This document shows positions 1-34,243 of a stretch of 34,243 nucleotides of DNA, one piece after another; positions within the stretch are counted from its first letter, which is position 1; the number at the start of each line of letters is the position of its first letter. This stretch comes from a virus (taxonomy: Duplodnaviria > Heunggongvirae > Uroviricota > Caudoviricetes): the IMG/VR virus record IMGVR_UViG_2859810971_000006, positions 1 to 34,243 of that record, one strand, 5' to 3'. Below the pieces are notes generated by a model. The model saw nothing but the letters and a program-made list of their open reading frames with translations, was not told the origin of the DNA and did no database searches. The position numbers and the translations under genes were made by a program.

Positions 1-288
1 TCAATGGTTGGCGTCATTATCTTTTTCTCTTTCTGAACGTGAATATTGCGGTGGACGGTTCATCAGCTGTGGGGCAAGACGTTTTGCCACCTGAAGAATA
101 ACCACCACCGCAGCGGGAAGCATGAGCAAAACACCGAGAAAAATCATCAGAATCTGCACTTCTGGCCGAGAAAATGGCTCAGGCAGCGACAGGGAGTCGC
201 TTACCGACAGCAGCGCCACCGCCAGTAGCATCATTCCGATAAATTCCAGTATCAACACGCCTTTAGGCAATTTACCGATCGCGCGCAT
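1..288 (-). CDS. ybjC: Small inner-membrane protein YbjC (DUF1418-like)
   Basis: 95-aa ORF, stop at 1-3 on the minus strand; hydrophobic segments; N-terminus MRAIGKLPKGVL; sits next to grxA as in E. coli. Confidence 0.75.
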   Translation of the reverse strand: MRAIGKLPKGVLILEFIGMMLLAVALLSVSDSLSLPEPFSRPEVQILMIFLGVLLMLPAAVVVILQVAKRLAPQLMNRPPQYSRSEREKDNDANH

Positions 289-447
289 ACGCTTCCCTCT
301 GCAAAGTGAGCCTTCAGTCTAAAACTTTTCACTGTATTGTGTTTAACAGTTATAGCTTTTAGCAATTAATGCAACAGGTTAAACCTACTTTCAGCGAATA
401 CATTTTAGCGTGATCATTACAGGCATAAATCTATGAGGAGAGAAATA

Positions 448-705
448 ATGCAAACCGTTATTTTTGGTCGTTCGGGTTGCCCTTACTGTGTGCGTGCAAA
501 AGATCTGGCTGAGAAATTGAGCAATGAACGCGATGATTTTCAGTATCAGTATGTAGATATTCGTGCGGAAGGGATCACTAAAGAAGATCTACAACAAAAG
601 GCAGGTAAACCCGTAGAAACCGTGCCGCAGATTTTTGTCGATCAGCAACATATCGGCGGCTATACCGATTTTGCTGCATGGGTGAAAGAAAATCTGGACG
701 CCTGA
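448..705 (+). CDS. grxA: Glutaredoxin 1
   Basis: 85 aa from the internal ATG at 448 (MQTVIFGRSGCPYCVRA...); CPYC active-site motif; GAGGAG Shine-Dalgarno 7 nt upstream. The longer ORF from 433 is probably not the real start. Confidence 0.9.
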   Translation: MQTVIFGRSGCPYCVRAKDLAEKLSNERDDFQYQYVDIRAEGITKEDLQQKAGKPVETVPQIFVDQQHIGGYTDFAAWVKENLDA

Positions 706-734
706 TCGTCTGACAAGCCCTCGCGTTGAGGGCT

Positions 735-1094
735 TTACTGATTTTTTCTGTGCTGTGGTTTAAACAAACTACTGATAAATAAGAAACACAGTGCCCCCAG
801 CGCACACCAGAACACCGCGCTTAGTAACCATGCCAGCTCTTGCCAGAATGAGCGCGTCGGTGAAAAAAACAGCCGCATAATGAGCATTGAACAGGGTGCC
901 GCCAGCATTGCGCCAAATAGAGGTTTCAGGACTTCTCTACGCTGTGAAAAGAAACTGGCAACTGCTCCAGGAAGAATGAAAAACAGCAAGCCGATTTCAG
1001 GATGCCCGGCAGCCCGAAAAGCGCCTTTCATGTGCGTCGCCAGAAAAAGGCACACCACAATGAAGAGGACAAAACAGCAGATTGCCCCGCCCAA
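735..1094 (-). CDS. ybjM: Inner membrane protein YbjM; possibly frameshifted near the 5' end
   Basis: 119-aa hydrophobic ORF starting at a TTG. A GTG at 1111-1109 with a strong AGGAGG Shine-Dalgarno lies upstream in a different frame (VKHKQRWAG...), separated by a G-run at 1085-1088. Confidence 0.6.
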   Translation of the reverse strand: MGGAICCFVLFIVVCLFLATHMKGAFRAAGHPEIGLLFFILPGAVASFFSQRREVLKPLFGAMLAAPCSMLIMRLFFSPTRSFWQELAWLLSAVFWCALGALCFLFISSLFKPQHRKNQ

Positions 1095-1380
1095 CGTTGT
1101 TTATGTTTCACTCGTTCCTCCTGACACTGCGTCTATCGAACACATTTTTCGCCAGTGTGGCGTTCAGTAAGATAAAGCCGCTTCGCATTCCATGCTAATA
1201 TAGGCCAACGCAATTCATATAGCCGTTGATACCTAATGTGATTACACTAGTAAAATATATTGTTACTTTACTATCGTTTAGGTGCGCTGAATGAATCTGC
1301 GCCCTGAATTCTGGTAAAACACATTATCGTAAATTACCATTTCTTTCAACAGCTTACTAGTAAACAAGAAGTTAGCCTCC

Positions 1381-3066
1381 GTGAATATAAACGTCGCCGA
1401 ATTGTTAAATGGGAATTACATTCTGTTATTATTTGTGGTCCTCACGCTTGGGCTATGTCTCGGAAAGTTACGACTTGGTTCGATCCAACTGGGTAATTCC
1501 ATTGGCGTTTTAGTCGTATCGCTGTTATTAGGCCAACAACATTTCAGCATTAACACCGATGCGCTTAATCTTGGCTTTATGCTGTTTATTTTCTGCGTCG
1601 GGGTCGAAGCCGGACCGAACTTTTTTTCCATTTTTTTTCGCGATGGGAAAAATTACCTAATGTTAGCACTGGTGATGGTTGGCAGTGCGCTGGTGATCGC
1701 CTTAGGGTTAGGTAAGCTGTTTGGCTGGGATATTGGCCTGACGGCCGGTATGTTAGCAGGCTCTATGACGTCGACACCGGTTCTGGTCGGTGCTGGCGAT
1801 ACACTGCATCATTCCGGCATGGAAAGCAGGCAGCTCTCACTGGCACTGGATAATCTGAGCCTCGGGTATGCCTTAACCTATTTAATCGGTCTGGTGAGTT
1901 TGATTGTTGGTGCGCGTTACTTGCCGAAATTGCAGCATCAGGACTTACAGACCAGCGCCCAGCAAATCGCCCGCGAACGTGGCCTGGACACTGATGCCAA
2001 CCGTAAGGTTTATTTACCGGTGATCCGCGCCTATCGCGTCGGCCCGGAGCTGGTGGCCTGGACCGACGGCAAAAATCTGCGTGAACTGGGTATTTATCGA
2101 CAAACCGGCTGCTACATTGAACGTATTCGACGTAACGGGATTCTGGCAAATCCAGACGGTGATGCCGTGTTACAAATGGGCGATGAAATAGCGTTGGTAG
2201 GCTATCCCGACGCCCATGCCCGACTCGATCCCAGCTTCCGTAACGGTAAAGAAGTTTTCGATCGTGACCTTCTCGACATGCGTATCGTCACTGAAGAAGT
2301 GGTCGTTAAAAACCATAACGCTGTAGGTAAACGTCTCGCACAACTGAAGTTGACCGATCACGGTTGCTTCCTTAACCGCGTCATTCGTAGCCAGATTGAG
2401 ATGCCGATAGATGACAACGTCGTGCTTAACAAAGGTGACGTTTTACAAGTCAGCGGTGATGCCCGTCGCGTAAAAACCATCGCCGATCGCATCGGCTTTA
2501 TCTCGATTCACAGCCAGGTCACTGACCTGCTGGCATTTTGCGCCTTCTTTGTTATTGGGCTGATGATCGGGATGATCACCTTCCAGTTCAGCACATTCAG
2601 TTTCGGCATGGGGAACGCTGCCGGGTTGTTATTCGCCGGAATTATGCTGGGCTTTATGCGTGCTAACCACCCGACCTTCGGTTACATTCCGCAAGGTGCA
2701 TTAAGCATGGTGAAAGAGTTCGGCTTGATGGTGTTTATGGCAGGCGTTGGTCTGAGCGCCGGTAGCGGTATTAATAACGGCCTGGGCGCGATTGGCGGTC
2801 AGATGTTGATTGCCGGATTAATTGTCAGTCTTGTGCCCGTGGTTATCTGTTTCTTGTTCGGTGCTTATGTATTGCGAATGAACCGCGCACTGTTGTTCGG
2901 CGCAATGATGGGCGCACGCACCTGCGCGCCGGCAATGGAGATCATCAGTGATACAGCTCGCAGTAACATCCCTGCGCTGGGCTATGCGGGCACCTACGCA
3001 ATCGCCAACGTCCTGCTGACGCTGGCAGGGACAATCATCGTCATGGTATGGCCAGGATTAGGATAA
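1381..3066 (+). CDS. ybjL: Putative AAE-family transporter YbjL (duplicated membrane domains flanking cytoplasmic regulatory domains)
   Basis: 561-aa ORF with GTG start ([20 protein letters not shown]...); strongly hydrophobic N- and C-terminal blocks around a soluble central region. Confidence 0.9.
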
Positions 3067-3178
3067 AACTGAAGTTGCCCTGAAAATGAAATTTTTTTGC
3101 ACAACCGCAGAACTTTTCCGCAGGGCATCAGTCTTAATTAGTGCCACTGCTTTTCTTTGATGTCCCCATTTTGTGGAG

Positions 3179-3221
3179 CCCATCAACCCCGCCATTTCGG
3201 TTCAAGGTTGATGGGTTTTTT
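3179..3221 (+). terminator. Hairpin followed by a T6 run, candidate rho-independent terminator in the host/prophage junction
   Basis: cccatcaacc (3179-3188) pairs with ggttgatggg (3206-3215), then tttttt (3216-3221). Lies 113 nt after the ybjL stop. Confidence 0.35.
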
Positions 3222-3301
3222 GTTGCCTGAAATTTAAGCTGTTTAAAATCATGATGTTAGAAACACTGTTTTTTAACGATGGCGACAAAATGGCGGCAGC
3301 G

Positions 3302-3520
3302 TCAAAGAGAGAGCGCCACCTGTCCTGATTTCATTGGATGCGGCTGAACCGGATTTGACTCTTTTGGCGTTGCAATCGAACGAACAAAAGTTTCATGGGT
3401 AACAAAAGTATGGCTGCAGTTAATGTTCTGGCACTGGTTGTAACGCTCTTTGGTCAATGAAGATACCTGAAAACTGCTGCGAGTATGGGCGGCACTTCCA
3501 CACAGTGGGCAAATCATCAT
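3302..3520 (-). CDS. ogr: Ogr/Delta-family zinc-finger late-gene transcription activator
   Basis: MMICPLCGSAAH...CQNINCSHTF gives a C-x2-C...C-x4-C zinc-finger pattern like P2 Ogr; GGAGAA Shine-Dalgarno before the ATG at 3520; position after gene D as in P2. Confidence 0.8.
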   Translation of the reverse strand: MMICPLCGSAAHTRSSFQVSSLTKERYNQCQNINCSHTFVTHETFVRSIATPKESNPVQPHPMKSGQVALSL

Positions 3521-3610
3521 TTTTCGAGTTCTCCCCATTTTTGCTAAATTCACAATAATGATACCGCATTATTCCATTTTGCAAACTTAAAAGTTCTCCA
3601 TTGCGAAGAA

Positions 3611-4711
3611 TCATTCCATTTCGAAATCATCAATCCTCACTTCAAGCTCCAGACTGGTTGTAAAACCGTTATTGGAGCTGACGGTATGCGTCAGAGTCGT
3701 AATGGTCCATTCCGCATCATCTATCGGCTGTTTAAAGCCACTGACTTTCACTGGCATTTCCGTGTAGAGATCTGCCCGACCTTCTGCCAGTTGTAGCGAG
3801 AATGACGCAACGCCGCGTTGCAGGCGTTCCCACTGCATTTTCGCCGCCCGTTCGGCGTTGCTCCGGTTGGCATAGGTGCGATAAAGTACCAGCACGTTTT
3901 CATCTGTACCCACCAGGTAATCGCCCTGCTTCGCTTCCGGCTCTTTCTTCTGCTTCTTAGTCCTGCGCTTACGCTTCACCGTGGTGCTTTCATTCTTCGC
4001 GGGTTCGCGGGTATGCAACCAGCTGGCAATTACGCCCGTGTAGGCTCCGCGATCTGCCAGGGTAAAGCGGTGACTGTCGCCGTCCTTACGTGTGATAGTG
4101 ATAACCGGTAGTGGTTTACCGCTGGCGCTTTTACCCTGTCCCTGCCGGATGAATAACAGATTGCCATTTTTCACCGACGCAATAGCACCGTACTGGCGCG
4201 CCAGCCGCATCAGAAAACTGCCGTCACTCTCATTGGTCTGGTCTATATGTTCCACGGGTTTATCTGACAGGTCTTTACCCAATGCCATCTTCAGTTTGTG
4301 CCGCGCGGCTATTTCCTTCACCACTTCCCCGACGGTGGTCTTGTGCCACGACTTTTCACGGCGGGTATTCAGCGTTTCACGAAAATCAGCACTTCGCGCC
4401 CGGATAGTCAGGCGGTCCGGTGCGCCAGTGTGTTCAATCTCGTCCACCGTGAATGCCCCTTTCGGGAAAAGCGGCTGCCCCTTCCAGCCCAGCGCCAGCG
4501 TAATAACCGCACCACGGCGCGGCAGCACGATTTTTCCGTCGGCGTCGTCCAGCTCCAGATCAAGCTGGTCCGCTTCAAAGCCCCGATTGTCCGTCAGCGT
4601 CAAACTCATCAGGCGGTTATCCAGCACAGTGGTGATATCCCTGCCCTCAATACTGATGCTGAATGCGGGAGTTTTGTTGCCTTTGTTAAGCAGTTCAGAG
4701 CTGAAATTCAT
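3611..4711 (-). CDS. D: Tail protein gpD (late control gene D family)
   Basis: 366 aa; last gene of the tail operon, overlapping U by 4 nt; size and position match P2 D. Confidence 0.85.
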   Translation of the reverse strand: MNFSSELLNKGNKTPAFSISIEGRDITTVLDNRLMSLTLTDNRGFEADQLDLELDDADGKIVLPRRGAVITLALGWKGQPLFPKGAFTVDEIEHTGAPDRLTIRARSADFRETLNTRREKSWHKTTVGEVVKEIAARHKLKMALGKDLSDKPVEHIDQTNESDGSFLMRLARQYGAIASVKNGNLLFIRQGQGKSASGKPLPVITITRKDGDSHRFTLADRGAYTGVIASWLHTREPAKNESTTVKRKRRTKKQKKEPEAKQGDYLVGTDENVLVLYRTYANRSNAERAAKMQWERLQRGVASFSLQLAEGRADLYTEMPVKVSGFKQPIDDAEWTITTLTHTVSSNNGFTTSLELEVRIDDFEME

Positions 4712-5193
4712 GACAGCAGCCCTCCCACCGTTTTACTGATATCGCTTAAGGCAGACGTTGCTGTGTCCTGCAGATTATTCAGTTGCGCACTGAGATCACC
4801 GAATATATCGGACAGGGATTCATCCACCCGTTTGAGCGACAGGGTGAACTCAATCCGGCGCGGCATACCGTCGCGGAAAAACTCCGTTTTAGTCTGATTC
4901 AGTCCCTCAATCACATACATGCCATAAATCGTGCCACTGCCTTCAATCAGGGGCCATGCTTTCCCCTGTTCTGCCATCTGCTCCAGTGCCAGCAACGACA
5001 GCCTGCCACCTGTTATCTCCGGCATAAGAACACCGGAAAGCGTCAGCATGTCGTTGTCCGGTCCCAGAAACTGCGTGGACGGACGTCGGTTTACCCGGCT
5101 GTTTGCCGCATGTCGCCAGCTGCGTTGATACTGCAGCTCCTGATACGGCACGGTGCGCAGCATAAACACGTACAATCCCAGCACCATCATCAT
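4708..5193 (-). CDS. U: Tail protein gpU
   Basis: 161 aa between tape measure and D; overlapping stop/start with both neighbours. Confidence 0.8.
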   Translation of the reverse strand: MMMVLGLYVFMLRTVPYQELQYQRSWRHAANSRVNRRPSTQFLGPDNDMLTLSGVLMPEITGGRLSLLALEQMAEQGKAWPLIEGSGTIYGMYVIEGLNQTKTEFFRDGMPRRIEFTLSLKRVDESLSDIFGDLSAQLNNLQDTATSALSDISKTVGGLLS

Positions 5194-8100
5194 GCGTCGT
5201 ATCCCCCCTGATCGCTGTAGTTACTCCTGGCTTTTGCCTTCAGCCTGCGTTCACGTTCATCAAGCTGGCGGGCTACCTCCCGCGCAATATCCTGCGCACT
5301 TTGTCCTGGCTGTGTCTGGATGATGATCTGCGTCGGTGCTTCAATCCGGTAAATGGGCGGCACAGTAGCTGCACGACTCACCATCGCTTCACCGCCTTTT
5401 GCGGGAAGCGCCAAAGGATGCAACGGTGGAAGCTCTGCTGGCGCGGCAGCAACACCCATCATTCCGGCGACAACGGCAGCCAGTGCAGCTGTATTTCTCC
5501 GGCTGGTCACGTTTGCCGGGCCGTTAACAATTTCCGGCCCGTTTTCACCGACGATGCCAAACTGCCCGCGCGGGATATAGCCGCCGCTGTCATACATCCC
5601 CGCAAAGCCATATCCCCATGACGGAAAATCACCCGATGGCATCATCACTTTACCGTCTGCATTCACCGTCGCAGGTTGCTGACGCGTCACGCTTTCCGGC
5701 AGTTTCGCCTTTGCAGCCTCTTTACTGACAATGCCGAGTTTCTCCAGCAACCAGGAAACGCCGGATTTCAGGGAGTCCAGCGGATGCATGACCATATTCA
5801 GCCCTTCTGCCAGTGCCTCCCCGAATCGTCGCCCCATTGCCGCTGCGCTCTGCAGTTCGGCAGAGGTCGACTTAACGGGCGTCAGCAGATCAGTAAACCA
5901 GCCCCACAGCGCCTGCACTTTGTCGCCAATCCACTGGAACACGGGCTTAAGCGGTTCGAACGCTGCACTGATGGGACCTGCCGCCGCTTTGAATCCTTCC
6001 ACCACGCCACCGAGAAATGCGGTGATGGGTTGCCAGTATTTCCAGACAACCAGCGCCACGCCCGCCAGTGCAGTAACCACAAGACCTATCGGACTGAGCA
6101 GAGCACCTAACAGACCAGATATGGCATACAGGGCAACGCGCAGCATCGCCAGTGGACCAGATGCCAGTACTCGCAGCACCGTGCCTGCGGCGGCCAGTCC
6201 ACCGCGCAGTACCGCCAGAGGATTCATAAACATCACAGCAACAGCACGTAAACCGGATAATCCAGACCGCAAAAGTGCAACCAGCGCACCTGCTACAGTT
6301 TTCAGGACATTTCCCGTCAGTGATGCCGTGCGGCGCAAAGACGACAACGGCGCAGTAAGTAAACCTGCGGCGTTGCCCGATGAAGCAAGCCCGCGTCGCA
6401 GCAGTGCCAGTGGCGCGCCAGCCAGCCAGGACAACGCGCTGCTGGTTCGAGTTACTGCTGCCGTAACGGAAGATAACGTTTTGATACCCAACACAGAGAA
6501 TCCCAGACGGATCACTGCCAGCGGCCCCAGCACTGCAGCCAGCGCCACCGCTAAGGTGCCGAGGCCGACGGTAACCGCAGCCACAACAGCCGATGCTTTC
6601 ATCAGTGTGCCTGTCAGTTCCGGGTTAGCTTCCACCCAGCGACGCAACGCCCCCGTGACGCTTTTCACCGTGTACAGAATATCCATCAGCGGCTGGCGCA
6701 GCGTTTCGCCCAGGCTGCTGAAGGTGTTCTGCGCTCCGGTTTTGACCAGCAACCACTGCGCAGAAAGTGAATCCTTGTTAATGTCGGATTCTTTCTGCAT
6801 GGAGCCGAGCGCATCATTGCCCGCTGTCAGTTTTAACTGACGCTGCAGTTCCGGCAGGTTGTTTGCCAGTTTCGCCGCGTCATCGCCAAACTCTTTACCA
6901 AACAACATAGTCATGGCAGACAGGCGCTTGTCCTGCAGCAGCGCGTTCACCTTCTCCAGCACTCGCTGGATAGTTCCCATTGCATCCTTCGTCATCTGCT
7001 TTTCAATCACTTCAGGATTGAGTTTCAGCAGATTCATCCCTTCAAAGAAACTCTTGCTTTGCATGGTGGCAATGGACAATTCACGCACCATCGCGTTTGC
7101 TGCACTGGCTGCAACCTCCGGCGCAGCGCCCAGTGTCAGAAAGGTGGAACCCAGTGCCGCCGCTTTACGATAATCCAGACGATCAGCCACACCGCCTAGG
7201 CGTTGCATGACATCAATGATGTCTGCCCCTTTCGACATGGCGTTATCATCCAGATAGTTCAGCGCATCACCGAGCTGTTCAATATTGCGGGTAGGGATTT
7301 TGTAGAGCTGGGCGATTTTCCCCAGACTTTCTGACAGTTCATCCGCTGGCAGCTCAAAGGCTGTTGCCGCCTTTGCTGCCGTGCTGGCGAAGGCCAGCAG
7401 ATCACGTTTCTGGTCTTCCCAGCTGTCGTCAGGGTTTGCGACGTTCATGCGCGCCCCACCTTCAACCAGTGCAGCGAAGTCCACCGCACCGTTTTCCATC
7501 GGCAGCTGTTCGCTGGCAGCCTTGATGGCATCCTGCATTTCATAAAAACGTGCAGTGCGGTTGCCATTATCGTCACGCAGACCATTGACCTGCTTTGCCA
7601 CACCTTTCATGGCATCTTCCATGCTGGTATAGCTTTTTACTGCCGCCATCACTGGTGCGCCCATTGCCAGCCCTGCAGCCGTGGTGGTGGCTCCGGCACC
7701 TACAATACGATCACGTACCTCCAGCGAACGGGCATAACTGGCACGCGCCGCATTCATCCTGCGCTGAGCTTCCCCCAGTCGCTTCAGCCGCGCCTCCTGT
7801 TTCGAAAGTTCCTGGTTATAACGTGATGTTTCACGGGCTAAACGGGCGGTTGCTCCCGCATCGTCTTTCGCAGAAATTCCCGCCCGGTACAGTTCAGCAC
7901 GCACAAGCGCCGTTTGCTTCTGCAAGTATTTTTGTTGTTCTTCCAGGCGTTGGACTGCCAGTGTTTGCCGACCTAAAGCCACAAGGTGCCGTTGTGATGG
8001 TTGTTCCATCGCCTCCAGCTCAGAGTTAAGCAAATTAGCCTTCTGTCTGGCATAGTTCAGCCTGTCGCCTAACTTCTTGTTATCGGCCTGCAGCTTGCGA

Positions 8101-8267
8101 AATTTTTCCAGGCTGTTACCCGCCTGATTGAGTTGCTTTAATGCGTCACGGGAGTTTCTGATTGCGCCAGCCAGCTCTTTCGAACTGGCCTGTGCAGCAC
8201 GGAATGGGCGGGTGAGTTTGTCAACCGCATTAAGAATGACCTGCAGGCGCAGGTTATTATCACTCAT
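5190..8267 (-). CDS. T: Tail tape measure protein gpT
   Basis: 1025 aa; Ala/Leu-rich with repeated L-x-x-L-R-x-G-L segments (LAVLRGGLAAAG, LALLRRGLASSG, VALLRSGLSGLRAV); coiled-coil-like N-terminal region; directly follows E/E'. Confidence 0.9.
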   Translation of the reverse strand: MSDNNLRLQVILNAVDKLTRPFRAAQASSKELAGAIRNSRDALKQLNQAGNSLEKFRKLQADNKKLGDRLNYARQKANLLNSELEAMEQPSQRHLVALGRQTLAVQRLEEQQKYLQKQTALVRAELYRAGISAKDDAGATARLARETSRYNQELSKQEARLKRLGEAQRRMNAARASYARSLEVRDRIVGAGATTTAAGLAMGAPVMAAVKSYTSMEDAMKGVAKQVNGLRDDNGNRTARFYEMQDAIKAASEQLPMENGAVDFAALVEGGARMNVANPDDSWEDQKRDLLAFASTAAKAATAFELPADELSESLGKIAQLYKIPTRNIEQLGDALNYLDDNAMSKGADIIDVMQRLGGVADRLDYRKAAALGSTFLTLGAAPEVAASAANAMVRELSIATMQSKSFFEGMNLLKLNPEVIEKQMTKDAMGTIQRVLEKVNALLQDKRLSAMTMLFGKEFGDDAAKLANNLPELQRQLKLTAGNDALGSMQKESDINKDSLSAQWLLVKTGAQNTFSSLGETLRQPLMDILYTVKSVTGALRRWVEANPELTGTLMKASAVVAAVTVGLGTLAVALAAVLGPLAVIRLGFSVLGIKTLSSVTAAVTRTSSALSWLAGAPLALLRRGLASSGNAAGLLTAPLSSLRRTASLTGNVLKTVAGALVALLRSGLSGLRAVAVMFMNPLAVLRGGLAAAGTVLRVLASGPLAMLRVALYAISGLLGALLSPIGLVVTALAGVALVVWKYWQPITAFLGGVVEGFKAAAGPISAAFEPLKPVFQWIGDKVQALWGWFTDLLTPVKSTSAELQSAAAMGRRFGEALAEGLNMVMHPLDSLKSGVSWLLEKLGIVSKEAAKAKLPESVTRQQPATVNADGKVMMPSGDFPSWGYGFAGMYDSGGYIPRGQFGIVGENGPEIVNGPANVTSRRNTAALAAVVAGMMGVAAAPAELPPLHPLALPAKGGEAMVSRAATVPPIYRIEAPTQIIIQTQPGQSAQDIAREVARQLDERERRLKAKARSNYSDQGGYDA

Positions 8268-8696
8268 CGTTGGCCCCGCTTCTCTGAATCGCTTTATACC
8301 GCCATTCCAGCACTTCGGTCAGCGGCATAACGTCAGTAACGGATGGCGGCCAGTGAAAAATGGTGGCGATATCTGCCACCAGATCGTCAACCGTCAGGCT
8401 GTCGGTAAACCGGCAAGCACCGACTTCTTCAACAAAAAAGTGACAACCTCAACCGACATGGCAGTGAGATCTGCCGGGTCCATCTCTGCAATTTCCTGTG
8501 CAGTCAGTGCCGGACTGGAGATGCGGGGGATCACGGTCATCATCGCGTTCACATCCATATCCATAATGGCCTGCAGGCGTGTGCCGCGCAGCGCACCGGA
8601 CTGCGGTTTACGCAGCACAATTTCGGTAATTTCTGTTTTACCGCGCATGATGGGAGTATCCAGTTGAATGGTCTTTTCAGTCTGCTTATCGCTCAT
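8260..8696 (-). CDS. E+E': gpE+E' fusion made by programmed -1 ribosomal frameshift
   Basis: After a -1 slip at T TTT TTG (minus strand, plus coordinates 8433-8439) I hand-translated a 58-codon open extension (VEEVGACRFTDSLTVDDLVADIATIFHWPPSVTDVMPLTEVLEWRYKAIQRSGANDE). It stops at TGA 8262-8260, overlapping the T start codon (ATGAGTGA). Fusion of about 146 aa. Confidence 0.6.
8394..8696 (-). CDS. E: Tail assembly chaperone gpE
   Basis: 100-aa ORF directly upstream of the tape measure; contains the slippery heptamer T TTT TTG near its 3' end. Confidence 0.85.
   Translation of the reverse strand: MSDKQTEKTIQLDTPIMRGKTEITEIVLRKPQSGALRGTRLQAIMDMDVNAMMTVIPRISSPALTAQEIAEMDPADLTAMSVEVVTFLLKKSVLAGLPTA
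8433..8439 (-). other. Slippery heptamer T-TTT-TTG (recoding site for E/E')
   Basis: Plus-strand caaaaaa at 8433-8439; in the E frame it reads ACT TTT TTG. Confidence 0.6.
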
Positions 8697-8750
8697 TTTG
8701 TTGTCCTGTAAATTGGGTTCTGGCGCGGAATCCCGCGCCGTTCAGATACA

Positions 8751-9266
8751 TCAGAGGCCGAGGGCGTTGCGGTGCGCTTCCATCAGGTCCACACCGTCCA
8801 CAATTTCCACCATGTTGATAAGGTCCACTTCATAGAGCACCTCACCATTGATGGTCAGCTTCGCGTAGCTGTTGGTACTGGTCACTTTGGTGGTGTTGCT
8901 TTCGCCCGTCTTCCACTCGCCGGAATCCACTTCTTTATGACGTCCACGCACCACAAGCTCCACGGCCTGTACTTCCCCGGTATCATCACGCTGGATAGAG
9001 CCGGTAAAGCGCAGCTGGATGCCATCCACCGTGGCTTTGCCCATCTGCTTAAACAGCAGCAATTCAGTACCACCAATGGAAAATTCTGTATCCAGTGCAC
9101 TGTCATCCAGTCCCAGATCAACATCCACCGCCCCCGGCATACCGCCGCCGCGATACTTCTCATATTTGCGGGTGAATTTCGGCAGCGTCAGCGACTCAAC
9201 GATCCCCTGCCAGTTGTTCCCGTCGTTAAACAGGTTCAGGTGTTTTAATTTGCGTGGTAAAGCCAT
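8751..9266 (-). CDS. FII: Major tail tube protein gpFII
   Basis: 171 aa; position between sheath and E; size matches P2 FII. Confidence 0.85.
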   Translation of the reverse strand: MALPRKLKHLNLFNDGNNWQGIVESLTLPKFTRKYEKYRGGGMPGAVDVDLGLDDSALDTEFSIGGTELLLFKQMGKATVDGIQLRFTGSIQRDDTGEVQAVELVVRGRHKEVDSGEWKTGESNTTKVTSTNSYAKLTINGEVLYEVDLINMVEIVDGVDLMEAHRNALGL

Positions 9267-9275
9267 GTTGTCCCC

Positions 9276-10448
9276 TTACGCGCTGACCTGGCTGGAGAAA
9301 TTCACCAGGTACTGATCGGTGATGCGCTGACGCAGCATCAGGTTTTCAAGTGGCGGCACTGGCGTGTAGTCGTAATCGATGGTGAGTTTTCCGGCTTTCA
9401 GCGTGTCTTTATCGTTCACCGACTCCTCCAGCCAGCAATCACCACCAATCAGATAGCCCTGACTGACCAGGCTGCGCATTTTGGCGCGGATACCTTCGAT
9501 AATGTCGCGGGCCAGCGACGGGTTCAGCGGTTTGTCCACCGCCCACATGTGCGCTTCAGCCATCGTGTCCATCAGTACCTGCGCCGTGCGGGTGTAGTTC
9601 TCAAAGGCAAAAAGCGGATCATCACTCAGACAGCGGGAACCCCAGAAGCGAAAACCGTCTTTGCGGATAAGCGTGGTAACGTCGTTCTGGTTAAGCAGAC
9701 CTGCATCGGTTGCCGGGTCCTGCAGATCCCAGAACACATCAGCAGAAATTCCGGTGACACCGTTCACGCCCACGTTGGACAGGCTTTTGTGCCACCCGGT
9801 CTGCTCATCAATTTTGGCGCGCAGACCAAGCGCACGGGCGGTGGCATATGCCGTTGCTTCGGCGTTCAGCACCGTGTCCCAGCCAGTAAAGTCAGGCCAG
9901 ATCAGCATCCCTTCGCGCTGGCTGAAGTTTTCACGGTAAGTGATCGCCTCCTGTACCGTCTTGCAACCATACGCTGACAGGTAGGCAAACCCACGCAGGC
10001 TTTGCGCCACACTCAGCAACTCAGTAGCAACGGCTTTGTTATCGTGACCTGGCACGCCGAGAATGCGCGGTTTAACGCCGAGCAGTGTCTGGGCAGATAA
10101 CAGGGCTTTCATGCCTGTTTTTTTACCTTCAGCGGTCACTGCACCGATGATATTGGTCGTGGTTTCTTCTTCCGTTTCACCCTGCGGCACACGCACAACA
10201 ACGGTCACGGGTTTTGCCTGGTCAGCGATGGCATCCAGCGAACGGGCCAGCGTGCCGGACTCACCCGCTTTACCGCTGGCAGTCAGCACATCAGTGATCA
10301 GCACGGGTTTATTAAGAGGAAACATTTTTGCATCGGCATCATCGCCCGTGCAGACCATACCCACGATGGCGGTGCTCACCGTGGTAATGGATCGGGTGCC
10401 TTCGTTGACTTCAACAACGTGCACCCCGTGGTGGTAATCCTGAGCCAT
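9276..10448 (-). CDS. FI: Contractile tail sheath protein gpFI
   Basis: 390 aa; AGGAGG Shine-Dalgarno before the ATG; first gene of the FI-FII-E-T-U-D operon. Confidence 0.9.
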
Positions 10449-10524
10449 AGTGGCGAACCTCCTGATTGGATTAGGCTTCGCCCTATGTTGAAGTGATTGT
10501 GCCTGACAAACAGCTATGCGCAGT

Positions 10525-10542
10525 TGTACCGTTATTCATACA
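10525..10542 (-). promoter_or_regulatory. Candidate Ogr-type late-promoter element (TGT-N12-ACA dyad) upstream of FI
   Basis: tTGTaccgttattcatACAa, centred about 85 nt upstream of the FI ATG; shares the TTGTACCG start with the dyad upstream of P. Confidence 0.35.
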
Positions 10543-10642
10543 AAATGAGGGGAAGGCTTCAGAAGCTCACTCCACACTGGCGCTTATAGAGCTGTGTCTG
10601 ATCATCTGTTGATACAAGTACATAACGAATAAGCATGGTTAA

Positions 10643-10665
10643 GCTCCCAGACCAGAACTGGGAGC
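10643..10665 (-). terminator. Weak hairpin downstream of the acyltransferase gene
   Basis: gctcccag / ctgggagc inverted repeat about 15 nt after the stop at 10680; no strong U-tract. Confidence 0.2.
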
Positions 10666-10679
10666 ATGCCATTCACTTG

Positions 10680-11864
10680 TTATTTCTGTATTCTCACTGC
10701 CATTCTTTTTTGCACATCAAAAAATTTATTAATCACTCCATTGCGATTAATAAATGGATATTCTATACCTTTAAAAGTCATATAAGCGATAGTCACAACA
10801 ATTGGCGACAACATCAGAATTAAATATGCGTATGAATTATCACTCAAATTTCGCACATACGCCTTCCCGAGTAAAACATCTAAAGTAAAATATAGAACAA
10901 TCCCGTGCATTAGATAGATACTATATGATATCTCACCAAAGACTCTGGAGATTTTCAACTTTAACACACCAAATAGATCACATCCATTTACGATCAAAAT
11001 AAATATAGCACCGTTCAATAAAATTGGCAGGTAATCAAACGAGTGAGGGAAGTAAAAAAACGAAAAAACGAAACCTGAAATACACAAAAACGATGTCAAT
11101 TTCAAAGATGCAACTTTTAAGATTAATTTATTACCTCGTACTGCTGAAGCTAAAAAGCCACAGGCGAATGGCAGTAAAAAGATGTAATTTAAGTTGAGGT
11201 AATTAAACGCATATAAGCTAAATGCCGGGATAACTAGCATAAAGATATTTTTAGTTCTTCTCAAAGCAAATGCAATGAGCGGTAGAGAAAAATAGAATAA
11301 CCATTCATACACAAGCGTCCAATAAATACCAGCATATATATAACCAGTATCACTAAATCCATTTATATGTGAATTACCATAAGTTGCATATATCATCCAT
11401 GAAAGAATGGATTCAATTAGTTCACCTGCACTTACATTGAGTTTCCAGCCTGTTTTATATCCTATGATAAATAATGCAATTAAAAGCGAGAACATATACA
11501 GAGGATATATTCTAAAAATTCTTGATTTGTACAACGAGAACCAATTTATTTTTTTTGAATCAATTATTTTAGAAAAAAACAAAAACCCCGTTATCATAAA
11601 GAAAATCATAACGGGTAATTGCCCTGCATTCGCAAATACATGACTTGAAGGTAAAGACCATTCATTTGTTTTTATAAAGTGATGCCATATATAAGAGTGA
11701 TGCAGAAACACTAAGAAGGCCAAATACCCTCTCAATCCATCAATATTAACGTTCCTACCTTTACCTTCAATTGGTAGCGGACTTATTTTATCAAGAAAAT
11801 ACAATATGGCGATAGCTGCAAATATAGCAGCTACTATTAACATAGGGCTATTATAAATTAACAT
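10680..11864 (-). CDS. Acyltransferase-3 family integral membrane protein (O-antigen/LPS acetyltransferase-like), prophage cargo in the Z/fun position
   Basis: 394 aa, about ten hydrophobic segments; N-terminal DGLRGYLAFLVFLHHS and MIFFMITGFLFFSK motifs typical of the family; visibly AT-rich coding sequence, unlike the flanking tail genes. Confidence 0.8.
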   Translation of the reverse strand: MLIYNSPMLIVAAIFAAIAILYFLDKISPLPIEGKGRNVNIDGLRGYLAFLVFLHHSYIWHHFIKTNEWSLPSSHVFANAGQLPVMIFFMITGFLFFSKIIDSKKINWFSLYKSRIFRIYPLYMFSLLIALFIIGYKTGWKLNVSAGELIESILSWMIYATYGNSHINGFSDTGYIYAGIYWTLVYEWLFYFSLPLIAFALRRTKNIFMLVIPAFSLYAFNYLNLNYIFLLPFACGFLASAVRGNKLILKVASLKLTSFLCISGFVFSFFYFPHSFDYLPILLNGAIFILIVNGCDLFGVLKLKISRVFGEISYSIYLMHGIVLYFTLDVLLGKAYVRNLSDNSYAYLILMLSPIVVTIAYMTFKGIEYPFINRNGVINKFFDVQKRMAVRIQK

Positions 11865-12086
11865 GTAATTAACCTTAGGATTTTTCAGAAATTTTCACAG
11901 CAATATTTTTATATTGTACGCTCACAAATATATCTTTTACAATATAAATGGTCATTACCATCATCAAAACTGTCCCAGGATTACAGTTCTCCTGAACTCA
12001 ACCAGGGCGAGAGTATCTCTATCATGTTGATTTGCAACGTGCCAGTAGCCTGTTTTATCGTGTTTCCAAAATGAGCTGGTTAAAAA

Positions 12087-12114
12087 CTGGCAGGCATGAA
12101 AATCTACCTGCCAG
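12087..12114 (-). terminator. Bidirectional rho-independent terminator between tfa and the acyltransferase moron
   Basis: ctggcagg (12087-12094) pairs with cctgccag (12107-12114); A5 on one side and T5 on the other, so T-runs follow the stem on both strands; starts right at the tfa stop codon. Confidence 0.55.
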
Positions 12115-12118
12115 CTTT

Positions 12119-12523
12119 TTACAATGCAGGTTTATCAGGCCATTCAATGTCCGGAGCAGTAGATGTATCGACAGCTTTCACGTCTTTGACATACTGCATC
12201 CACATAATCAACTTTGCTTTATTTTCATCACTAATGGTTCCCAGAAATAAATCAGTCCGCCAGTCTGCTGTTACGGCATTAGCATCTGCAAGCCGTGATT
12301 GTCTTTCCTGTTCAGCATTGTTAACCAGCTCTTCATATGTTTTTACGGGGGCTGGCGGAGCAATAAATTCACCATCAGCGAAAAGCCAGCCAATGCGCAC
12401 TCCATCAGCAAGTGGGAACACTTGAAAACCATCCGTAGCCCATTCACTCTCCCCATCCCATACCGCAATGTTGACAACAACACCATCTCTCACCATTGCA
12501 TAATTCATTATGCGTACTCCCAT
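12119..12523 (-). CDS. Tail fibre assembly protein (gpG / Tfa-like)
   Basis: 134 aa directly after the tail fibre gene; C-terminal ...IEWPDKPAL typical of Tfa chaperones; GGAG Shine-Dalgarno. Confidence 0.75.
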   Translation of the reverse strand: MGVRIMNYAMVRDGVVVNIAVWDGESEWATDGFQVFPLADGVRIGWLFADGEFIAPPAPVKTYEELVNNAEQERQSRLADANAVTADWRTDLFLGTISDENKAKLIMWMQYVKDVKAVDTSTAPDIEWPDKPAL

Positions 12524-14212
12524 ACAATTACAATGCCTGCCATCCCTGCACCTCCAGCACGTTGCTGTGTCGCGCCGCCGTAAACACAGGCACCGCCACC
12601 ACCGCCACCTGGTCCATTAGCATTAATTCCTTCTCCGACAATGGCCTGTGAACCCGCGCCCTCACCCAGAACAGAACTGCCACCAGGTCCTCCCATTGCC
12701 AGCAATCCTGAATAGCGAACACCTGGCATGGTATAGCCACTGCCACTGCCAAAAATATTCGCCCCGTGAATCCAAGTGTGTATGCACCAGCAGGCCCTAC
12801 AACGGCTATATTATTACCCTCTGTCATTACAGCTCCACCCAACCCCCCTTTTGCGGTAACAACGTCACCAAATGCTGAACTTCCCCCTGTCGCCCCCGGC
12901 ATTGCACTGGCTCCCGTTCCTCCGTACCCAACGGTAACCGTTGTTACTACCGGATGGTCTATGCGGGCTTTAACGTATTCTCCCGACATTCCCCCTCCGC
13001 CGCAGGCAGCATTGCCCCTGTACCGACCTGGCATCCGCCGCCAGCGCCACCACCGCCAACCACTTCAACAATCGCAAACTTTATACCTGCAGTTGGCGTA
13101 TATATCCCGGAGGCTTTGAACACCTGACATTTTACCAGTCGGCCTGTTCCGTCGCCAAGCCCAAGGTATGTGAGAAGACCAGCTACATCCTTTCCACTCA
13201 AATTAGTCAGCGTATTATCCAGCGGTTGTTTTCCCGCCAGTGCATTAAGCATTGTCGTGGCAAAGTTCGGGTCATTCCCTAGCGCCGCCGCCAGTTCGTT
13301 CAGCGTATCCAGTGCCGCAGGTGCAGAACCCACCATTGCCGCAATTGCCGATTTCACAAAAGCCGTGGTGGCAATCTGTGTATTGTTGACCGACTGCTCC
13401 GCCGTGGGGGCTGTTGGCGTTCCAGTGAGTGCCGGACTCGACAGCGGCGCTTTCAGTGCCAGCGCATTGTTAATGGTGGTACTGAATTTCGGGTCATTGT
13501 TTATGGCTGCGGCAATTTCTTTCAGCGTGTCCAGCGTGGCTGGCGCACCATTAATAAGGGCCGTCAGTGCCGCCTGTACAAACGCAGTGGTCGCAACCTG
13601 CGTGGTATTATTCCCCGCCGCTGGCGTTGGCGCTTTGGGGATTCCGGTAAATGTCGGGCTGGCTTTTGGCGCGTACTGTGAATGCGGGTCCGGTGCGGCA
13701 AGATGTTTTGCCATCTGATCATCCGCGTACACCTTCAGCTCCAGTGCCTTGTCATCCACATACTTGCGGGTTGCCAGCACTACAGCAGGGTCGATTTTCA
13801 GGGTGATATTGTCCGTGCTGCTGGTAATCAGCACCATGCGCACGGTCTGAGTGCGCCCGCTACCTTCAGCCAGTTGCGGCTTATAGCTTTCCGGGCAGTT
13901 GCCCACGGCAATCAATGCCCCGGACTCATCAAACAAGCCCACTTCACGTATCCACCAACCGCCCTCGTTTTCAGGGATCACCTGTTCGGCAATAATCTGG
14001 CTGCTGTTCTGCGGGTCGATATAGAGCATATTCAGCGCAGCCCGGCGTTTCTCATTTACCAGTGCAGTCTGCTTTGAGTCTGGCGTTGGCAATACTCCGC
14101 CGCCATCGCCCACCGCCATATGGGTAATTTTTAGCGGCACACCGAGCGCGGCGGCGCTGGCAAGTTTCGACGCGCCAATATCCGTCAGCAGGGTATAAAA
14201 TTTTGTGCTCAT
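12508..14212 (-). pseudogene. H: Tail fibre gene H, reading frame broken at two points (three frame segments)
   Basis: P2 H-like N-terminus (MSTKFYTLLTDIGASKLASAAALGVPLKITHMAVGDGGG...) runs 14212-12959. Plausible Gly-rich fibre sequence continues in a second frame (12790-13034) and a third (12508-12729, ending ...MAGIVIVWEYA). Confidence 0.55.
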
Positions 14213-14814
14213 GGATTCACTCTCATTGTGTCAATAACATGGACCGCCCCGCCTTCATGCGCGGTGCCGCCAGAAATAATTGTTTCGTTGATATACGGAT
14301 AGATCGTGATTTCTTCGCCAAGATAGCTGGCGGCCCCCACCCAATGCGGACCGCTGGTCTGCAGATTGATGGACATGCCGATCATGTGACGGCTACATGG
14401 TTTGGCATCGCTTATCAGCCGCTCAAGTTCCAGATAGGTATCTTCAGTGATGCCCTGGTCCTGCACGCCGATATCCAGGCGAAACGTGCCCGGTGTTTCT
14501 CCGGTCTGCCACCACTCAATAATGCGGATCAGGAATCCGAACGGTTCCACCACCCGCCGCACGGCACTGGTAGTTCCTTTATGCTGATGAATATAAAAAG
14601 CATCCTTCACTACCTGGCGTTTGACGCTTTCTGTCCAGCCCTCGTCCCAGCGATCCACAGAGAACGCCCAGGCGAGATAAGGCAGGAAGCTGACCGGACA
14701 GGTAGCCGGATTCCACAAGTCACGCAGCGGCACCTGCAGATCAGAAATCCCGCTACAGGTTTGCGCCAGTCGGCGCTCCAGTGAAGTTGAACCCGGTGGC
14801 AGCAGACTATTCAT
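14209..14814 (-). CDS. I: Baseplate assembly protein gpI
   Basis: 201 aa; between J and H; overlapping stop/start with both. Confidence 0.8.
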   Translation of the reverse strand: MNSLLPPGSTSLERRLAQTCSGISDLQVPLRDLWNPATCPVSFLPYLAWAFSVDRWDEGWTESVKRQVVKDAFYIHQHKGTTSAVRRVVEPFGFLIRIIEWWQTGETPGTFRLDIGVQDQGITEDTYLELERLISDAKPCSRHMIGMSINLQTSGPHWVGAASYLGEEITIYPYINETIISGGTAHEGGAVHVIDTMRVNP

Positions 14815-15715
14815 CCGTTCCTCCGTTGGTTACGCTCCACTGCGTACATGATGCCGCCTGTGTTTTGTTCAGGATCACATCCGCCAGCGGAGAAGCCAGT
14901 TCCACACGTTGAACACCCTCAACATGCAGAGCAGCAAAGATGGCGCTACGGCGAATATCCCGACCAAGCCTCGTCTGGCTGGCAATGTACTTCTGCAGAC
15001 TGGCTTTTGCCGCTGCCATTACCGGCTCTGCTTCCGGTCCCGGATAGAGAAAAATGGTGGCTTCCACGCGATACGGGATGATTTCTGCGCTGCGAACCGT
15101 AAGACGGTCAGCCACCGGGCGGACGTTCTCACTGTTCAAAGCTTTTTCCACCACGTCCAGCAGGTCTTTTTCTGCAGTTCCATCGCCTTCGCGGCTAAGG
15201 ACAGTCAGCACCACCTCTGCAGGTGCCGGGCTGGTTGCACTGGCATCCGCCACCCGACCGTCGGCGCTTCGGGCATGAAATTCATAAGCTGCAGTTGGCC
15301 CCGCAACAGAAAGCCCTTCAAAGGCTGCAGGCACACGCAGGCGTAACGCTTCATCGCTTTCCATCACAGCTGCAACGGGCGGCACAGCATCATTATCAGC
15401 AGGCGTCACCGTCAGGCGTGTCACGTTGTAGTTGGCAGCGAGCTGGTCAAGATCGCCGCCCATCGCGTAAGCCACCATCACCGCCTGCGCGGCTTCGTTA
15501 ATGCGCTGGCGCAGAAGCAACTCACGGTAAGCGTTCTCCTGCAACAATTTAGTGACGGGTTCAGATTCCAGTTCCAGCGTGCGGATCACGGCTTCCTGCT
15601 CATCTTTCGGATAAAGCGCCACAAATTCTGCCTTGCGTTCGGCAAGCAGTGTCTCAAAGTCCGGCACATCCACAATCTGCGGTGCAGGCAACTGCGAAAG
15701 GTCAATCACTGCCAT
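14807..15715 (-). CDS. J: Baseplate protein gpJ
   Basis: About 302 aa from the ATG at 15715 (MAVIDLSQLP...), which has an AGGAG Shine-Dalgarno; the longer ORF from 15754 lacks one. Confidence 0.85.
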   Translation of the reverse strand: MAVIDLSQLPAPQIVDVPDFETLLAERKAEFVALYPKDEQEAVIRTLELESEPVTKLLQENAYRELLLRQRINEAAQAVMVAYAMGGDLDQLAANYNVTRLTVTPADNDAVPPVAAVMESDEALRLRVPAAFEGLSVAGPTAAYEFHARSADGRVADASATSPAPAEVVLTVLSREGDGTAEKDLLDVVEKALNSENVRPVADRLTVRSAEIIPYRVEATIFLYPGPEAEPVMAAAKASLQKYIASQTRLGRDIRRSAIFAALHVEGVQRVELASPLADVILNKTQAASCTQWSVTNGGTDE

Positions 15716-16061
15716 TCTCTGCTCCTGTTGATACGGAAAGGGACACAGGCACACCGTTATTCCGCCGCCCGGTCAGCTCCACCACCATAGAACCGTCAAA
15801 GTTGCTGTTGATGGTGATGGAATCCAGCGTCAGCCGTGGCTCCCAGCGACTCAGCGCCACATACACTGCCGACATGACCTGCAGGCGTAATGCCGGATTT
15901 TGTGGCTGATCTATCAAAACCGACAGGAGGGAACCATATTCCCGGCGGGCAATGCGGCTACCCTGCGGTGTCAGCAGAATGTCCCGCACCGACTGGCGCA
16001 GATGATCAATATCAGTAATGACTTTGCCGCTGGTATTGTTCATCCCGCTATAAAGCGTCAT
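15702..16061 (-). CDS. W: Baseplate wedge protein gpW (GPW/gp25 family)
   Basis: 119 aa between V and J. Confidence 0.8.
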   Translation of the reverse strand: MTLYSGMNNTSGKVITDIDHLRQSVRDILLTPQGSRIARREYGSLLSVLIDQPQNPALRLQVMSAVYVALSRWEPRLTLDSITINSNFDGSMVVELTGRRNNGVPVSLSVSTGAENGSD

Positions 16062-16636
16062 ACCGGGCCTCCGGTTGTATCGCCGCCTTTCAGGACGCCA
16101 GTATGCTGATGCGCATCAACCACAATCCCGTTAGAGCTCATCGCTCCGCCGCCCTGGGTAACGCCACCATTGATCACCACTTCGCTGTTAATACGCGTGC
16201 GGTCAGCCTCCAGTACAAACTCACTGGTTTTCATGGTGATGTTGTCAGCGGCCTCAATGACCATTGATTTGATGCCCCTGACATACCAGCGTCCGGTGGC
16301 GGGTTCGTATTCAAACCAGCCACCGTCAGGATGTTCTGTCACGCAGGCGTCCGCCGACGTCGACGGTGGCGCGAACTGATTCGAATAGATGGCGGGTAAC
16401 GCAAAGGCGGTTTCCAGATTGCCGCCCAGACTCAGCAGCACCACCTGCTCACCTTCCGATGGTCGCCACCATGTGCGGGCATTCCCGGCACGCAGCGTCA
16501 GCCAGCTGATCCAGTTGGTTTCAAGCTCGCCCGTTTTCACCCGGCAAAGCCAGTTTTCCCTGTCCACTTCGGTGACTACCCCAGTGCGGATCAGGTTGGT
16601 GATAAGGCGCATGATTTCGGTTAATTGTGCGTTCAT
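16058..16636 (-). CDS. V: Baseplate spike/assembly protein gpV
   Basis: 192 aa; first gene of the V-W-J-I-H-G block. Confidence 0.8.
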   Translation of the reverse strand: MNAQLTEIMRLITNLIRTGVVTEVDRENWLCRVKTGELETNWISWLTLRAGNARTWWRPSEGEQVVLLSLGGNLETAFALPAIYSNQFAPPSTSADACVTEHPDGGWFEYEPATGRWYVRGIKSMVIEAADNITMKTSEFVLEADRTRINSEVVINGGVTQGGGAMSSNGIVVDAHQHTGVLKGGDTTGGPV

Positions 16637-16682
16637 AGGGAAAGGTTGCCATCAGGGGAAGAAAGGCGGCAGTGCTGCAACT

Positions 16683-16700
16683 TGTATCAGTGCTGATACA
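16683..16700 (-). promoter_or_regulatory. Candidate Ogr-type late-promoter element upstream of V (perfect palindrome)
   Basis: TGTATCAG tg CTGATACA: perfect 8-bp inverted arms fitting TGT-N12-ACA, between the S stop and the V start, centred about 55 nt upstream of the V ATG. Confidence 0.4.
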
Positions 16701-16704
16701 AAGA

Positions 16705-17151
16705 TCACCCCGCCAGCCATTGCAGAATCATGTCGCGGGTCATTGCCTCAACATCATCATTTACACCCAGAAGGCGACGCTCTGCGTAACGCACCTCCGG
16801 TCCCTTACGACTGACGCGATCTCGCAGGCCGTAATGGTGAACGCGGGCAATGCGCTGCACCTTGCCTTCAAACTGCACGCTGGCAGAGTCGGTGCTGGCG
16901 GCAGTTTTCAGGTATTTTGTGGTGCGCAGCTTTGCAAACATCTGACGTTTGATGCGCCCTTTCTTGCAGCGTGCTGTTACCCTGCGCGGTTCATAACTGC
17001 TGCCATCTGGATTGCGCTGCATCCTGATGTTCTGTTGCTGTGTCCGGCGCAGTTCCTGCGCCAGCTGACGCATCATGCGGCTTCTTGCGACTGGCTCCAG
17101 ATTCGCCAGCAAGGCACTCAGCCAGTCGTCTACTTTCTGCAGTTCAGCCAC
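16705..17151 (-). CDS. S: Tail completion protein gpS
   Basis: 148 aa; GTG start overlapping the R stop (GTGGCTGA). Confidence 0.8.
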   Translation of the reverse strand: MAELQKVDDWLSALLANLEPVARSRMMRQLAQELRRTQQQNIRMQRNPDGSSYEPRRVTARCKKGRIKRQMFAKLRTTKYLKTAASTDSASVQFEGKVQRIARVHHYGLRDRVSRKGPEVRYAERRLLGVNDDVEAMTRDMILQWLAG

Positions 17152-17575
17152 GTTTCACCGTCCACATTTCTTCAGGTTCATCGGGTTCCGTTATCGCTTC
17201 AACGCTCGACACACTTCCTTCAGTGCTGACCAGCACACGCTCCGTCAGCTGCAGGTTCAGGCTGATATCACAGACATCGTTGCGCAGAATATCCACCTCA
17301 AAGGTGAATAGCTTTTCCCGTAACGCCGGGTTATTGATGGCATCAGACTGGTTATCCCGCAGCCACAGCAAAACCGGGGCCATCAGCAGATTCTGGTCGC
17401 CGCTGAAATCTTCAATCACCACGTTCAGAGTGTAGCGGTACTCCCATGACATGGAGCTGGCCCCGGTGGCAACCAGCGAACCGTTATCCACAAACAGATG
17501 CAGTTTGTCCGGGTTATTACGGACATAAGGCACTGCTTTATTGAGGGCGTGGCGCAGGGATTGTGGTTTGTTCAC
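17144..17575 (-). CDS. R: Tail completion protein gpR
   Basis: About 143 aa from the GTG at 17575 (VNKPQSLRHAL...), which has an AGGAG Shine-Dalgarno; the track ORF begins at a TTG at 17596. Confidence 0.75.
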   Translation of the reverse strand: MNKPQSLRHALNKAVPYVRNNPDKLHLFVDNGSLVATGASSMSWEYRYTLNVVIEDFSGDQNLLMAPVLLWLRDNQSDAINNPALREKLFTFEVDILRNDVCDISLNLQLTERVLVSTEGSVSSVEAITEPDEPEEMWTVKRG

Positions 17576-17828
17576 TGTTTCGCTCCTGACACGCAATAAT
17601 CATGTCCACTTTGTCTGCACAGACCGCCCAGGCGGCCTCCGTTTCATCCAGCAATGCGTTCAGATCACCGTTATTGTGTGGCGCTGCCTGATCCAGCTGA
17701 CACGGCGTCACTCGCGGACAACCACTGACGGTAAGCTGCACCTCCGGTGAGTGCCGGACGTTCTCGCAGCCGGATAATGTCAGCAGGCAAAGGAGTATCA
17801 GCCCAGCGGCGTAAATCCTCGTTCTCAC
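17538..17828 (-). CDS. lysC: LysC, o-spanin (Rz1-like outer-membrane lipoprotein) overlapping lysB and R out of frame
   Basis: Lipobox LLTLSGC after a hydrophobic signal; Pro-rich; starts inside lysB in another frame and runs past its end. Confidence 0.6.
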   Translation of the reverse strand: MRTRIYAAGLILLCLLTLSGCENVRHSPEVQLTVSGCPRVTPCQLDQAAPHNNGDLNALLDETEAAWAVCADKVDMIIACQERNSEQTTIPAPRPQ

Positions 17829-18099
17829 GTTTCAGTTCCTCAATCCGGCGTTGTCGTTGTCTCAACAGTGCACTGGTCTGTTCTGCTTCGGCATAGAGCC
17901 GCGCCTGCTCCCGGTTGTTAGTTTCAGTCAGAATGGACAAGCTGATAAGCTGGCTGTTGCTCTTTGCCAGTGCCTGGCTTTTGCTCTGCAGCTCGTCCGC
18001 CTGCGTGCTGATGGTCCGGCTGGCATCAGCCAGCCGCCACGTCTGCCAGCCCAGCGCCACCAGTAATAACGCCAGCACAACCAGCAGCAACCGGTTCAT
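17671..18099 (-). CDS. lysB: LysB, i-spanin (Rz-like)
   Basis: 142 aa; N-terminal transmembrane helix (LLLVVLALLLVALGW) followed by a charged coiled-coil region. Confidence 0.7.
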   Translation of the reverse strand: MNRLLLVVLALLLVALGWQTWRLADASRTISTQADELQSKSQALAKSNSQLISLSILTETNNREQARLYAEAEQTSALLRQRQRRIEELKRENEDLRRWADTPLPADIIRLRERPALTGGAAYRQWLSASDAVSAGSGSATQ

Positions 18100-18473
18100 G
18101 CTGCTACCTGTTGCGCCATCTGGTTACGGGTGATCCAGAAGGCAATAACGGTCAGCAGATAAAGGACCAGGGTAATGGTCCACCCCGTCCAGGCGAGACT
18201 GACAACAATCAGCAATCGCATCACCCAGCTGATAAATACGTTTTCTTTTCGGGTAATGGTCTTCAGCAAAGATGCCCTCAACTCCTGCCAGAGCGGGCCG
18301 TTCTTAATTAACGCAGCCAGTGCTACCGGAATTGCCACCCATGTCAGCAGACAGGCTACCCAGACACCGGACGCTGCCAGTACCGGAAAAATCCCCTGCG
18401 GATACACCATTGCTGCGATCAACAGCGCCATCCATAACATCAGAAACAGCCCGCTGATTAATTTCTTTTTCAT
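18096..18473 (-). CDS. lysA: LysA lysis-timing membrane protein
   Basis: About 126 aa from the ATG at 18473 (MKKKLISG...) with a GGGAG Shine-Dalgarno; several transmembrane segments; follows the endolysin. Confidence 0.6.
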   Translation of the reverse strand: MKKKLISGLFLMLWMALLIAAMVYPQGIFPVLAASGVWVACLLTWVAIPVALAALIKNGPLWQELRASLLKTITRKENVFISWVMRLLIVVSLAWTGWTITLVLYLLTVIAFWITRNQMAQQVAA

Positions 18474-18474
18474 T

Positions 18475-18987
18475 TCAGTTTGCTCCCTGTAAACACCAGG
18501 CCATCTCCCGCGCACGGCGGTTATCCAGCCCCTGATTAAACACACCTTTTACATAAACCCAGCGCGGCAACTGTCGGCACGCATCCGCCCAGCGCCGCTG
18601 ATTGAGTAATTTCACCAGCGTGGAACTGCAGGCATTGCCCGTTCCCACGTTGAAGGCAAACGACACCACCGAGTCATACACCTTTTGTGGCGGCTGTTGC
18701 TTCACACATCTTTCCAGCGCCCGCTCCACACGTAGCACGTTGGAGATCAGCCCTTCCGCTGCCTGTCGTTCCGTAATGGTTTTGCCTGGAATGACGCCAG
18801 ATGTATTACCAATGCCGTCGGTCCAGACACCCGCGCTGCACTGATACGGCTGCAGACGACAGCCTTCGTAATCGGCAATCAGTTTCAGCCCCTCCACGGA
18901 GGTGTGAAGCTGCTGAAAACCCGGCAGCGTGGCAGCAATAGCCAGCACGGCCCCGACAAGGCAGCGTTTAACGATTGATGGATTCAT
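18475..18987 (-). CDS. K: Endolysin gpK (lysozyme-like, possible signal-anchor-release N-terminus)
   Basis: 170 aa; hydrophobic N-terminus (VGAVLAIAATLPG), then E...D...T residues in a lysozyme-like arrangement (LIADYEG, WTDGIGNT). Confidence 0.8.
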   Translation of the reverse strand: MNPSIVKRCLVGAVLAIAATLPGFQQLHTSVEGLKLIADYEGCRLQPYQCSAGVWTDGIGNTSGVIPGKTITERQAAEGLISNVLRVERALERCVKQQPPQKVYDSVVSFAFNVGTGNACSSTLVKLLNQRRWADACRQLPRWVYVKGVFNQGLDNRRAREMAWCLQGAN

Positions 18988-19183
18988 AGTCCTCCCGCGA
19001 GATCTGCCCGTCGCGCAGAAGCTGGTAGGCTTTGTGTTTGTAGTACCAGTTGATAGCCAGCATCAGCACACCAATCATCAGGCCGCCCAGCGTTGAGGCA
19101 TCCTTGATGGACAAATCGCCCAGCCAGGCCAGCACAACGGCGATGCAGTACGTGATAAAGGCGCTGATTCGCTCAAGCGTCAT
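18968..19183 (-). CDS. Holin
   Basis: 71 aa with two hydrophobic segments and a charged C-terminal tail; sits between X and the endolysin, where P2 has holin Y. Confidence 0.65.
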   Translation of the reverse strand: MTLERISAFITYCIAVVLAWLGDLSIKDASTLGGLMIGVLMLAINWYYKHKAYQLLRDGQISREDYESINR

Positions 19184-19186
19184 AAT

Positions 19187-29277: not shown

Positions 29278-29781
29278 TTACTGATAGTGTTTTATGTTCA
29301 GATAATGCCCGATGACCTTGTCATGCAGCTCCACCGATTTTGAGAACGACAGTGACTTCCGTCCCAGCCTTGCCAGATGTTGTCTCAGATTCAGATTATG
29401 TCGCTCAATGCGCTGAGTGTAACGCTTGCTGATAACGTGCAGCTTTCCCTTCAGGCGTGATTCATACAGCGGCCAGCCATCCGTCATCCATACCACGACC
29501 TCAAAGGCCGACAGCAGGCTCAGAAGACGCTCCAGTGTGGCCAGAGTGCGTTCACCGAAGACGTGCGCCACAACCGTCCTCCGTATCCTGTCATACGCGT
29601 AAAACAGCCAGCGCTGACGTGATTTAGCACCGACGTAGCCCCAATGTTCGTCCATTTCAGCGCAGACAATCACATCACTGCCCGGTTGTATGCGCGAGGT
29701 TACCGACTGCGGCCTGAGTTTTTTAAGTGACGTAAAACCGTGTTGAGGCCAACGCCCATAATGCGTGCACTGGCACGACAT
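29278..29781 (-). CDS. insB: IS1 InsB (expressed as the InsAB' transposase by -1 frameshift at A6C)
   Basis: 167 aa; A6C frameshift motif in the insA/insB overlap (plus strand gtttttt at 29718-29724). Confidence 0.95.
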
Positions 29782-29975
29782 CCGACGCCATTCATGGCCA
29801 TATCAATGATTTTCTGGTGCGTACCGGGCTGAGAGGCGGTGTAAGTGAACTGTAGTTGCCATGTTTTACGGCAATGAGAGCAGAGATAGCGCTGATGTCC
29901 GGCAGTGCTTTTGCCGTTACGCACCACGCCTTCAGTAGCGGAGCAGGAAGGACATCTGATGGAAATGGAAGCCAC
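29700..29975 (-). CDS. insA: IS1 InsA
   Basis: 91 aa, Cys-rich N-terminus (CPSCSAT...CSHCRK). Confidence 0.95.
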
Positions 29976-30127
29976 GCAAGCACCTTAAAATCACCATCAT
30001 ACACTAAATCAGTAAGTTGGCAGCATTACCCGCAATGTGATTAAGTCCATTCAGGCGTTCACCGGGGCTTAATGGAACAGTCGCCGCAGCGCCATTAATT
30101 GCCATAATTCATATCCCCAAAACGCAA

Positions 30128-30367
30128 CTATCGTTCTTTGTTCTTACGGTAACGTTCAAGAGGAGATACATTTTTTCGTATCGTCTCTTTAACCTGCTCT
30201 CCCCGTAAAAACGTCCCATCCTTTAGCGTGAAAAAGTAACTGCCATCGCCCGACAACGACGGATAACAACAGAGCAAATCATCTTCAGGTACTGAATAAC
30301 TCTCCCCTCTGTAACGAAACTGATAAACCACTTCACTTTCCGCTGCATACATTTTGACTTTCTCCAT
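30128..30367 (-). CDS. Hypothetical early-region protein
   Basis: 79-aa ORF; the internal ATG at 30352 has a GGAGAAAG Shine-Dalgarno; overlaps the 3' part of the upstream ORF out of frame. Confidence 0.35.
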   Translation of the reverse strand: MEKVKMYAAESEVVYQFRYRGESYSVPEDDLLCCYPSLSGDGSYFFTLKDGTFLRGEQVKETIRKNVSPLERYRKNKER

Positions 30368-30549
30368 TTCCCCGTGGTCAATTCAGACAGCAATTCATCT
30401 TGTGAACGGCACGGATGCCAGCGTTTACCATCCTCACCCATGATCCAGCCGTGACCGTAGTGCATTGCCGGGCTTTGTTTTACCAGCAGCGATGCAAATG
30501 ATGGTTCTTTCGTCAGCATAAGCACCTCACAGCAAACCGAATGAAGCAC
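30223..30549 (-). CDS. Hypothetical early-region protein (3' part overlaps the next ORF)
   Basis: 108-aa ORF immediately after the cII-like gene; overlaps 30223-30367 with the next ORF in another frame. Confidence 0.3.
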   Translation of the reverse strand: MLHSVCCEVLMLTKEPSFASLLVKQSPAMHYGHGWIMGEDGKRWHPCRSQDELLSELTTGKWRKSKCMQRKVKWFISFVTEGRVIQYLKMICSVVIRRCRAMAVTFSR

Positions 30550-31031
30550 CGAGGCCAGTCACGGTATCAACTGCACTCGCCATCGCAGGATTAGCCTGTA
30601 AACGGGCCTGCAATGAAACAGCCGCCAGCGCCATCAGTCGTGTTACAGAGTTAATGCTGCTGATAGCATCACGACGACCTGCACTGGTTTTTACATCGCC
30701 AGATACCGCACCTGCAGCAACACGCCCGATCTCTGCGGTTGCACTCATGACGTAATGTGGCAGTTTCTCTTTTGCTACCTCATTAATCGGTACACATGGC
30801 AGACAATGAATCTGTGCCAGAAAACCATCTACCAACGTTGAATCTTCAGTCAGATCGGTAAGCAGCCAGATTTCTGGTGCGGTTAATAAATGAGGTTGAG
30901 CTGGGTTCAGCTTGTTCCGCAGAATCTGCACATTTATGCCCGCACGTTCTGCCAGTTGCACCAGATTGTGGCGCAGTGCGAATGCACGACAGGCTTCATC
31001 AAAATGTGGATGTTTGGAAACTTGGTAATCA
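30527..31031 (-). pseudogene. CII-like helix-turn-helix regulator, split from its start codon by IS1 copy 2
   Basis: Removing IS1 and one copy of the duplication restores ATG TTT GAT TAC CAA GTT... ([12 protein letters not shown]..., about 169 aa) with a GGAG Shine-Dalgarno at 31800-31825; the insertion is after codon 4. Helix-turn-helix-like [19 protein letters not shown]. Confidence 0.5.
31024..31031. repeat. Target-site duplication (left) of IS1 copy 2
   Basis: ggtaatca immediately outside the left IS1 end. Confidence 0.7.
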
Positions 31032-31046
31032 GGTAATGACTCCAAC

Positions 31047-31550
31047 TTACTGATAGTGTTTTATGTTCAGATAATGCCCGATGACCTTGTCATGCAGCTC
31101 CACCGATTTTGAGAACGACAGTGACTTCCGTCCCAGCCTTGCCAGATGTTGTCTCAGATTCAGATTATGTCGCTCAATGCGCTGAGTGTAACGCTTGCTG
31201 ATAACGTGCAGCTTTCCCTTCAGGCGTGATTCATACAGCGGCCAGCCATCCGTCATCCATACCACGACCTCAAAGGCCGACAGCAGGCTCAGAAGACGCT
31301 CCAGTGTGGCCAGAGTGCGTTCACCGAAGACGTGCGCCACAACCGTCCTCCGTATCCTGTCATACGCGTAAAACAGCCAGCGCTGACGTGATTTAGCACC
31401 GACGTAGCCCCAATGTTCGTCCATTTCAGCGCAGACAATCACATCACTGCCCGGTTGTATGCGCGAGGTTACCGACTGCGGCCTGAGTTTTTTAAGTGAC
31501 GTAAAACCGTGTTGAGGCCAACGCCCATAATGCGTGCACTGGCGCGACAT
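31047..31550 (-). CDS. insB: IS1 InsB
   Basis: 167 aa; one residue different from copy 1. Confidence 0.95.
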
Positions 31551-31744
31551 CCGACGCCATTCATGGCCATATCAATGATTTTCTGGTGCGTACCGGGCTG
31601 AGAGGCGGTGTAAGTGAACTGTAGTTGCCATGTTTTACGGCAATGAGAGCAGAGATAGCGCTGATGTCCGGCAGTGCTTTTGCCGTTACGCACCACGCCT
31701 TCAGTAGCGGAGCAGGAAGGACATCTGATGGAAATGGAAGCCAC
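31469..31744 (-). CDS. insA: IS1 InsA
   Basis: Identical 91-aa product to copy 1. Confidence 0.95.
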
Positions 31745-31799
31745 GCAAGCACCTTAAAATCACCATCATACACTAAATCAGTAAGTTGGCAGCATTACC

Positions 31800-31807
31800 G
31801 GTAATCA
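31800..31807. repeat. Target-site duplication (right) of IS1 copy 2
   Basis: ggtaatca immediately outside the right IS1 end. Confidence 0.7.
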
Positions 31808-31876
31808 AACATGGTTTTCAACTCCGAACTTATCGCAAAATCGAACTCAGCGTCTTATTGCGAAAATAGACGTCTA

Positions 31877-32080
31877 TTAAGCAGACAAAGCATCAACAGT
31901 CAGAGCAGCCAGGTTAATCATTACCTTTTCACGTTTTTTGTCTTTACGAAGACGATGACGAGGTAGTCGGCCATCAGCCAACATGTCGTTAATCGTATCA
32001 ATAGAAAGGCCAGTCAGTTCGCTATAACGTTCGATTGTGACATGTGGTGTATTCAGAGTAATTGAAATGTTAGGTGTCAT
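31877..32080 (-). CDS. Apl/Cox-like small helix-turn-helix protein (first lytic-operon gene; excisionase/switch repressor candidate)
   Basis: 67 aa; helix-turn-helix-like ERYSELTGLSIDTINDMLADGRLP and a basic tail; divergent from cI and directly upstream of the cII-like gene, as apl is in 186. Confidence 0.5.
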   Translation of the reverse strand: MTPNISITLNTPHVTIERYSELTGLSIDTINDMLADGRLPRHRLRKDKKREKVMINLAALTVDALSA

Positions 32081-32225
32081 AAGGCAACATTCCTTCTAGA
32101 TATGGCTTGTGGCGAGCCGTTGTTTGTCGTGATTAGTAGTAAAGGCTCCAAAAGAACACTTCTGGTTCAACTTTAAGATCGCTTTTGGAATCTGTCAACG
32201 AATTTTGGATTTCTTTGGAGGACTT

Positions 32226-32795
32226 GTGGATTTCAATAGCGGCGGTAAGAAAGCCATAGAACGTTTAGTTGAAGCATATGAGTTCGGTACTCGTCAGGCT
32301 CTCTGTGATCATTTAGGTGTTTCTAAGAGCACCATGGCAACGCGCTATATGCGTGATATTTTTCCAGCAGATTGGGTAATCCAGTGCGCCCTTGAAACGG
32401 GCACCTCGCTTAATTGGCTAACAACAGGGCATGGTTCAAAGCAAGCATCAGCAAATACAAATACTATAGAAGTAGAAAAATATTTATTGTCTGATGGAGC
32501 ATTGCAGAAAGACGGTTTTTATATTTTTGATAAGGGATTTCTACCCTCTACGTTTAAAAAACCTTTTGTCATCACAGATAACAATTCTGAATTTATTTGT
32601 GATAAAGAATTTGATGATATACGTGATGGTAAATGGGTAATAAGTATTGATGGCGAAATAACGATCCGTGACATTACTCGTTTACCCGGTGGAAGAATCT
32701 TCGTCGAGGGTGGAAACAGAGCCTTCGAATGCAAGATAGAAGACATTGAAATAATTGGTAAAATTATAAGTTTAACAGTCAAGTATGTTAAATAG
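32226..32795 (+). CDS. cI: 186-type CI immunity repressor
   Basis: About 189 aa from the GTG at 32226 (GGAGGA Shine-Dalgarno), or 196 aa from the TTG at 32205; N-terminal helix-turn-helix (QALCDHLGVSKSTMATRYM) plus a C-terminal domain; AT-rich; lies between the lytic genes and int. Confidence 0.65.
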   Translation: MDFNSGGKKAIERLVEAYEFGTRQALCDHLGVSKSTMATRYMRDIFPADWVIQCALETGTSLNWLTTGHGSKQASANTNTIEVEKYLLSDGALQKDGFYIFDKGFLPSTFKKPFVITDNNSEFICDKEFDDIRDGKWVISIDGEITIRDITRLPGGRIFVEGGNRAFECKIEDIEIIGKIISLTVKYVK

Positions 32796-32810
32796 TACCG
32801 GGAGGAAACT

Positions 32811-33002
32811 ATGCTTGGTAAGGTATTTTTTGTGGTTTTGTCATGTTCTTTGTTATTAAACCCACTAACTACCTATGCTAGAAATTATCCCTGCTCAGGG
32901 AAAAAGGGAGGTGTTTCTCACTGTACCTCAGATGGCAAATTCGTTTGCAATGATGGAACTATTAGTAAATCCAAAAAAATCTGTACTAAAAACTCACGAT
33001 AA
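32811..33002 (+). CDS. Small secreted cysteine-rich protein (lysogeny-operon cargo candidate)
   Basis: 63 aa; GGGAGG Shine-Dalgarno; signal-peptide-like N-terminus ([19 protein letters not shown]); mature part of about 40 aa with 4 Cys; AT-rich. Confidence 0.5.
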
Positions 33003-33190
33003 CTTTTGTTTTTATATCTGCGTCTAAAATAAAAATGAGCCGCAGGTTAACCGCAAAAGTTACATGCTCACATAGCAAAAAGAATAGCCAACTTCATTAT
33101 GGCTTCAGTGAGATGTATGGTCGTAGGATTTCATACATTGACACTGGTTATACATACAGTAAAAATGCTCTCTACTGGAGGGCATTTTTT

Positions 33191-34243
33191 ATGGCAGTAC
33201 GAAAACTCACCACAGGGAAATGGCTTTGCGAATGTTACCCCGCCGGACGAAGTGGGCGTCGTGTGCGTAAACAATTCGCCACCAAAGGAGAAGCTCTGGC
33301 TTTTGAGCGTCACACGATGGAAGAAACCGAATCAAAGCCCTGGCTGGGCGAATCAGTGGATCGTCGAACCCTGAAAGACGTGGTTGAGCTATGGTTCAAA
33401 CTACATGGTAAATCTCTGACTGCTGGACAGCATGTCTATGACAAATTGCTGCTGATGGTTGACGCTCTAGGCAATCCTCTTGCAACCGATCTCACCTCTA
33501 AAATGTTTGCCCACTATCGAGATAAACGCCTGACAGGCGAGATCTACTTCAGCGAGAAATGGAAGAAAGGAGCAAGCCCGGTCACCATTAACCTGGAGCA
33601 AAGCTATCTAAGTAGTGTTTTTAGCGAACTATCCCGTCTGGGCGAATGGTCGTATCCGAACCCACTGGAGAACATGCGAAAATTCACCATCGCAGAAAAA
33701 GAGATGGCATGGCTTACCCATGAGCAGATTGTTGAATTGCTGGCTGATTGCAAACGTCAGGACCCAATTCTGGCACTGGTAGTTAAGATATGCTTAAGCA
33801 CAGGCGCACGCTGGCGTGAAGCCGTAAATCTTACCCGCTCACAGGTGACCAAATACCGAATTACCTTTGTCAGAACGAAGGGGAAGAAAAACAGAAGCAT
33901 CCCTATCAGTAAAGAGCTTTACGAAGAGATCATGGCGCTTGATGGGTTCAATTTCTTCACAGACTGCTATTTTCAATTTTTATCCGTGATGGAAAAAACG
34001 TCTATCGTGCTCCCTCGCGGTCAACTCACACACGTTCTGCGCCATACGTTTGCGGCGCACTTCATGATGTCGGGTGGAAACATTCTGGCCTTACAAAAAA
34101 TTCTCGGACACCACGATATAAAAATGACTATGCGTTACGCACATCTGGCACCGGATCATCTGGAAACGGCGCTCCGTTTCAATCCTCTGGCAACGCTGCC
34201 AAGTGGCGACAAAGTGGCGGCAGCGGTTGGCATTACCCCGTAA
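33191..34243 (+). CDS. int: Tyrosine integrase (P2/186 Int family)
   Basis: 350 aa from the ATG at 33191 (MAVRKLTTGKW..., GGAGGG Shine-Dalgarno); C-terminal catalytic motifs (...LSTGARWREA..., HVLRHTFAAHFMMSGGNILALQKILGHHDIKMTMRYAHL); stop at the last three bases of the window. Confidence 0.9.
   Translation: MAVRKLTTGKWLCECYPAGRSGRRVRKQFATKGEALAFERHTMEETESKPWLGESVDRRTLKDVVELWFKLHGKSLTAGQHVYDKLLLMVDALGNPLATDLTSKMFAHYRDKRLTGEIYFSEKWKKGASPVTINLEQSYLSSVFSELSRLGEWSYPNPLENMRKFTIAEKEMAWLTHEQIVELLADCKRQDPILALVVKICLSTGARWREAVNLTRSQVTKYRITFVRTKGKKNRSIPISKELYEEIMALDGFNFFTDCYFQFLSVMEKTSIVLPRGQLTHVLRHTFAAHFMMSGGNILALQKILGHHDIKMTMRYAHLAPDHLETALRFNPLATLPSGDKVAAAVGITP

What the first reader, a model, noticed from the sequence alone, without database searches (positions are those of the whole stretch)
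10680..11864. AT-rich acyltransferase-3 membrane protein as prophage cargo in the Z/fun slot
The slot between the tail-fibre genes and FI, where P2 carries its Z/fun exclusion gene, holds a 394-aa polytopic membrane protein with acyltransferase-3 motifs. Its coding sequence is visibly more AT-rich than the tail genes, and it is insulated by a bidirectional terminator upstream with its own AT-rich leader (11865-12086). Members of this family acetylate O-antigen or other surface glycans, and temperate phages use them for serotype conversion and to block superinfection. This is the best candidate in the window for a receptor-modifying, lysogenic-conversion or defence function.
Basis: partly seen in the sequence, partly recalled or inferred. 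Interest (0 to 1): 0.75.

Follow-up and report, generated by a model that had tools for sequence, protein, structure and literature searches.

The report
Prophage-borne surface-sugar acetyltransferase cargo gene
A decaying P2-type prophage in an E. coli/Shigella chromosome carries, between its tail-fibre and tail-sheath genes, an intact foreign gene for a membrane enzyme of the kind that temperate phages use to acetylate the host's surface O-antigen; it is a well-known kind of phage cargo, not a new mechanism.

Summary
Window 10680-11864 (-) is an intact 394-aa ORF. It matches Pfam Acyl_transf_3 (E 3e-26) and PHROG 3333 'O-acetyltransferase' (E 3e-53). Its GC is 31.6% against about 56% for the tail genes. 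It lies between the tail-fibre chaperone G and sheath gene FI of a P2-like prophage next to ybjL. A strong bidirectional terminator hairpin lies upstream, and the gene has its own conserved sigma-70-like promoter.

The closest characterised relative is OacB of Shigella phage Sf101 (40% identity over 373 aa). All seven residues shown by mutagenesis to be essential in OacB are conserved. Hydropathy gives 11 membrane helices, and the AlphaFold model is confident (pLDDT 95).

The exact protein is on record in 331 index blocks. All 24 contigs read show the same prophage slot. Both complete E. coli genomes that carry it have O7 O-antigen clusters. At least seven distinct AT3 lineages occupy this slot in other P2-like phages.

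Most likely it is an O-antigen (perhaps O7) O-acetyltransferase expressed from the lysogen. Substrate and phenotype are untested. It is a new member of a known kind, and interest is modest.

The parts
10680..11864 (-). AT3-only (OacB-like) membrane O-acyltransferase gene, 394 aa, intact
   Evidence: ORF. Pfam PF01757 E 3e-26. PHROG 3333 E 3e-53. 40% identity to Sf101 OacB. No nucleotide differences from L001 across the CDS. dN/dS 0.13 against the 75%-identical homologue in L004.
11913..11942 (-). Predicted sigma-70 promoter of the cargo gene (TTGTAA-N18-TACAAT)
   Evidence: Consensus scan and coordinates. The -35 (TTGTGA) and -10 (TACAAT) hexamers are kept in the diverged L004 cassette, while the sequence between -10 and the ATG carries an 11-nt indel. 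Function is inferred.
11865..12056 (-). AT-rich upstream region that travels with the gene (cassette leader). The Shine-Dalgarno AAGG lies at 11876-11873.
   Evidence: Homology with the L004 cassette runs from 10702 to 12056 at 75.8% identity. Alignment. It contains no GATC site (read from the sequence).
12082..12119 (.). Bidirectional intrinsic-terminator-like hairpin ending the V-W-J-I-H-G late operon (core stem 12087-12114, flanked by A5 and T5)
   Evidence: Fold -24.5 kcal/mol, z -6.6 on the minus strand; -16.3 kcal/mol, z -2.9 on the plus strand. Coordinates.
10643..10665 (-). 8-bp G+C hairpin 15 nt after the stop codon, with no T-run (weak terminator or cassette end)
   Evidence: Fold -20.7 kcal/mol, z -3.0. 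Coordinates.
10559..10636 (-). Decayed 5' remnant of a serine DNA invertase gene (MLIRYVLVSTDDQ...), a relic of the tail-fibre inversion system that relatives carry in this slot
   Evidence: Translation, and 34/41 nt identity to the 5' end of the L002 invertase gene. Intact invertase plus an invertible fibre segment are present in L002 and L003.
10525..10542 (-). TGT-N12-ACA dyad upstream of FI, of the Ogr-dependent P2 late-promoter type. It marks the start of the conserved backbone.
   Evidence: Pattern match. Backbone homology to L002 and L003 resumes at 10551. The assignment as an Ogr box rests on established knowledge of P2 late promoters.
10552..13160 (.). Variable module of the hotspot: tail-fibre tip, chaperone G, AT3 cassette and invertase relic
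   Evidence: No homology to invertase-bearing relatives between 10552 and 13160. The tip plus G (12119-13160) occurs only in the same 2 of 5426 E. coli genomes as the AT3.
12119..12523 (-). Tail-fibre assembly chaperone (gpG type)
   Evidence: Pfam Caudo_TAP E 4e-25.
12508..14212 (-). Tail-fibre gene H, split into three frames in this window
   Evidence: Pfam Phage_tail_fib on 12959-14212 and Gly_rich_2 on 12528-13034. 1-nt deletions at 12762 and 13015 relative to the intact 568-aa gene of L001.
9276..10448 (-). Tail sheath gene FI, the downstream border of the slot
   Evidence: Pfam Phage_sheath_1, Phage_sheath_1C and Gp18_domIII_N.

Best explanation
The gene is a horizontally acquired 'moron' in the G-FI (Z/fun) hotspot of a P2-like prophage. 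It encodes an AT3-only, OacB-type integral membrane O-acyltransferase.

Proposed mechanism. The late tail operon stops at the hairpin at 12082-12119. The cargo gene is transcribed in the lysogen from its own sigma-70 promoter (11942-11913). The 11-helix protein has a periplasmic N-terminus and a cytoplasmic C-terminus. It takes an acyl group, most likely acetyl from cytoplasmic acetyl-CoA, through its transmembrane pore, using the conserved Arg45/His56 and SRxxR (Arg115/Arg118) sites. It then transfers the group to a sugar of a surface polysaccharide on the periplasmic side. The most likely target is the host O-antigen, which is O7 in both complete E. coli carriers. This changes the O-epitope. 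By analogy with Sf6 Oac and BTP1 OafB, it would hinder phages, and possibly antibodies, that recognise the unmodified O-antigen.

Shown here:
- family membership;
- conservation of all experimentally essential OacB residues;
- topology and fold confidence;
- cargo position, terminator and conserved promoter motif;
- purifying selection;
- an exclusively prophage context;
- the O7 background of the complete carriers.

Inferred:
- expression in the lysogen;
- acetyl as the acyl group;
- the O-antigen as acceptor;
- any exclusion or serotype phenotype.
For: - Family: Pfam AT3 and PHROG O-acetyltransferase hits.
- Homologue: 40% identity over 373 aa to Sf101 OacB, E 3e-94 pairwise. It is the only strong match among 50,697 phage records.
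- Essential residues: OacB R47, H58, W71, F98, R116, R119 and S146 (PMC8952252) align to R45, H56, W69, F96, R115, R118 and S145 here.
- Motifs: DGLRGYLAxxVxxHH, FFMITGFLFF and SRxFR are present, and R45, R115 and R118 are invariant (H56 nearly so) across 120 homologues.
- Topology: 11 hydrophobic segments, with K/R clustered in the predicted cytoplasmic loops and at the C-terminus. This matches OacB's predicted 11 TM, N-out/C-in topology.
- Structure: AlphaFold2 pLDDT 95.1, pTM 0.92.
- Selection: dN/dS 0.13 against the 75% homologue.
- Insulation: terminator z -6.6. Promoter hexamers are conserved in the diverged L004 cassette.
- Context: all 24 contigs read show the same prophage slot.
- Relatives next to phage receptor-binding genes: the 75% homologue follows a Caudo_TAP gene. 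The 40% E. coli homologue lies between a tailspike and holin genes. OacB lies next to the Sf101 tail gene.
- Recurrence: at least 7 AT3 lineages (42% identity or less to each other) occupy the H/G-FI slot of P2-like phages in IMG/VR, in both orientations, all low-GC.
- Polysaccharide link: the 49% homologue sits beside PglD-like sugar-modification genes. AT3 GC (31.6%) matches the O7 rfb genes (28-34%).
- O7 background: both complete E. coli carriers have O7 wzx/wzy, while O7 wzy occurs in 97 of 5426 genomes. NCBI names a cluster member 'E. coli O7:H10'.
- Intact in a decayed prophage: the gene is undamaged and identical to the copy in L001, whose annotated phage genes are all intact.
Against: - There is no experimental data for this protein.
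- 40% identity does not fix acceptor specificity. OacB itself is reported on two different sugars.
- NCBIfam has no equivalog. PADLOC has no defence model. No solved structure matches by sequence or Foldseek.
- The promoter is a 9/12 consensus match in AT-rich DNA, where such matches are common (12 found against 8.3 expected).
- A 31% GC gene in E. coli is a typical H-NS target and could be poorly expressed (general knowledge, not tested).
- The O7 link rests on two complete genomes plus one database name. The O-type of the window's own host (CP026810-type, close to S. boydii 600080) was not determined.
- Cluster members also occur in E. ruysiae and a 'S. sonnei' assembly.
- P2-type fibres classically bind LPS core, so self-exclusion is not implied.
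Confidence: 0.75

Rival explanations
1. The enzyme is active but acylates a surface or periplasmic glycan other than the O-antigen. Candidates are enterobacterial common antigen (as WecH does), colanic acid, LPS core, osmoregulated periplasmic glucans (as OpgC does, with succinyl) or peptidoglycan.
For: - AT3 proteins act on many acceptors (review PMC9558356).
- Homologues at 33-40% identity are spread over Burkholderiales, Pseudomonas, Flavobacterium and other groups that have unrelated polysaccharides.
- Acceptor specificity cannot be read from sequence.
- The gene also occurs in a Shigella boydii strain (CP049606) whose O-type was not determined.
Against: - There is no NCBIfam hit at all (E 0.01 or better), including to any family model that names a non-O-antigen substrate.
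- The nearest characterised protein is an O-antigen enzyme with all essential residues shared.
- The enzymes known for peptidoglycan, and several for O-antigen, are AT3-SGNH fusions. This protein has no SGNH domain.
- Phage-borne relatives sit next to receptor-binding genes.
- Both complete carriers share one O-type.
Confidence: 0.15
2. The gene is a silent or selectively neutral passenger. It was picked up by illegitimate recombination in a recombination-prone hotspot, is not expressed (for example, H-NS silenced), and contributes nothing to host or phage.
For: - The slot is a known hypervariable hotspot with frequent swapping.
- An invertase relic shows messy rearrangement.
- The promoter is only a consensus match.
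- The gene is rare: 2 of 5426 complete E. coli genomes.
Against: - dN/dS is 0.13 against a 75% homologue that occupies the same slot in another prophage.
- The ORF is intact and unchanged in a prophage that has otherwise collected a portal nonsense codon, frameshifts and two IS1 insertions.
- Promoter hexamers are conserved across cassettes.
- Seven independent AT3 lineages in the same slot argue for selection of this function.
Confidence: 0.07
3. It is an intracellular or abortive-infection type anti-phage defence gene like other P2 hotspot cargo (old, tin, Z/fun), acting independently of glycan acylation.
For: - P2 hotspots are rich in defence systems. Z/fun of P2 itself is known as an exclusion function that occupies this position (and established knowledge).
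Against: - There is no PADLOC match.
- The protein is a complete single-domain AT3 enzyme with its catalytic residues intact and no extra domain or partner gene in the slot.
- Known AT3 phage proteins act by surface modification.
Confidence: 0.03

Closest known systems
OacB (O-acetyltransferase B) of Shigella flexneri phage Sf101, and its near-identical relative OacC
   Same: - AT3-only architecture of about 390 aa, with an extra N-terminal helix (11 TM predicted).
- 40% identity over 373 aa.
- The three S. flexneri Oac motifs and all seven mutagenesis-critical residues are conserved.
- Low-GC gene (33.7% against 31.6%) carried by a temperate phage next to a tail gene.
   Different: - Only 40% identical.
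- Carried by a P22-like podovirus next to int/attP, not by a P2-like myovirus between G and FI.
- OacB's acceptor (Rha III 3/4-O, GlcNAc 6-O of the S. flexneri backbone) is not present as such in O7 hosts.
- The activity of the window protein is untested.
Oac of Shigella phage Sf6 (the archetypal serotype-converting O-acetyltransferase)
   Same: - AT3-only membrane acetyltransferase.
- Own promoter and terminator in a prophage (annotated).
- R73/R76 correspond to R115/R118 here.
- The logic of masking the O-antigen against superinfection.
   Different: - Distant: 28% identity over 181 aa, E 5e-8 pairwise.
- 333 aa, and it lacks the N-terminal extra helix (alignment).
OafA / OafB (GtrC family II) of Salmonella, including the BTP1 prophage
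   Same: An AT3 domain with the same conserved Arg/His in the first core helix. O-antigen O-acetylation protects against phage.
   Different: These are AT3-SGNH fusions of about 600-640 aa. The window protein has no SGNH domain. No GATC sites occur in the leader, so the Dam/OxyR phase-variation signature reported upstream of oafB is not apparent (sequence).
Z/fun locus of phage P2 and the P2-like 'Z/fun' diversity hotspot
   Same: Same genomic position (after the tail-fibre genes, before FI). It is a lysogenic-conversion-type cargo with its own expression signals. The hotspot is known to mix tail-fibre swaps, invertases and other cargo. All of these are seen here.
   Different: No sequence relation to Z/fun was sought or found. 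The proposed mechanism is surface modification rather than the T5 exclusion described for P2.
Other AT3 genes in the same slot of P2-like phages (IMG/VR loci L054/L065, L062, L081, L092, L095, L097/L098; Citrobacter-type L004)
   Same: Same slot between H/G and FI. Sizes of 368-417 aa, an extra N-terminal helix, and low GC of 30-43% against 53-58% backbones.
   Different: Only 29-42% identical to each other and to the window protein, except L004 at 76%. Three lineages are in the opposite orientation to the tail genes. None is characterised.

Membership tests
Acyltransferase-3 (AT3, Pfam PF01757) membrane acyltransferases | Significant full-length match to the family profile | tested here: met
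   E 3.2e-26, 92.6 bits (cut-off 31), covering profile positions 2-323 of 326.
Acyltransferase-3 (AT3, Pfam PF01757) membrane acyltransferases | Polytopic helical membrane protein (10-TM core) | tested here: met
Acyltransferase-3 (AT3, Pfam PF01757) membrane acyltransferases | Conserved Arg and His in the first core helix, and the RxxR loop motif | tested here: met
   R45, H56, R115 and R118 are present. R45, R115 and R118 are invariant and H56 nearly invariant across 120 homologues.
OacB-type phage O-antigen O-acetyltransferases (AT3-only) | Full-length homology to OacB | tested here: met
   40% identity over 373 of 394 aa, E 3e-94 pairwise. tblastn E 2e-70 in the phage collection.
OacB-type phage O-antigen O-acetyltransferases (AT3-only) | The seven residues essential in OacB (R47, H58, W71, F98, R116, R119, S146) | tested here: met
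   They align to R45, H56, W69, F96, R115, R118 and S145.
OacB-type phage O-antigen O-acetyltransferases (AT3-only) | 11 TM segments with a periplasmic N-terminus and cytoplasmic C-terminus | tested here: inconclusive
   The segment count and K/R distribution agree, but no dedicated topology predictor or experiment was available.
OacB-type phage O-antigen O-acetyltransferases (AT3-only) | Gene-dependent O-acetylation of the O-antigen, or serotype conversion | not testable with these tools
   Needs NMR or MS of LPS, or serology. There is only circumstantial support from the O7 background of both complete carriers.
AT3-SGNH fused acetyltransferases (OafA/OafB/OatA type) | C-terminal periplasmic SGNH domain | tested here: not met
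   Pfam finds only PF01757. The protein ends 34 residues after the AT3 match.
P2-like Z/fun hotspot cargo (moron) | Located between the tail-fibre/chaperone genes and FI of a P2-like prophage | tested here: met
   Caudo_TAP upstream and sheath downstream. A full P2-type gene set is present in the window and in L001.
P2-like Z/fun hotspot cargo (moron) | Present or absent among otherwise near-identical phages, with foreign composition | tested here: met
   About 734 genomes hold 80% or more of the backbone, but only 2 hold the cargo. Relatives carry an invertase system in the slot instead. GC is 31.6% against 56%.
P2-like Z/fun hotspot cargo (moron) | Own transcription signals, independent of the late operons | tested here: inconclusive
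   The terminator is strongly supported. The promoter motif is conserved between cassettes, and other AT3 lineages sit in antisense orientation. No expression data exist.
Known anti-phage defence systems (PADLOC-DB) | Match to a defence-system protein model | tested here: not met
   No family at E of 0.01 or better.

The most novel reading that the evidence does not exclude
The 2.6-kb variable module (10552-13160) is a co-inherited 'bind and mask' unit. It combines a tail-fibre tip found in no other phage record with an AT3 enzyme. The enzyme would create a so far undescribed O-acetylated variant of the E. coli O7 (and related Shigella boydii) O-antigen, and so close the receptor behind the phage.

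More generally, capture of AT3 acetyltransferases in the Z/fun slot (at least 7 independent lineages, both orientations) would be a recurrent exclusion strategy of P2-like phages that has gone unrecognised. It would sit alongside the intracellular defence systems already described for P2 hotspots.
Probability: 0.3. Interest if true: 0.5.

Novelty: new member of a known kind. Interest (0 to 1): 0.3.

Why it matters
If active, the gene would define an O-acetylated subtype of the O7 antigen in E. coli and Shigella boydii. That matters for serotyping, for glycoconjugate vaccine design, and for the host range of O-antigen-dependent therapeutic phages.

The comparative result shows that AT3 genes of many lineages recur in the Z/fun slot next to swapped tail-fibre tips. 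The P2 hotspots are currently mined mainly for intracellular defence systems. This slot also collects surface-modification genes.

The case also illustrates cargo outliving its phage. The enzyme gene is intact in a prophage whose portal, fibre and early genes are broken.

None of this changes current understanding of how AT3 enzymes or lysogenic conversion work.

Tried and rejected
- NCBIfam scan: no hit. The protein therefore cannot be assigned to any curated equivalog such as OpgC.
- PADLOC scan: no hit.
- PDB sequence search and Foldseek against PDB: no significant match, so no solved AT3 structure was found to compare with.
- BFVD: one 637-aa unnamed hit only.
- Rfam on 10300-12300: only a sub-threshold chance hit (antisense_SR1, 22.8 bits against 45). 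The leader holds no known riboswitch or leader RNA. It contains no ops/JUMPstart GGCGGTAG and no GATC (read).
- SPC-P1 of S. Paratyphi C was checked as a possible P2-like precedent with an AT3 gene. It is a short-tailed P22-like phage, so it was rejected as a precedent for this slot.
- My recollection that S. boydii type 12 shares the O7 antigen was not supported. The literature held here links S. boydii 22 (prov. E1621-54) to O7. No link between that serotype and this locus was tested.
- A single-protein scan of the GTDB species representatives found nothing. The profile scan found only relatives at 40% identity or less, with oacB the best. The lineage has no close chromosomal source among species representatives.
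- L097-type AT3: no match in complete E. coli genomes.
- Plus-strand ORFs inside the gene (57-78 aa) have no support and were treated as AT-rich noise.
Full report
**1. The observation**

- It matches Pfam Acyl_transf_3 over almost the whole profile (E 3.2e-26, 92.6 bits against a cut-off of 31).
- It matches PHROG 3333 'O-acetyltransferase' (E 3.2e-53).
- Its GC is 31.6% and GC3 29.4%, against about 56% GC (GC3 58-64%) for the sheath, fibre and tape-measure genes.
- Upstream on the same strand is a Caudo_TAP tail-fibre chaperone (12119-12523). Downstream is the tail sheath (9276-10448).

The 'bidirectional terminator' is real.
- The hairpin has its core at 12087-12114 and is flanked by A5 and T5.
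- It folds at -24.5 kcal/mol (z = -6.6, 0 of 200 shuffles as good) on the minus strand.
- It folds at -16.3 kcal/mol (z = -2.9) on the plus strand.
- The simple scanner missed it because of its loop-size limit.

**2. Where the window comes from**

The window is a P2-like prophage inserted next to ybjL in an Escherichia/Shigella chromosome. The gene order is ogr, D, U, T, E, FII, FI, cargo, G, H, I, J, W, V and so on.
- It is 100.000% identical over 21,185 nt to CP026810.1 (L012).
- It is 99.9% identical to Shigella boydii 600080 (CP049606).
- It is 99.7-99.8% identical to two complete E. coli genomes.

The backbone is common. About 734 of 5426 complete E. coli genomes hold at least 80% of the first 25 kb. 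The cargo is rare in that set, present in 2 of 5426 genomes.

Close relatives of the phage carry a serine invertase and an invertible tail-fibre segment in the same interval (L002, L003).

**3. Anatomy of the slot**

Homology to those relatives stops at 13161 (inside H) and resumes at 10551. The variable module is therefore 10552-13160. It holds four things:
- the receptor-binding tip of H;
- the chaperone G;
- the AT-rich cassette;
- a 78-nt relic of the 5' end of an invertase gene (10636-10559, MLIRYVLVSTDDQ...; 34/41 nt identical to the L002 invertase start).

Immediately inside the conserved backbone lies TGT-N12-ACA (10542-10525). This is the dyad known from Ogr-dependent P2 late promoters (established knowledge). 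FI therefore keeps its own late promoter downstream of the cargo.

The cassette proper is delimited by its alignment to a 75%-identical homologue in a Citrobacter-type P2-like prophage fragment (L004): 10702-12056 at 75.8% nucleotide identity.
- That alignment includes about 190 nt upstream of the ATG.
- The TTGTAA-N18-TACAAT promoter-like site (11942-11913) is kept there as TTGTGA...TACAAT.
- The stretch between the -10 and the ATG has an 11-nt indel.
- A Shine-Dalgarno AAGG sits 9 nt before the ATG.
- After the stop codon there is an 8-bp G+C hairpin without a T-run (10665-10643, -20.7 kcal/mol, z -3.0).
- Rfam finds nothing credible in the leader. It has no GATC and no ops element (sequence).

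**4. What the protein is**

The only strong match among 50,697 phage records is OacB of Shigella phage Sf101. Pairwise identity is 40% over 373 residues, E 3e-94. Sf6 Oac is much more distant: 28% over 181 aa.

OacB has been dissected by alanine mutagenesis. R47, H58, W71, F98, R116, R119 and S146 are essential (PMC8952252). In the alignment these correspond to R45, H56, W69, F96, R115, R118 and S145 of the window protein, so all seven are conserved. The three S. flexneri Oac motifs (DGxRGxLAxxVxxHH, FFxITG[YF]LFxxK, SRxxR) are present.

Across 120 homologues, R45, R115, R118, W182 and E187 are invariant, and H55/H56 and W69 nearly so.

Topology and structure:
- Hydropathy gives 11 segments, including an extra N-terminal helix (residues 6-24).
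- Lys/Arg are concentrated in the loops predicted to be cytoplasmic and in the C-terminal tail.
- This matches the 11-TM, N-out/C-in model proposed for OacB.
- AlphaFold2 with this alignment gives pLDDT 95.1 and pTM 0.92, all helical.
- There is no SGNH domain. The protein is therefore of the AT3-only type (Oac/OacB), not the OafA/OafB/OatA type.
- NCBIfam and PADLOC have no model for it.

**5. Is it a live gene?**

Nei-Gojobori dN/dS against the L004 homologue is 0.13 (dN 0.147, dS 1.13). That indicates purifying selection.

In this window the surrounding prophage is decaying:
- H is split into three frames by 1-nt deletions at 12762 and 13015.
- gpO has a 1-nt deletion at 21703.
- The portal gene has TAA at 24852-24854 where L001 has CAA.
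- Two IS1 copies sit at 29263-30030 and 31032-31799. The first cuts a Dam methylase gene.

Some of the 1-nt deletions could be assembly errors. The IS1 insertions and the nonsense substitution are unlikely to be.

Across 25.8 kb the window differs from L001 at 72 positions. The 1185-nt AT3 gene carries none of them. About 3.3 would be expected, giving a Poisson P(0) of about 0.04. This is a weak hint only.

**6. Context of relatives**

The exact protein is listed in 331 index blocks. All 24 contigs read carry it in the same prophage at the same slot.

Near relatives also sit beside phage receptor-binding genes:
- The 75% homologue follows a Caudo_TAP gene.
- A 40% E. coli/Citrobacter homologue, 52% identical to OacB, lies between a tailspike and holins.
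- OacB adjoins the Sf101 tail gene.
- A 49% homologue lies beside PglD-like and MaoC-like sugar-modification genes. This is consistent with an origin in polysaccharide clusters. The AT3 GC (31.6%) equals that of the O7 rfb genes (28-34%).

A profile scan of IMG/VR returned 80 loci. Testing them with the window's P2 tail proteins found nine (L019, the window's own lineage, plus L054, L062, L065, L081, L092, L095, L097 and L098) with an AT3 gene between H/G and FI of a P2-like phage.
- With the window/L004 pair these make at least seven lineages, 42% identical or less to one another.
- Sizes are 368-417 aa, and all are low-GC.
- Three lineages are in the opposite orientation to the tail genes, which requires their own promoters.
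- The L054 type occurs in five complete E. coli genomes. The L097 type occurs in none.

The Z/fun locus is already described as a mixed-purpose diversity hotspot with fibre swaps and invertases. The held texts of those two papers do not mention acyltransferases or acetyltransferases.

**7. Substrate clue**

Both complete E. coli carriers have O7 O-antigen clusters (O7-family wzx and wzy, vioAB, rfbBDAC, manBC).
- Their alleles differ: wzy is 100% against 99.3% identical, and most rfb, his and gnd proteins shown have different accessions. The two rfb-his regions are therefore not identical, though the strains may still be related.
- O7 wzy occurs in 97 of 5426 genomes. Two independent carriers would both be O7 with a probability of about 3e-4.
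- NCBI also names a cluster member 'E. coli O7:H10'.

The H tip plus G (12119-13160) is found in exactly the same two genomes. Beyond its first 60 residues the tip has no match in the phage collection. The receptor-binding tip and the enzyme are thus co-inherited.

This fits the Sf6/BTP1 logic, in which a phage masks the glycan that it or its competitors use. It is only circumstantial. The O-type of the window's own host was not determined. Members also occur in E. ruysiae and in an assembly labelled S. sonnei.

**8. Verdict**

- The most likely function is a lysogen-expressed, OacB-like O-acetyltransferase that modifies a surface polysaccharide. The probable target is the O7 O-antigen, with serotype and phage-receptor consequences.
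- Confidence in the enzyme class and cargo status is high. Confidence in the acceptor is moderate. Confidence in an exclusion phenotype is low to moderate.
- The rivals are: another glycan as acceptor, a silent passenger, or a non-enzymatic defence role. They are less well supported.
- This is a new member of a well-known kind. RefSeq already labels it 'acyltransferase family protein'.
- The two modestly interesting extras are the recurrence of unrelated AT3 genes in this P2 slot and the linkage to a unique fibre tip in O7 hosts.

Noticed in passing
window 12508-14212 (-): Tail-fibre gene H is split into three reading frames by single-base deletions at 12762 and 13015, relative to the intact 568-aa gene in L001 and most other carriers. 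CP026810.1 has the same split. These are either real pseudogenisation or homopolymer assembly errors.
   Followed up: partly
window 24852-24854 (+), portal gene Q: A premature TAA stop where L001 has CAA. The portal ORF is cut into 145-aa and 183-aa pieces. The prophage is probably unable to make particles.
   Followed up: partly
window 29263-30030 and 31032-31799: Two IS1 copies, 99.9% identical over 768 bp, sit in the early region. The first leaves only the C-terminal part of a D12 Dam methylase gene (28843-29196). The second lies beside the CII-like gene (30527-31045). This is typical of Shigella-type genome decay.
   Followed up: partly
window 1085 and 21703: More single-base deletions relative to L001. 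One lies in host gene ybjM (not called in CP026810.1). One lies near the start of scaffold gene O (273 against 277 aa).
   Followed up: no
window 12119-13160: The receptor-binding tip of H (with a Gly_rich_2 domain) and its chaperone occur only in the same 2 of 5426 E. coli genomes as the AT3 gene. Beyond its first 60 residues the tip has no match in 50,697 phage records. Its receptor is unknown.
   Followed up: partly
window 25460-26432 (old/tin hotspot between portal and gene A): This second P2 hotspot is nearly empty here (a DinI-like gene at 25846-26151 and small ORFs). The alignment jumps about 960 bp in L001 between portal and DinI, where L001 has 203-aa and 71-aa hypothetical genes. Identity drops to 94% beyond that point.
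   Followed up: no
L017 15976-16746 (GCA_023500345.1): One carrier has a reverse-transcriptase (RVT_1) gene between ogr and ybjL, and no called genes between the AT3 gene and gpU (FI, FII, E and tape-measure absent). This may be a retron or group II intron at the prophage end.
   Followed up: no
L004 838-2040 and 3260-3591: In the Citrobacter-type relative, about 1 kb without any ORF over 65 aa separates G from the AT3 cassette. An inverted fragment of a second G-like gene follows the AT3 gene. This suggests the cassette landed inside a former invertible fibre segment.
   Followed up: partly
window 11875-11964 (-): A 29-aa upstream ORF (MMVMTIYIVKDIF...) ends 11 nt before the AT3 start codon. 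It is called as a gene in CP026810.1 only. It overlaps the predicted promoter and is not conserved in L004, so it is probably spurious.
   Followed up: partly
L054 4899-6005; NZ_CP074760.1 and four other E. coli genomes: A different AT3 gene, 36% identical to the window's, sits antisense in the same slot of a phage whose tail proteins are 98-100% identical to the window's. It occurs in five complete E. coli genomes including strain DEC9B. Whether it tracks one O-serogroup was not checked.
   Followed up: partly

What the first reader, a model, noticed from the sequence alone, without database searches (positions are those of the whole stretch)
12508..14212. Tail-fibre gene H is distributed over three reading frames
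Plausible fibre sequence continues across two frame changes: one near 12959-13034 in a Gly-run region, one near 12750-12790 next to C4 and A5 homopolymers. Either the fibre gene is a pseudogene, consistent with the other lesions in this prophage, or these are homopolymer indel sites.
Basis: seen in the sequence. Interest (0 to 1): 0.5.

Follow-up and report, generated by a model that had tools for sequence, protein, structure and literature searches.

The report
Tail-fibre frameshifts are assembly errors
The phage tail-fibre gene looks split over three reading frames only because the deposited long-read genome dropped one base from each of two short G-runs; short-read data from what is almost certainly the same strain give one intact 568-codon gene, so this is a sequencing artefact and not a broken gene.

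Summary
On the minus strand, gene H (14212..12508, 1705 nt) reads in three frames. The breaks are two single-base contractions of G5 runs (+ strand C4 at 13015-13018 and 12762-12765).

They are almost certainly not biological. The window is exactly CP026810.1:2632679-2666921. An Illumina assembly of run ERR200328 (Shigella boydii prov. E1621-54, reference strain) matches window 1-18265 with no substitutions. Its only three differences are C5 instead of C4: at the two fibre sites and in the host gene ybjM. A fourth private contraction (G5 to G4) truncates scaffold gene O.

In total, 4 of 21 G/C 5-mers across 29.3 kb are shortened. No A/T run has lost or gained a base, and no indel lies outside a G/C 5-mer. 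Two E. coli and three Shigella assemblies all carry five bases at both fibre sites.

Yassine et al. 2022 (PMC8795385) state that the PacBio Shigella genomes of Kim et al. were not short-read polished and carry "numerous indels in the homopolymers". They list 288 cgMLST allele differences between PacBio "54/1621" and Illumina "E1621-54".

Restoring the two bases gives a 568-aa P2-type fibre (PF12571 + PF21722). That exact protein is already in public data. Interest is low.

The parts
12508..14212 (-). P2-type tail-fibre gene H as deposited (1705 nt). The true gene is 1707 nt and 568 aa.
   Evidence: Intact homologues are WP_095186540.1 in NZ_AP027886.1 and NZ_CM129867.1. The repaired protein hits PF12571 at aa 1-150 (E 2.7e-64) and PF21722 Gly_rich_2 at aa 370-564 (35 bits, cut-off 24.3).
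13015..13018 (.). Frameshift site 1. C4 on the + strand (G4 on the coding strand, gene nt 1195-1198, codon 399). All comparators have 5 bases.
12762..12765 (.). Frameshift site 2. C4 on the + strand (G4 on the coding strand, gene nt 1448-1451, codon 483). All comparators have 5 bases.
12959..14212 (-). ORF fragment 1 (417 aa). Residues 1-399 are authentic fibre sequence and the last 18 are out-of-frame read-through.
12528..13034 (-). ORF fragment 2 (168 aa). It carries authentic residues 400-483 of the Gly-rich domain. The rest is out of frame.
   Evidence: In one search, PF21722 scores 22.6 bits, below the cut-off when the fragment is scored alone.
12508..12729 (-). ORF fragment 3 (73 aa). 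It carries authentic residues 484-568 and the true stop codon.
12119..12508 (-). Tail-fibre assembly (chaperone) gene, intact. It overlaps the fibre stop codon.
   Evidence: (PF02413 Caudo_TAP).
1085..1088 (.). Same artefact class. C4 instead of C5 frameshifts the 5' end of the host gene ybjM.
   Evidence: ybjM is an intact 125 aa in the ERR200328 contig.
21703..21706 (.). Same artefact class. G4 instead of G5 shortens capsid-scaffold gene O to 273 aa instead of 277.

Best explanation
The two frame changes are homopolymer under-calls in an unpolished long-read (PacBio) consensus. They are not mutations in the bacterium. The strain's real gene H is a single 1707-nt ORF encoding a 568-aa P2-type tail fibre. 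That protein has an N-terminal baseplate-attachment domain (PF12571), a central repeat region and a C-terminal glycine-rich domain (PF21722). GGN glycine codons create many G5/G6 runs in the 3' third of the gene. In this assembly about one in five G/C 5-mers was called one base short, so the gene collected two such errors. Shown here: the position and nature of the indels, their absence from independent short-read data and from all relatives, and the same error class elsewhere in the window. Inferred: that CP026810.1 is the PacBio '54/1621' genome of Kim et al. 2018. This rests on the accession block, on sequence identity to E1621-54, and on my recollection of the record title.
For: (1) The window equals CP026810.1:2632679-2666921 base for base over the stretches fetched.
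(2) Logan contig ERR200328_40 matches window 1-18265 with 0 substitutions and exactly 3 differences. All three are C5 against C4, at 1085-1088, 12762-12765 and 13015-13018.
(3) ERR200328 is the Illumina run of S. boydii prov. E1621-54, the reference strain (PMC8795385 supplement).
(4) The exact repaired 568-aa protein, with all three lineage-specific residues (S15, I469, L480), exists in that assembly.
(5) Two E. coli genomes and Shigella assemblies CP049606.1 (Illumina-polished), AAUUOT010000012 and DADEBK010000014 have five bases at both fibre sites and at the gene O site. LPTO01000004 and two Logan contigs cover only the gene O site and have G5 there.
(6) Census: 4 of 21 G/C 5-mers in 29.3 kb are contracted, 0 of 91 A/T runs of 5 or more have lost or gained a base, and there are no private indels outside G/C 5-mers. 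One of the four lies in a conserved host gene.
(7) PMC8795385 says the Kim et al. [quoted passage not shown] Its Supplementary Table 1 gives 288 cgMLST allele differences for PacBio 54/1621 against Illumina E1621-54, described as identical strains. My rate of 0.137 indels per kb extrapolates to about 620 genome-wide, the same order.
(8) The 417-aa truncated product occurs on one contig only in the whole collection.
Against: No raw reads were inspected. Real replication slippage also favours homopolymers. This prophage is defective in other ways (portal nonsense codon, IS1 insertions), so selection would not oppose real frameshifts. The identity CP026810.1 = strain 54-1621 was not read from a record title with the tools.
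Confidence: 0.95

Rival explanations
1. The gene is a true pseudogene. Two real -1 slippage mutations arose in G5 runs in the particular laboratory stock sequenced for CP026810.1, as part of the decay of a defective prophage.
For: The prophage carries real inactivating lesions: portal Q145* shared by at least 24 contigs, and two IS1 copies. Slippage at homopolymers is the commonest natural indel type (established knowledge).
Against: Against the Illumina assembly of strain E1621-54 there are 0 substitutions but 3 indels in 18.3 kb, all G/C 5-to-4. A fourth lies in gene O and one is in host gene ybjM. 19% of all G/C 5-mers are hit and no A/T run has an indel. At that rate the genome would hold about 620 frameshifts, which is not credible for a viable stock. 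It does match the published 288 cgMLST allele differences, attributed to unpolished PacBio homopolymer indels. No other assembly carries either allele.
Confidence: 0.04
2. The frame changes are functional: either programmed ribosomal frameshifting or phase-variable (contingency) G-tracts that switch fibre expression.
For: G-runs are clustered in the receptor-binding end of a host-range gene, and tail-fibre genes are known targets of diversification systems (established knowledge).
Against: All of the many homologues recovered are single-frame proteins of about 556-580 aa. The tract length is an invariant 5 in every relative examined. Five bases is short for phase variation. The two -1 changes do not compensate each other. 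The same contraction appears in unrelated genes, ybjM and O.
Confidence: 0.01

Closest known systems
Homopolymer indel errors in long-read-only (PacBio RS II) bacterial assemblies, specifically the 59 historical Shigella genomes of Kim et al. 2018 as criticised by Yassine et al. 2022 (PMC8795385)
   Same: Single-base contractions confined to G/C homopolymers. They are private to the assembly and absent from Illumina data of strain E1621-54. They are scattered over unrelated genes, and their rate is consistent with the published 288 cgMLST allele differences for strain 54/1621 against E1621-54.
   Different: Nothing of substance. The only gap is that the link between accession CP026810.1 and strain name 54-1621 is inferred, not read from the record.
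P2-family tail fibre gpH homologues with a glycine-rich C-terminal domain (for example WP_095186540.1, 'phage tail protein', E. coli)
   Same: The repaired gene is 99.5% identical (3 aa differences in 568). It has the same PF12571 + PF21722 architecture. It sits in the same context: I - H - tail-fibre assembly gene - acyltransferase - sheath, in a P2-like prophage next to ybjL.
   Different: In the deposited window two bases are missing. The C-terminal half of this allele is rare: only 2 of 5426 complete E. coli genomes carry it in full.
Genuine prophage decay in Shigella (IS insertions and nonsense mutations)
   Same: The same prophage really carries portal Q145* (CAA to TAA at 24852-24854) and two IS1 copies that interrupt the early region.
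   Different: Those lesions are shared by many independent assemblies. The fibre frameshifts are seen in none.

Membership tests
P2 gpH-type tail fibre | N-terminal tail-collar fibre domain (Pfam PF12571) above the gathering score | tested here: met
   E 2.7e-64, 216 bits against a cut-off of 23, aa 1-150, in both the repaired protein and the 417-aa fragment.
P2 gpH-type tail fibre | Position between baseplate gene I and a tail-fibre assembly (Caudo_TAP) gene in a P2-like late operon | tested here: met
   order J, I, H, Tfa (PF02413), acyltransferase, sheath, tube.
Glycine-rich C-terminal domain fibres (Pfam PF21722 Gly_rich_2) | PF21722 match above the gathering score in one frame | tested here: met
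   the repaired protein scores 35 bits (cut-off 24.3) over aa 370-564. In the deposited sequence the middle fragment alone scores 22.6 bits, below the cut-off.
Pseudogene (real frameshift inactivation) | The disrupting change is present in the organism's DNA, confirmed by independent sequence of the same strain or lineage | tested here: not met
   the Illumina assembly of strain E1621-54 has 0 substitutions over 18.3 kb and C5 at both sites, giving an intact 568-aa gene; five further assemblies also have C5.
Long-read homopolymer consensus error | Single-base length change inside a homopolymer, private to the assembly | tested here: met
   The 417-aa product is found on one contig only.
Long-read homopolymer consensus error | The same error class recurs in unrelated genes at a rate far above mutation, with no accompanying substitutions | tested here: met
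   ybjM and gene O are also hit. 4 of 21 G/C 5-mers are contracted, no A/T run has an indel, and there are 0 substitutions against ERR200328.
Long-read homopolymer consensus error | The assembly was made from long reads without short-read polishing | tested here: inconclusive
   PMC8795385 states this for the Kim et al. PacBio set and lists 54/1621 against E1621-54 at 288 allele differences. Neighbouring accessions CP026811/12 and CP026832 belong to that set. That CP026810.1 is 54-1621 is inferred.
Programmed frameshift / phase-variable tract | The frame split or tract-length variation is conserved or recurrent among homologues | tested here: not met
   homologues are single-frame; the tract is G5 in every relative.

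The most novel reading that the evidence does not exclude
The C4 alleles are real in the CDC stock of strain 54-1621. One route would be a mismatch-repair-deficient subculture that accumulated hundreds of G/C-run contractions. The fibre gene, ybjM and gene O would then be genuinely frameshifted in that stock.
Probability: 0.03. Interest if true: 0.25.

Novelty: not a real feature. Interest (0 to 1): 0.04.

Why it matters
Biologically it does not matter: the fibre gene is intact and of a known type. The practical value is as a caution. In this record, CP026810.1, and by the published account in its sister PacBio-only Shigella genomes, apparent frameshifts at G/C 5-mers should not be scored as pseudogenes. 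Shigella is a textbook case of genome decay, so such artefacts would inflate pseudogene counts. About one G/C 5-mer in five is affected in this window.

Tried and rejected
(1) Real pseudogene: rejected because the indels are absent from the Illumina assembly of strain E1621-54 and from all relatives.
(2) Programmed frameshift or phase variation: rejected because homologues are single-frame and the tract is an invariant G5.
I worked round it by looking up the window's tape-measure protein, which has five lineage-specific residues and led to the same Logan contig.
(4) Searches for CP026810, GCA_002949455 and ERR200328 in paper main texts found nothing. The Kim et al. 2018 announcement itself is not held. 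The strain link came from the supplements of PMC8795385.
(5) My first manual repair put the inserted bases one position outside the runs and created two spurious substitutions. This was corrected.
(6) The A5-to-A4 difference at 11966-11969 against E. coli looked like a fifth error, but the Illumina assembly shares it, so it is real lineage variation in an intergenic region.
(7) The poly-C tract at 25544-25552 varies (C8/C9/C10) among assemblies and was left unassigned.

Full report
**What is in the sequence**

On the minus strand a P2-type late operon runs J (15715..14810), I (14814..14209), H (14212..12508), a tail-fibre assembly gene (12508..12119), an acyltransferase (11864..10680) and then the sheath and tube genes. 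Gene H as deposited is 1705 nt and cannot be read in one frame. The ATG at 14212 opens a 417-aa ORF ending at 12959. Fibre-like, glycine-rich sequence continues in a second frame (ORF 13034..12528) and then in a third (ORF 12729..12508).

**Placing the breaks**

Two complete E. coli chromosomes, NZ_AP027886.1 and NZ_CM129867.1, carry the whole region at 99.7% identity. Each has one uninterrupted 1707-nt gene, annotated 'phage tail protein' (WP_095186540.1, 568 aa). Alignment shows the window lacks exactly two bases:
- One from a G5 run at gene nt 1195-1199 (window + strand CCCC at 13015-13018).
- One from a G5 run at gene nt 1449-1453 (window + strand CCCC at 12762-12765).

Adding one base back to each run gives a 568-aa protein that differs from WP_095186540.1 at three residues (A15S, V469I, P480L). 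It matches Pfam PF12571 (phage tail-collar fibre, N-terminal; aa 1-150, E 2.7e-64). It also matches PF21722 (Gly_rich_2; aa 370-564, 35 bits against a cut-off of 24.3). Many single-frame homologues of about 556-580 aa share this architecture.

**Are the two deletions real?**

An exact-sequence look-up shows the 417-aa truncated product on a single contig in the whole collection: NCBI GCA_002949455.1, CP026810.1. The window is CP026810.1:2632679-2666921, base for base over the stretches fetched.

The repaired 568-aa protein, with all three lineage-specific residues, is also in the collection, in a Logan assembly of a public sequencing run. I reached that contig through the window's tape-measure protein. 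It is ERR200328_40, 37.8 kb, and it encodes a 568-aa fibre and a 125-aa YbjM.

At the DNA level, window 1-18265 and that contig differ by no substitutions and by exactly three single-base gaps. Each is C5 in the Illumina assembly against C4 in the window: 1085-1088 in host gene ybjM, 12762-12765 and 13015-13018.

Shigella assemblies CP049606.1 (S. boydii 600080, PacBio polished with Illumina), AAUUOT010000012 and DADEBK010000014 cover both fibre sites and have five bases at each. Together with LPTO01000004 and two further Logan contigs, which begin beyond the fibre gene, they also show G5 where the window has G4 at 21703-21706. That contraction cuts scaffold gene O from 277 to 273 aa.

**Pattern of the private differences**

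I used the short-read or polished sequences as reference over 29.3 kb:

| Feature | Result |
|---|---|
| G/C 5-mers contracted | 4 of 21 |
| A/T runs of 5 or more with an indel | 0 of 91 |
| Private indels outside G/C 5-mers | none |
| Substitutions against ERR200328 (18.3 kb) | 0 |

G/C runs of 5 or more make up 0.45% of the bases. The fibre gene holds 7 of the 25 such runs, because GGN glycine codons pile up in its C-terminal domain. Given four hits, the chance that at least two fall in this gene is 0.31. The 'double lesion' therefore needs no special explanation. The rate of 0.137 per kb extrapolates to about 620 such indels in the 4.53-Mb chromosome.

**Provenance**

The supplement of Yassine et al. 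2022 (PMC8795385) lists ERR200328 as the Illumina run of strain E1621-54 (Indonesia, 1954). This is the reference strain of S. boydii prov. E1621-54, proposed as S. boydii 22.

The same paper excluded the closed PacBio genomes of Kim et al. [quoted passage not shown] Neighbouring accessions belong to the same CDC PacBio release: CP026811/CP026812 (S. flexneri 64-5500) and CP026832 (S. dysenteriae ATCC 49346). That CP026810.1 is the 54-1621 chromosome is my inference from this block, from the zero-substitution identity to E1621-54, and from recollection of the record title. The Kim et al. paper itself is not held.

As a rough check from my own knowledge of the scheme, about 2,500 cgMLST loci of roughly 1 kb at 0.137 indels per kb predicts about 300 altered loci. 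That is close to the 288 reported.

**Conclusion on mechanism**

The frame changes are consensus under-calls at G/C homopolymers in an unpolished long-read assembly.

The pseudogene alternative is not supported. The truly inherited lesions of this prophage are of a different kind and are shared by many assemblies. They are a CAA-to-TAA nonsense codon in portal gene Q (Q145*, 24852-24854; the resulting 183-aa fragment is indexed in 53 blocks of the collection, and was seen on the 24 contigs read) and two IS1 copies (about 29262-30031 and 31032-31799) that interrupt the early region.

Programmed frameshifting or phase variation is excluded for practical purposes. The tracts are an invariant G5 in all relatives, homologues are single-frame, and the same contraction hits unrelated genes.

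**What remains untested**

I could not inspect raw reads or the GenBank header. A real-mutation scenario in the sequenced stock, for example a mutator subculture, cannot be formally excluded. It would require hundreds of G/C-run contractions with no substitutions, and I put it at about 3-4%.

**Verdict**

The feature is an assembly artefact, and the underlying gene is an ordinary, already catalogued P2-family tail fibre with a Gly_rich_2 C-terminal domain. Interest is very low, except as a warning against counting homopolymer frameshifts in this genome set as Shigella pseudogenes.

Noticed in passing
window 1085-1088 (ybjM, minus strand 735..~1111): Host gene ybjM is frameshifted near its 5' end by a C5-to-C4 contraction. 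It is an intact 125 aa in the Illumina assembly of strain E1621-54 and in E. coli. This is the same artefact class as the fibre sites.
   Followed up: yes
window 21703-21706 (gene O, minus strand 21690..22511): Capsid-scaffold gene O ends early (273 aa instead of 277) because of a G5-to-G4 contraction. It is private to this record; six other assemblies have G5.
   Followed up: yes
window 24420-25460 (+), stop codon at 24852-24854: Portal gene Q carries an in-frame nonsense codon (CAA to TAA, Q145*) that splits it into 144-aa and 183-aa ORFs. The identical 183-aa fragment is indexed in 53 blocks of the collection (24 contigs read), including Illumina-based ones. This is a real, inherited lesion that makes the prophage defective.
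   Followed up: yes
window ~29262-30031 and ~31032-31799: Two IS1 copies bracket the fil / cII-like genes. The first truncates the Dam-type methylase gene (117 aa here against about 247-285 aa in relatives). S. boydii CP049606.1 has a single IS1 and has lost the segment between and beyond them, which suggests IS1-mediated deletion.
   Followed up: partly
window 10680-11864 (-): An acyltransferase-3 family gene (394 aa, PF01757) sits as a moron between the tail-fibre assembly gene and the sheath gene. It is 100% identical to the E. coli copies. It is a candidate O-antigen or surface-polysaccharide acetylase, that is, a possible lysogenic-conversion gene next to the receptor-binding module. It was not investigated.
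   Followed up: no
window 25544-25552: An intergenic poly-C tract downstream of the portal gene is C9 here and in CP049606.1, C8 in E. coli PCP07083, and C10 in five other Shigella assemblies. It could be natural length variation or another under-call. This was not resolved.
   Followed up: partly
window 12746-12751 (fibre gene) and 26823-26831 (gene A): Relatives show in-frame indels at short tandem repeats. A 6-bp loss (GSGSG to GSG) in the fibre gene occurs in three Shigella assemblies, giving the 566-aa WP 'MULTISPECIES: Shigella' protein. A 9-bp loss in the replication endonuclease occurs in two assemblies. These are genuine repeat-slippage variants and contrast with the frame-breaking artefacts.
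   Followed up: partly
window 11966-11969 (intergenic): A4 here against A5 in the two E. coli genomes. The Illumina E1621-54 assembly also has A4, so this is real lineage variation. It shows that not every homopolymer difference in the window is an error.
   Followed up: yes
window 33699-33777 (integrase gene): S. boydii 600080 (CP049606.1) lacks 79 bp that are present here inside the P2-type integrase gene, so the integrase is disrupted in that relative but not in this window.
   Followed up: no

What the first reader, a model, noticed from the sequence alone, without database searches (positions are those of the whole stretch)
31024..31812. IS1 copy 2 is a simple insertion that separates the cII-like gene from its start codon
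IS1 is flanked by an 8-bp direct repeat (GGTAATCA). Removing it and one repeat copy restores a Shine-Dalgarno, ATG and codons 2-4 (MFDY...) continuous with the 30527-31031 ORF. The insertion therefore uncouples the establishment regulator from the lytic promoter just downstream of the apl/cox-like gene; the ORF track shows a TTG inside IS1 in frame with the gene. This is a recent, datable event that likely locks or cripples the lysis-lysogeny circuitry.
Basis: seen in the sequence. Interest (0 to 1): 0.55.

Follow-up and report, generated by a model that had tools for sequence, protein, structure and literature searches.

The report
IS1 splits prophage cII and its operator
A 768-bp IS1 jumping gene has landed in the first few codons of the lysogeny-establishment gene cII of a 186-like prophage. 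The same hit splits the DNA site that CII must bind, but this is ordinary decay of an already damaged prophage.

Summary
IS1 copy 2 occupies 31032..31799 (768 bp, minus orientation) and is flanked by an exact 8-bp duplication, GGTAATCA. Removing it and one repeat copy gives a sequence that matches other E. coli prophages as one ungapped piece at up to 99.7% identity. It restores a 169-aa CII (Pfam Phage_CP76; 69% identical to phage 186 CII).

The same inverted heptamers, ATGTTTG-N13-CAAACAT, are present here and are conserved in 11 diverse relatives. IS1 sits in the spacer and moves the two half-sites 776 bp apart. One event therefore removes the gene's start and breaks its target.

CII and pE act only when lysogeny is being established, so "locks the circuitry" is overstated and "datable" is unsupported. 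For a resident prophage, the effect that could matter is polarity on the early lytic operon, which is inferred.

The prophage has other damage. A second IS1 lacks a duplication and sits at a 1.5-kb deletion. The portal gene has a nonsense codon and the tail-fibre gene has frameshifts. The insertion was found in only one public assembly. Interest is low.

The parts
31032..31799 (-). IS1 copy 2, 768 bp. insA runs 31744->31469 and insB' 31550->31047, with the A6C frameshift motif intact. IRL lies at the 31799 end and IRR at the 31032 end, so the element is co-oriented with pR->cox/apl->cII transcription.
   Evidence: It differs from copy 1 at a single nucleotide.
31024..31031 (.). Left copy of the 8-bp target-site duplication GGTAATCA.
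   Evidence: The sequence occurs once in the empty site of E. coli C51 (L001 6494..6501).
31800..31807 (.). Right copy of the 8-bp target-site duplication GGTAATCA.
30527..31031 (-). Body of the 186-type cII gene, from nucleotide 6 of the CDS to the stop codon, cut off from its start.
   Evidence: The rebuilt 169-aa protein hits Pfam Phage_CP76 at 1.2e-41 and PHROG 101 'CII-like transcriptional activator' at 3.4e-55. It is 69% identical to 186 CII with no gaps.
31795..31812 (-). Orphaned cII start: ATG at 31812..31810 plus codons 2-4. It now forms a 5-codon mini-ORF, MFDYR*, closed by a TAA made from the terminal GGTAAT of IS1. The Shine-Dalgarno GGAG lies upstream at 31821..31824.
   Evidence: Read directly from the sequence.
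31806..31812 (.). Promoter-proximal CII half-site (CAAACAT on the + strand, ATGTTTG on the cII strand). It stays attached to pE and the cI side.
   Evidence: Identical to the annotated CII site of 186 at 23435..23462. Conserved in 12 of 12 aligned phages with at most one change.
31010..31016 (.). Promoter-distal CII half-site (ATGTTTG on the + strand). It now lies 796 bp, centre to centre, from its partner instead of 20 bp.
   Evidence: The half-sites are centred at -38 and -58 of pE in 186 (PMC6593788).
31043..31045 (-). TTG inside IRR of IS1, one nucleotide after the insB' stop codon and in frame with the cII body. It gives the 172-aa [14 protein letters not shown]... (30527..31045).
   Evidence: A gene with this product was called on the source assembly. 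I see no Shine-Dalgarno sequence, and no promoter-like site was found at the junction.
31877..32080 (-). Cox/Apl-like excisionase-repressor gene (67 aa), the first gene of the pR operon and upstream of IS1.
   Evidence: PHROG 575 at 1e-29. It occupies the position that apl has in 186.
32170..32198 (-). pR-like promoter, TTGACA-17-TAAAGT, pointing at cox/apl, IS1 and the cII remnant.
   Evidence: Consensus scan, 10 of 12 matches. The position agrees with the 186 layout. Inferred, not shown.
32226..32795 (+). 186-type CI repressor gene (189 aa from the GTG start).
   Evidence: Pfam Phage_CI_repr at 2.7e-30 and Phage_CI_C at 3.6e-29. Annotated as CI in relatives.
29263..30030 (-). IS1 copy 1, in the same orientation and with no target duplication. 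It sits where 1,528 bp present in the C51 prophage are missing: the 5' part of dam, the DUF3850, TraR/DksA and DUF2732 genes, and most of the DUF5347 gene.

Best explanation
A functional-looking IS1 transposed once, by simple insertion with an 8-bp staggered cut, into nucleotides 6-13 of the cII gene of a 186/P2-like (Peduoviridae) prophage. The prophage is integrated between ybjL and rcdA. In this phage group the first 27-28 bp of cII serve two purposes. They encode codons 1-9, and they are the CII operator of pE, the leftward establishment promoter. The operator is a pair of inverted heptamers, ATGTTTG-N13-CAAACAT, centred at -38 and -58 of pE.

The insertion has three consequences.
(a) The cII body is cut from its ribosome-binding site and ATG. 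The old start now makes only MFDYR*. The sole in-frame start left is a TTG inside IS1, with no Shine-Dalgarno sequence and no promoter-like site.
(b) The two operator half-sites are pushed 776 bp apart. The CII oligomer that needs both half-sites at a two-turn spacing can no longer bind, so pE cannot be activated even by CII supplied in trans.
(c) A 768-bp IS now lies in the pR early lytic operon, between cox/apl and fil...dam-A. This is expected to be polar on the downstream replication gene A.

Shown here: the structure of the event, the empty site, and the identity and conservation of the operator. Inferred from 186 biology: loss of CII binding and pE activation, and polarity.

Because CII and pE act only during establishment, the resident prophage should stay repressed by CI made from pL. 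The lesion is most simply read as neutral decay in an IS1-rich genome.
For: Structure: exact IS1 ends and the 8-bp duplication. The flanks overlap by exactly 8 bp on the uninterrupted C51 prophage. The rebuilt site matches as one piece at 99.7% identity, and 487 genomes cover at least 80% of it. All 80 IMG/VR relatives encode CII residues 1-169 contiguously. IS1 is reported to make 8- or 9-bp duplications (PMC12428005).

Gene identity: Phage_CP76 at 1.2e-41. The protein is 69% identical to 186 CII over 169 aa with no gaps.

Operator: the 186 GenBank record annotates CII binding at 23435..23462, which is the first 28 bp of cII, and pE at 23400..23462. The window has the same heptamers at the same spacing. 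Across 12 phages whose CII identity to this one falls as low as 36%, the half-sites show 96% and 95% column identity against 73% in the spacer. The wobble bases of codons 8-9 are invariant, while those of codons 10-15 vary freely. PMC6593788 states that CII binds an inverted repeat two helical turns apart at -38 and -58, and that basal pE activity is negligible.

No rescue: no promoter-like site was found at the IS1-to-cII junction. By eye, the IS1 ends offer no substitute half-site at the right spacing (1 of 7 and 3 of 7 matches; read).

Context of decay.
Against: No expression or binding data exist for this prophage. The pE -10 element could not be mapped with confidence. The region between cox/apl and cII is immunity-specific and aligns poorly with 186. 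The best candidate, CAAAAT at 31836..31841, lies 23 nt from the half-site, against 19-21 nt in relatives.

The claim that changing the half-site spacing abolishes CII binding rests on my memory of Shearwin and Egan 2000 (J Biol Chem 275:29113). That paper is not in the held library.

The 186 record notes that terminators in the early operon are anti-terminated during lytic growth. IS1 polarity might therefore be partly overcome.

Read-through from pR or from IS1's own promoter, followed by reinitiation at the TTG one nucleotide after the insB' stop, could still yield a trace of near-full-length CII.
Confidence: 0.85

Rival explanations
1. Adaptive grounding. The insertion was selected because it disables the phage's regulatory and lytic programme. 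That would fix in the host a prophage carrying a useful cargo gene, the O-antigen-type acyltransferase at 10680..11864.
For: The prophage carries an Acyl_transf_3 cargo gene that is 39% identical to OacB of Shigella phage Sf101. IS1 sits in the early lytic operon upstream of replication gene A. The prophage shows several further inactivating lesions.
Against: CII and pE are dispensable for maintenance and induction, so hitting them gives no grounding. Only polarity could, and that is untested. Multiple independent lesions are what neutral decay predicts. The insertion was found in a single assembly, so there is no sign of recurrence or spread. IS1 load is high in this background, with two copies within 2.5 kb.
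Confidence: 0.08
2. CII function is retained. The TTG inside IS1 starts a 172-aa CII variant (MESLPDY replacing MFDY), transcribed by read-through from pR or from the IS1 promoter. The regulator would then survive, possibly with altered control.
For: The in-frame TTG ORF is 30527..31045. A gene with this product was called on the source assembly. The Pfam domain starts at residue 10, so it is intact. The TTG lies one nucleotide after the insB' stop, so termination-reinitiation is conceivable. IS1 is co-oriented with pR, and upstream transcription is known to run into IS1 (PMC12428005).
Against: I see no Shine-Dalgarno sequence before the TTG, and no promoter-like site lies at the junction. InsB' is translated only after a rare frameshift, so coupling would be very weak. 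186 CII is very unstable, with a half-life of 2.6 min (PMC6593788). Even if the protein were made, its operator at this prophage's pE is split, so it could not act in cis.
Confidence: 0.05
3. It is not a simple insertion. The arrangement would be an assembly artefact or a product of recombination between IS1 copies, and the 8-bp repeat would be coincidental.
For: A second IS1 only 1 kb away lacks a duplication and marks a deletion, so IS1-mediated rearrangement has occurred nearby. IS copies are a classic source of misassembly.
Against: The 8-bp repeat is exact and abuts both IS1 termini. The flanks are collinear with the empty site and overlap it by exactly those 8 bp. Recombination between IS1 copies would leave unlike flanks, as seen at copy 1. 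The source is a 4.53-Mb chromosome-scale contig.
Confidence: 0.02

Closest known systems
Phage 186 cII / pE establishment module (Eganvirus, Peduoviridae)
   Same: The gene order is the same: int, cI, then convergent pL and pR, cox/apl, cII, fil. CII is 169 aa and 69% identical. The CII operator heptamers ATGTTTG and CAAACAT are identical, share the 13-bp spacer, and overlap cII codons 1-9.
   Different: The immunity region (cI, operators, cox/apl) is a different type. The excisionase-repressor is 67 aa and falls in PHROG 575, whereas 186 Apl is 87 aa (264-bp CDS). The region between cox/apl and cII aligns poorly. Here the module is interrupted by IS1.
186 mutants unable to establish lysogeny (cII and pE mutations; Shearwin and Egan 2000, cited from memory and via PMC6593788)
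   Same: The predicted phenotype is the same: loss of CII-activated pE transcription of cI and int, with the lytic and maintenance functions themselves untouched.
   Different: Those are point mutations or small spacing changes that affect either the protein or the promoter. Here one 776-bp insertion affects both at once and adds a potentially polar element to the pR operon.
IS1 (IS1 family) simple insertions, including polar IS1 insertions in phage early operons such as lambda r14 in cII (the lambda example is from memory and was not verified here)
   Same: The element is 768 bp with about 23-bp imperfect inverted repeats, insA and insB' with the A6C frameshift site, and an 8-bp target duplication. 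The target resembles the IS1 end (GGTAATCA against GGTAATGA).
   Different: Nothing differs mechanistically. The InsA sequence ([11 protein letters not shown]...) differs at several residues from the K-12 IS1 sequence as I recall it. The 8-bp duplication is the less common of the two lengths reported (PMC12428005).
IS1-truncated remnant of a related prophage in E. coli B-1109 (NZ_CP117971)
   Same: A related 186-like prophage at the neighbouring chromosomal site has an IS1 that truncates dam. This resembles IS1 copy 1 in the window.
   Different: It is an independent event with different breakpoints. In that strain cII and its start are intact.

Membership tests
IS1 (IS1 family insertion sequence) | Length of about 768 bp with imperfect terminal inverted repeats of about 23 bp that begin GGTAATG or GGTGATG | tested here: met
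   31032..31799 is 768 bp. The inverted repeats match at 18 of the first 23 positions.
IS1 (IS1 family insertion sequence) | insA (zinc ribbon plus HTH) followed by insB' (DDE) in the -1 frame, with an A6C slippery site | tested here: met
   PF03811 and PF12759 on the 91-aa ORF. PF03400 at 1.1e-73 on the 167-aa ORF. NF033558 matches both halves. TTAAAAAAC is present on the minus strand at about 31491..31499.
IS1 (IS1 family insertion sequence) | Target-site duplication of 8 or 9 bp on simple insertion | tested here: met
   An exact 8-bp GGTAATCA lies on both sides and occurs once in the empty site. The 8- or 9-bp range is stated in PMC12428005.
186-type CII activator (Pfam PF06892, Phage_CP76) | Full-length match to the family profile and to 186 CII | tested here: met
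   1.2e-41, profile positions 1-146 of 146. 116 of 169 residues identical to 186 CII with no gaps. PHROG 101 at 3.4e-55.
186-type CII activator (Pfam PF06892, Phage_CP76) | Intact, translatable gene downstream of cox/apl in the pR operon | tested here: not met
   The start codon, Shine-Dalgarno sequence and codons 2-4 are separated from the body by IS1. The gene here is a pseudogene.
186-type pE establishment promoter with CII operator | Inverted heptamers ATGTTTG and CAAACAT, 20 bp centre to centre, overlapping the start of cII | tested here: met
   Present in the rebuilt sequence and identical to the annotated 186 site. Conserved in 12 diverse phages, including at wobble positions. In the window as it stands the spacing is destroyed.
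186-type pE establishment promoter with CII operator | CII-dependent transcription towards cI and int | not testable with these tools
   This needs reporter or binding assays. The -10 element is only tentatively placed (CAAAAT, 31836..31841).
P2/186-like prophage (Peduoviridae) | GPA replication endonuclease, Cox-like protein, CI (Phage_CI_repr), tyrosine integrase, and P2-type tail and head genes in the canonical order | tested here: met
   Phage_GPA at 7e-128. Also. ORF sizes are collinear with the annotated C51 prophage.

The most novel reading that the evidence does not exclude
IS1 copy 2 lies directly downstream of, and co-oriented with, the CI-repressed lytic promoter pR. Its transposase reading frame could therefore be transcribed by read-through whenever the prophage repressor is inactivated. 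That would make this copy a prophage-induction-responsive (possibly SOS-responsive) IS1 donor, coupling bursts of IS1 transposition to the phage switch. A related reading is that the insertion was selected to ground a prophage that carries an acyltransferase.
Probability: 0.08. Interest if true: 0.45.

Novelty: new member of a known kind. Interest (0 to 1): 0.2.

Why it matters
The finding mainly helps annotation. The gene called as a 172-aa "CII" on the source assembly is a decapitated pseudogene fused to IS1 sequence, and the prophage should be scored as defective.

It also illustrates a general point. In 186-like phages the activator gene and its own operator overlap, so one insertion knocks out both the trans-acting and the cis-acting halves of the establishment circuit. 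The comparison of 12 phages gives independent, sequence-only support that this overlapping operator is conserved far beyond phage 186, down to 36% CII identity (Aeromonas and Salinivibrio phages).

Nothing here changes current understanding of IS1 or of the 186 switch.

Tried and rejected
1. I looked for the same insertion elsewhere. A 3.7-kb query and a 140-bp junction query against 5,426 complete E. coli genomes found no place covering at least 80% of either query. Exact junction patterns found nothing in the GTDB species representatives or in JGI metagenomes. An exact-protein look-up found only one contig, CP026810.1. Draft assemblies usually break at IS1 copies, so absence there is weak evidence.

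2. The best partial hit (H66, E. coli B-1109) looked as if it might share the IS1-cII layout. It is a different, independent IS1 truncation of dam with an intact cII.

3. I tried to read the primary 186 CII papers: Murchland 2014, Neufing 2001, and Shearwin and Egan 2000. None is held. I relied on PMC6593788 and the GenBank annotation of 186, and I marked the spacing-sensitivity claim as coming from memory.

4. A literature search for the lambda r14 IS1-in-cII precedent and one for the accession CP026810 returned nothing useful.

5. I looked for a hybrid outward promoter at either IS1 junction. None reached the scan threshold. By eye, TTGGCA-18-CATGGT on the cI side scores only 8 of 12.

6. 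A 9-bp duplication was considered and rejected, because the bases next to the repeat differ from the empty site.

7. A whole-window BLAST against the 40-kb C51 locus could not be run, because L004 never appeared in the script sandbox. Targeted alignments were used instead.

8. The source organism could not be named with these tools. Shigella is only a guess, based on the genome size and the IS1 load.

Full report
**1. What is in the sequence**

The window holds two IS1 copies in the same (minus) orientation, at 29263..30030 and 31032..31799. Each is exactly 768 bp, and they differ at one base.

Copy 2 has the expected imperfect terminal inverted repeats, GGTAATGACTCCAACTTACTGAT and GGTAATGCTGCCAACTTACTGAT. 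It has an InsA ORF (91 aa; PF03811 and PF12759) and an InsB' ORF (PF03400, 1.1e-73; NCBIfam IS1 transposase on both halves), and the TTAAAAAAC slippery site is present. The octamer GGTAATCA lies immediately outside both ends, at 31024..31031 and 31800..31807.

**2. Is it a simple insertion into a real gene?**

Deleting IS1 and one repeat copy gives GGAGTTGAAAACC-ATG-TTT-GAT-TAC-CAA..., a 169-aa ORF beginning [19 protein letters not shown]. A 1002-bp rebuilt sequence centred on the site matches E. coli chromosomes as a single ungapped piece at 100% coverage and up to 99.7% identity. There it is annotated [quoted passage not shown], and 487 genomes cover at least 80% of it.

I then compared the window directly with the best such prophage, in E. 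coli C51 (locus L001).
- Window 30030..31031 aligns to L001 5500..6501, and window 31800..33000 aligns to L001 6494..7694.
- The two flanks therefore overlap by exactly the 8 bp that are duplicated.
- The bases next to the repeat rule out a 9-bp duplication.
- IS1 is reported to make 8- or 9-bp duplications (PMC12428005).

All 80 IMG/VR loci recovered with the rebuilt protein encode residues 1-169 contiguously.

The protein is a 186-type CII:
- Pfam Phage_CP76 at 1.2e-41 over the full profile.
- PHROG 101 "CII-like transcriptional activator".
- 116 of 169 residues identical to phage 186 CII, with no gaps.

The reconstruction is not a coincidence.

**3. Surroundings**

Right of IS1 lie several elements:
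- A 67-aa Cox-like excisionase-repressor gene at 31877..32080 on the minus strand (PHROG 575, 1e-29).
- A pR-like promoter, TTGACA-17-TAAAGT, at 32198->32170, pointing towards that gene.
- A 186-type CI gene at 32226..32795 (Phage_CI_repr and Phage_CI_C).
- A tyrosine integrase gene that runs to the window end.

Left of the cII body are fil (Phage_186_Fil), a PHROG 4312 ORF, and then IS1 copy 1.

This is the 186 layout: int, cI, then convergent pL and pR, apl, cII, fil (186 GenBank annotation). The window as a whole is a P2/186-like prophage inserted between ybjL and rcdA, as in strain C51.

**4.

The annotated 186 record places the CII-binding site at 23435..23462, which is the first 28 bp of cII. 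It places the leftward establishment promoter pE at 23400..23462. [quoted passage not shown] It also states that basal pE activity is negligible, and that CII-activated pE supplies the cI transcript needed to establish lysogeny.

The rebuilt window sequence reads ATGTTTG-ATTACCAAGTTTC-CAAACAT. Both heptamers and the 13-bp spacer length are identical to 186 (ATGTTTG-ATTTTCAGGTTTC-CAAACAT), even though the upstream immunity region is unalignable.

I aligned this region from 12 phages: the rebuilt window sequence, 186, and 10 others. Their CII proteins range from 89% down to 36% identity to this one. They include SopEPhi, Yersinia, Klebsiella and Salmonella phages, an ESSI2 phage, and Salinivibrio and Aeromonas phages.
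- The two heptamers show 96% and 95% mean column identity, against 73% in the spacer and 83% in the next 24 nt.
- The third positions of codons 8 and 9 (AAA CAT) are invariant in 12 of 12, while those of codons 10-15 vary freely.
- The heptamers are kept even where the encoded residues differ, as in the Aeromonas (MFISGDCKH) and Salinivibrio (MCEFRQLKH) phages.

This pattern points to selection on the DNA itself, so the operator is a family feature.

IS1 sits inside the spacer. The duplicated 8 bp comprise six spacer bases (positions 8-13, counting from the distal half-site on the + strand) and the first two bases of the promoter-proximal heptamer.
- After insertion, the proximal half-site (31806..31812) stays with pE and the cI side.
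- The distal half-site (31010..31016) lies 776 bp further away than before.
- At the positions where a partner heptamer would be needed, the IS1 ends offer GTTGGCA (1 of 7 matches) and CAGGTAA (3 of 7 matches, two of them from the duplication), as read.

If the 186 geometry holds, everything upstream of about -47 of pE is now IS1 sequence.

**5. Most likely consequences**

Shown by the sequence:
- The cII body has lost its Shine-Dalgarno sequence and ATG.
- The old ATG now opens MFDYR*, closed by a TAA formed from the terminal GGTAAT of IS1.
- The only in-frame start is the TTG at 31045, one nucleotide after the insB' stop. I see no Shine-Dalgarno sequence before it, and no promoter-like site lies at the junction.

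Inferred:
- CII can no longer bind or activate this prophage's pE, even if supplied in trans by a related phage. The protein needs both half-sites at a two-turn spacing. My recollection is that Shearwin and Egan 2000 found that changes of 5 or 10 bp abolish binding, but I could not read that paper.
- The IS is probably polar on the pR operon downstream (fil ... dam'-A), because translation stops at the IS boundary. The 186 record notes that terminators in this operon are anti-terminated during lytic growth, so polarity may be incomplete.
- IS1 is co-oriented with pR, and upstream transcription has been shown to raise IS1 transposase transcription and transposition (PMC12428005). Derepression of pR could therefore feed into insAB'. 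This is speculative.

What the insertion does not do is lock the switch through CII. CII and pE are establishment functions, and a resident prophage is maintained by CI made from pL (PMC6593788).

**6. The prophage is decaying anyway**

- IS1 copy 1 has unlike flanks...AAATGCGCG on one side and CGCAATGTG... on the other. It replaces 1,528 bp that are present in C51 (L001 3973..5500). The lost DNA covers the 5' 438 bp of dam, the DUF3850, TraR/DksA and DUF2732 genes, and most of the DUF5347 gene. This is the signature of an IS1-mediated adjacent deletion or of recombination between two IS1 copies. It contrasts with the clean insertion of copy 2.
- The portal gene carries a CAA->TAA nonsense codon at about 24852..24854.
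- The tail-fibre gene has two 1-nt deletions relative to an otherwise 99.8% identical E. coli prophage in which it is intact. These could be long-read sequencing errors.

**7. Distribution and age**

The fusion ORF is on record in one assembly only, GCA_002949455.1 (CP026810.1, 4.53 Mb). Neither junction occurs in the following collections:
- 5,426 complete E. coli genomes.
- GTDB species representatives.
- JGI metagenomes.

The flanks are 99.8% identical to C51. The event is therefore lineage-restricted and probably recent, but nothing here dates it.

**8. Comparison with what is known, and verdict**

Every component belongs to a well-described family: IS1, 186-type CII, the pE operator, and a Peduoviridae prophage. 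The membership table gives the individual tests. IS insertion into prophage regulatory genes is routine in IS-rich enterobacterial genomes.

The one instructive detail is that the activator gene and its own operator overlap, so a single insertion removes both the trans-acting and the cis-acting halves of the establishment circuit.

The novelty is that of one more instance of a known kind, and interest is low (0.2).

Noticed in passing
window 29263..30030, flanks 29254..29262 and 30031..30039: IS1 copy 1 has no target duplication. It sits where 1,528 bp present in the E. coli C51 prophage are missing: the 5' part of dam, the DUF3850, TraR/DksA and DUF2732 genes, and most of the DUF5347 gene. 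This indicates an IS1-mediated adjacent deletion or recombination between two IS1 copies. The remaining 117-aa dam fragment still overlaps the start of replication gene A.
   Followed up: yes
window about 24420..25460 (+), stop at about 24852..24854: The portal gene is split by a CAA->TAA nonsense codon relative to the C51 portal (ORFs 24417..24854 and 24909..25460). The prophage should be unable to make particles, whatever the effect of IS1.
   Followed up: yes
window 12528..14212 (-), about 12761 and about 13014: The tail-fibre gene is broken into 417-aa and 168-aa ORFs by two 1-nt deletions. The comparison is with an otherwise 99.8% identical prophage in E. coli 2018-05-5CC, where the gene is intact (1707 bp). 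The deletions could be genuine frameshifts or long-read homopolymer errors.
   Followed up: partly
window 10680..11864 (-): A 394-aa Acyl_transf_3 protein (PF01757, 3.2e-26) lies as cargo between the tail-sheath and tail-fibre-assembly genes. It is 39% identical to O-acyltransferase B of Shigella flexneri phage Sf101. It is a likely O-antigen-modifying moron. The same cargo was found in only 2 of 5,426 complete E. coli genomes.
   Followed up: partly
window 31795..31812 (-): The orphaned cII start codon now heads a 5-codon ORF, MFDYR*. Its stop codon is created by the terminal GGTAAT of IS1.
   Followed up: yes
window 31024..31031 compared with 31032..31039: The target octamer GGTAATCA matches the adjoining IS1 terminus GGTAATGA at 7 of 8 positions. 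This fits the old observation, recalled from memory, that IS1 favours targets resembling its own ends.
   Followed up: no
L005 (E. coli B-1109, NZ_CP117971.1 3519489..3520539): An independent IS1A insertion truncates dam in a related 186-like prophage remnant next to mdfA. The region from dam to the early operon of these prophages may be a repeated site of IS1-associated erosion.
   Followed up: partly
window 30128..30549 (-): The fil ORF here (98-108 aa) is longer than 186 Fil (228-bp CDS, 75 aa). It overlaps a PHROG 4312 ORF (30128..30367) in another frame. In C51, fil is annotated as a partial pseudogene. The fil region seems unstable among close relatives.
   Followed up: no
alignment A1 (cII starts of 12 Peduoviridae phages): Salmonella phage SW9 is the only one of the 12 with both heptamers altered (ATGTTAG ... 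GTCACAT). This may reflect co-variation of the operator with its CII specificity.
   Followed up: no

Follow-up and report, generated by a model that had tools for sequence, protein, structure and literature searches.

A YdcA-family gene for a predicted exported four-cysteine peptide beside the cI repressor of a 186-like prophage: likeness to Legionella Dis2 and possible roles

Why would a prophage keep a gene of 63 codons directly behind its immunity repressor, at a place where the model phages 186 and P2 have none? The window analyzed here, i.e., the whole stretch of 34,243 nucleotides of the IMG/VR virus record IMGVR_UViG_2859810971_000006, is a 186-like prophage in which the local gene order is cII and apl/cox on the minus strand, followed by cI, ydcA, and int on the plus strand. 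The features of this region are the following.

31047-31744, minus strand: insA-/insB-like ORFs between cII and apl (ORF translations, comparison with E. coli N2250)
31877-32080, minus strand: Apl/Cox-like excisionase and repressor, divergent from cI (PHROG 575 at 1e-29)
32205-32795, plus strand: cI immunity repressor of the 186/HP1 type (Pfam Phage_CI_repr, 2.7e-30; Phage_CI_C, 3.6e-29)
32800-32805, plus strand: Shine-Dalgarno GGGAGG of the ydcA-like gene (read from the sequence)
32811-33002, plus strand: YdcA-family gene, 63 codons and TAA (ORF list, NF007463, PHROG 6000, and PF27300 on homologues)
32811-32879, plus strand: predicted Sec signal peptide, residues 1-23, cleavage after TYA (comparative)
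32880-32999, plus strand: mature 40-residue peptide, RNYPC...KNSR
33191-34243, plus strand: P2-type tyrosine integrase (Pfam Int_N, 3.2e-32; Phage_integrase, 7.2e-22; PHROG 1)

The stop codon of int is the end of the window. PGAP starts cI at the position equivalent to 32226, and its RefSeq name is ‘phage repressor protein CI’. The ORFs at 31047-31744 we take to be InsA and InsB of IS1; relatives have a gap of ∼65 bp at this place. An IS1-like insertion here would interrupt the early lytic operon, and the prophage may therefore not be inducible. No T4SS genes were found in the window. By megablast against deposited phage genomes, the int part alone has matches, and the cI-ydcA module is not found in INPHARED isolates.

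The first question is what kind of protein the ORF encodes. A profile search and a structure prediction, both suggested as checks in the first-pass annotation of this DNA, were carried out, and the former placed the protein in the YdcA family. The NCBIfam model NF007463 matches at 115.8 bits against a cutoff of 93 (protein residues 5-63, model positions 1-58 of 58), and PHROG 6000 matches over its full length with E = 1.9e-34 (protein 3-59, model 1-56 of 56). Of the 64 homologues returned, 58 have a precomputed match to PF27300, the Pfam family that is named YdcA, and the cluster representative P0001 (98% identical) is among these 58; in a Pfam-A scan of the ORF itself, with a release predating PF27300, the sole match was sub-threshold and GULLO2-like (E = 0.075). 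The equivalog model of K-12 YdcA (NF007462) scores 68.5 bits, which is below its cutoff of 118. Going by these model scores, the prophage protein is a member of a paralogous branch and not an orthologue of K-12 YdcA. The K-12 chromosomal paralogue, ydcA (b1419), is 57% identical to it and shares its architecture, i.e., a signal peptide and the core PCSGxKGG..C..F.C.DG..S.SKK.C, whereas the prophage copy is phage-borne, lies 3' of cI, is more basic (+7), and belongs to the NF007463 branch.

RefSeq/PGAP gives the same locus of E. coli N2250, in a prophage that adjoins rcdA, the name “YdcA family protein” (WP_000900883.1); its neighbors are “phage repressor protein CI” on one side and “phage integrase” on the other. 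The gene is already catalogued as a YdcA family member and is thus no discovery in itself. The weight of this analysis rests instead on three new computational links that make ydcA amenable to testing, namely its recurrence on the repressor side in diverged P2-like phages, a domain homology with Dis2 of Legionella, and its fusions to nucleases. Searches of the literature with the WP accessions, PRK10040, or ‘YdcA-like’ returned nothing, and YdcA is described as being of unknown function or poorly characterised (PMC7642389, PMC13541209). Deletion of ydcA in E. coli W conferred sensitivity to 300 mM 3-hydroxypropionate, and the gene is cited as acid-induced via YdcI (PMC7642389). In P. protegens, a YdcA-family gene is among the loci associated with antimicrobial activity (PMC13541209). 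Several namesakes of ydcA were set aside as unrelated, i.e., a rhomboid of B. subtilis, a methylase of plasmid pS88, and a gene of a gonococcal island.

The gene is very common prophage cargo, with about one in nine complete E. coli genomes carrying it; a 335-bp segment with the ORF was found in 631 of 5426 (∼11.6%), including BL21, HS, and an O25b:H4 strain, and a cI of the window type in 638 of the same 5426. Beyond E. coli, the family profile retrieved 462 clusters at E <= 1e-3 from 1.84 billion representatives. In pattern scans, 229 species genomes of gamma-, beta-, and alpha-proteobacteria had family members, and 504 matching stretches were located on IMG/VR contigs; the family was also found on 58 plasmids. 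Many of the copies are chromosomal and without phage linkage. The domain is basic in most members, with a median net charge of +3 and 71% of members at +3 or more.

We then asked whether the ORF is truly a gene and whether its product is likely to be exported. The cI stop codon TAG occupies 32793-32795, the Shine-Dalgarno lies 5 nt past this stop, and the ATG at 32811 follows after another 5 nt, leaving a cI-ydcA intergenic gap of 15 bp. The N-terminus has the anatomy of a Sec leader, with a lysine (K4), a hydrophobic stretch (V5-L16), and then NPLTTYA, which places T at -3 and A at -1 of the predicted cleavage site. In an alignment of 26 homologues, this Ala at -1 is invariant, and the leaders are otherwise unrelated in sequence; the conserved domain begins at residue 25 (median of the 149 best family representatives). 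The four cysteines of the mature region (C28, C38, C46, and C58) are all invariant in the alignments, and the predicted mature peptide has a net charge of +7, a pI of 9.7, and a mass of ∼4.3 kDa. Invariant columns among the 26 homologues are A23, P27, C28, S29, K32, G33, G34, C38, F44, C46, D48, G49, S52, S54, K55, and C58. The protein thereby has the architecture of its family, a signal peptide directly before the core P-C-S-x3-G-G-x3-C-x4-5-F-x-C-x-D-G-x2-S-x-S-K-x2-C. The string VLSC at residues 9-12 is a loose fit to the lipobox ([LVI][ASTVI][GAS]C) of lipoproteins such as Ltp, TrbK, and Bor, with a leader that would be of 11 residues only; in homologues, the residue before this Cys is I, V, or F, or the Cys is missing, and the Ala-x cleavage site is invariant. 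The GC content of the ORF is 35.4%, compared with 48.9% for int and 52.1% for the whole window; the 3' half of cI, ydcA, and the spacer before int form one block, all equally AT-rich. The strong Shine-Dalgarno, the signal-peptide-like N-terminus, the 40-residue mature region with four cysteines, and the AT-richness that had been read from the letters alone are all upheld by these comparisons.

The pattern of substitutions is that of a coding sequence. Between the BL21 allele and the window ORF, there are 12 nucleotide differences, 11 of them synonymous and one a conservative replacement (R24K). The core differs from that of a second E. coli allele (P0012 type) by 21 synonymous changes at 22 synonymous sites and by three non-synonymous changes at 83 sites; compared with relative L007, it has a dN of 0.037 with saturated synonymous sites. 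Across 79 distinct loci, omega has a median of 0.19 in the core and of 0.87 in the preceding 20 codons, where dN is about equal to dS; this is the pattern expected of a cleaved leader in front of a constrained mature peptide. As judged from these ratios, purifying selection on the mature core is strong, and the signal peptide drifts. The four-Cys core is intact in all of the 84 loci examined, and each of the 80 IMG/VR copies examined is intact.

That the stretch is no gene at all, being a chance ORF or the non-coding leader of int that the first-pass annotation had raised as a counter-reading, is suggested by its shortness, its AT-richness, and its position upstream of int. The family HMM matches above its curated cutoff, the ratio of synonymous to non-synonymous changes is of the coding type, homologues are present in three proteobacterial classes, and the int-proximal conserved sequence starts at ∼33133, i.e., 3' of ydcA and past the ORF. 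The NF007463 score and the selection pattern led us to reject the non-coding leader, and a chance ORF is next to inconceivable. We are nearly certain that this is a genuine YdcA gene encoding a pre-protein with a Sec-like N-terminus of 23 residues and a basic (+7) four-Cys domain of 40 residues, and that this accessory cargo lies in the lysogenic arm of the prophage, 15 bp beyond cI, in a slot that is empty in 186 and P2.

This slot was then compared among relatives. Phage 186 has cI directly next to int, and in P2, C and int are 115 bp apart with no gene between them; the first-pass statement that P2 has no counterpart at this position proved right. Counterparts are, on sequence evidence, present at this position in other P2-like phages. 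In Haemophilus phages HP2 and S2, for instance, an unannotated ydcA ORF of 60 codons follows cI, with its ATG overlapping the cI stop. Likewise, ydcA follows a repressor gene in the same orientation in E. coli prophages with two different cI alleles, in Yersinia prophages in which CI is 36% and Int 48% identical to those of the window, and in about 10 beta- and gamma-proteobacterial P2-like prophages (with Ogr, GpU, and GpD) that have a repressor of the HTH_3 plus Peptidase_S24 type. In the last group, ydcA is the last gene of the repressor-side operon and faces gpD. Altogether, ∼17 of the 80 fetched species loci belong to such repressor-ydcA modules. In Moraxella and Acinetobacter phages, ydcA lies among the structural genes and not beside the repressor.

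The same slot carries other cargo. According to PADLOC, it holds PD-Lambda-1 in vB_EcoM-813R9, and in one E. coli prophage ydcA and the PDC-S20 KAP NTPase stand in it side by side, in this order; in Klebsiella phage 4LV2017, it holds an uncharacterised protein of 349 residues. PD-Lambda-1 and PDC-S20 share with ydcA the insertion point between cI and int and the strand, whereas they are large proteins of cytoplasmic NTPase type and YdcA is a 4-kDa peptide of exported type that is absent from PADLOC (none of the families of the PADLOC-DB 2.0 models matches the ORF). The interval between int and primase is known as a minor defence hotspot of P2, with 8% of systems (2026 survey, PMC13586616). The recurrence of repressor-ydcA pairs, together with the presence of defence genes in the slot, strengthens the case for an accessory or conversion role expressed in the lysogen, and this recurrence is plausibly the best argument, as far as gene order can tell, that ydcA is made and matters in lysogens. 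The slots with PD-Lambda-1 and with the PDC-S20 KAP NTPase belong to related 186-like prophages at the same rcdA site (L018, 4085-5761; L007, 6198-7529), and the ydcA directly before the PDC-S20 KAP NTPase is a second allele. E. coli BL21(DE3) (873412-877513; L183) has an intact block of cox-like gene, cI, ydcA, and int inside a degraded P2-like remnant, of which the replication endonuclease and cII are truncated.

How would the gene be expressed? The first-pass annotation had placed it in a lysogenic cI-int transcription unit. For cI and ydcA, this is likely, as no terminator-like site was found on the plus strand between them; for int, a single unit may be too simple, as int is preceded by a structured spacer and a sigma70-like promoter (see below). 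It is rather probable, from the gene arrangement and the leader, that ydcA is translated from the cI (pL-type) transcript in the lysogen and that the pre-protein is exported, with its four cysteines oxidised to two disulfides in the periplasm.

To look for distant relatives, we compared structure predictions. The AF2 model of the mature core (54-sequence alignment) has a pLDDT of 83.8, and in a Foldseek search of the PDB a single protein stood out, Dis2 (Lpg0823) of the Legionella Dot/Icm outer-membrane cap (chain AN of 7MUC/7MUD), with a probability of 0.96-0.97, a TM of 0.60-0.67, and an rmsd of 1.6 Å over 36 columns at 42% identity; the next match has a probability of 0.04. With the full-length YdcA model, Dis2 is again the top match. 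The family profile also matches the Dis2 chain (E = 1.4e-4; E = 3e-3 without the signal peptide, with both lobes matched), and hhalign gives 86% probability between the family and a Dis2-like metagenomic protein that has a faint precomputed PF27300 match, carries the YdcA motif twice, and has acidic lobes. Taken alone, the sequence link to Dis2 is weak, with E = 3e-3 for the core-only profile. Legionella Dis2 seems to consist of two YdcA-like domains in tandem (7MUC/7MUD chain AN; L181, 4908-5243), and we have moderate-to-good confidence, from the predicted model and the profiles together, in a homology of YdcA and Dis2 at the level of the domain and not in orthology.

Each lobe of Dis2 has the motif C-x3-GG[VI]-x7-8-G-x-[LF]V-C-N-[DN]-G-x-x-S that is shared with YdcA, and the predicted YdcA fold superposes on the lobe at 1.6 Å. 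The two are alike in being exported, disulfide-stapled, and extracytoplasmic, which for YdcA is by prediction. Dis2, however, is an acidic protein with two lobes and five disulfides and a stoichiometric component of a T4SS, whereas the YdcA of this prophage is a single free basic domain of four cysteines with no T4SS nearby. In the literature, Dis2 is described as Legionella-specific and without a significant structural match in the PDB; it contacts DotK, DotC, and DotD near the outer membrane (PMC12716638), and deletion of dis2 has merely subtle effects. On the side, a second Legionella small-protein family, lpg1681_fam of NCBIfam, gave a weak sub-threshold match to the ORF (E = 0.11) and might share the YdcA motif. 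The DUF3761 motif CxDGxxSxS...CSxHGGV could, we presume, be a circular permutation of the YdcA core; no match of DUF3761 to the ORF was found in Pfam at E <= 1.

The company that the domain keeps in other proteins and replicons gives a further hint. Among the 149 best representatives, it occurs alone or as two or three tandem copies. Following a signal peptide, it is fused to nucleases, i.e., SNase (85 bits), Endonuclease_NS (three cases, up to 114 bits), and PLDc_2 (69 bits); there is also an HNH match, which is weak and sub-threshold. The other fusions are to DUF4124, to a VasL (T6SS) domain in one case, and to a second small Cys motif. That its nuclease partners have three unrelated folds suggests substrate binding or localisation as the contribution of the domain, and it is unlikely, on these architectures, that it supplies catalysis or specific inhibition itself. 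Representatives of the fusions and tandems are P0117, P0181, P0208, P0206, P0190, and P0222. In two very small plasmids of Acinetobacter and Psychrobacter, pGFJ6 (4066 bp; L185, 640-816) and pA40P1 (5371 bp; L186, 2932-3105), a ydcA homologue is in a three-gene operon beside a MobA/MobL relaxase; the Pfam scan of its neighbors gave nothing informative beyond a small TraD and a lipoprotein signal.

What, then, could the peptide do? The reading that we rank first, and put forward tentatively, is the binding of a periplasmic polyanion or envelope complex with an exclusion effect. The free basic domain, located near the outer membrane, would bind a polyanionic or envelope-complex partner, for which DNA in transit is the best candidate; the entry of foreign DNA would be hindered, and the resulting superinfection or entry exclusion would benefit both the lysogen and the prophage. 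Exclusion is ranked first because of the slot, the nuclease fusions, the charge, and the associations with phages, plasmids, and T4SS; the charge is +7 in this copy, and the repressor slot is shared with PD-Lambda-1 and PDC-S20. The exclusion proteins Ltp of S. thermophilus phage TP-J34, lactococcal Sie2009, Sim of P1, and Sp of T4 are likewise small, extracytoplasmic, and made from the resident phage, and for Ltp and Sie2009 the gene is flanked by int and the repressor gene, as ydcA is here. YdcA differs from these four in having no sequence or family similarity to them, and from Ltp, which is a lipoprotein, in having no convincing lipobox. The scans of Pfam, NCBIfam, and PHROG at E <= 1 gave no similarity to described exclusion families (Sim, Sp, Ltp, Sie2009, TrbK).

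Several considerations speak against the DNA-binding part of this reading or against exclusion altogether. The nuclease fusions could equally mean localisation or anchoring of the enzymes. In Dis2, this fold is put to protein-protein contacts with DotK, DotC, and DotD (PMC12716638), and the lobes are acidic. Sensitivity to 3-hydroxypropionate, the sole phenotype reported for E. coli ydcA, would fit a part in envelope or acid stress better than one in exclusion. The negative PADLOC scan, the lack of similarity to exclusion families, the many chromosomal family members outside phages, the copies among structural genes in Moraxella and Acinetobacter phages, and the weakness of the Dis2 sequence link taken alone also count against it. 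In its broadest form, the proposal would make the YdcA domain a widespread extracytoplasmic DNA-traffic module, serving as the Dis2 fold, as the targeting or DNA-binding head of nucleases, and as a new periplasmic exclusion factor by which incoming phage or plasmid DNA would be halted between the membranes; such a unifying view is speculative and has, in our estimate, a small chance of holding in full. Should the free peptide prove to keep DNA from entering, a small and easily synthesised exclusion factor would be at hand, and a role would be assigned to a family that spans the alpha-, beta-, and gamma-proteobacteria.

Other roles have to be weighed against exclusion. The protein could be a host-fitness factor of lysogenic conversion, providing envelope or acid stress tolerance like the chromosomal YdcA and having no part in contests between phages. 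Its 57% identity and common architecture with K-12 YdcA, the sensitivity of the deletion mutant to 300 mM 3-hydroxypropionate and the acid induction via YdcI (PMC7642389), and the many chromosomal copies outside phages agree with such a role. However, E. coli already has a ydcA, to which a second copy adds little obvious benefit, the 3-hydroxypropionate phenotype is a single report without a mechanism, and neither the nuclease fusions nor the mob-adjacent plasmid copies would be explained, which makes this role unlikely in our view. Alternatively, the peptide could be a protein-binding ‘staple’ near the outer membrane, docking on lipoprotein complexes and modifying a receptor, secretin, T4SS, or pilus with no DNA binding. 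For this speak the superposition of the core model on Dis2 (rmsd 1.6 Å, TM 0.67, probability 0.97, 42% identity), the profile and hhalign matches (E = 1.4e-4 and 3e-3; 86%), the contacts of Dis2 with DotK, DotC, and DotD near the outer membrane (PMC12716638), and the single VasL (T6SS) fusion. Yet the lobes of Dis2 are acidic and paired and the YdcA domain is single and strongly basic, the window is without a T4SS, and the effects of dis2 deletion are merely subtle; we hold a purely protein-binding role to be unlikely.

It is also conceivable that ydcA is a hitch-hiking passenger of the cI module, kept by its linkage to an immunity cassette that would recombine as one piece, and with little or no function of its own. 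The C-terminal half of cI, ydcA, and the spacer are in one AT-rich block, the cI type and ydcA co-occur (638 and 631 of 5426 genomes), and the cI-ydcA pair is kept in the degraded BL21 remnant, all of which agrees with linkage. Against mere linkage, the core is under strong purifying selection both between close alleles (11:1) and between anciently diverged ones, all 80 of the IMG/VR copies examined are intact, and ydcA has been placed independently behind unrelated types of repressor, so that a passenger is quite improbable. The toxin-like candidacy that had been offered from the sequence fared worst, since nothing in the analysis supports it. A secreted, bacteriocin-like cationic peptide acting on competitors would be small, cationic, and disulfide-rich, as YdcA is, and the P. 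protegens locus is associated with antimicrobial activity (PMC13541209). The adjoining genes, however, include no immunity gene and no lysis or release module, there is no export system beyond Sec, the chromosomal distribution is housekeeping-like, and no similarity to bacteriocin families was found in the Pfam, NCBIfam, and PHROG scans; a toxin is accordingly very improbable. Periplasmic exclusion thus keeps the first place among these readings, tentative as it is.

The relation of ydcA to the integrase gene was analyzed through the spacer between them, which is 189 nt in length and has the following features.

33000-33062, plus strand: long imperfect hairpin from the ydcA stop codon, without a T-run and not a canonical terminator (predicted fold)
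33138-33166, plus strand: sigma70-like promoter TTGACA-17-AAAAAT, upstream of int (pattern search, conservation)
33143-33160, plus strand: LexA-box-like palindrome ACTGGTTATACATACAGT (CTG-N10-CAG) in the promoter spacer
33161-33189, plus strand: hairpin AAAAATGCTCTC-TAC-TGGAGGGCATTTTT, which ends in a T-run (predicted fold)

The predicted fold of 32990-33200 has an MFE of -61.8, compared with -39.9 +/- 4.1 (z = -5.3). The hairpin at 33000-33062 is conserved, but shows no covariation, and three of its pairs are broken in BL21, because of which we see no evidence of a selected RNA structure there. The hairpin at 33161-33189 buries, in the predicted fold, the Shine-Dalgarno GGAGGG of int (33177-33182). 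A scan of 31700-34243 with Rfam gave nothing meaningful. The promoter and the LexA-box-like site are kept before int in BL21, in the relatives that carry PDC-S20 or PD-Lambda-1, and in the Yersinia prophages, and are absent in 186 and HP2, where the upstream gene abuts int. This distribution suggests, at the level of sequence patterns, that the int gene of these prophages is driven from a separate promoter under SOS control. A second, A/T-rich LexA-box-like site, ACTGTTTATATTTACAGT, is found at 26321-26338 on the plus strand; from the biology of 186, we presume that it could mark a tum-like SOS-inducible promoter. In the whole window, the LexA-box-like pattern was observed three times against an expectation of 0.49.
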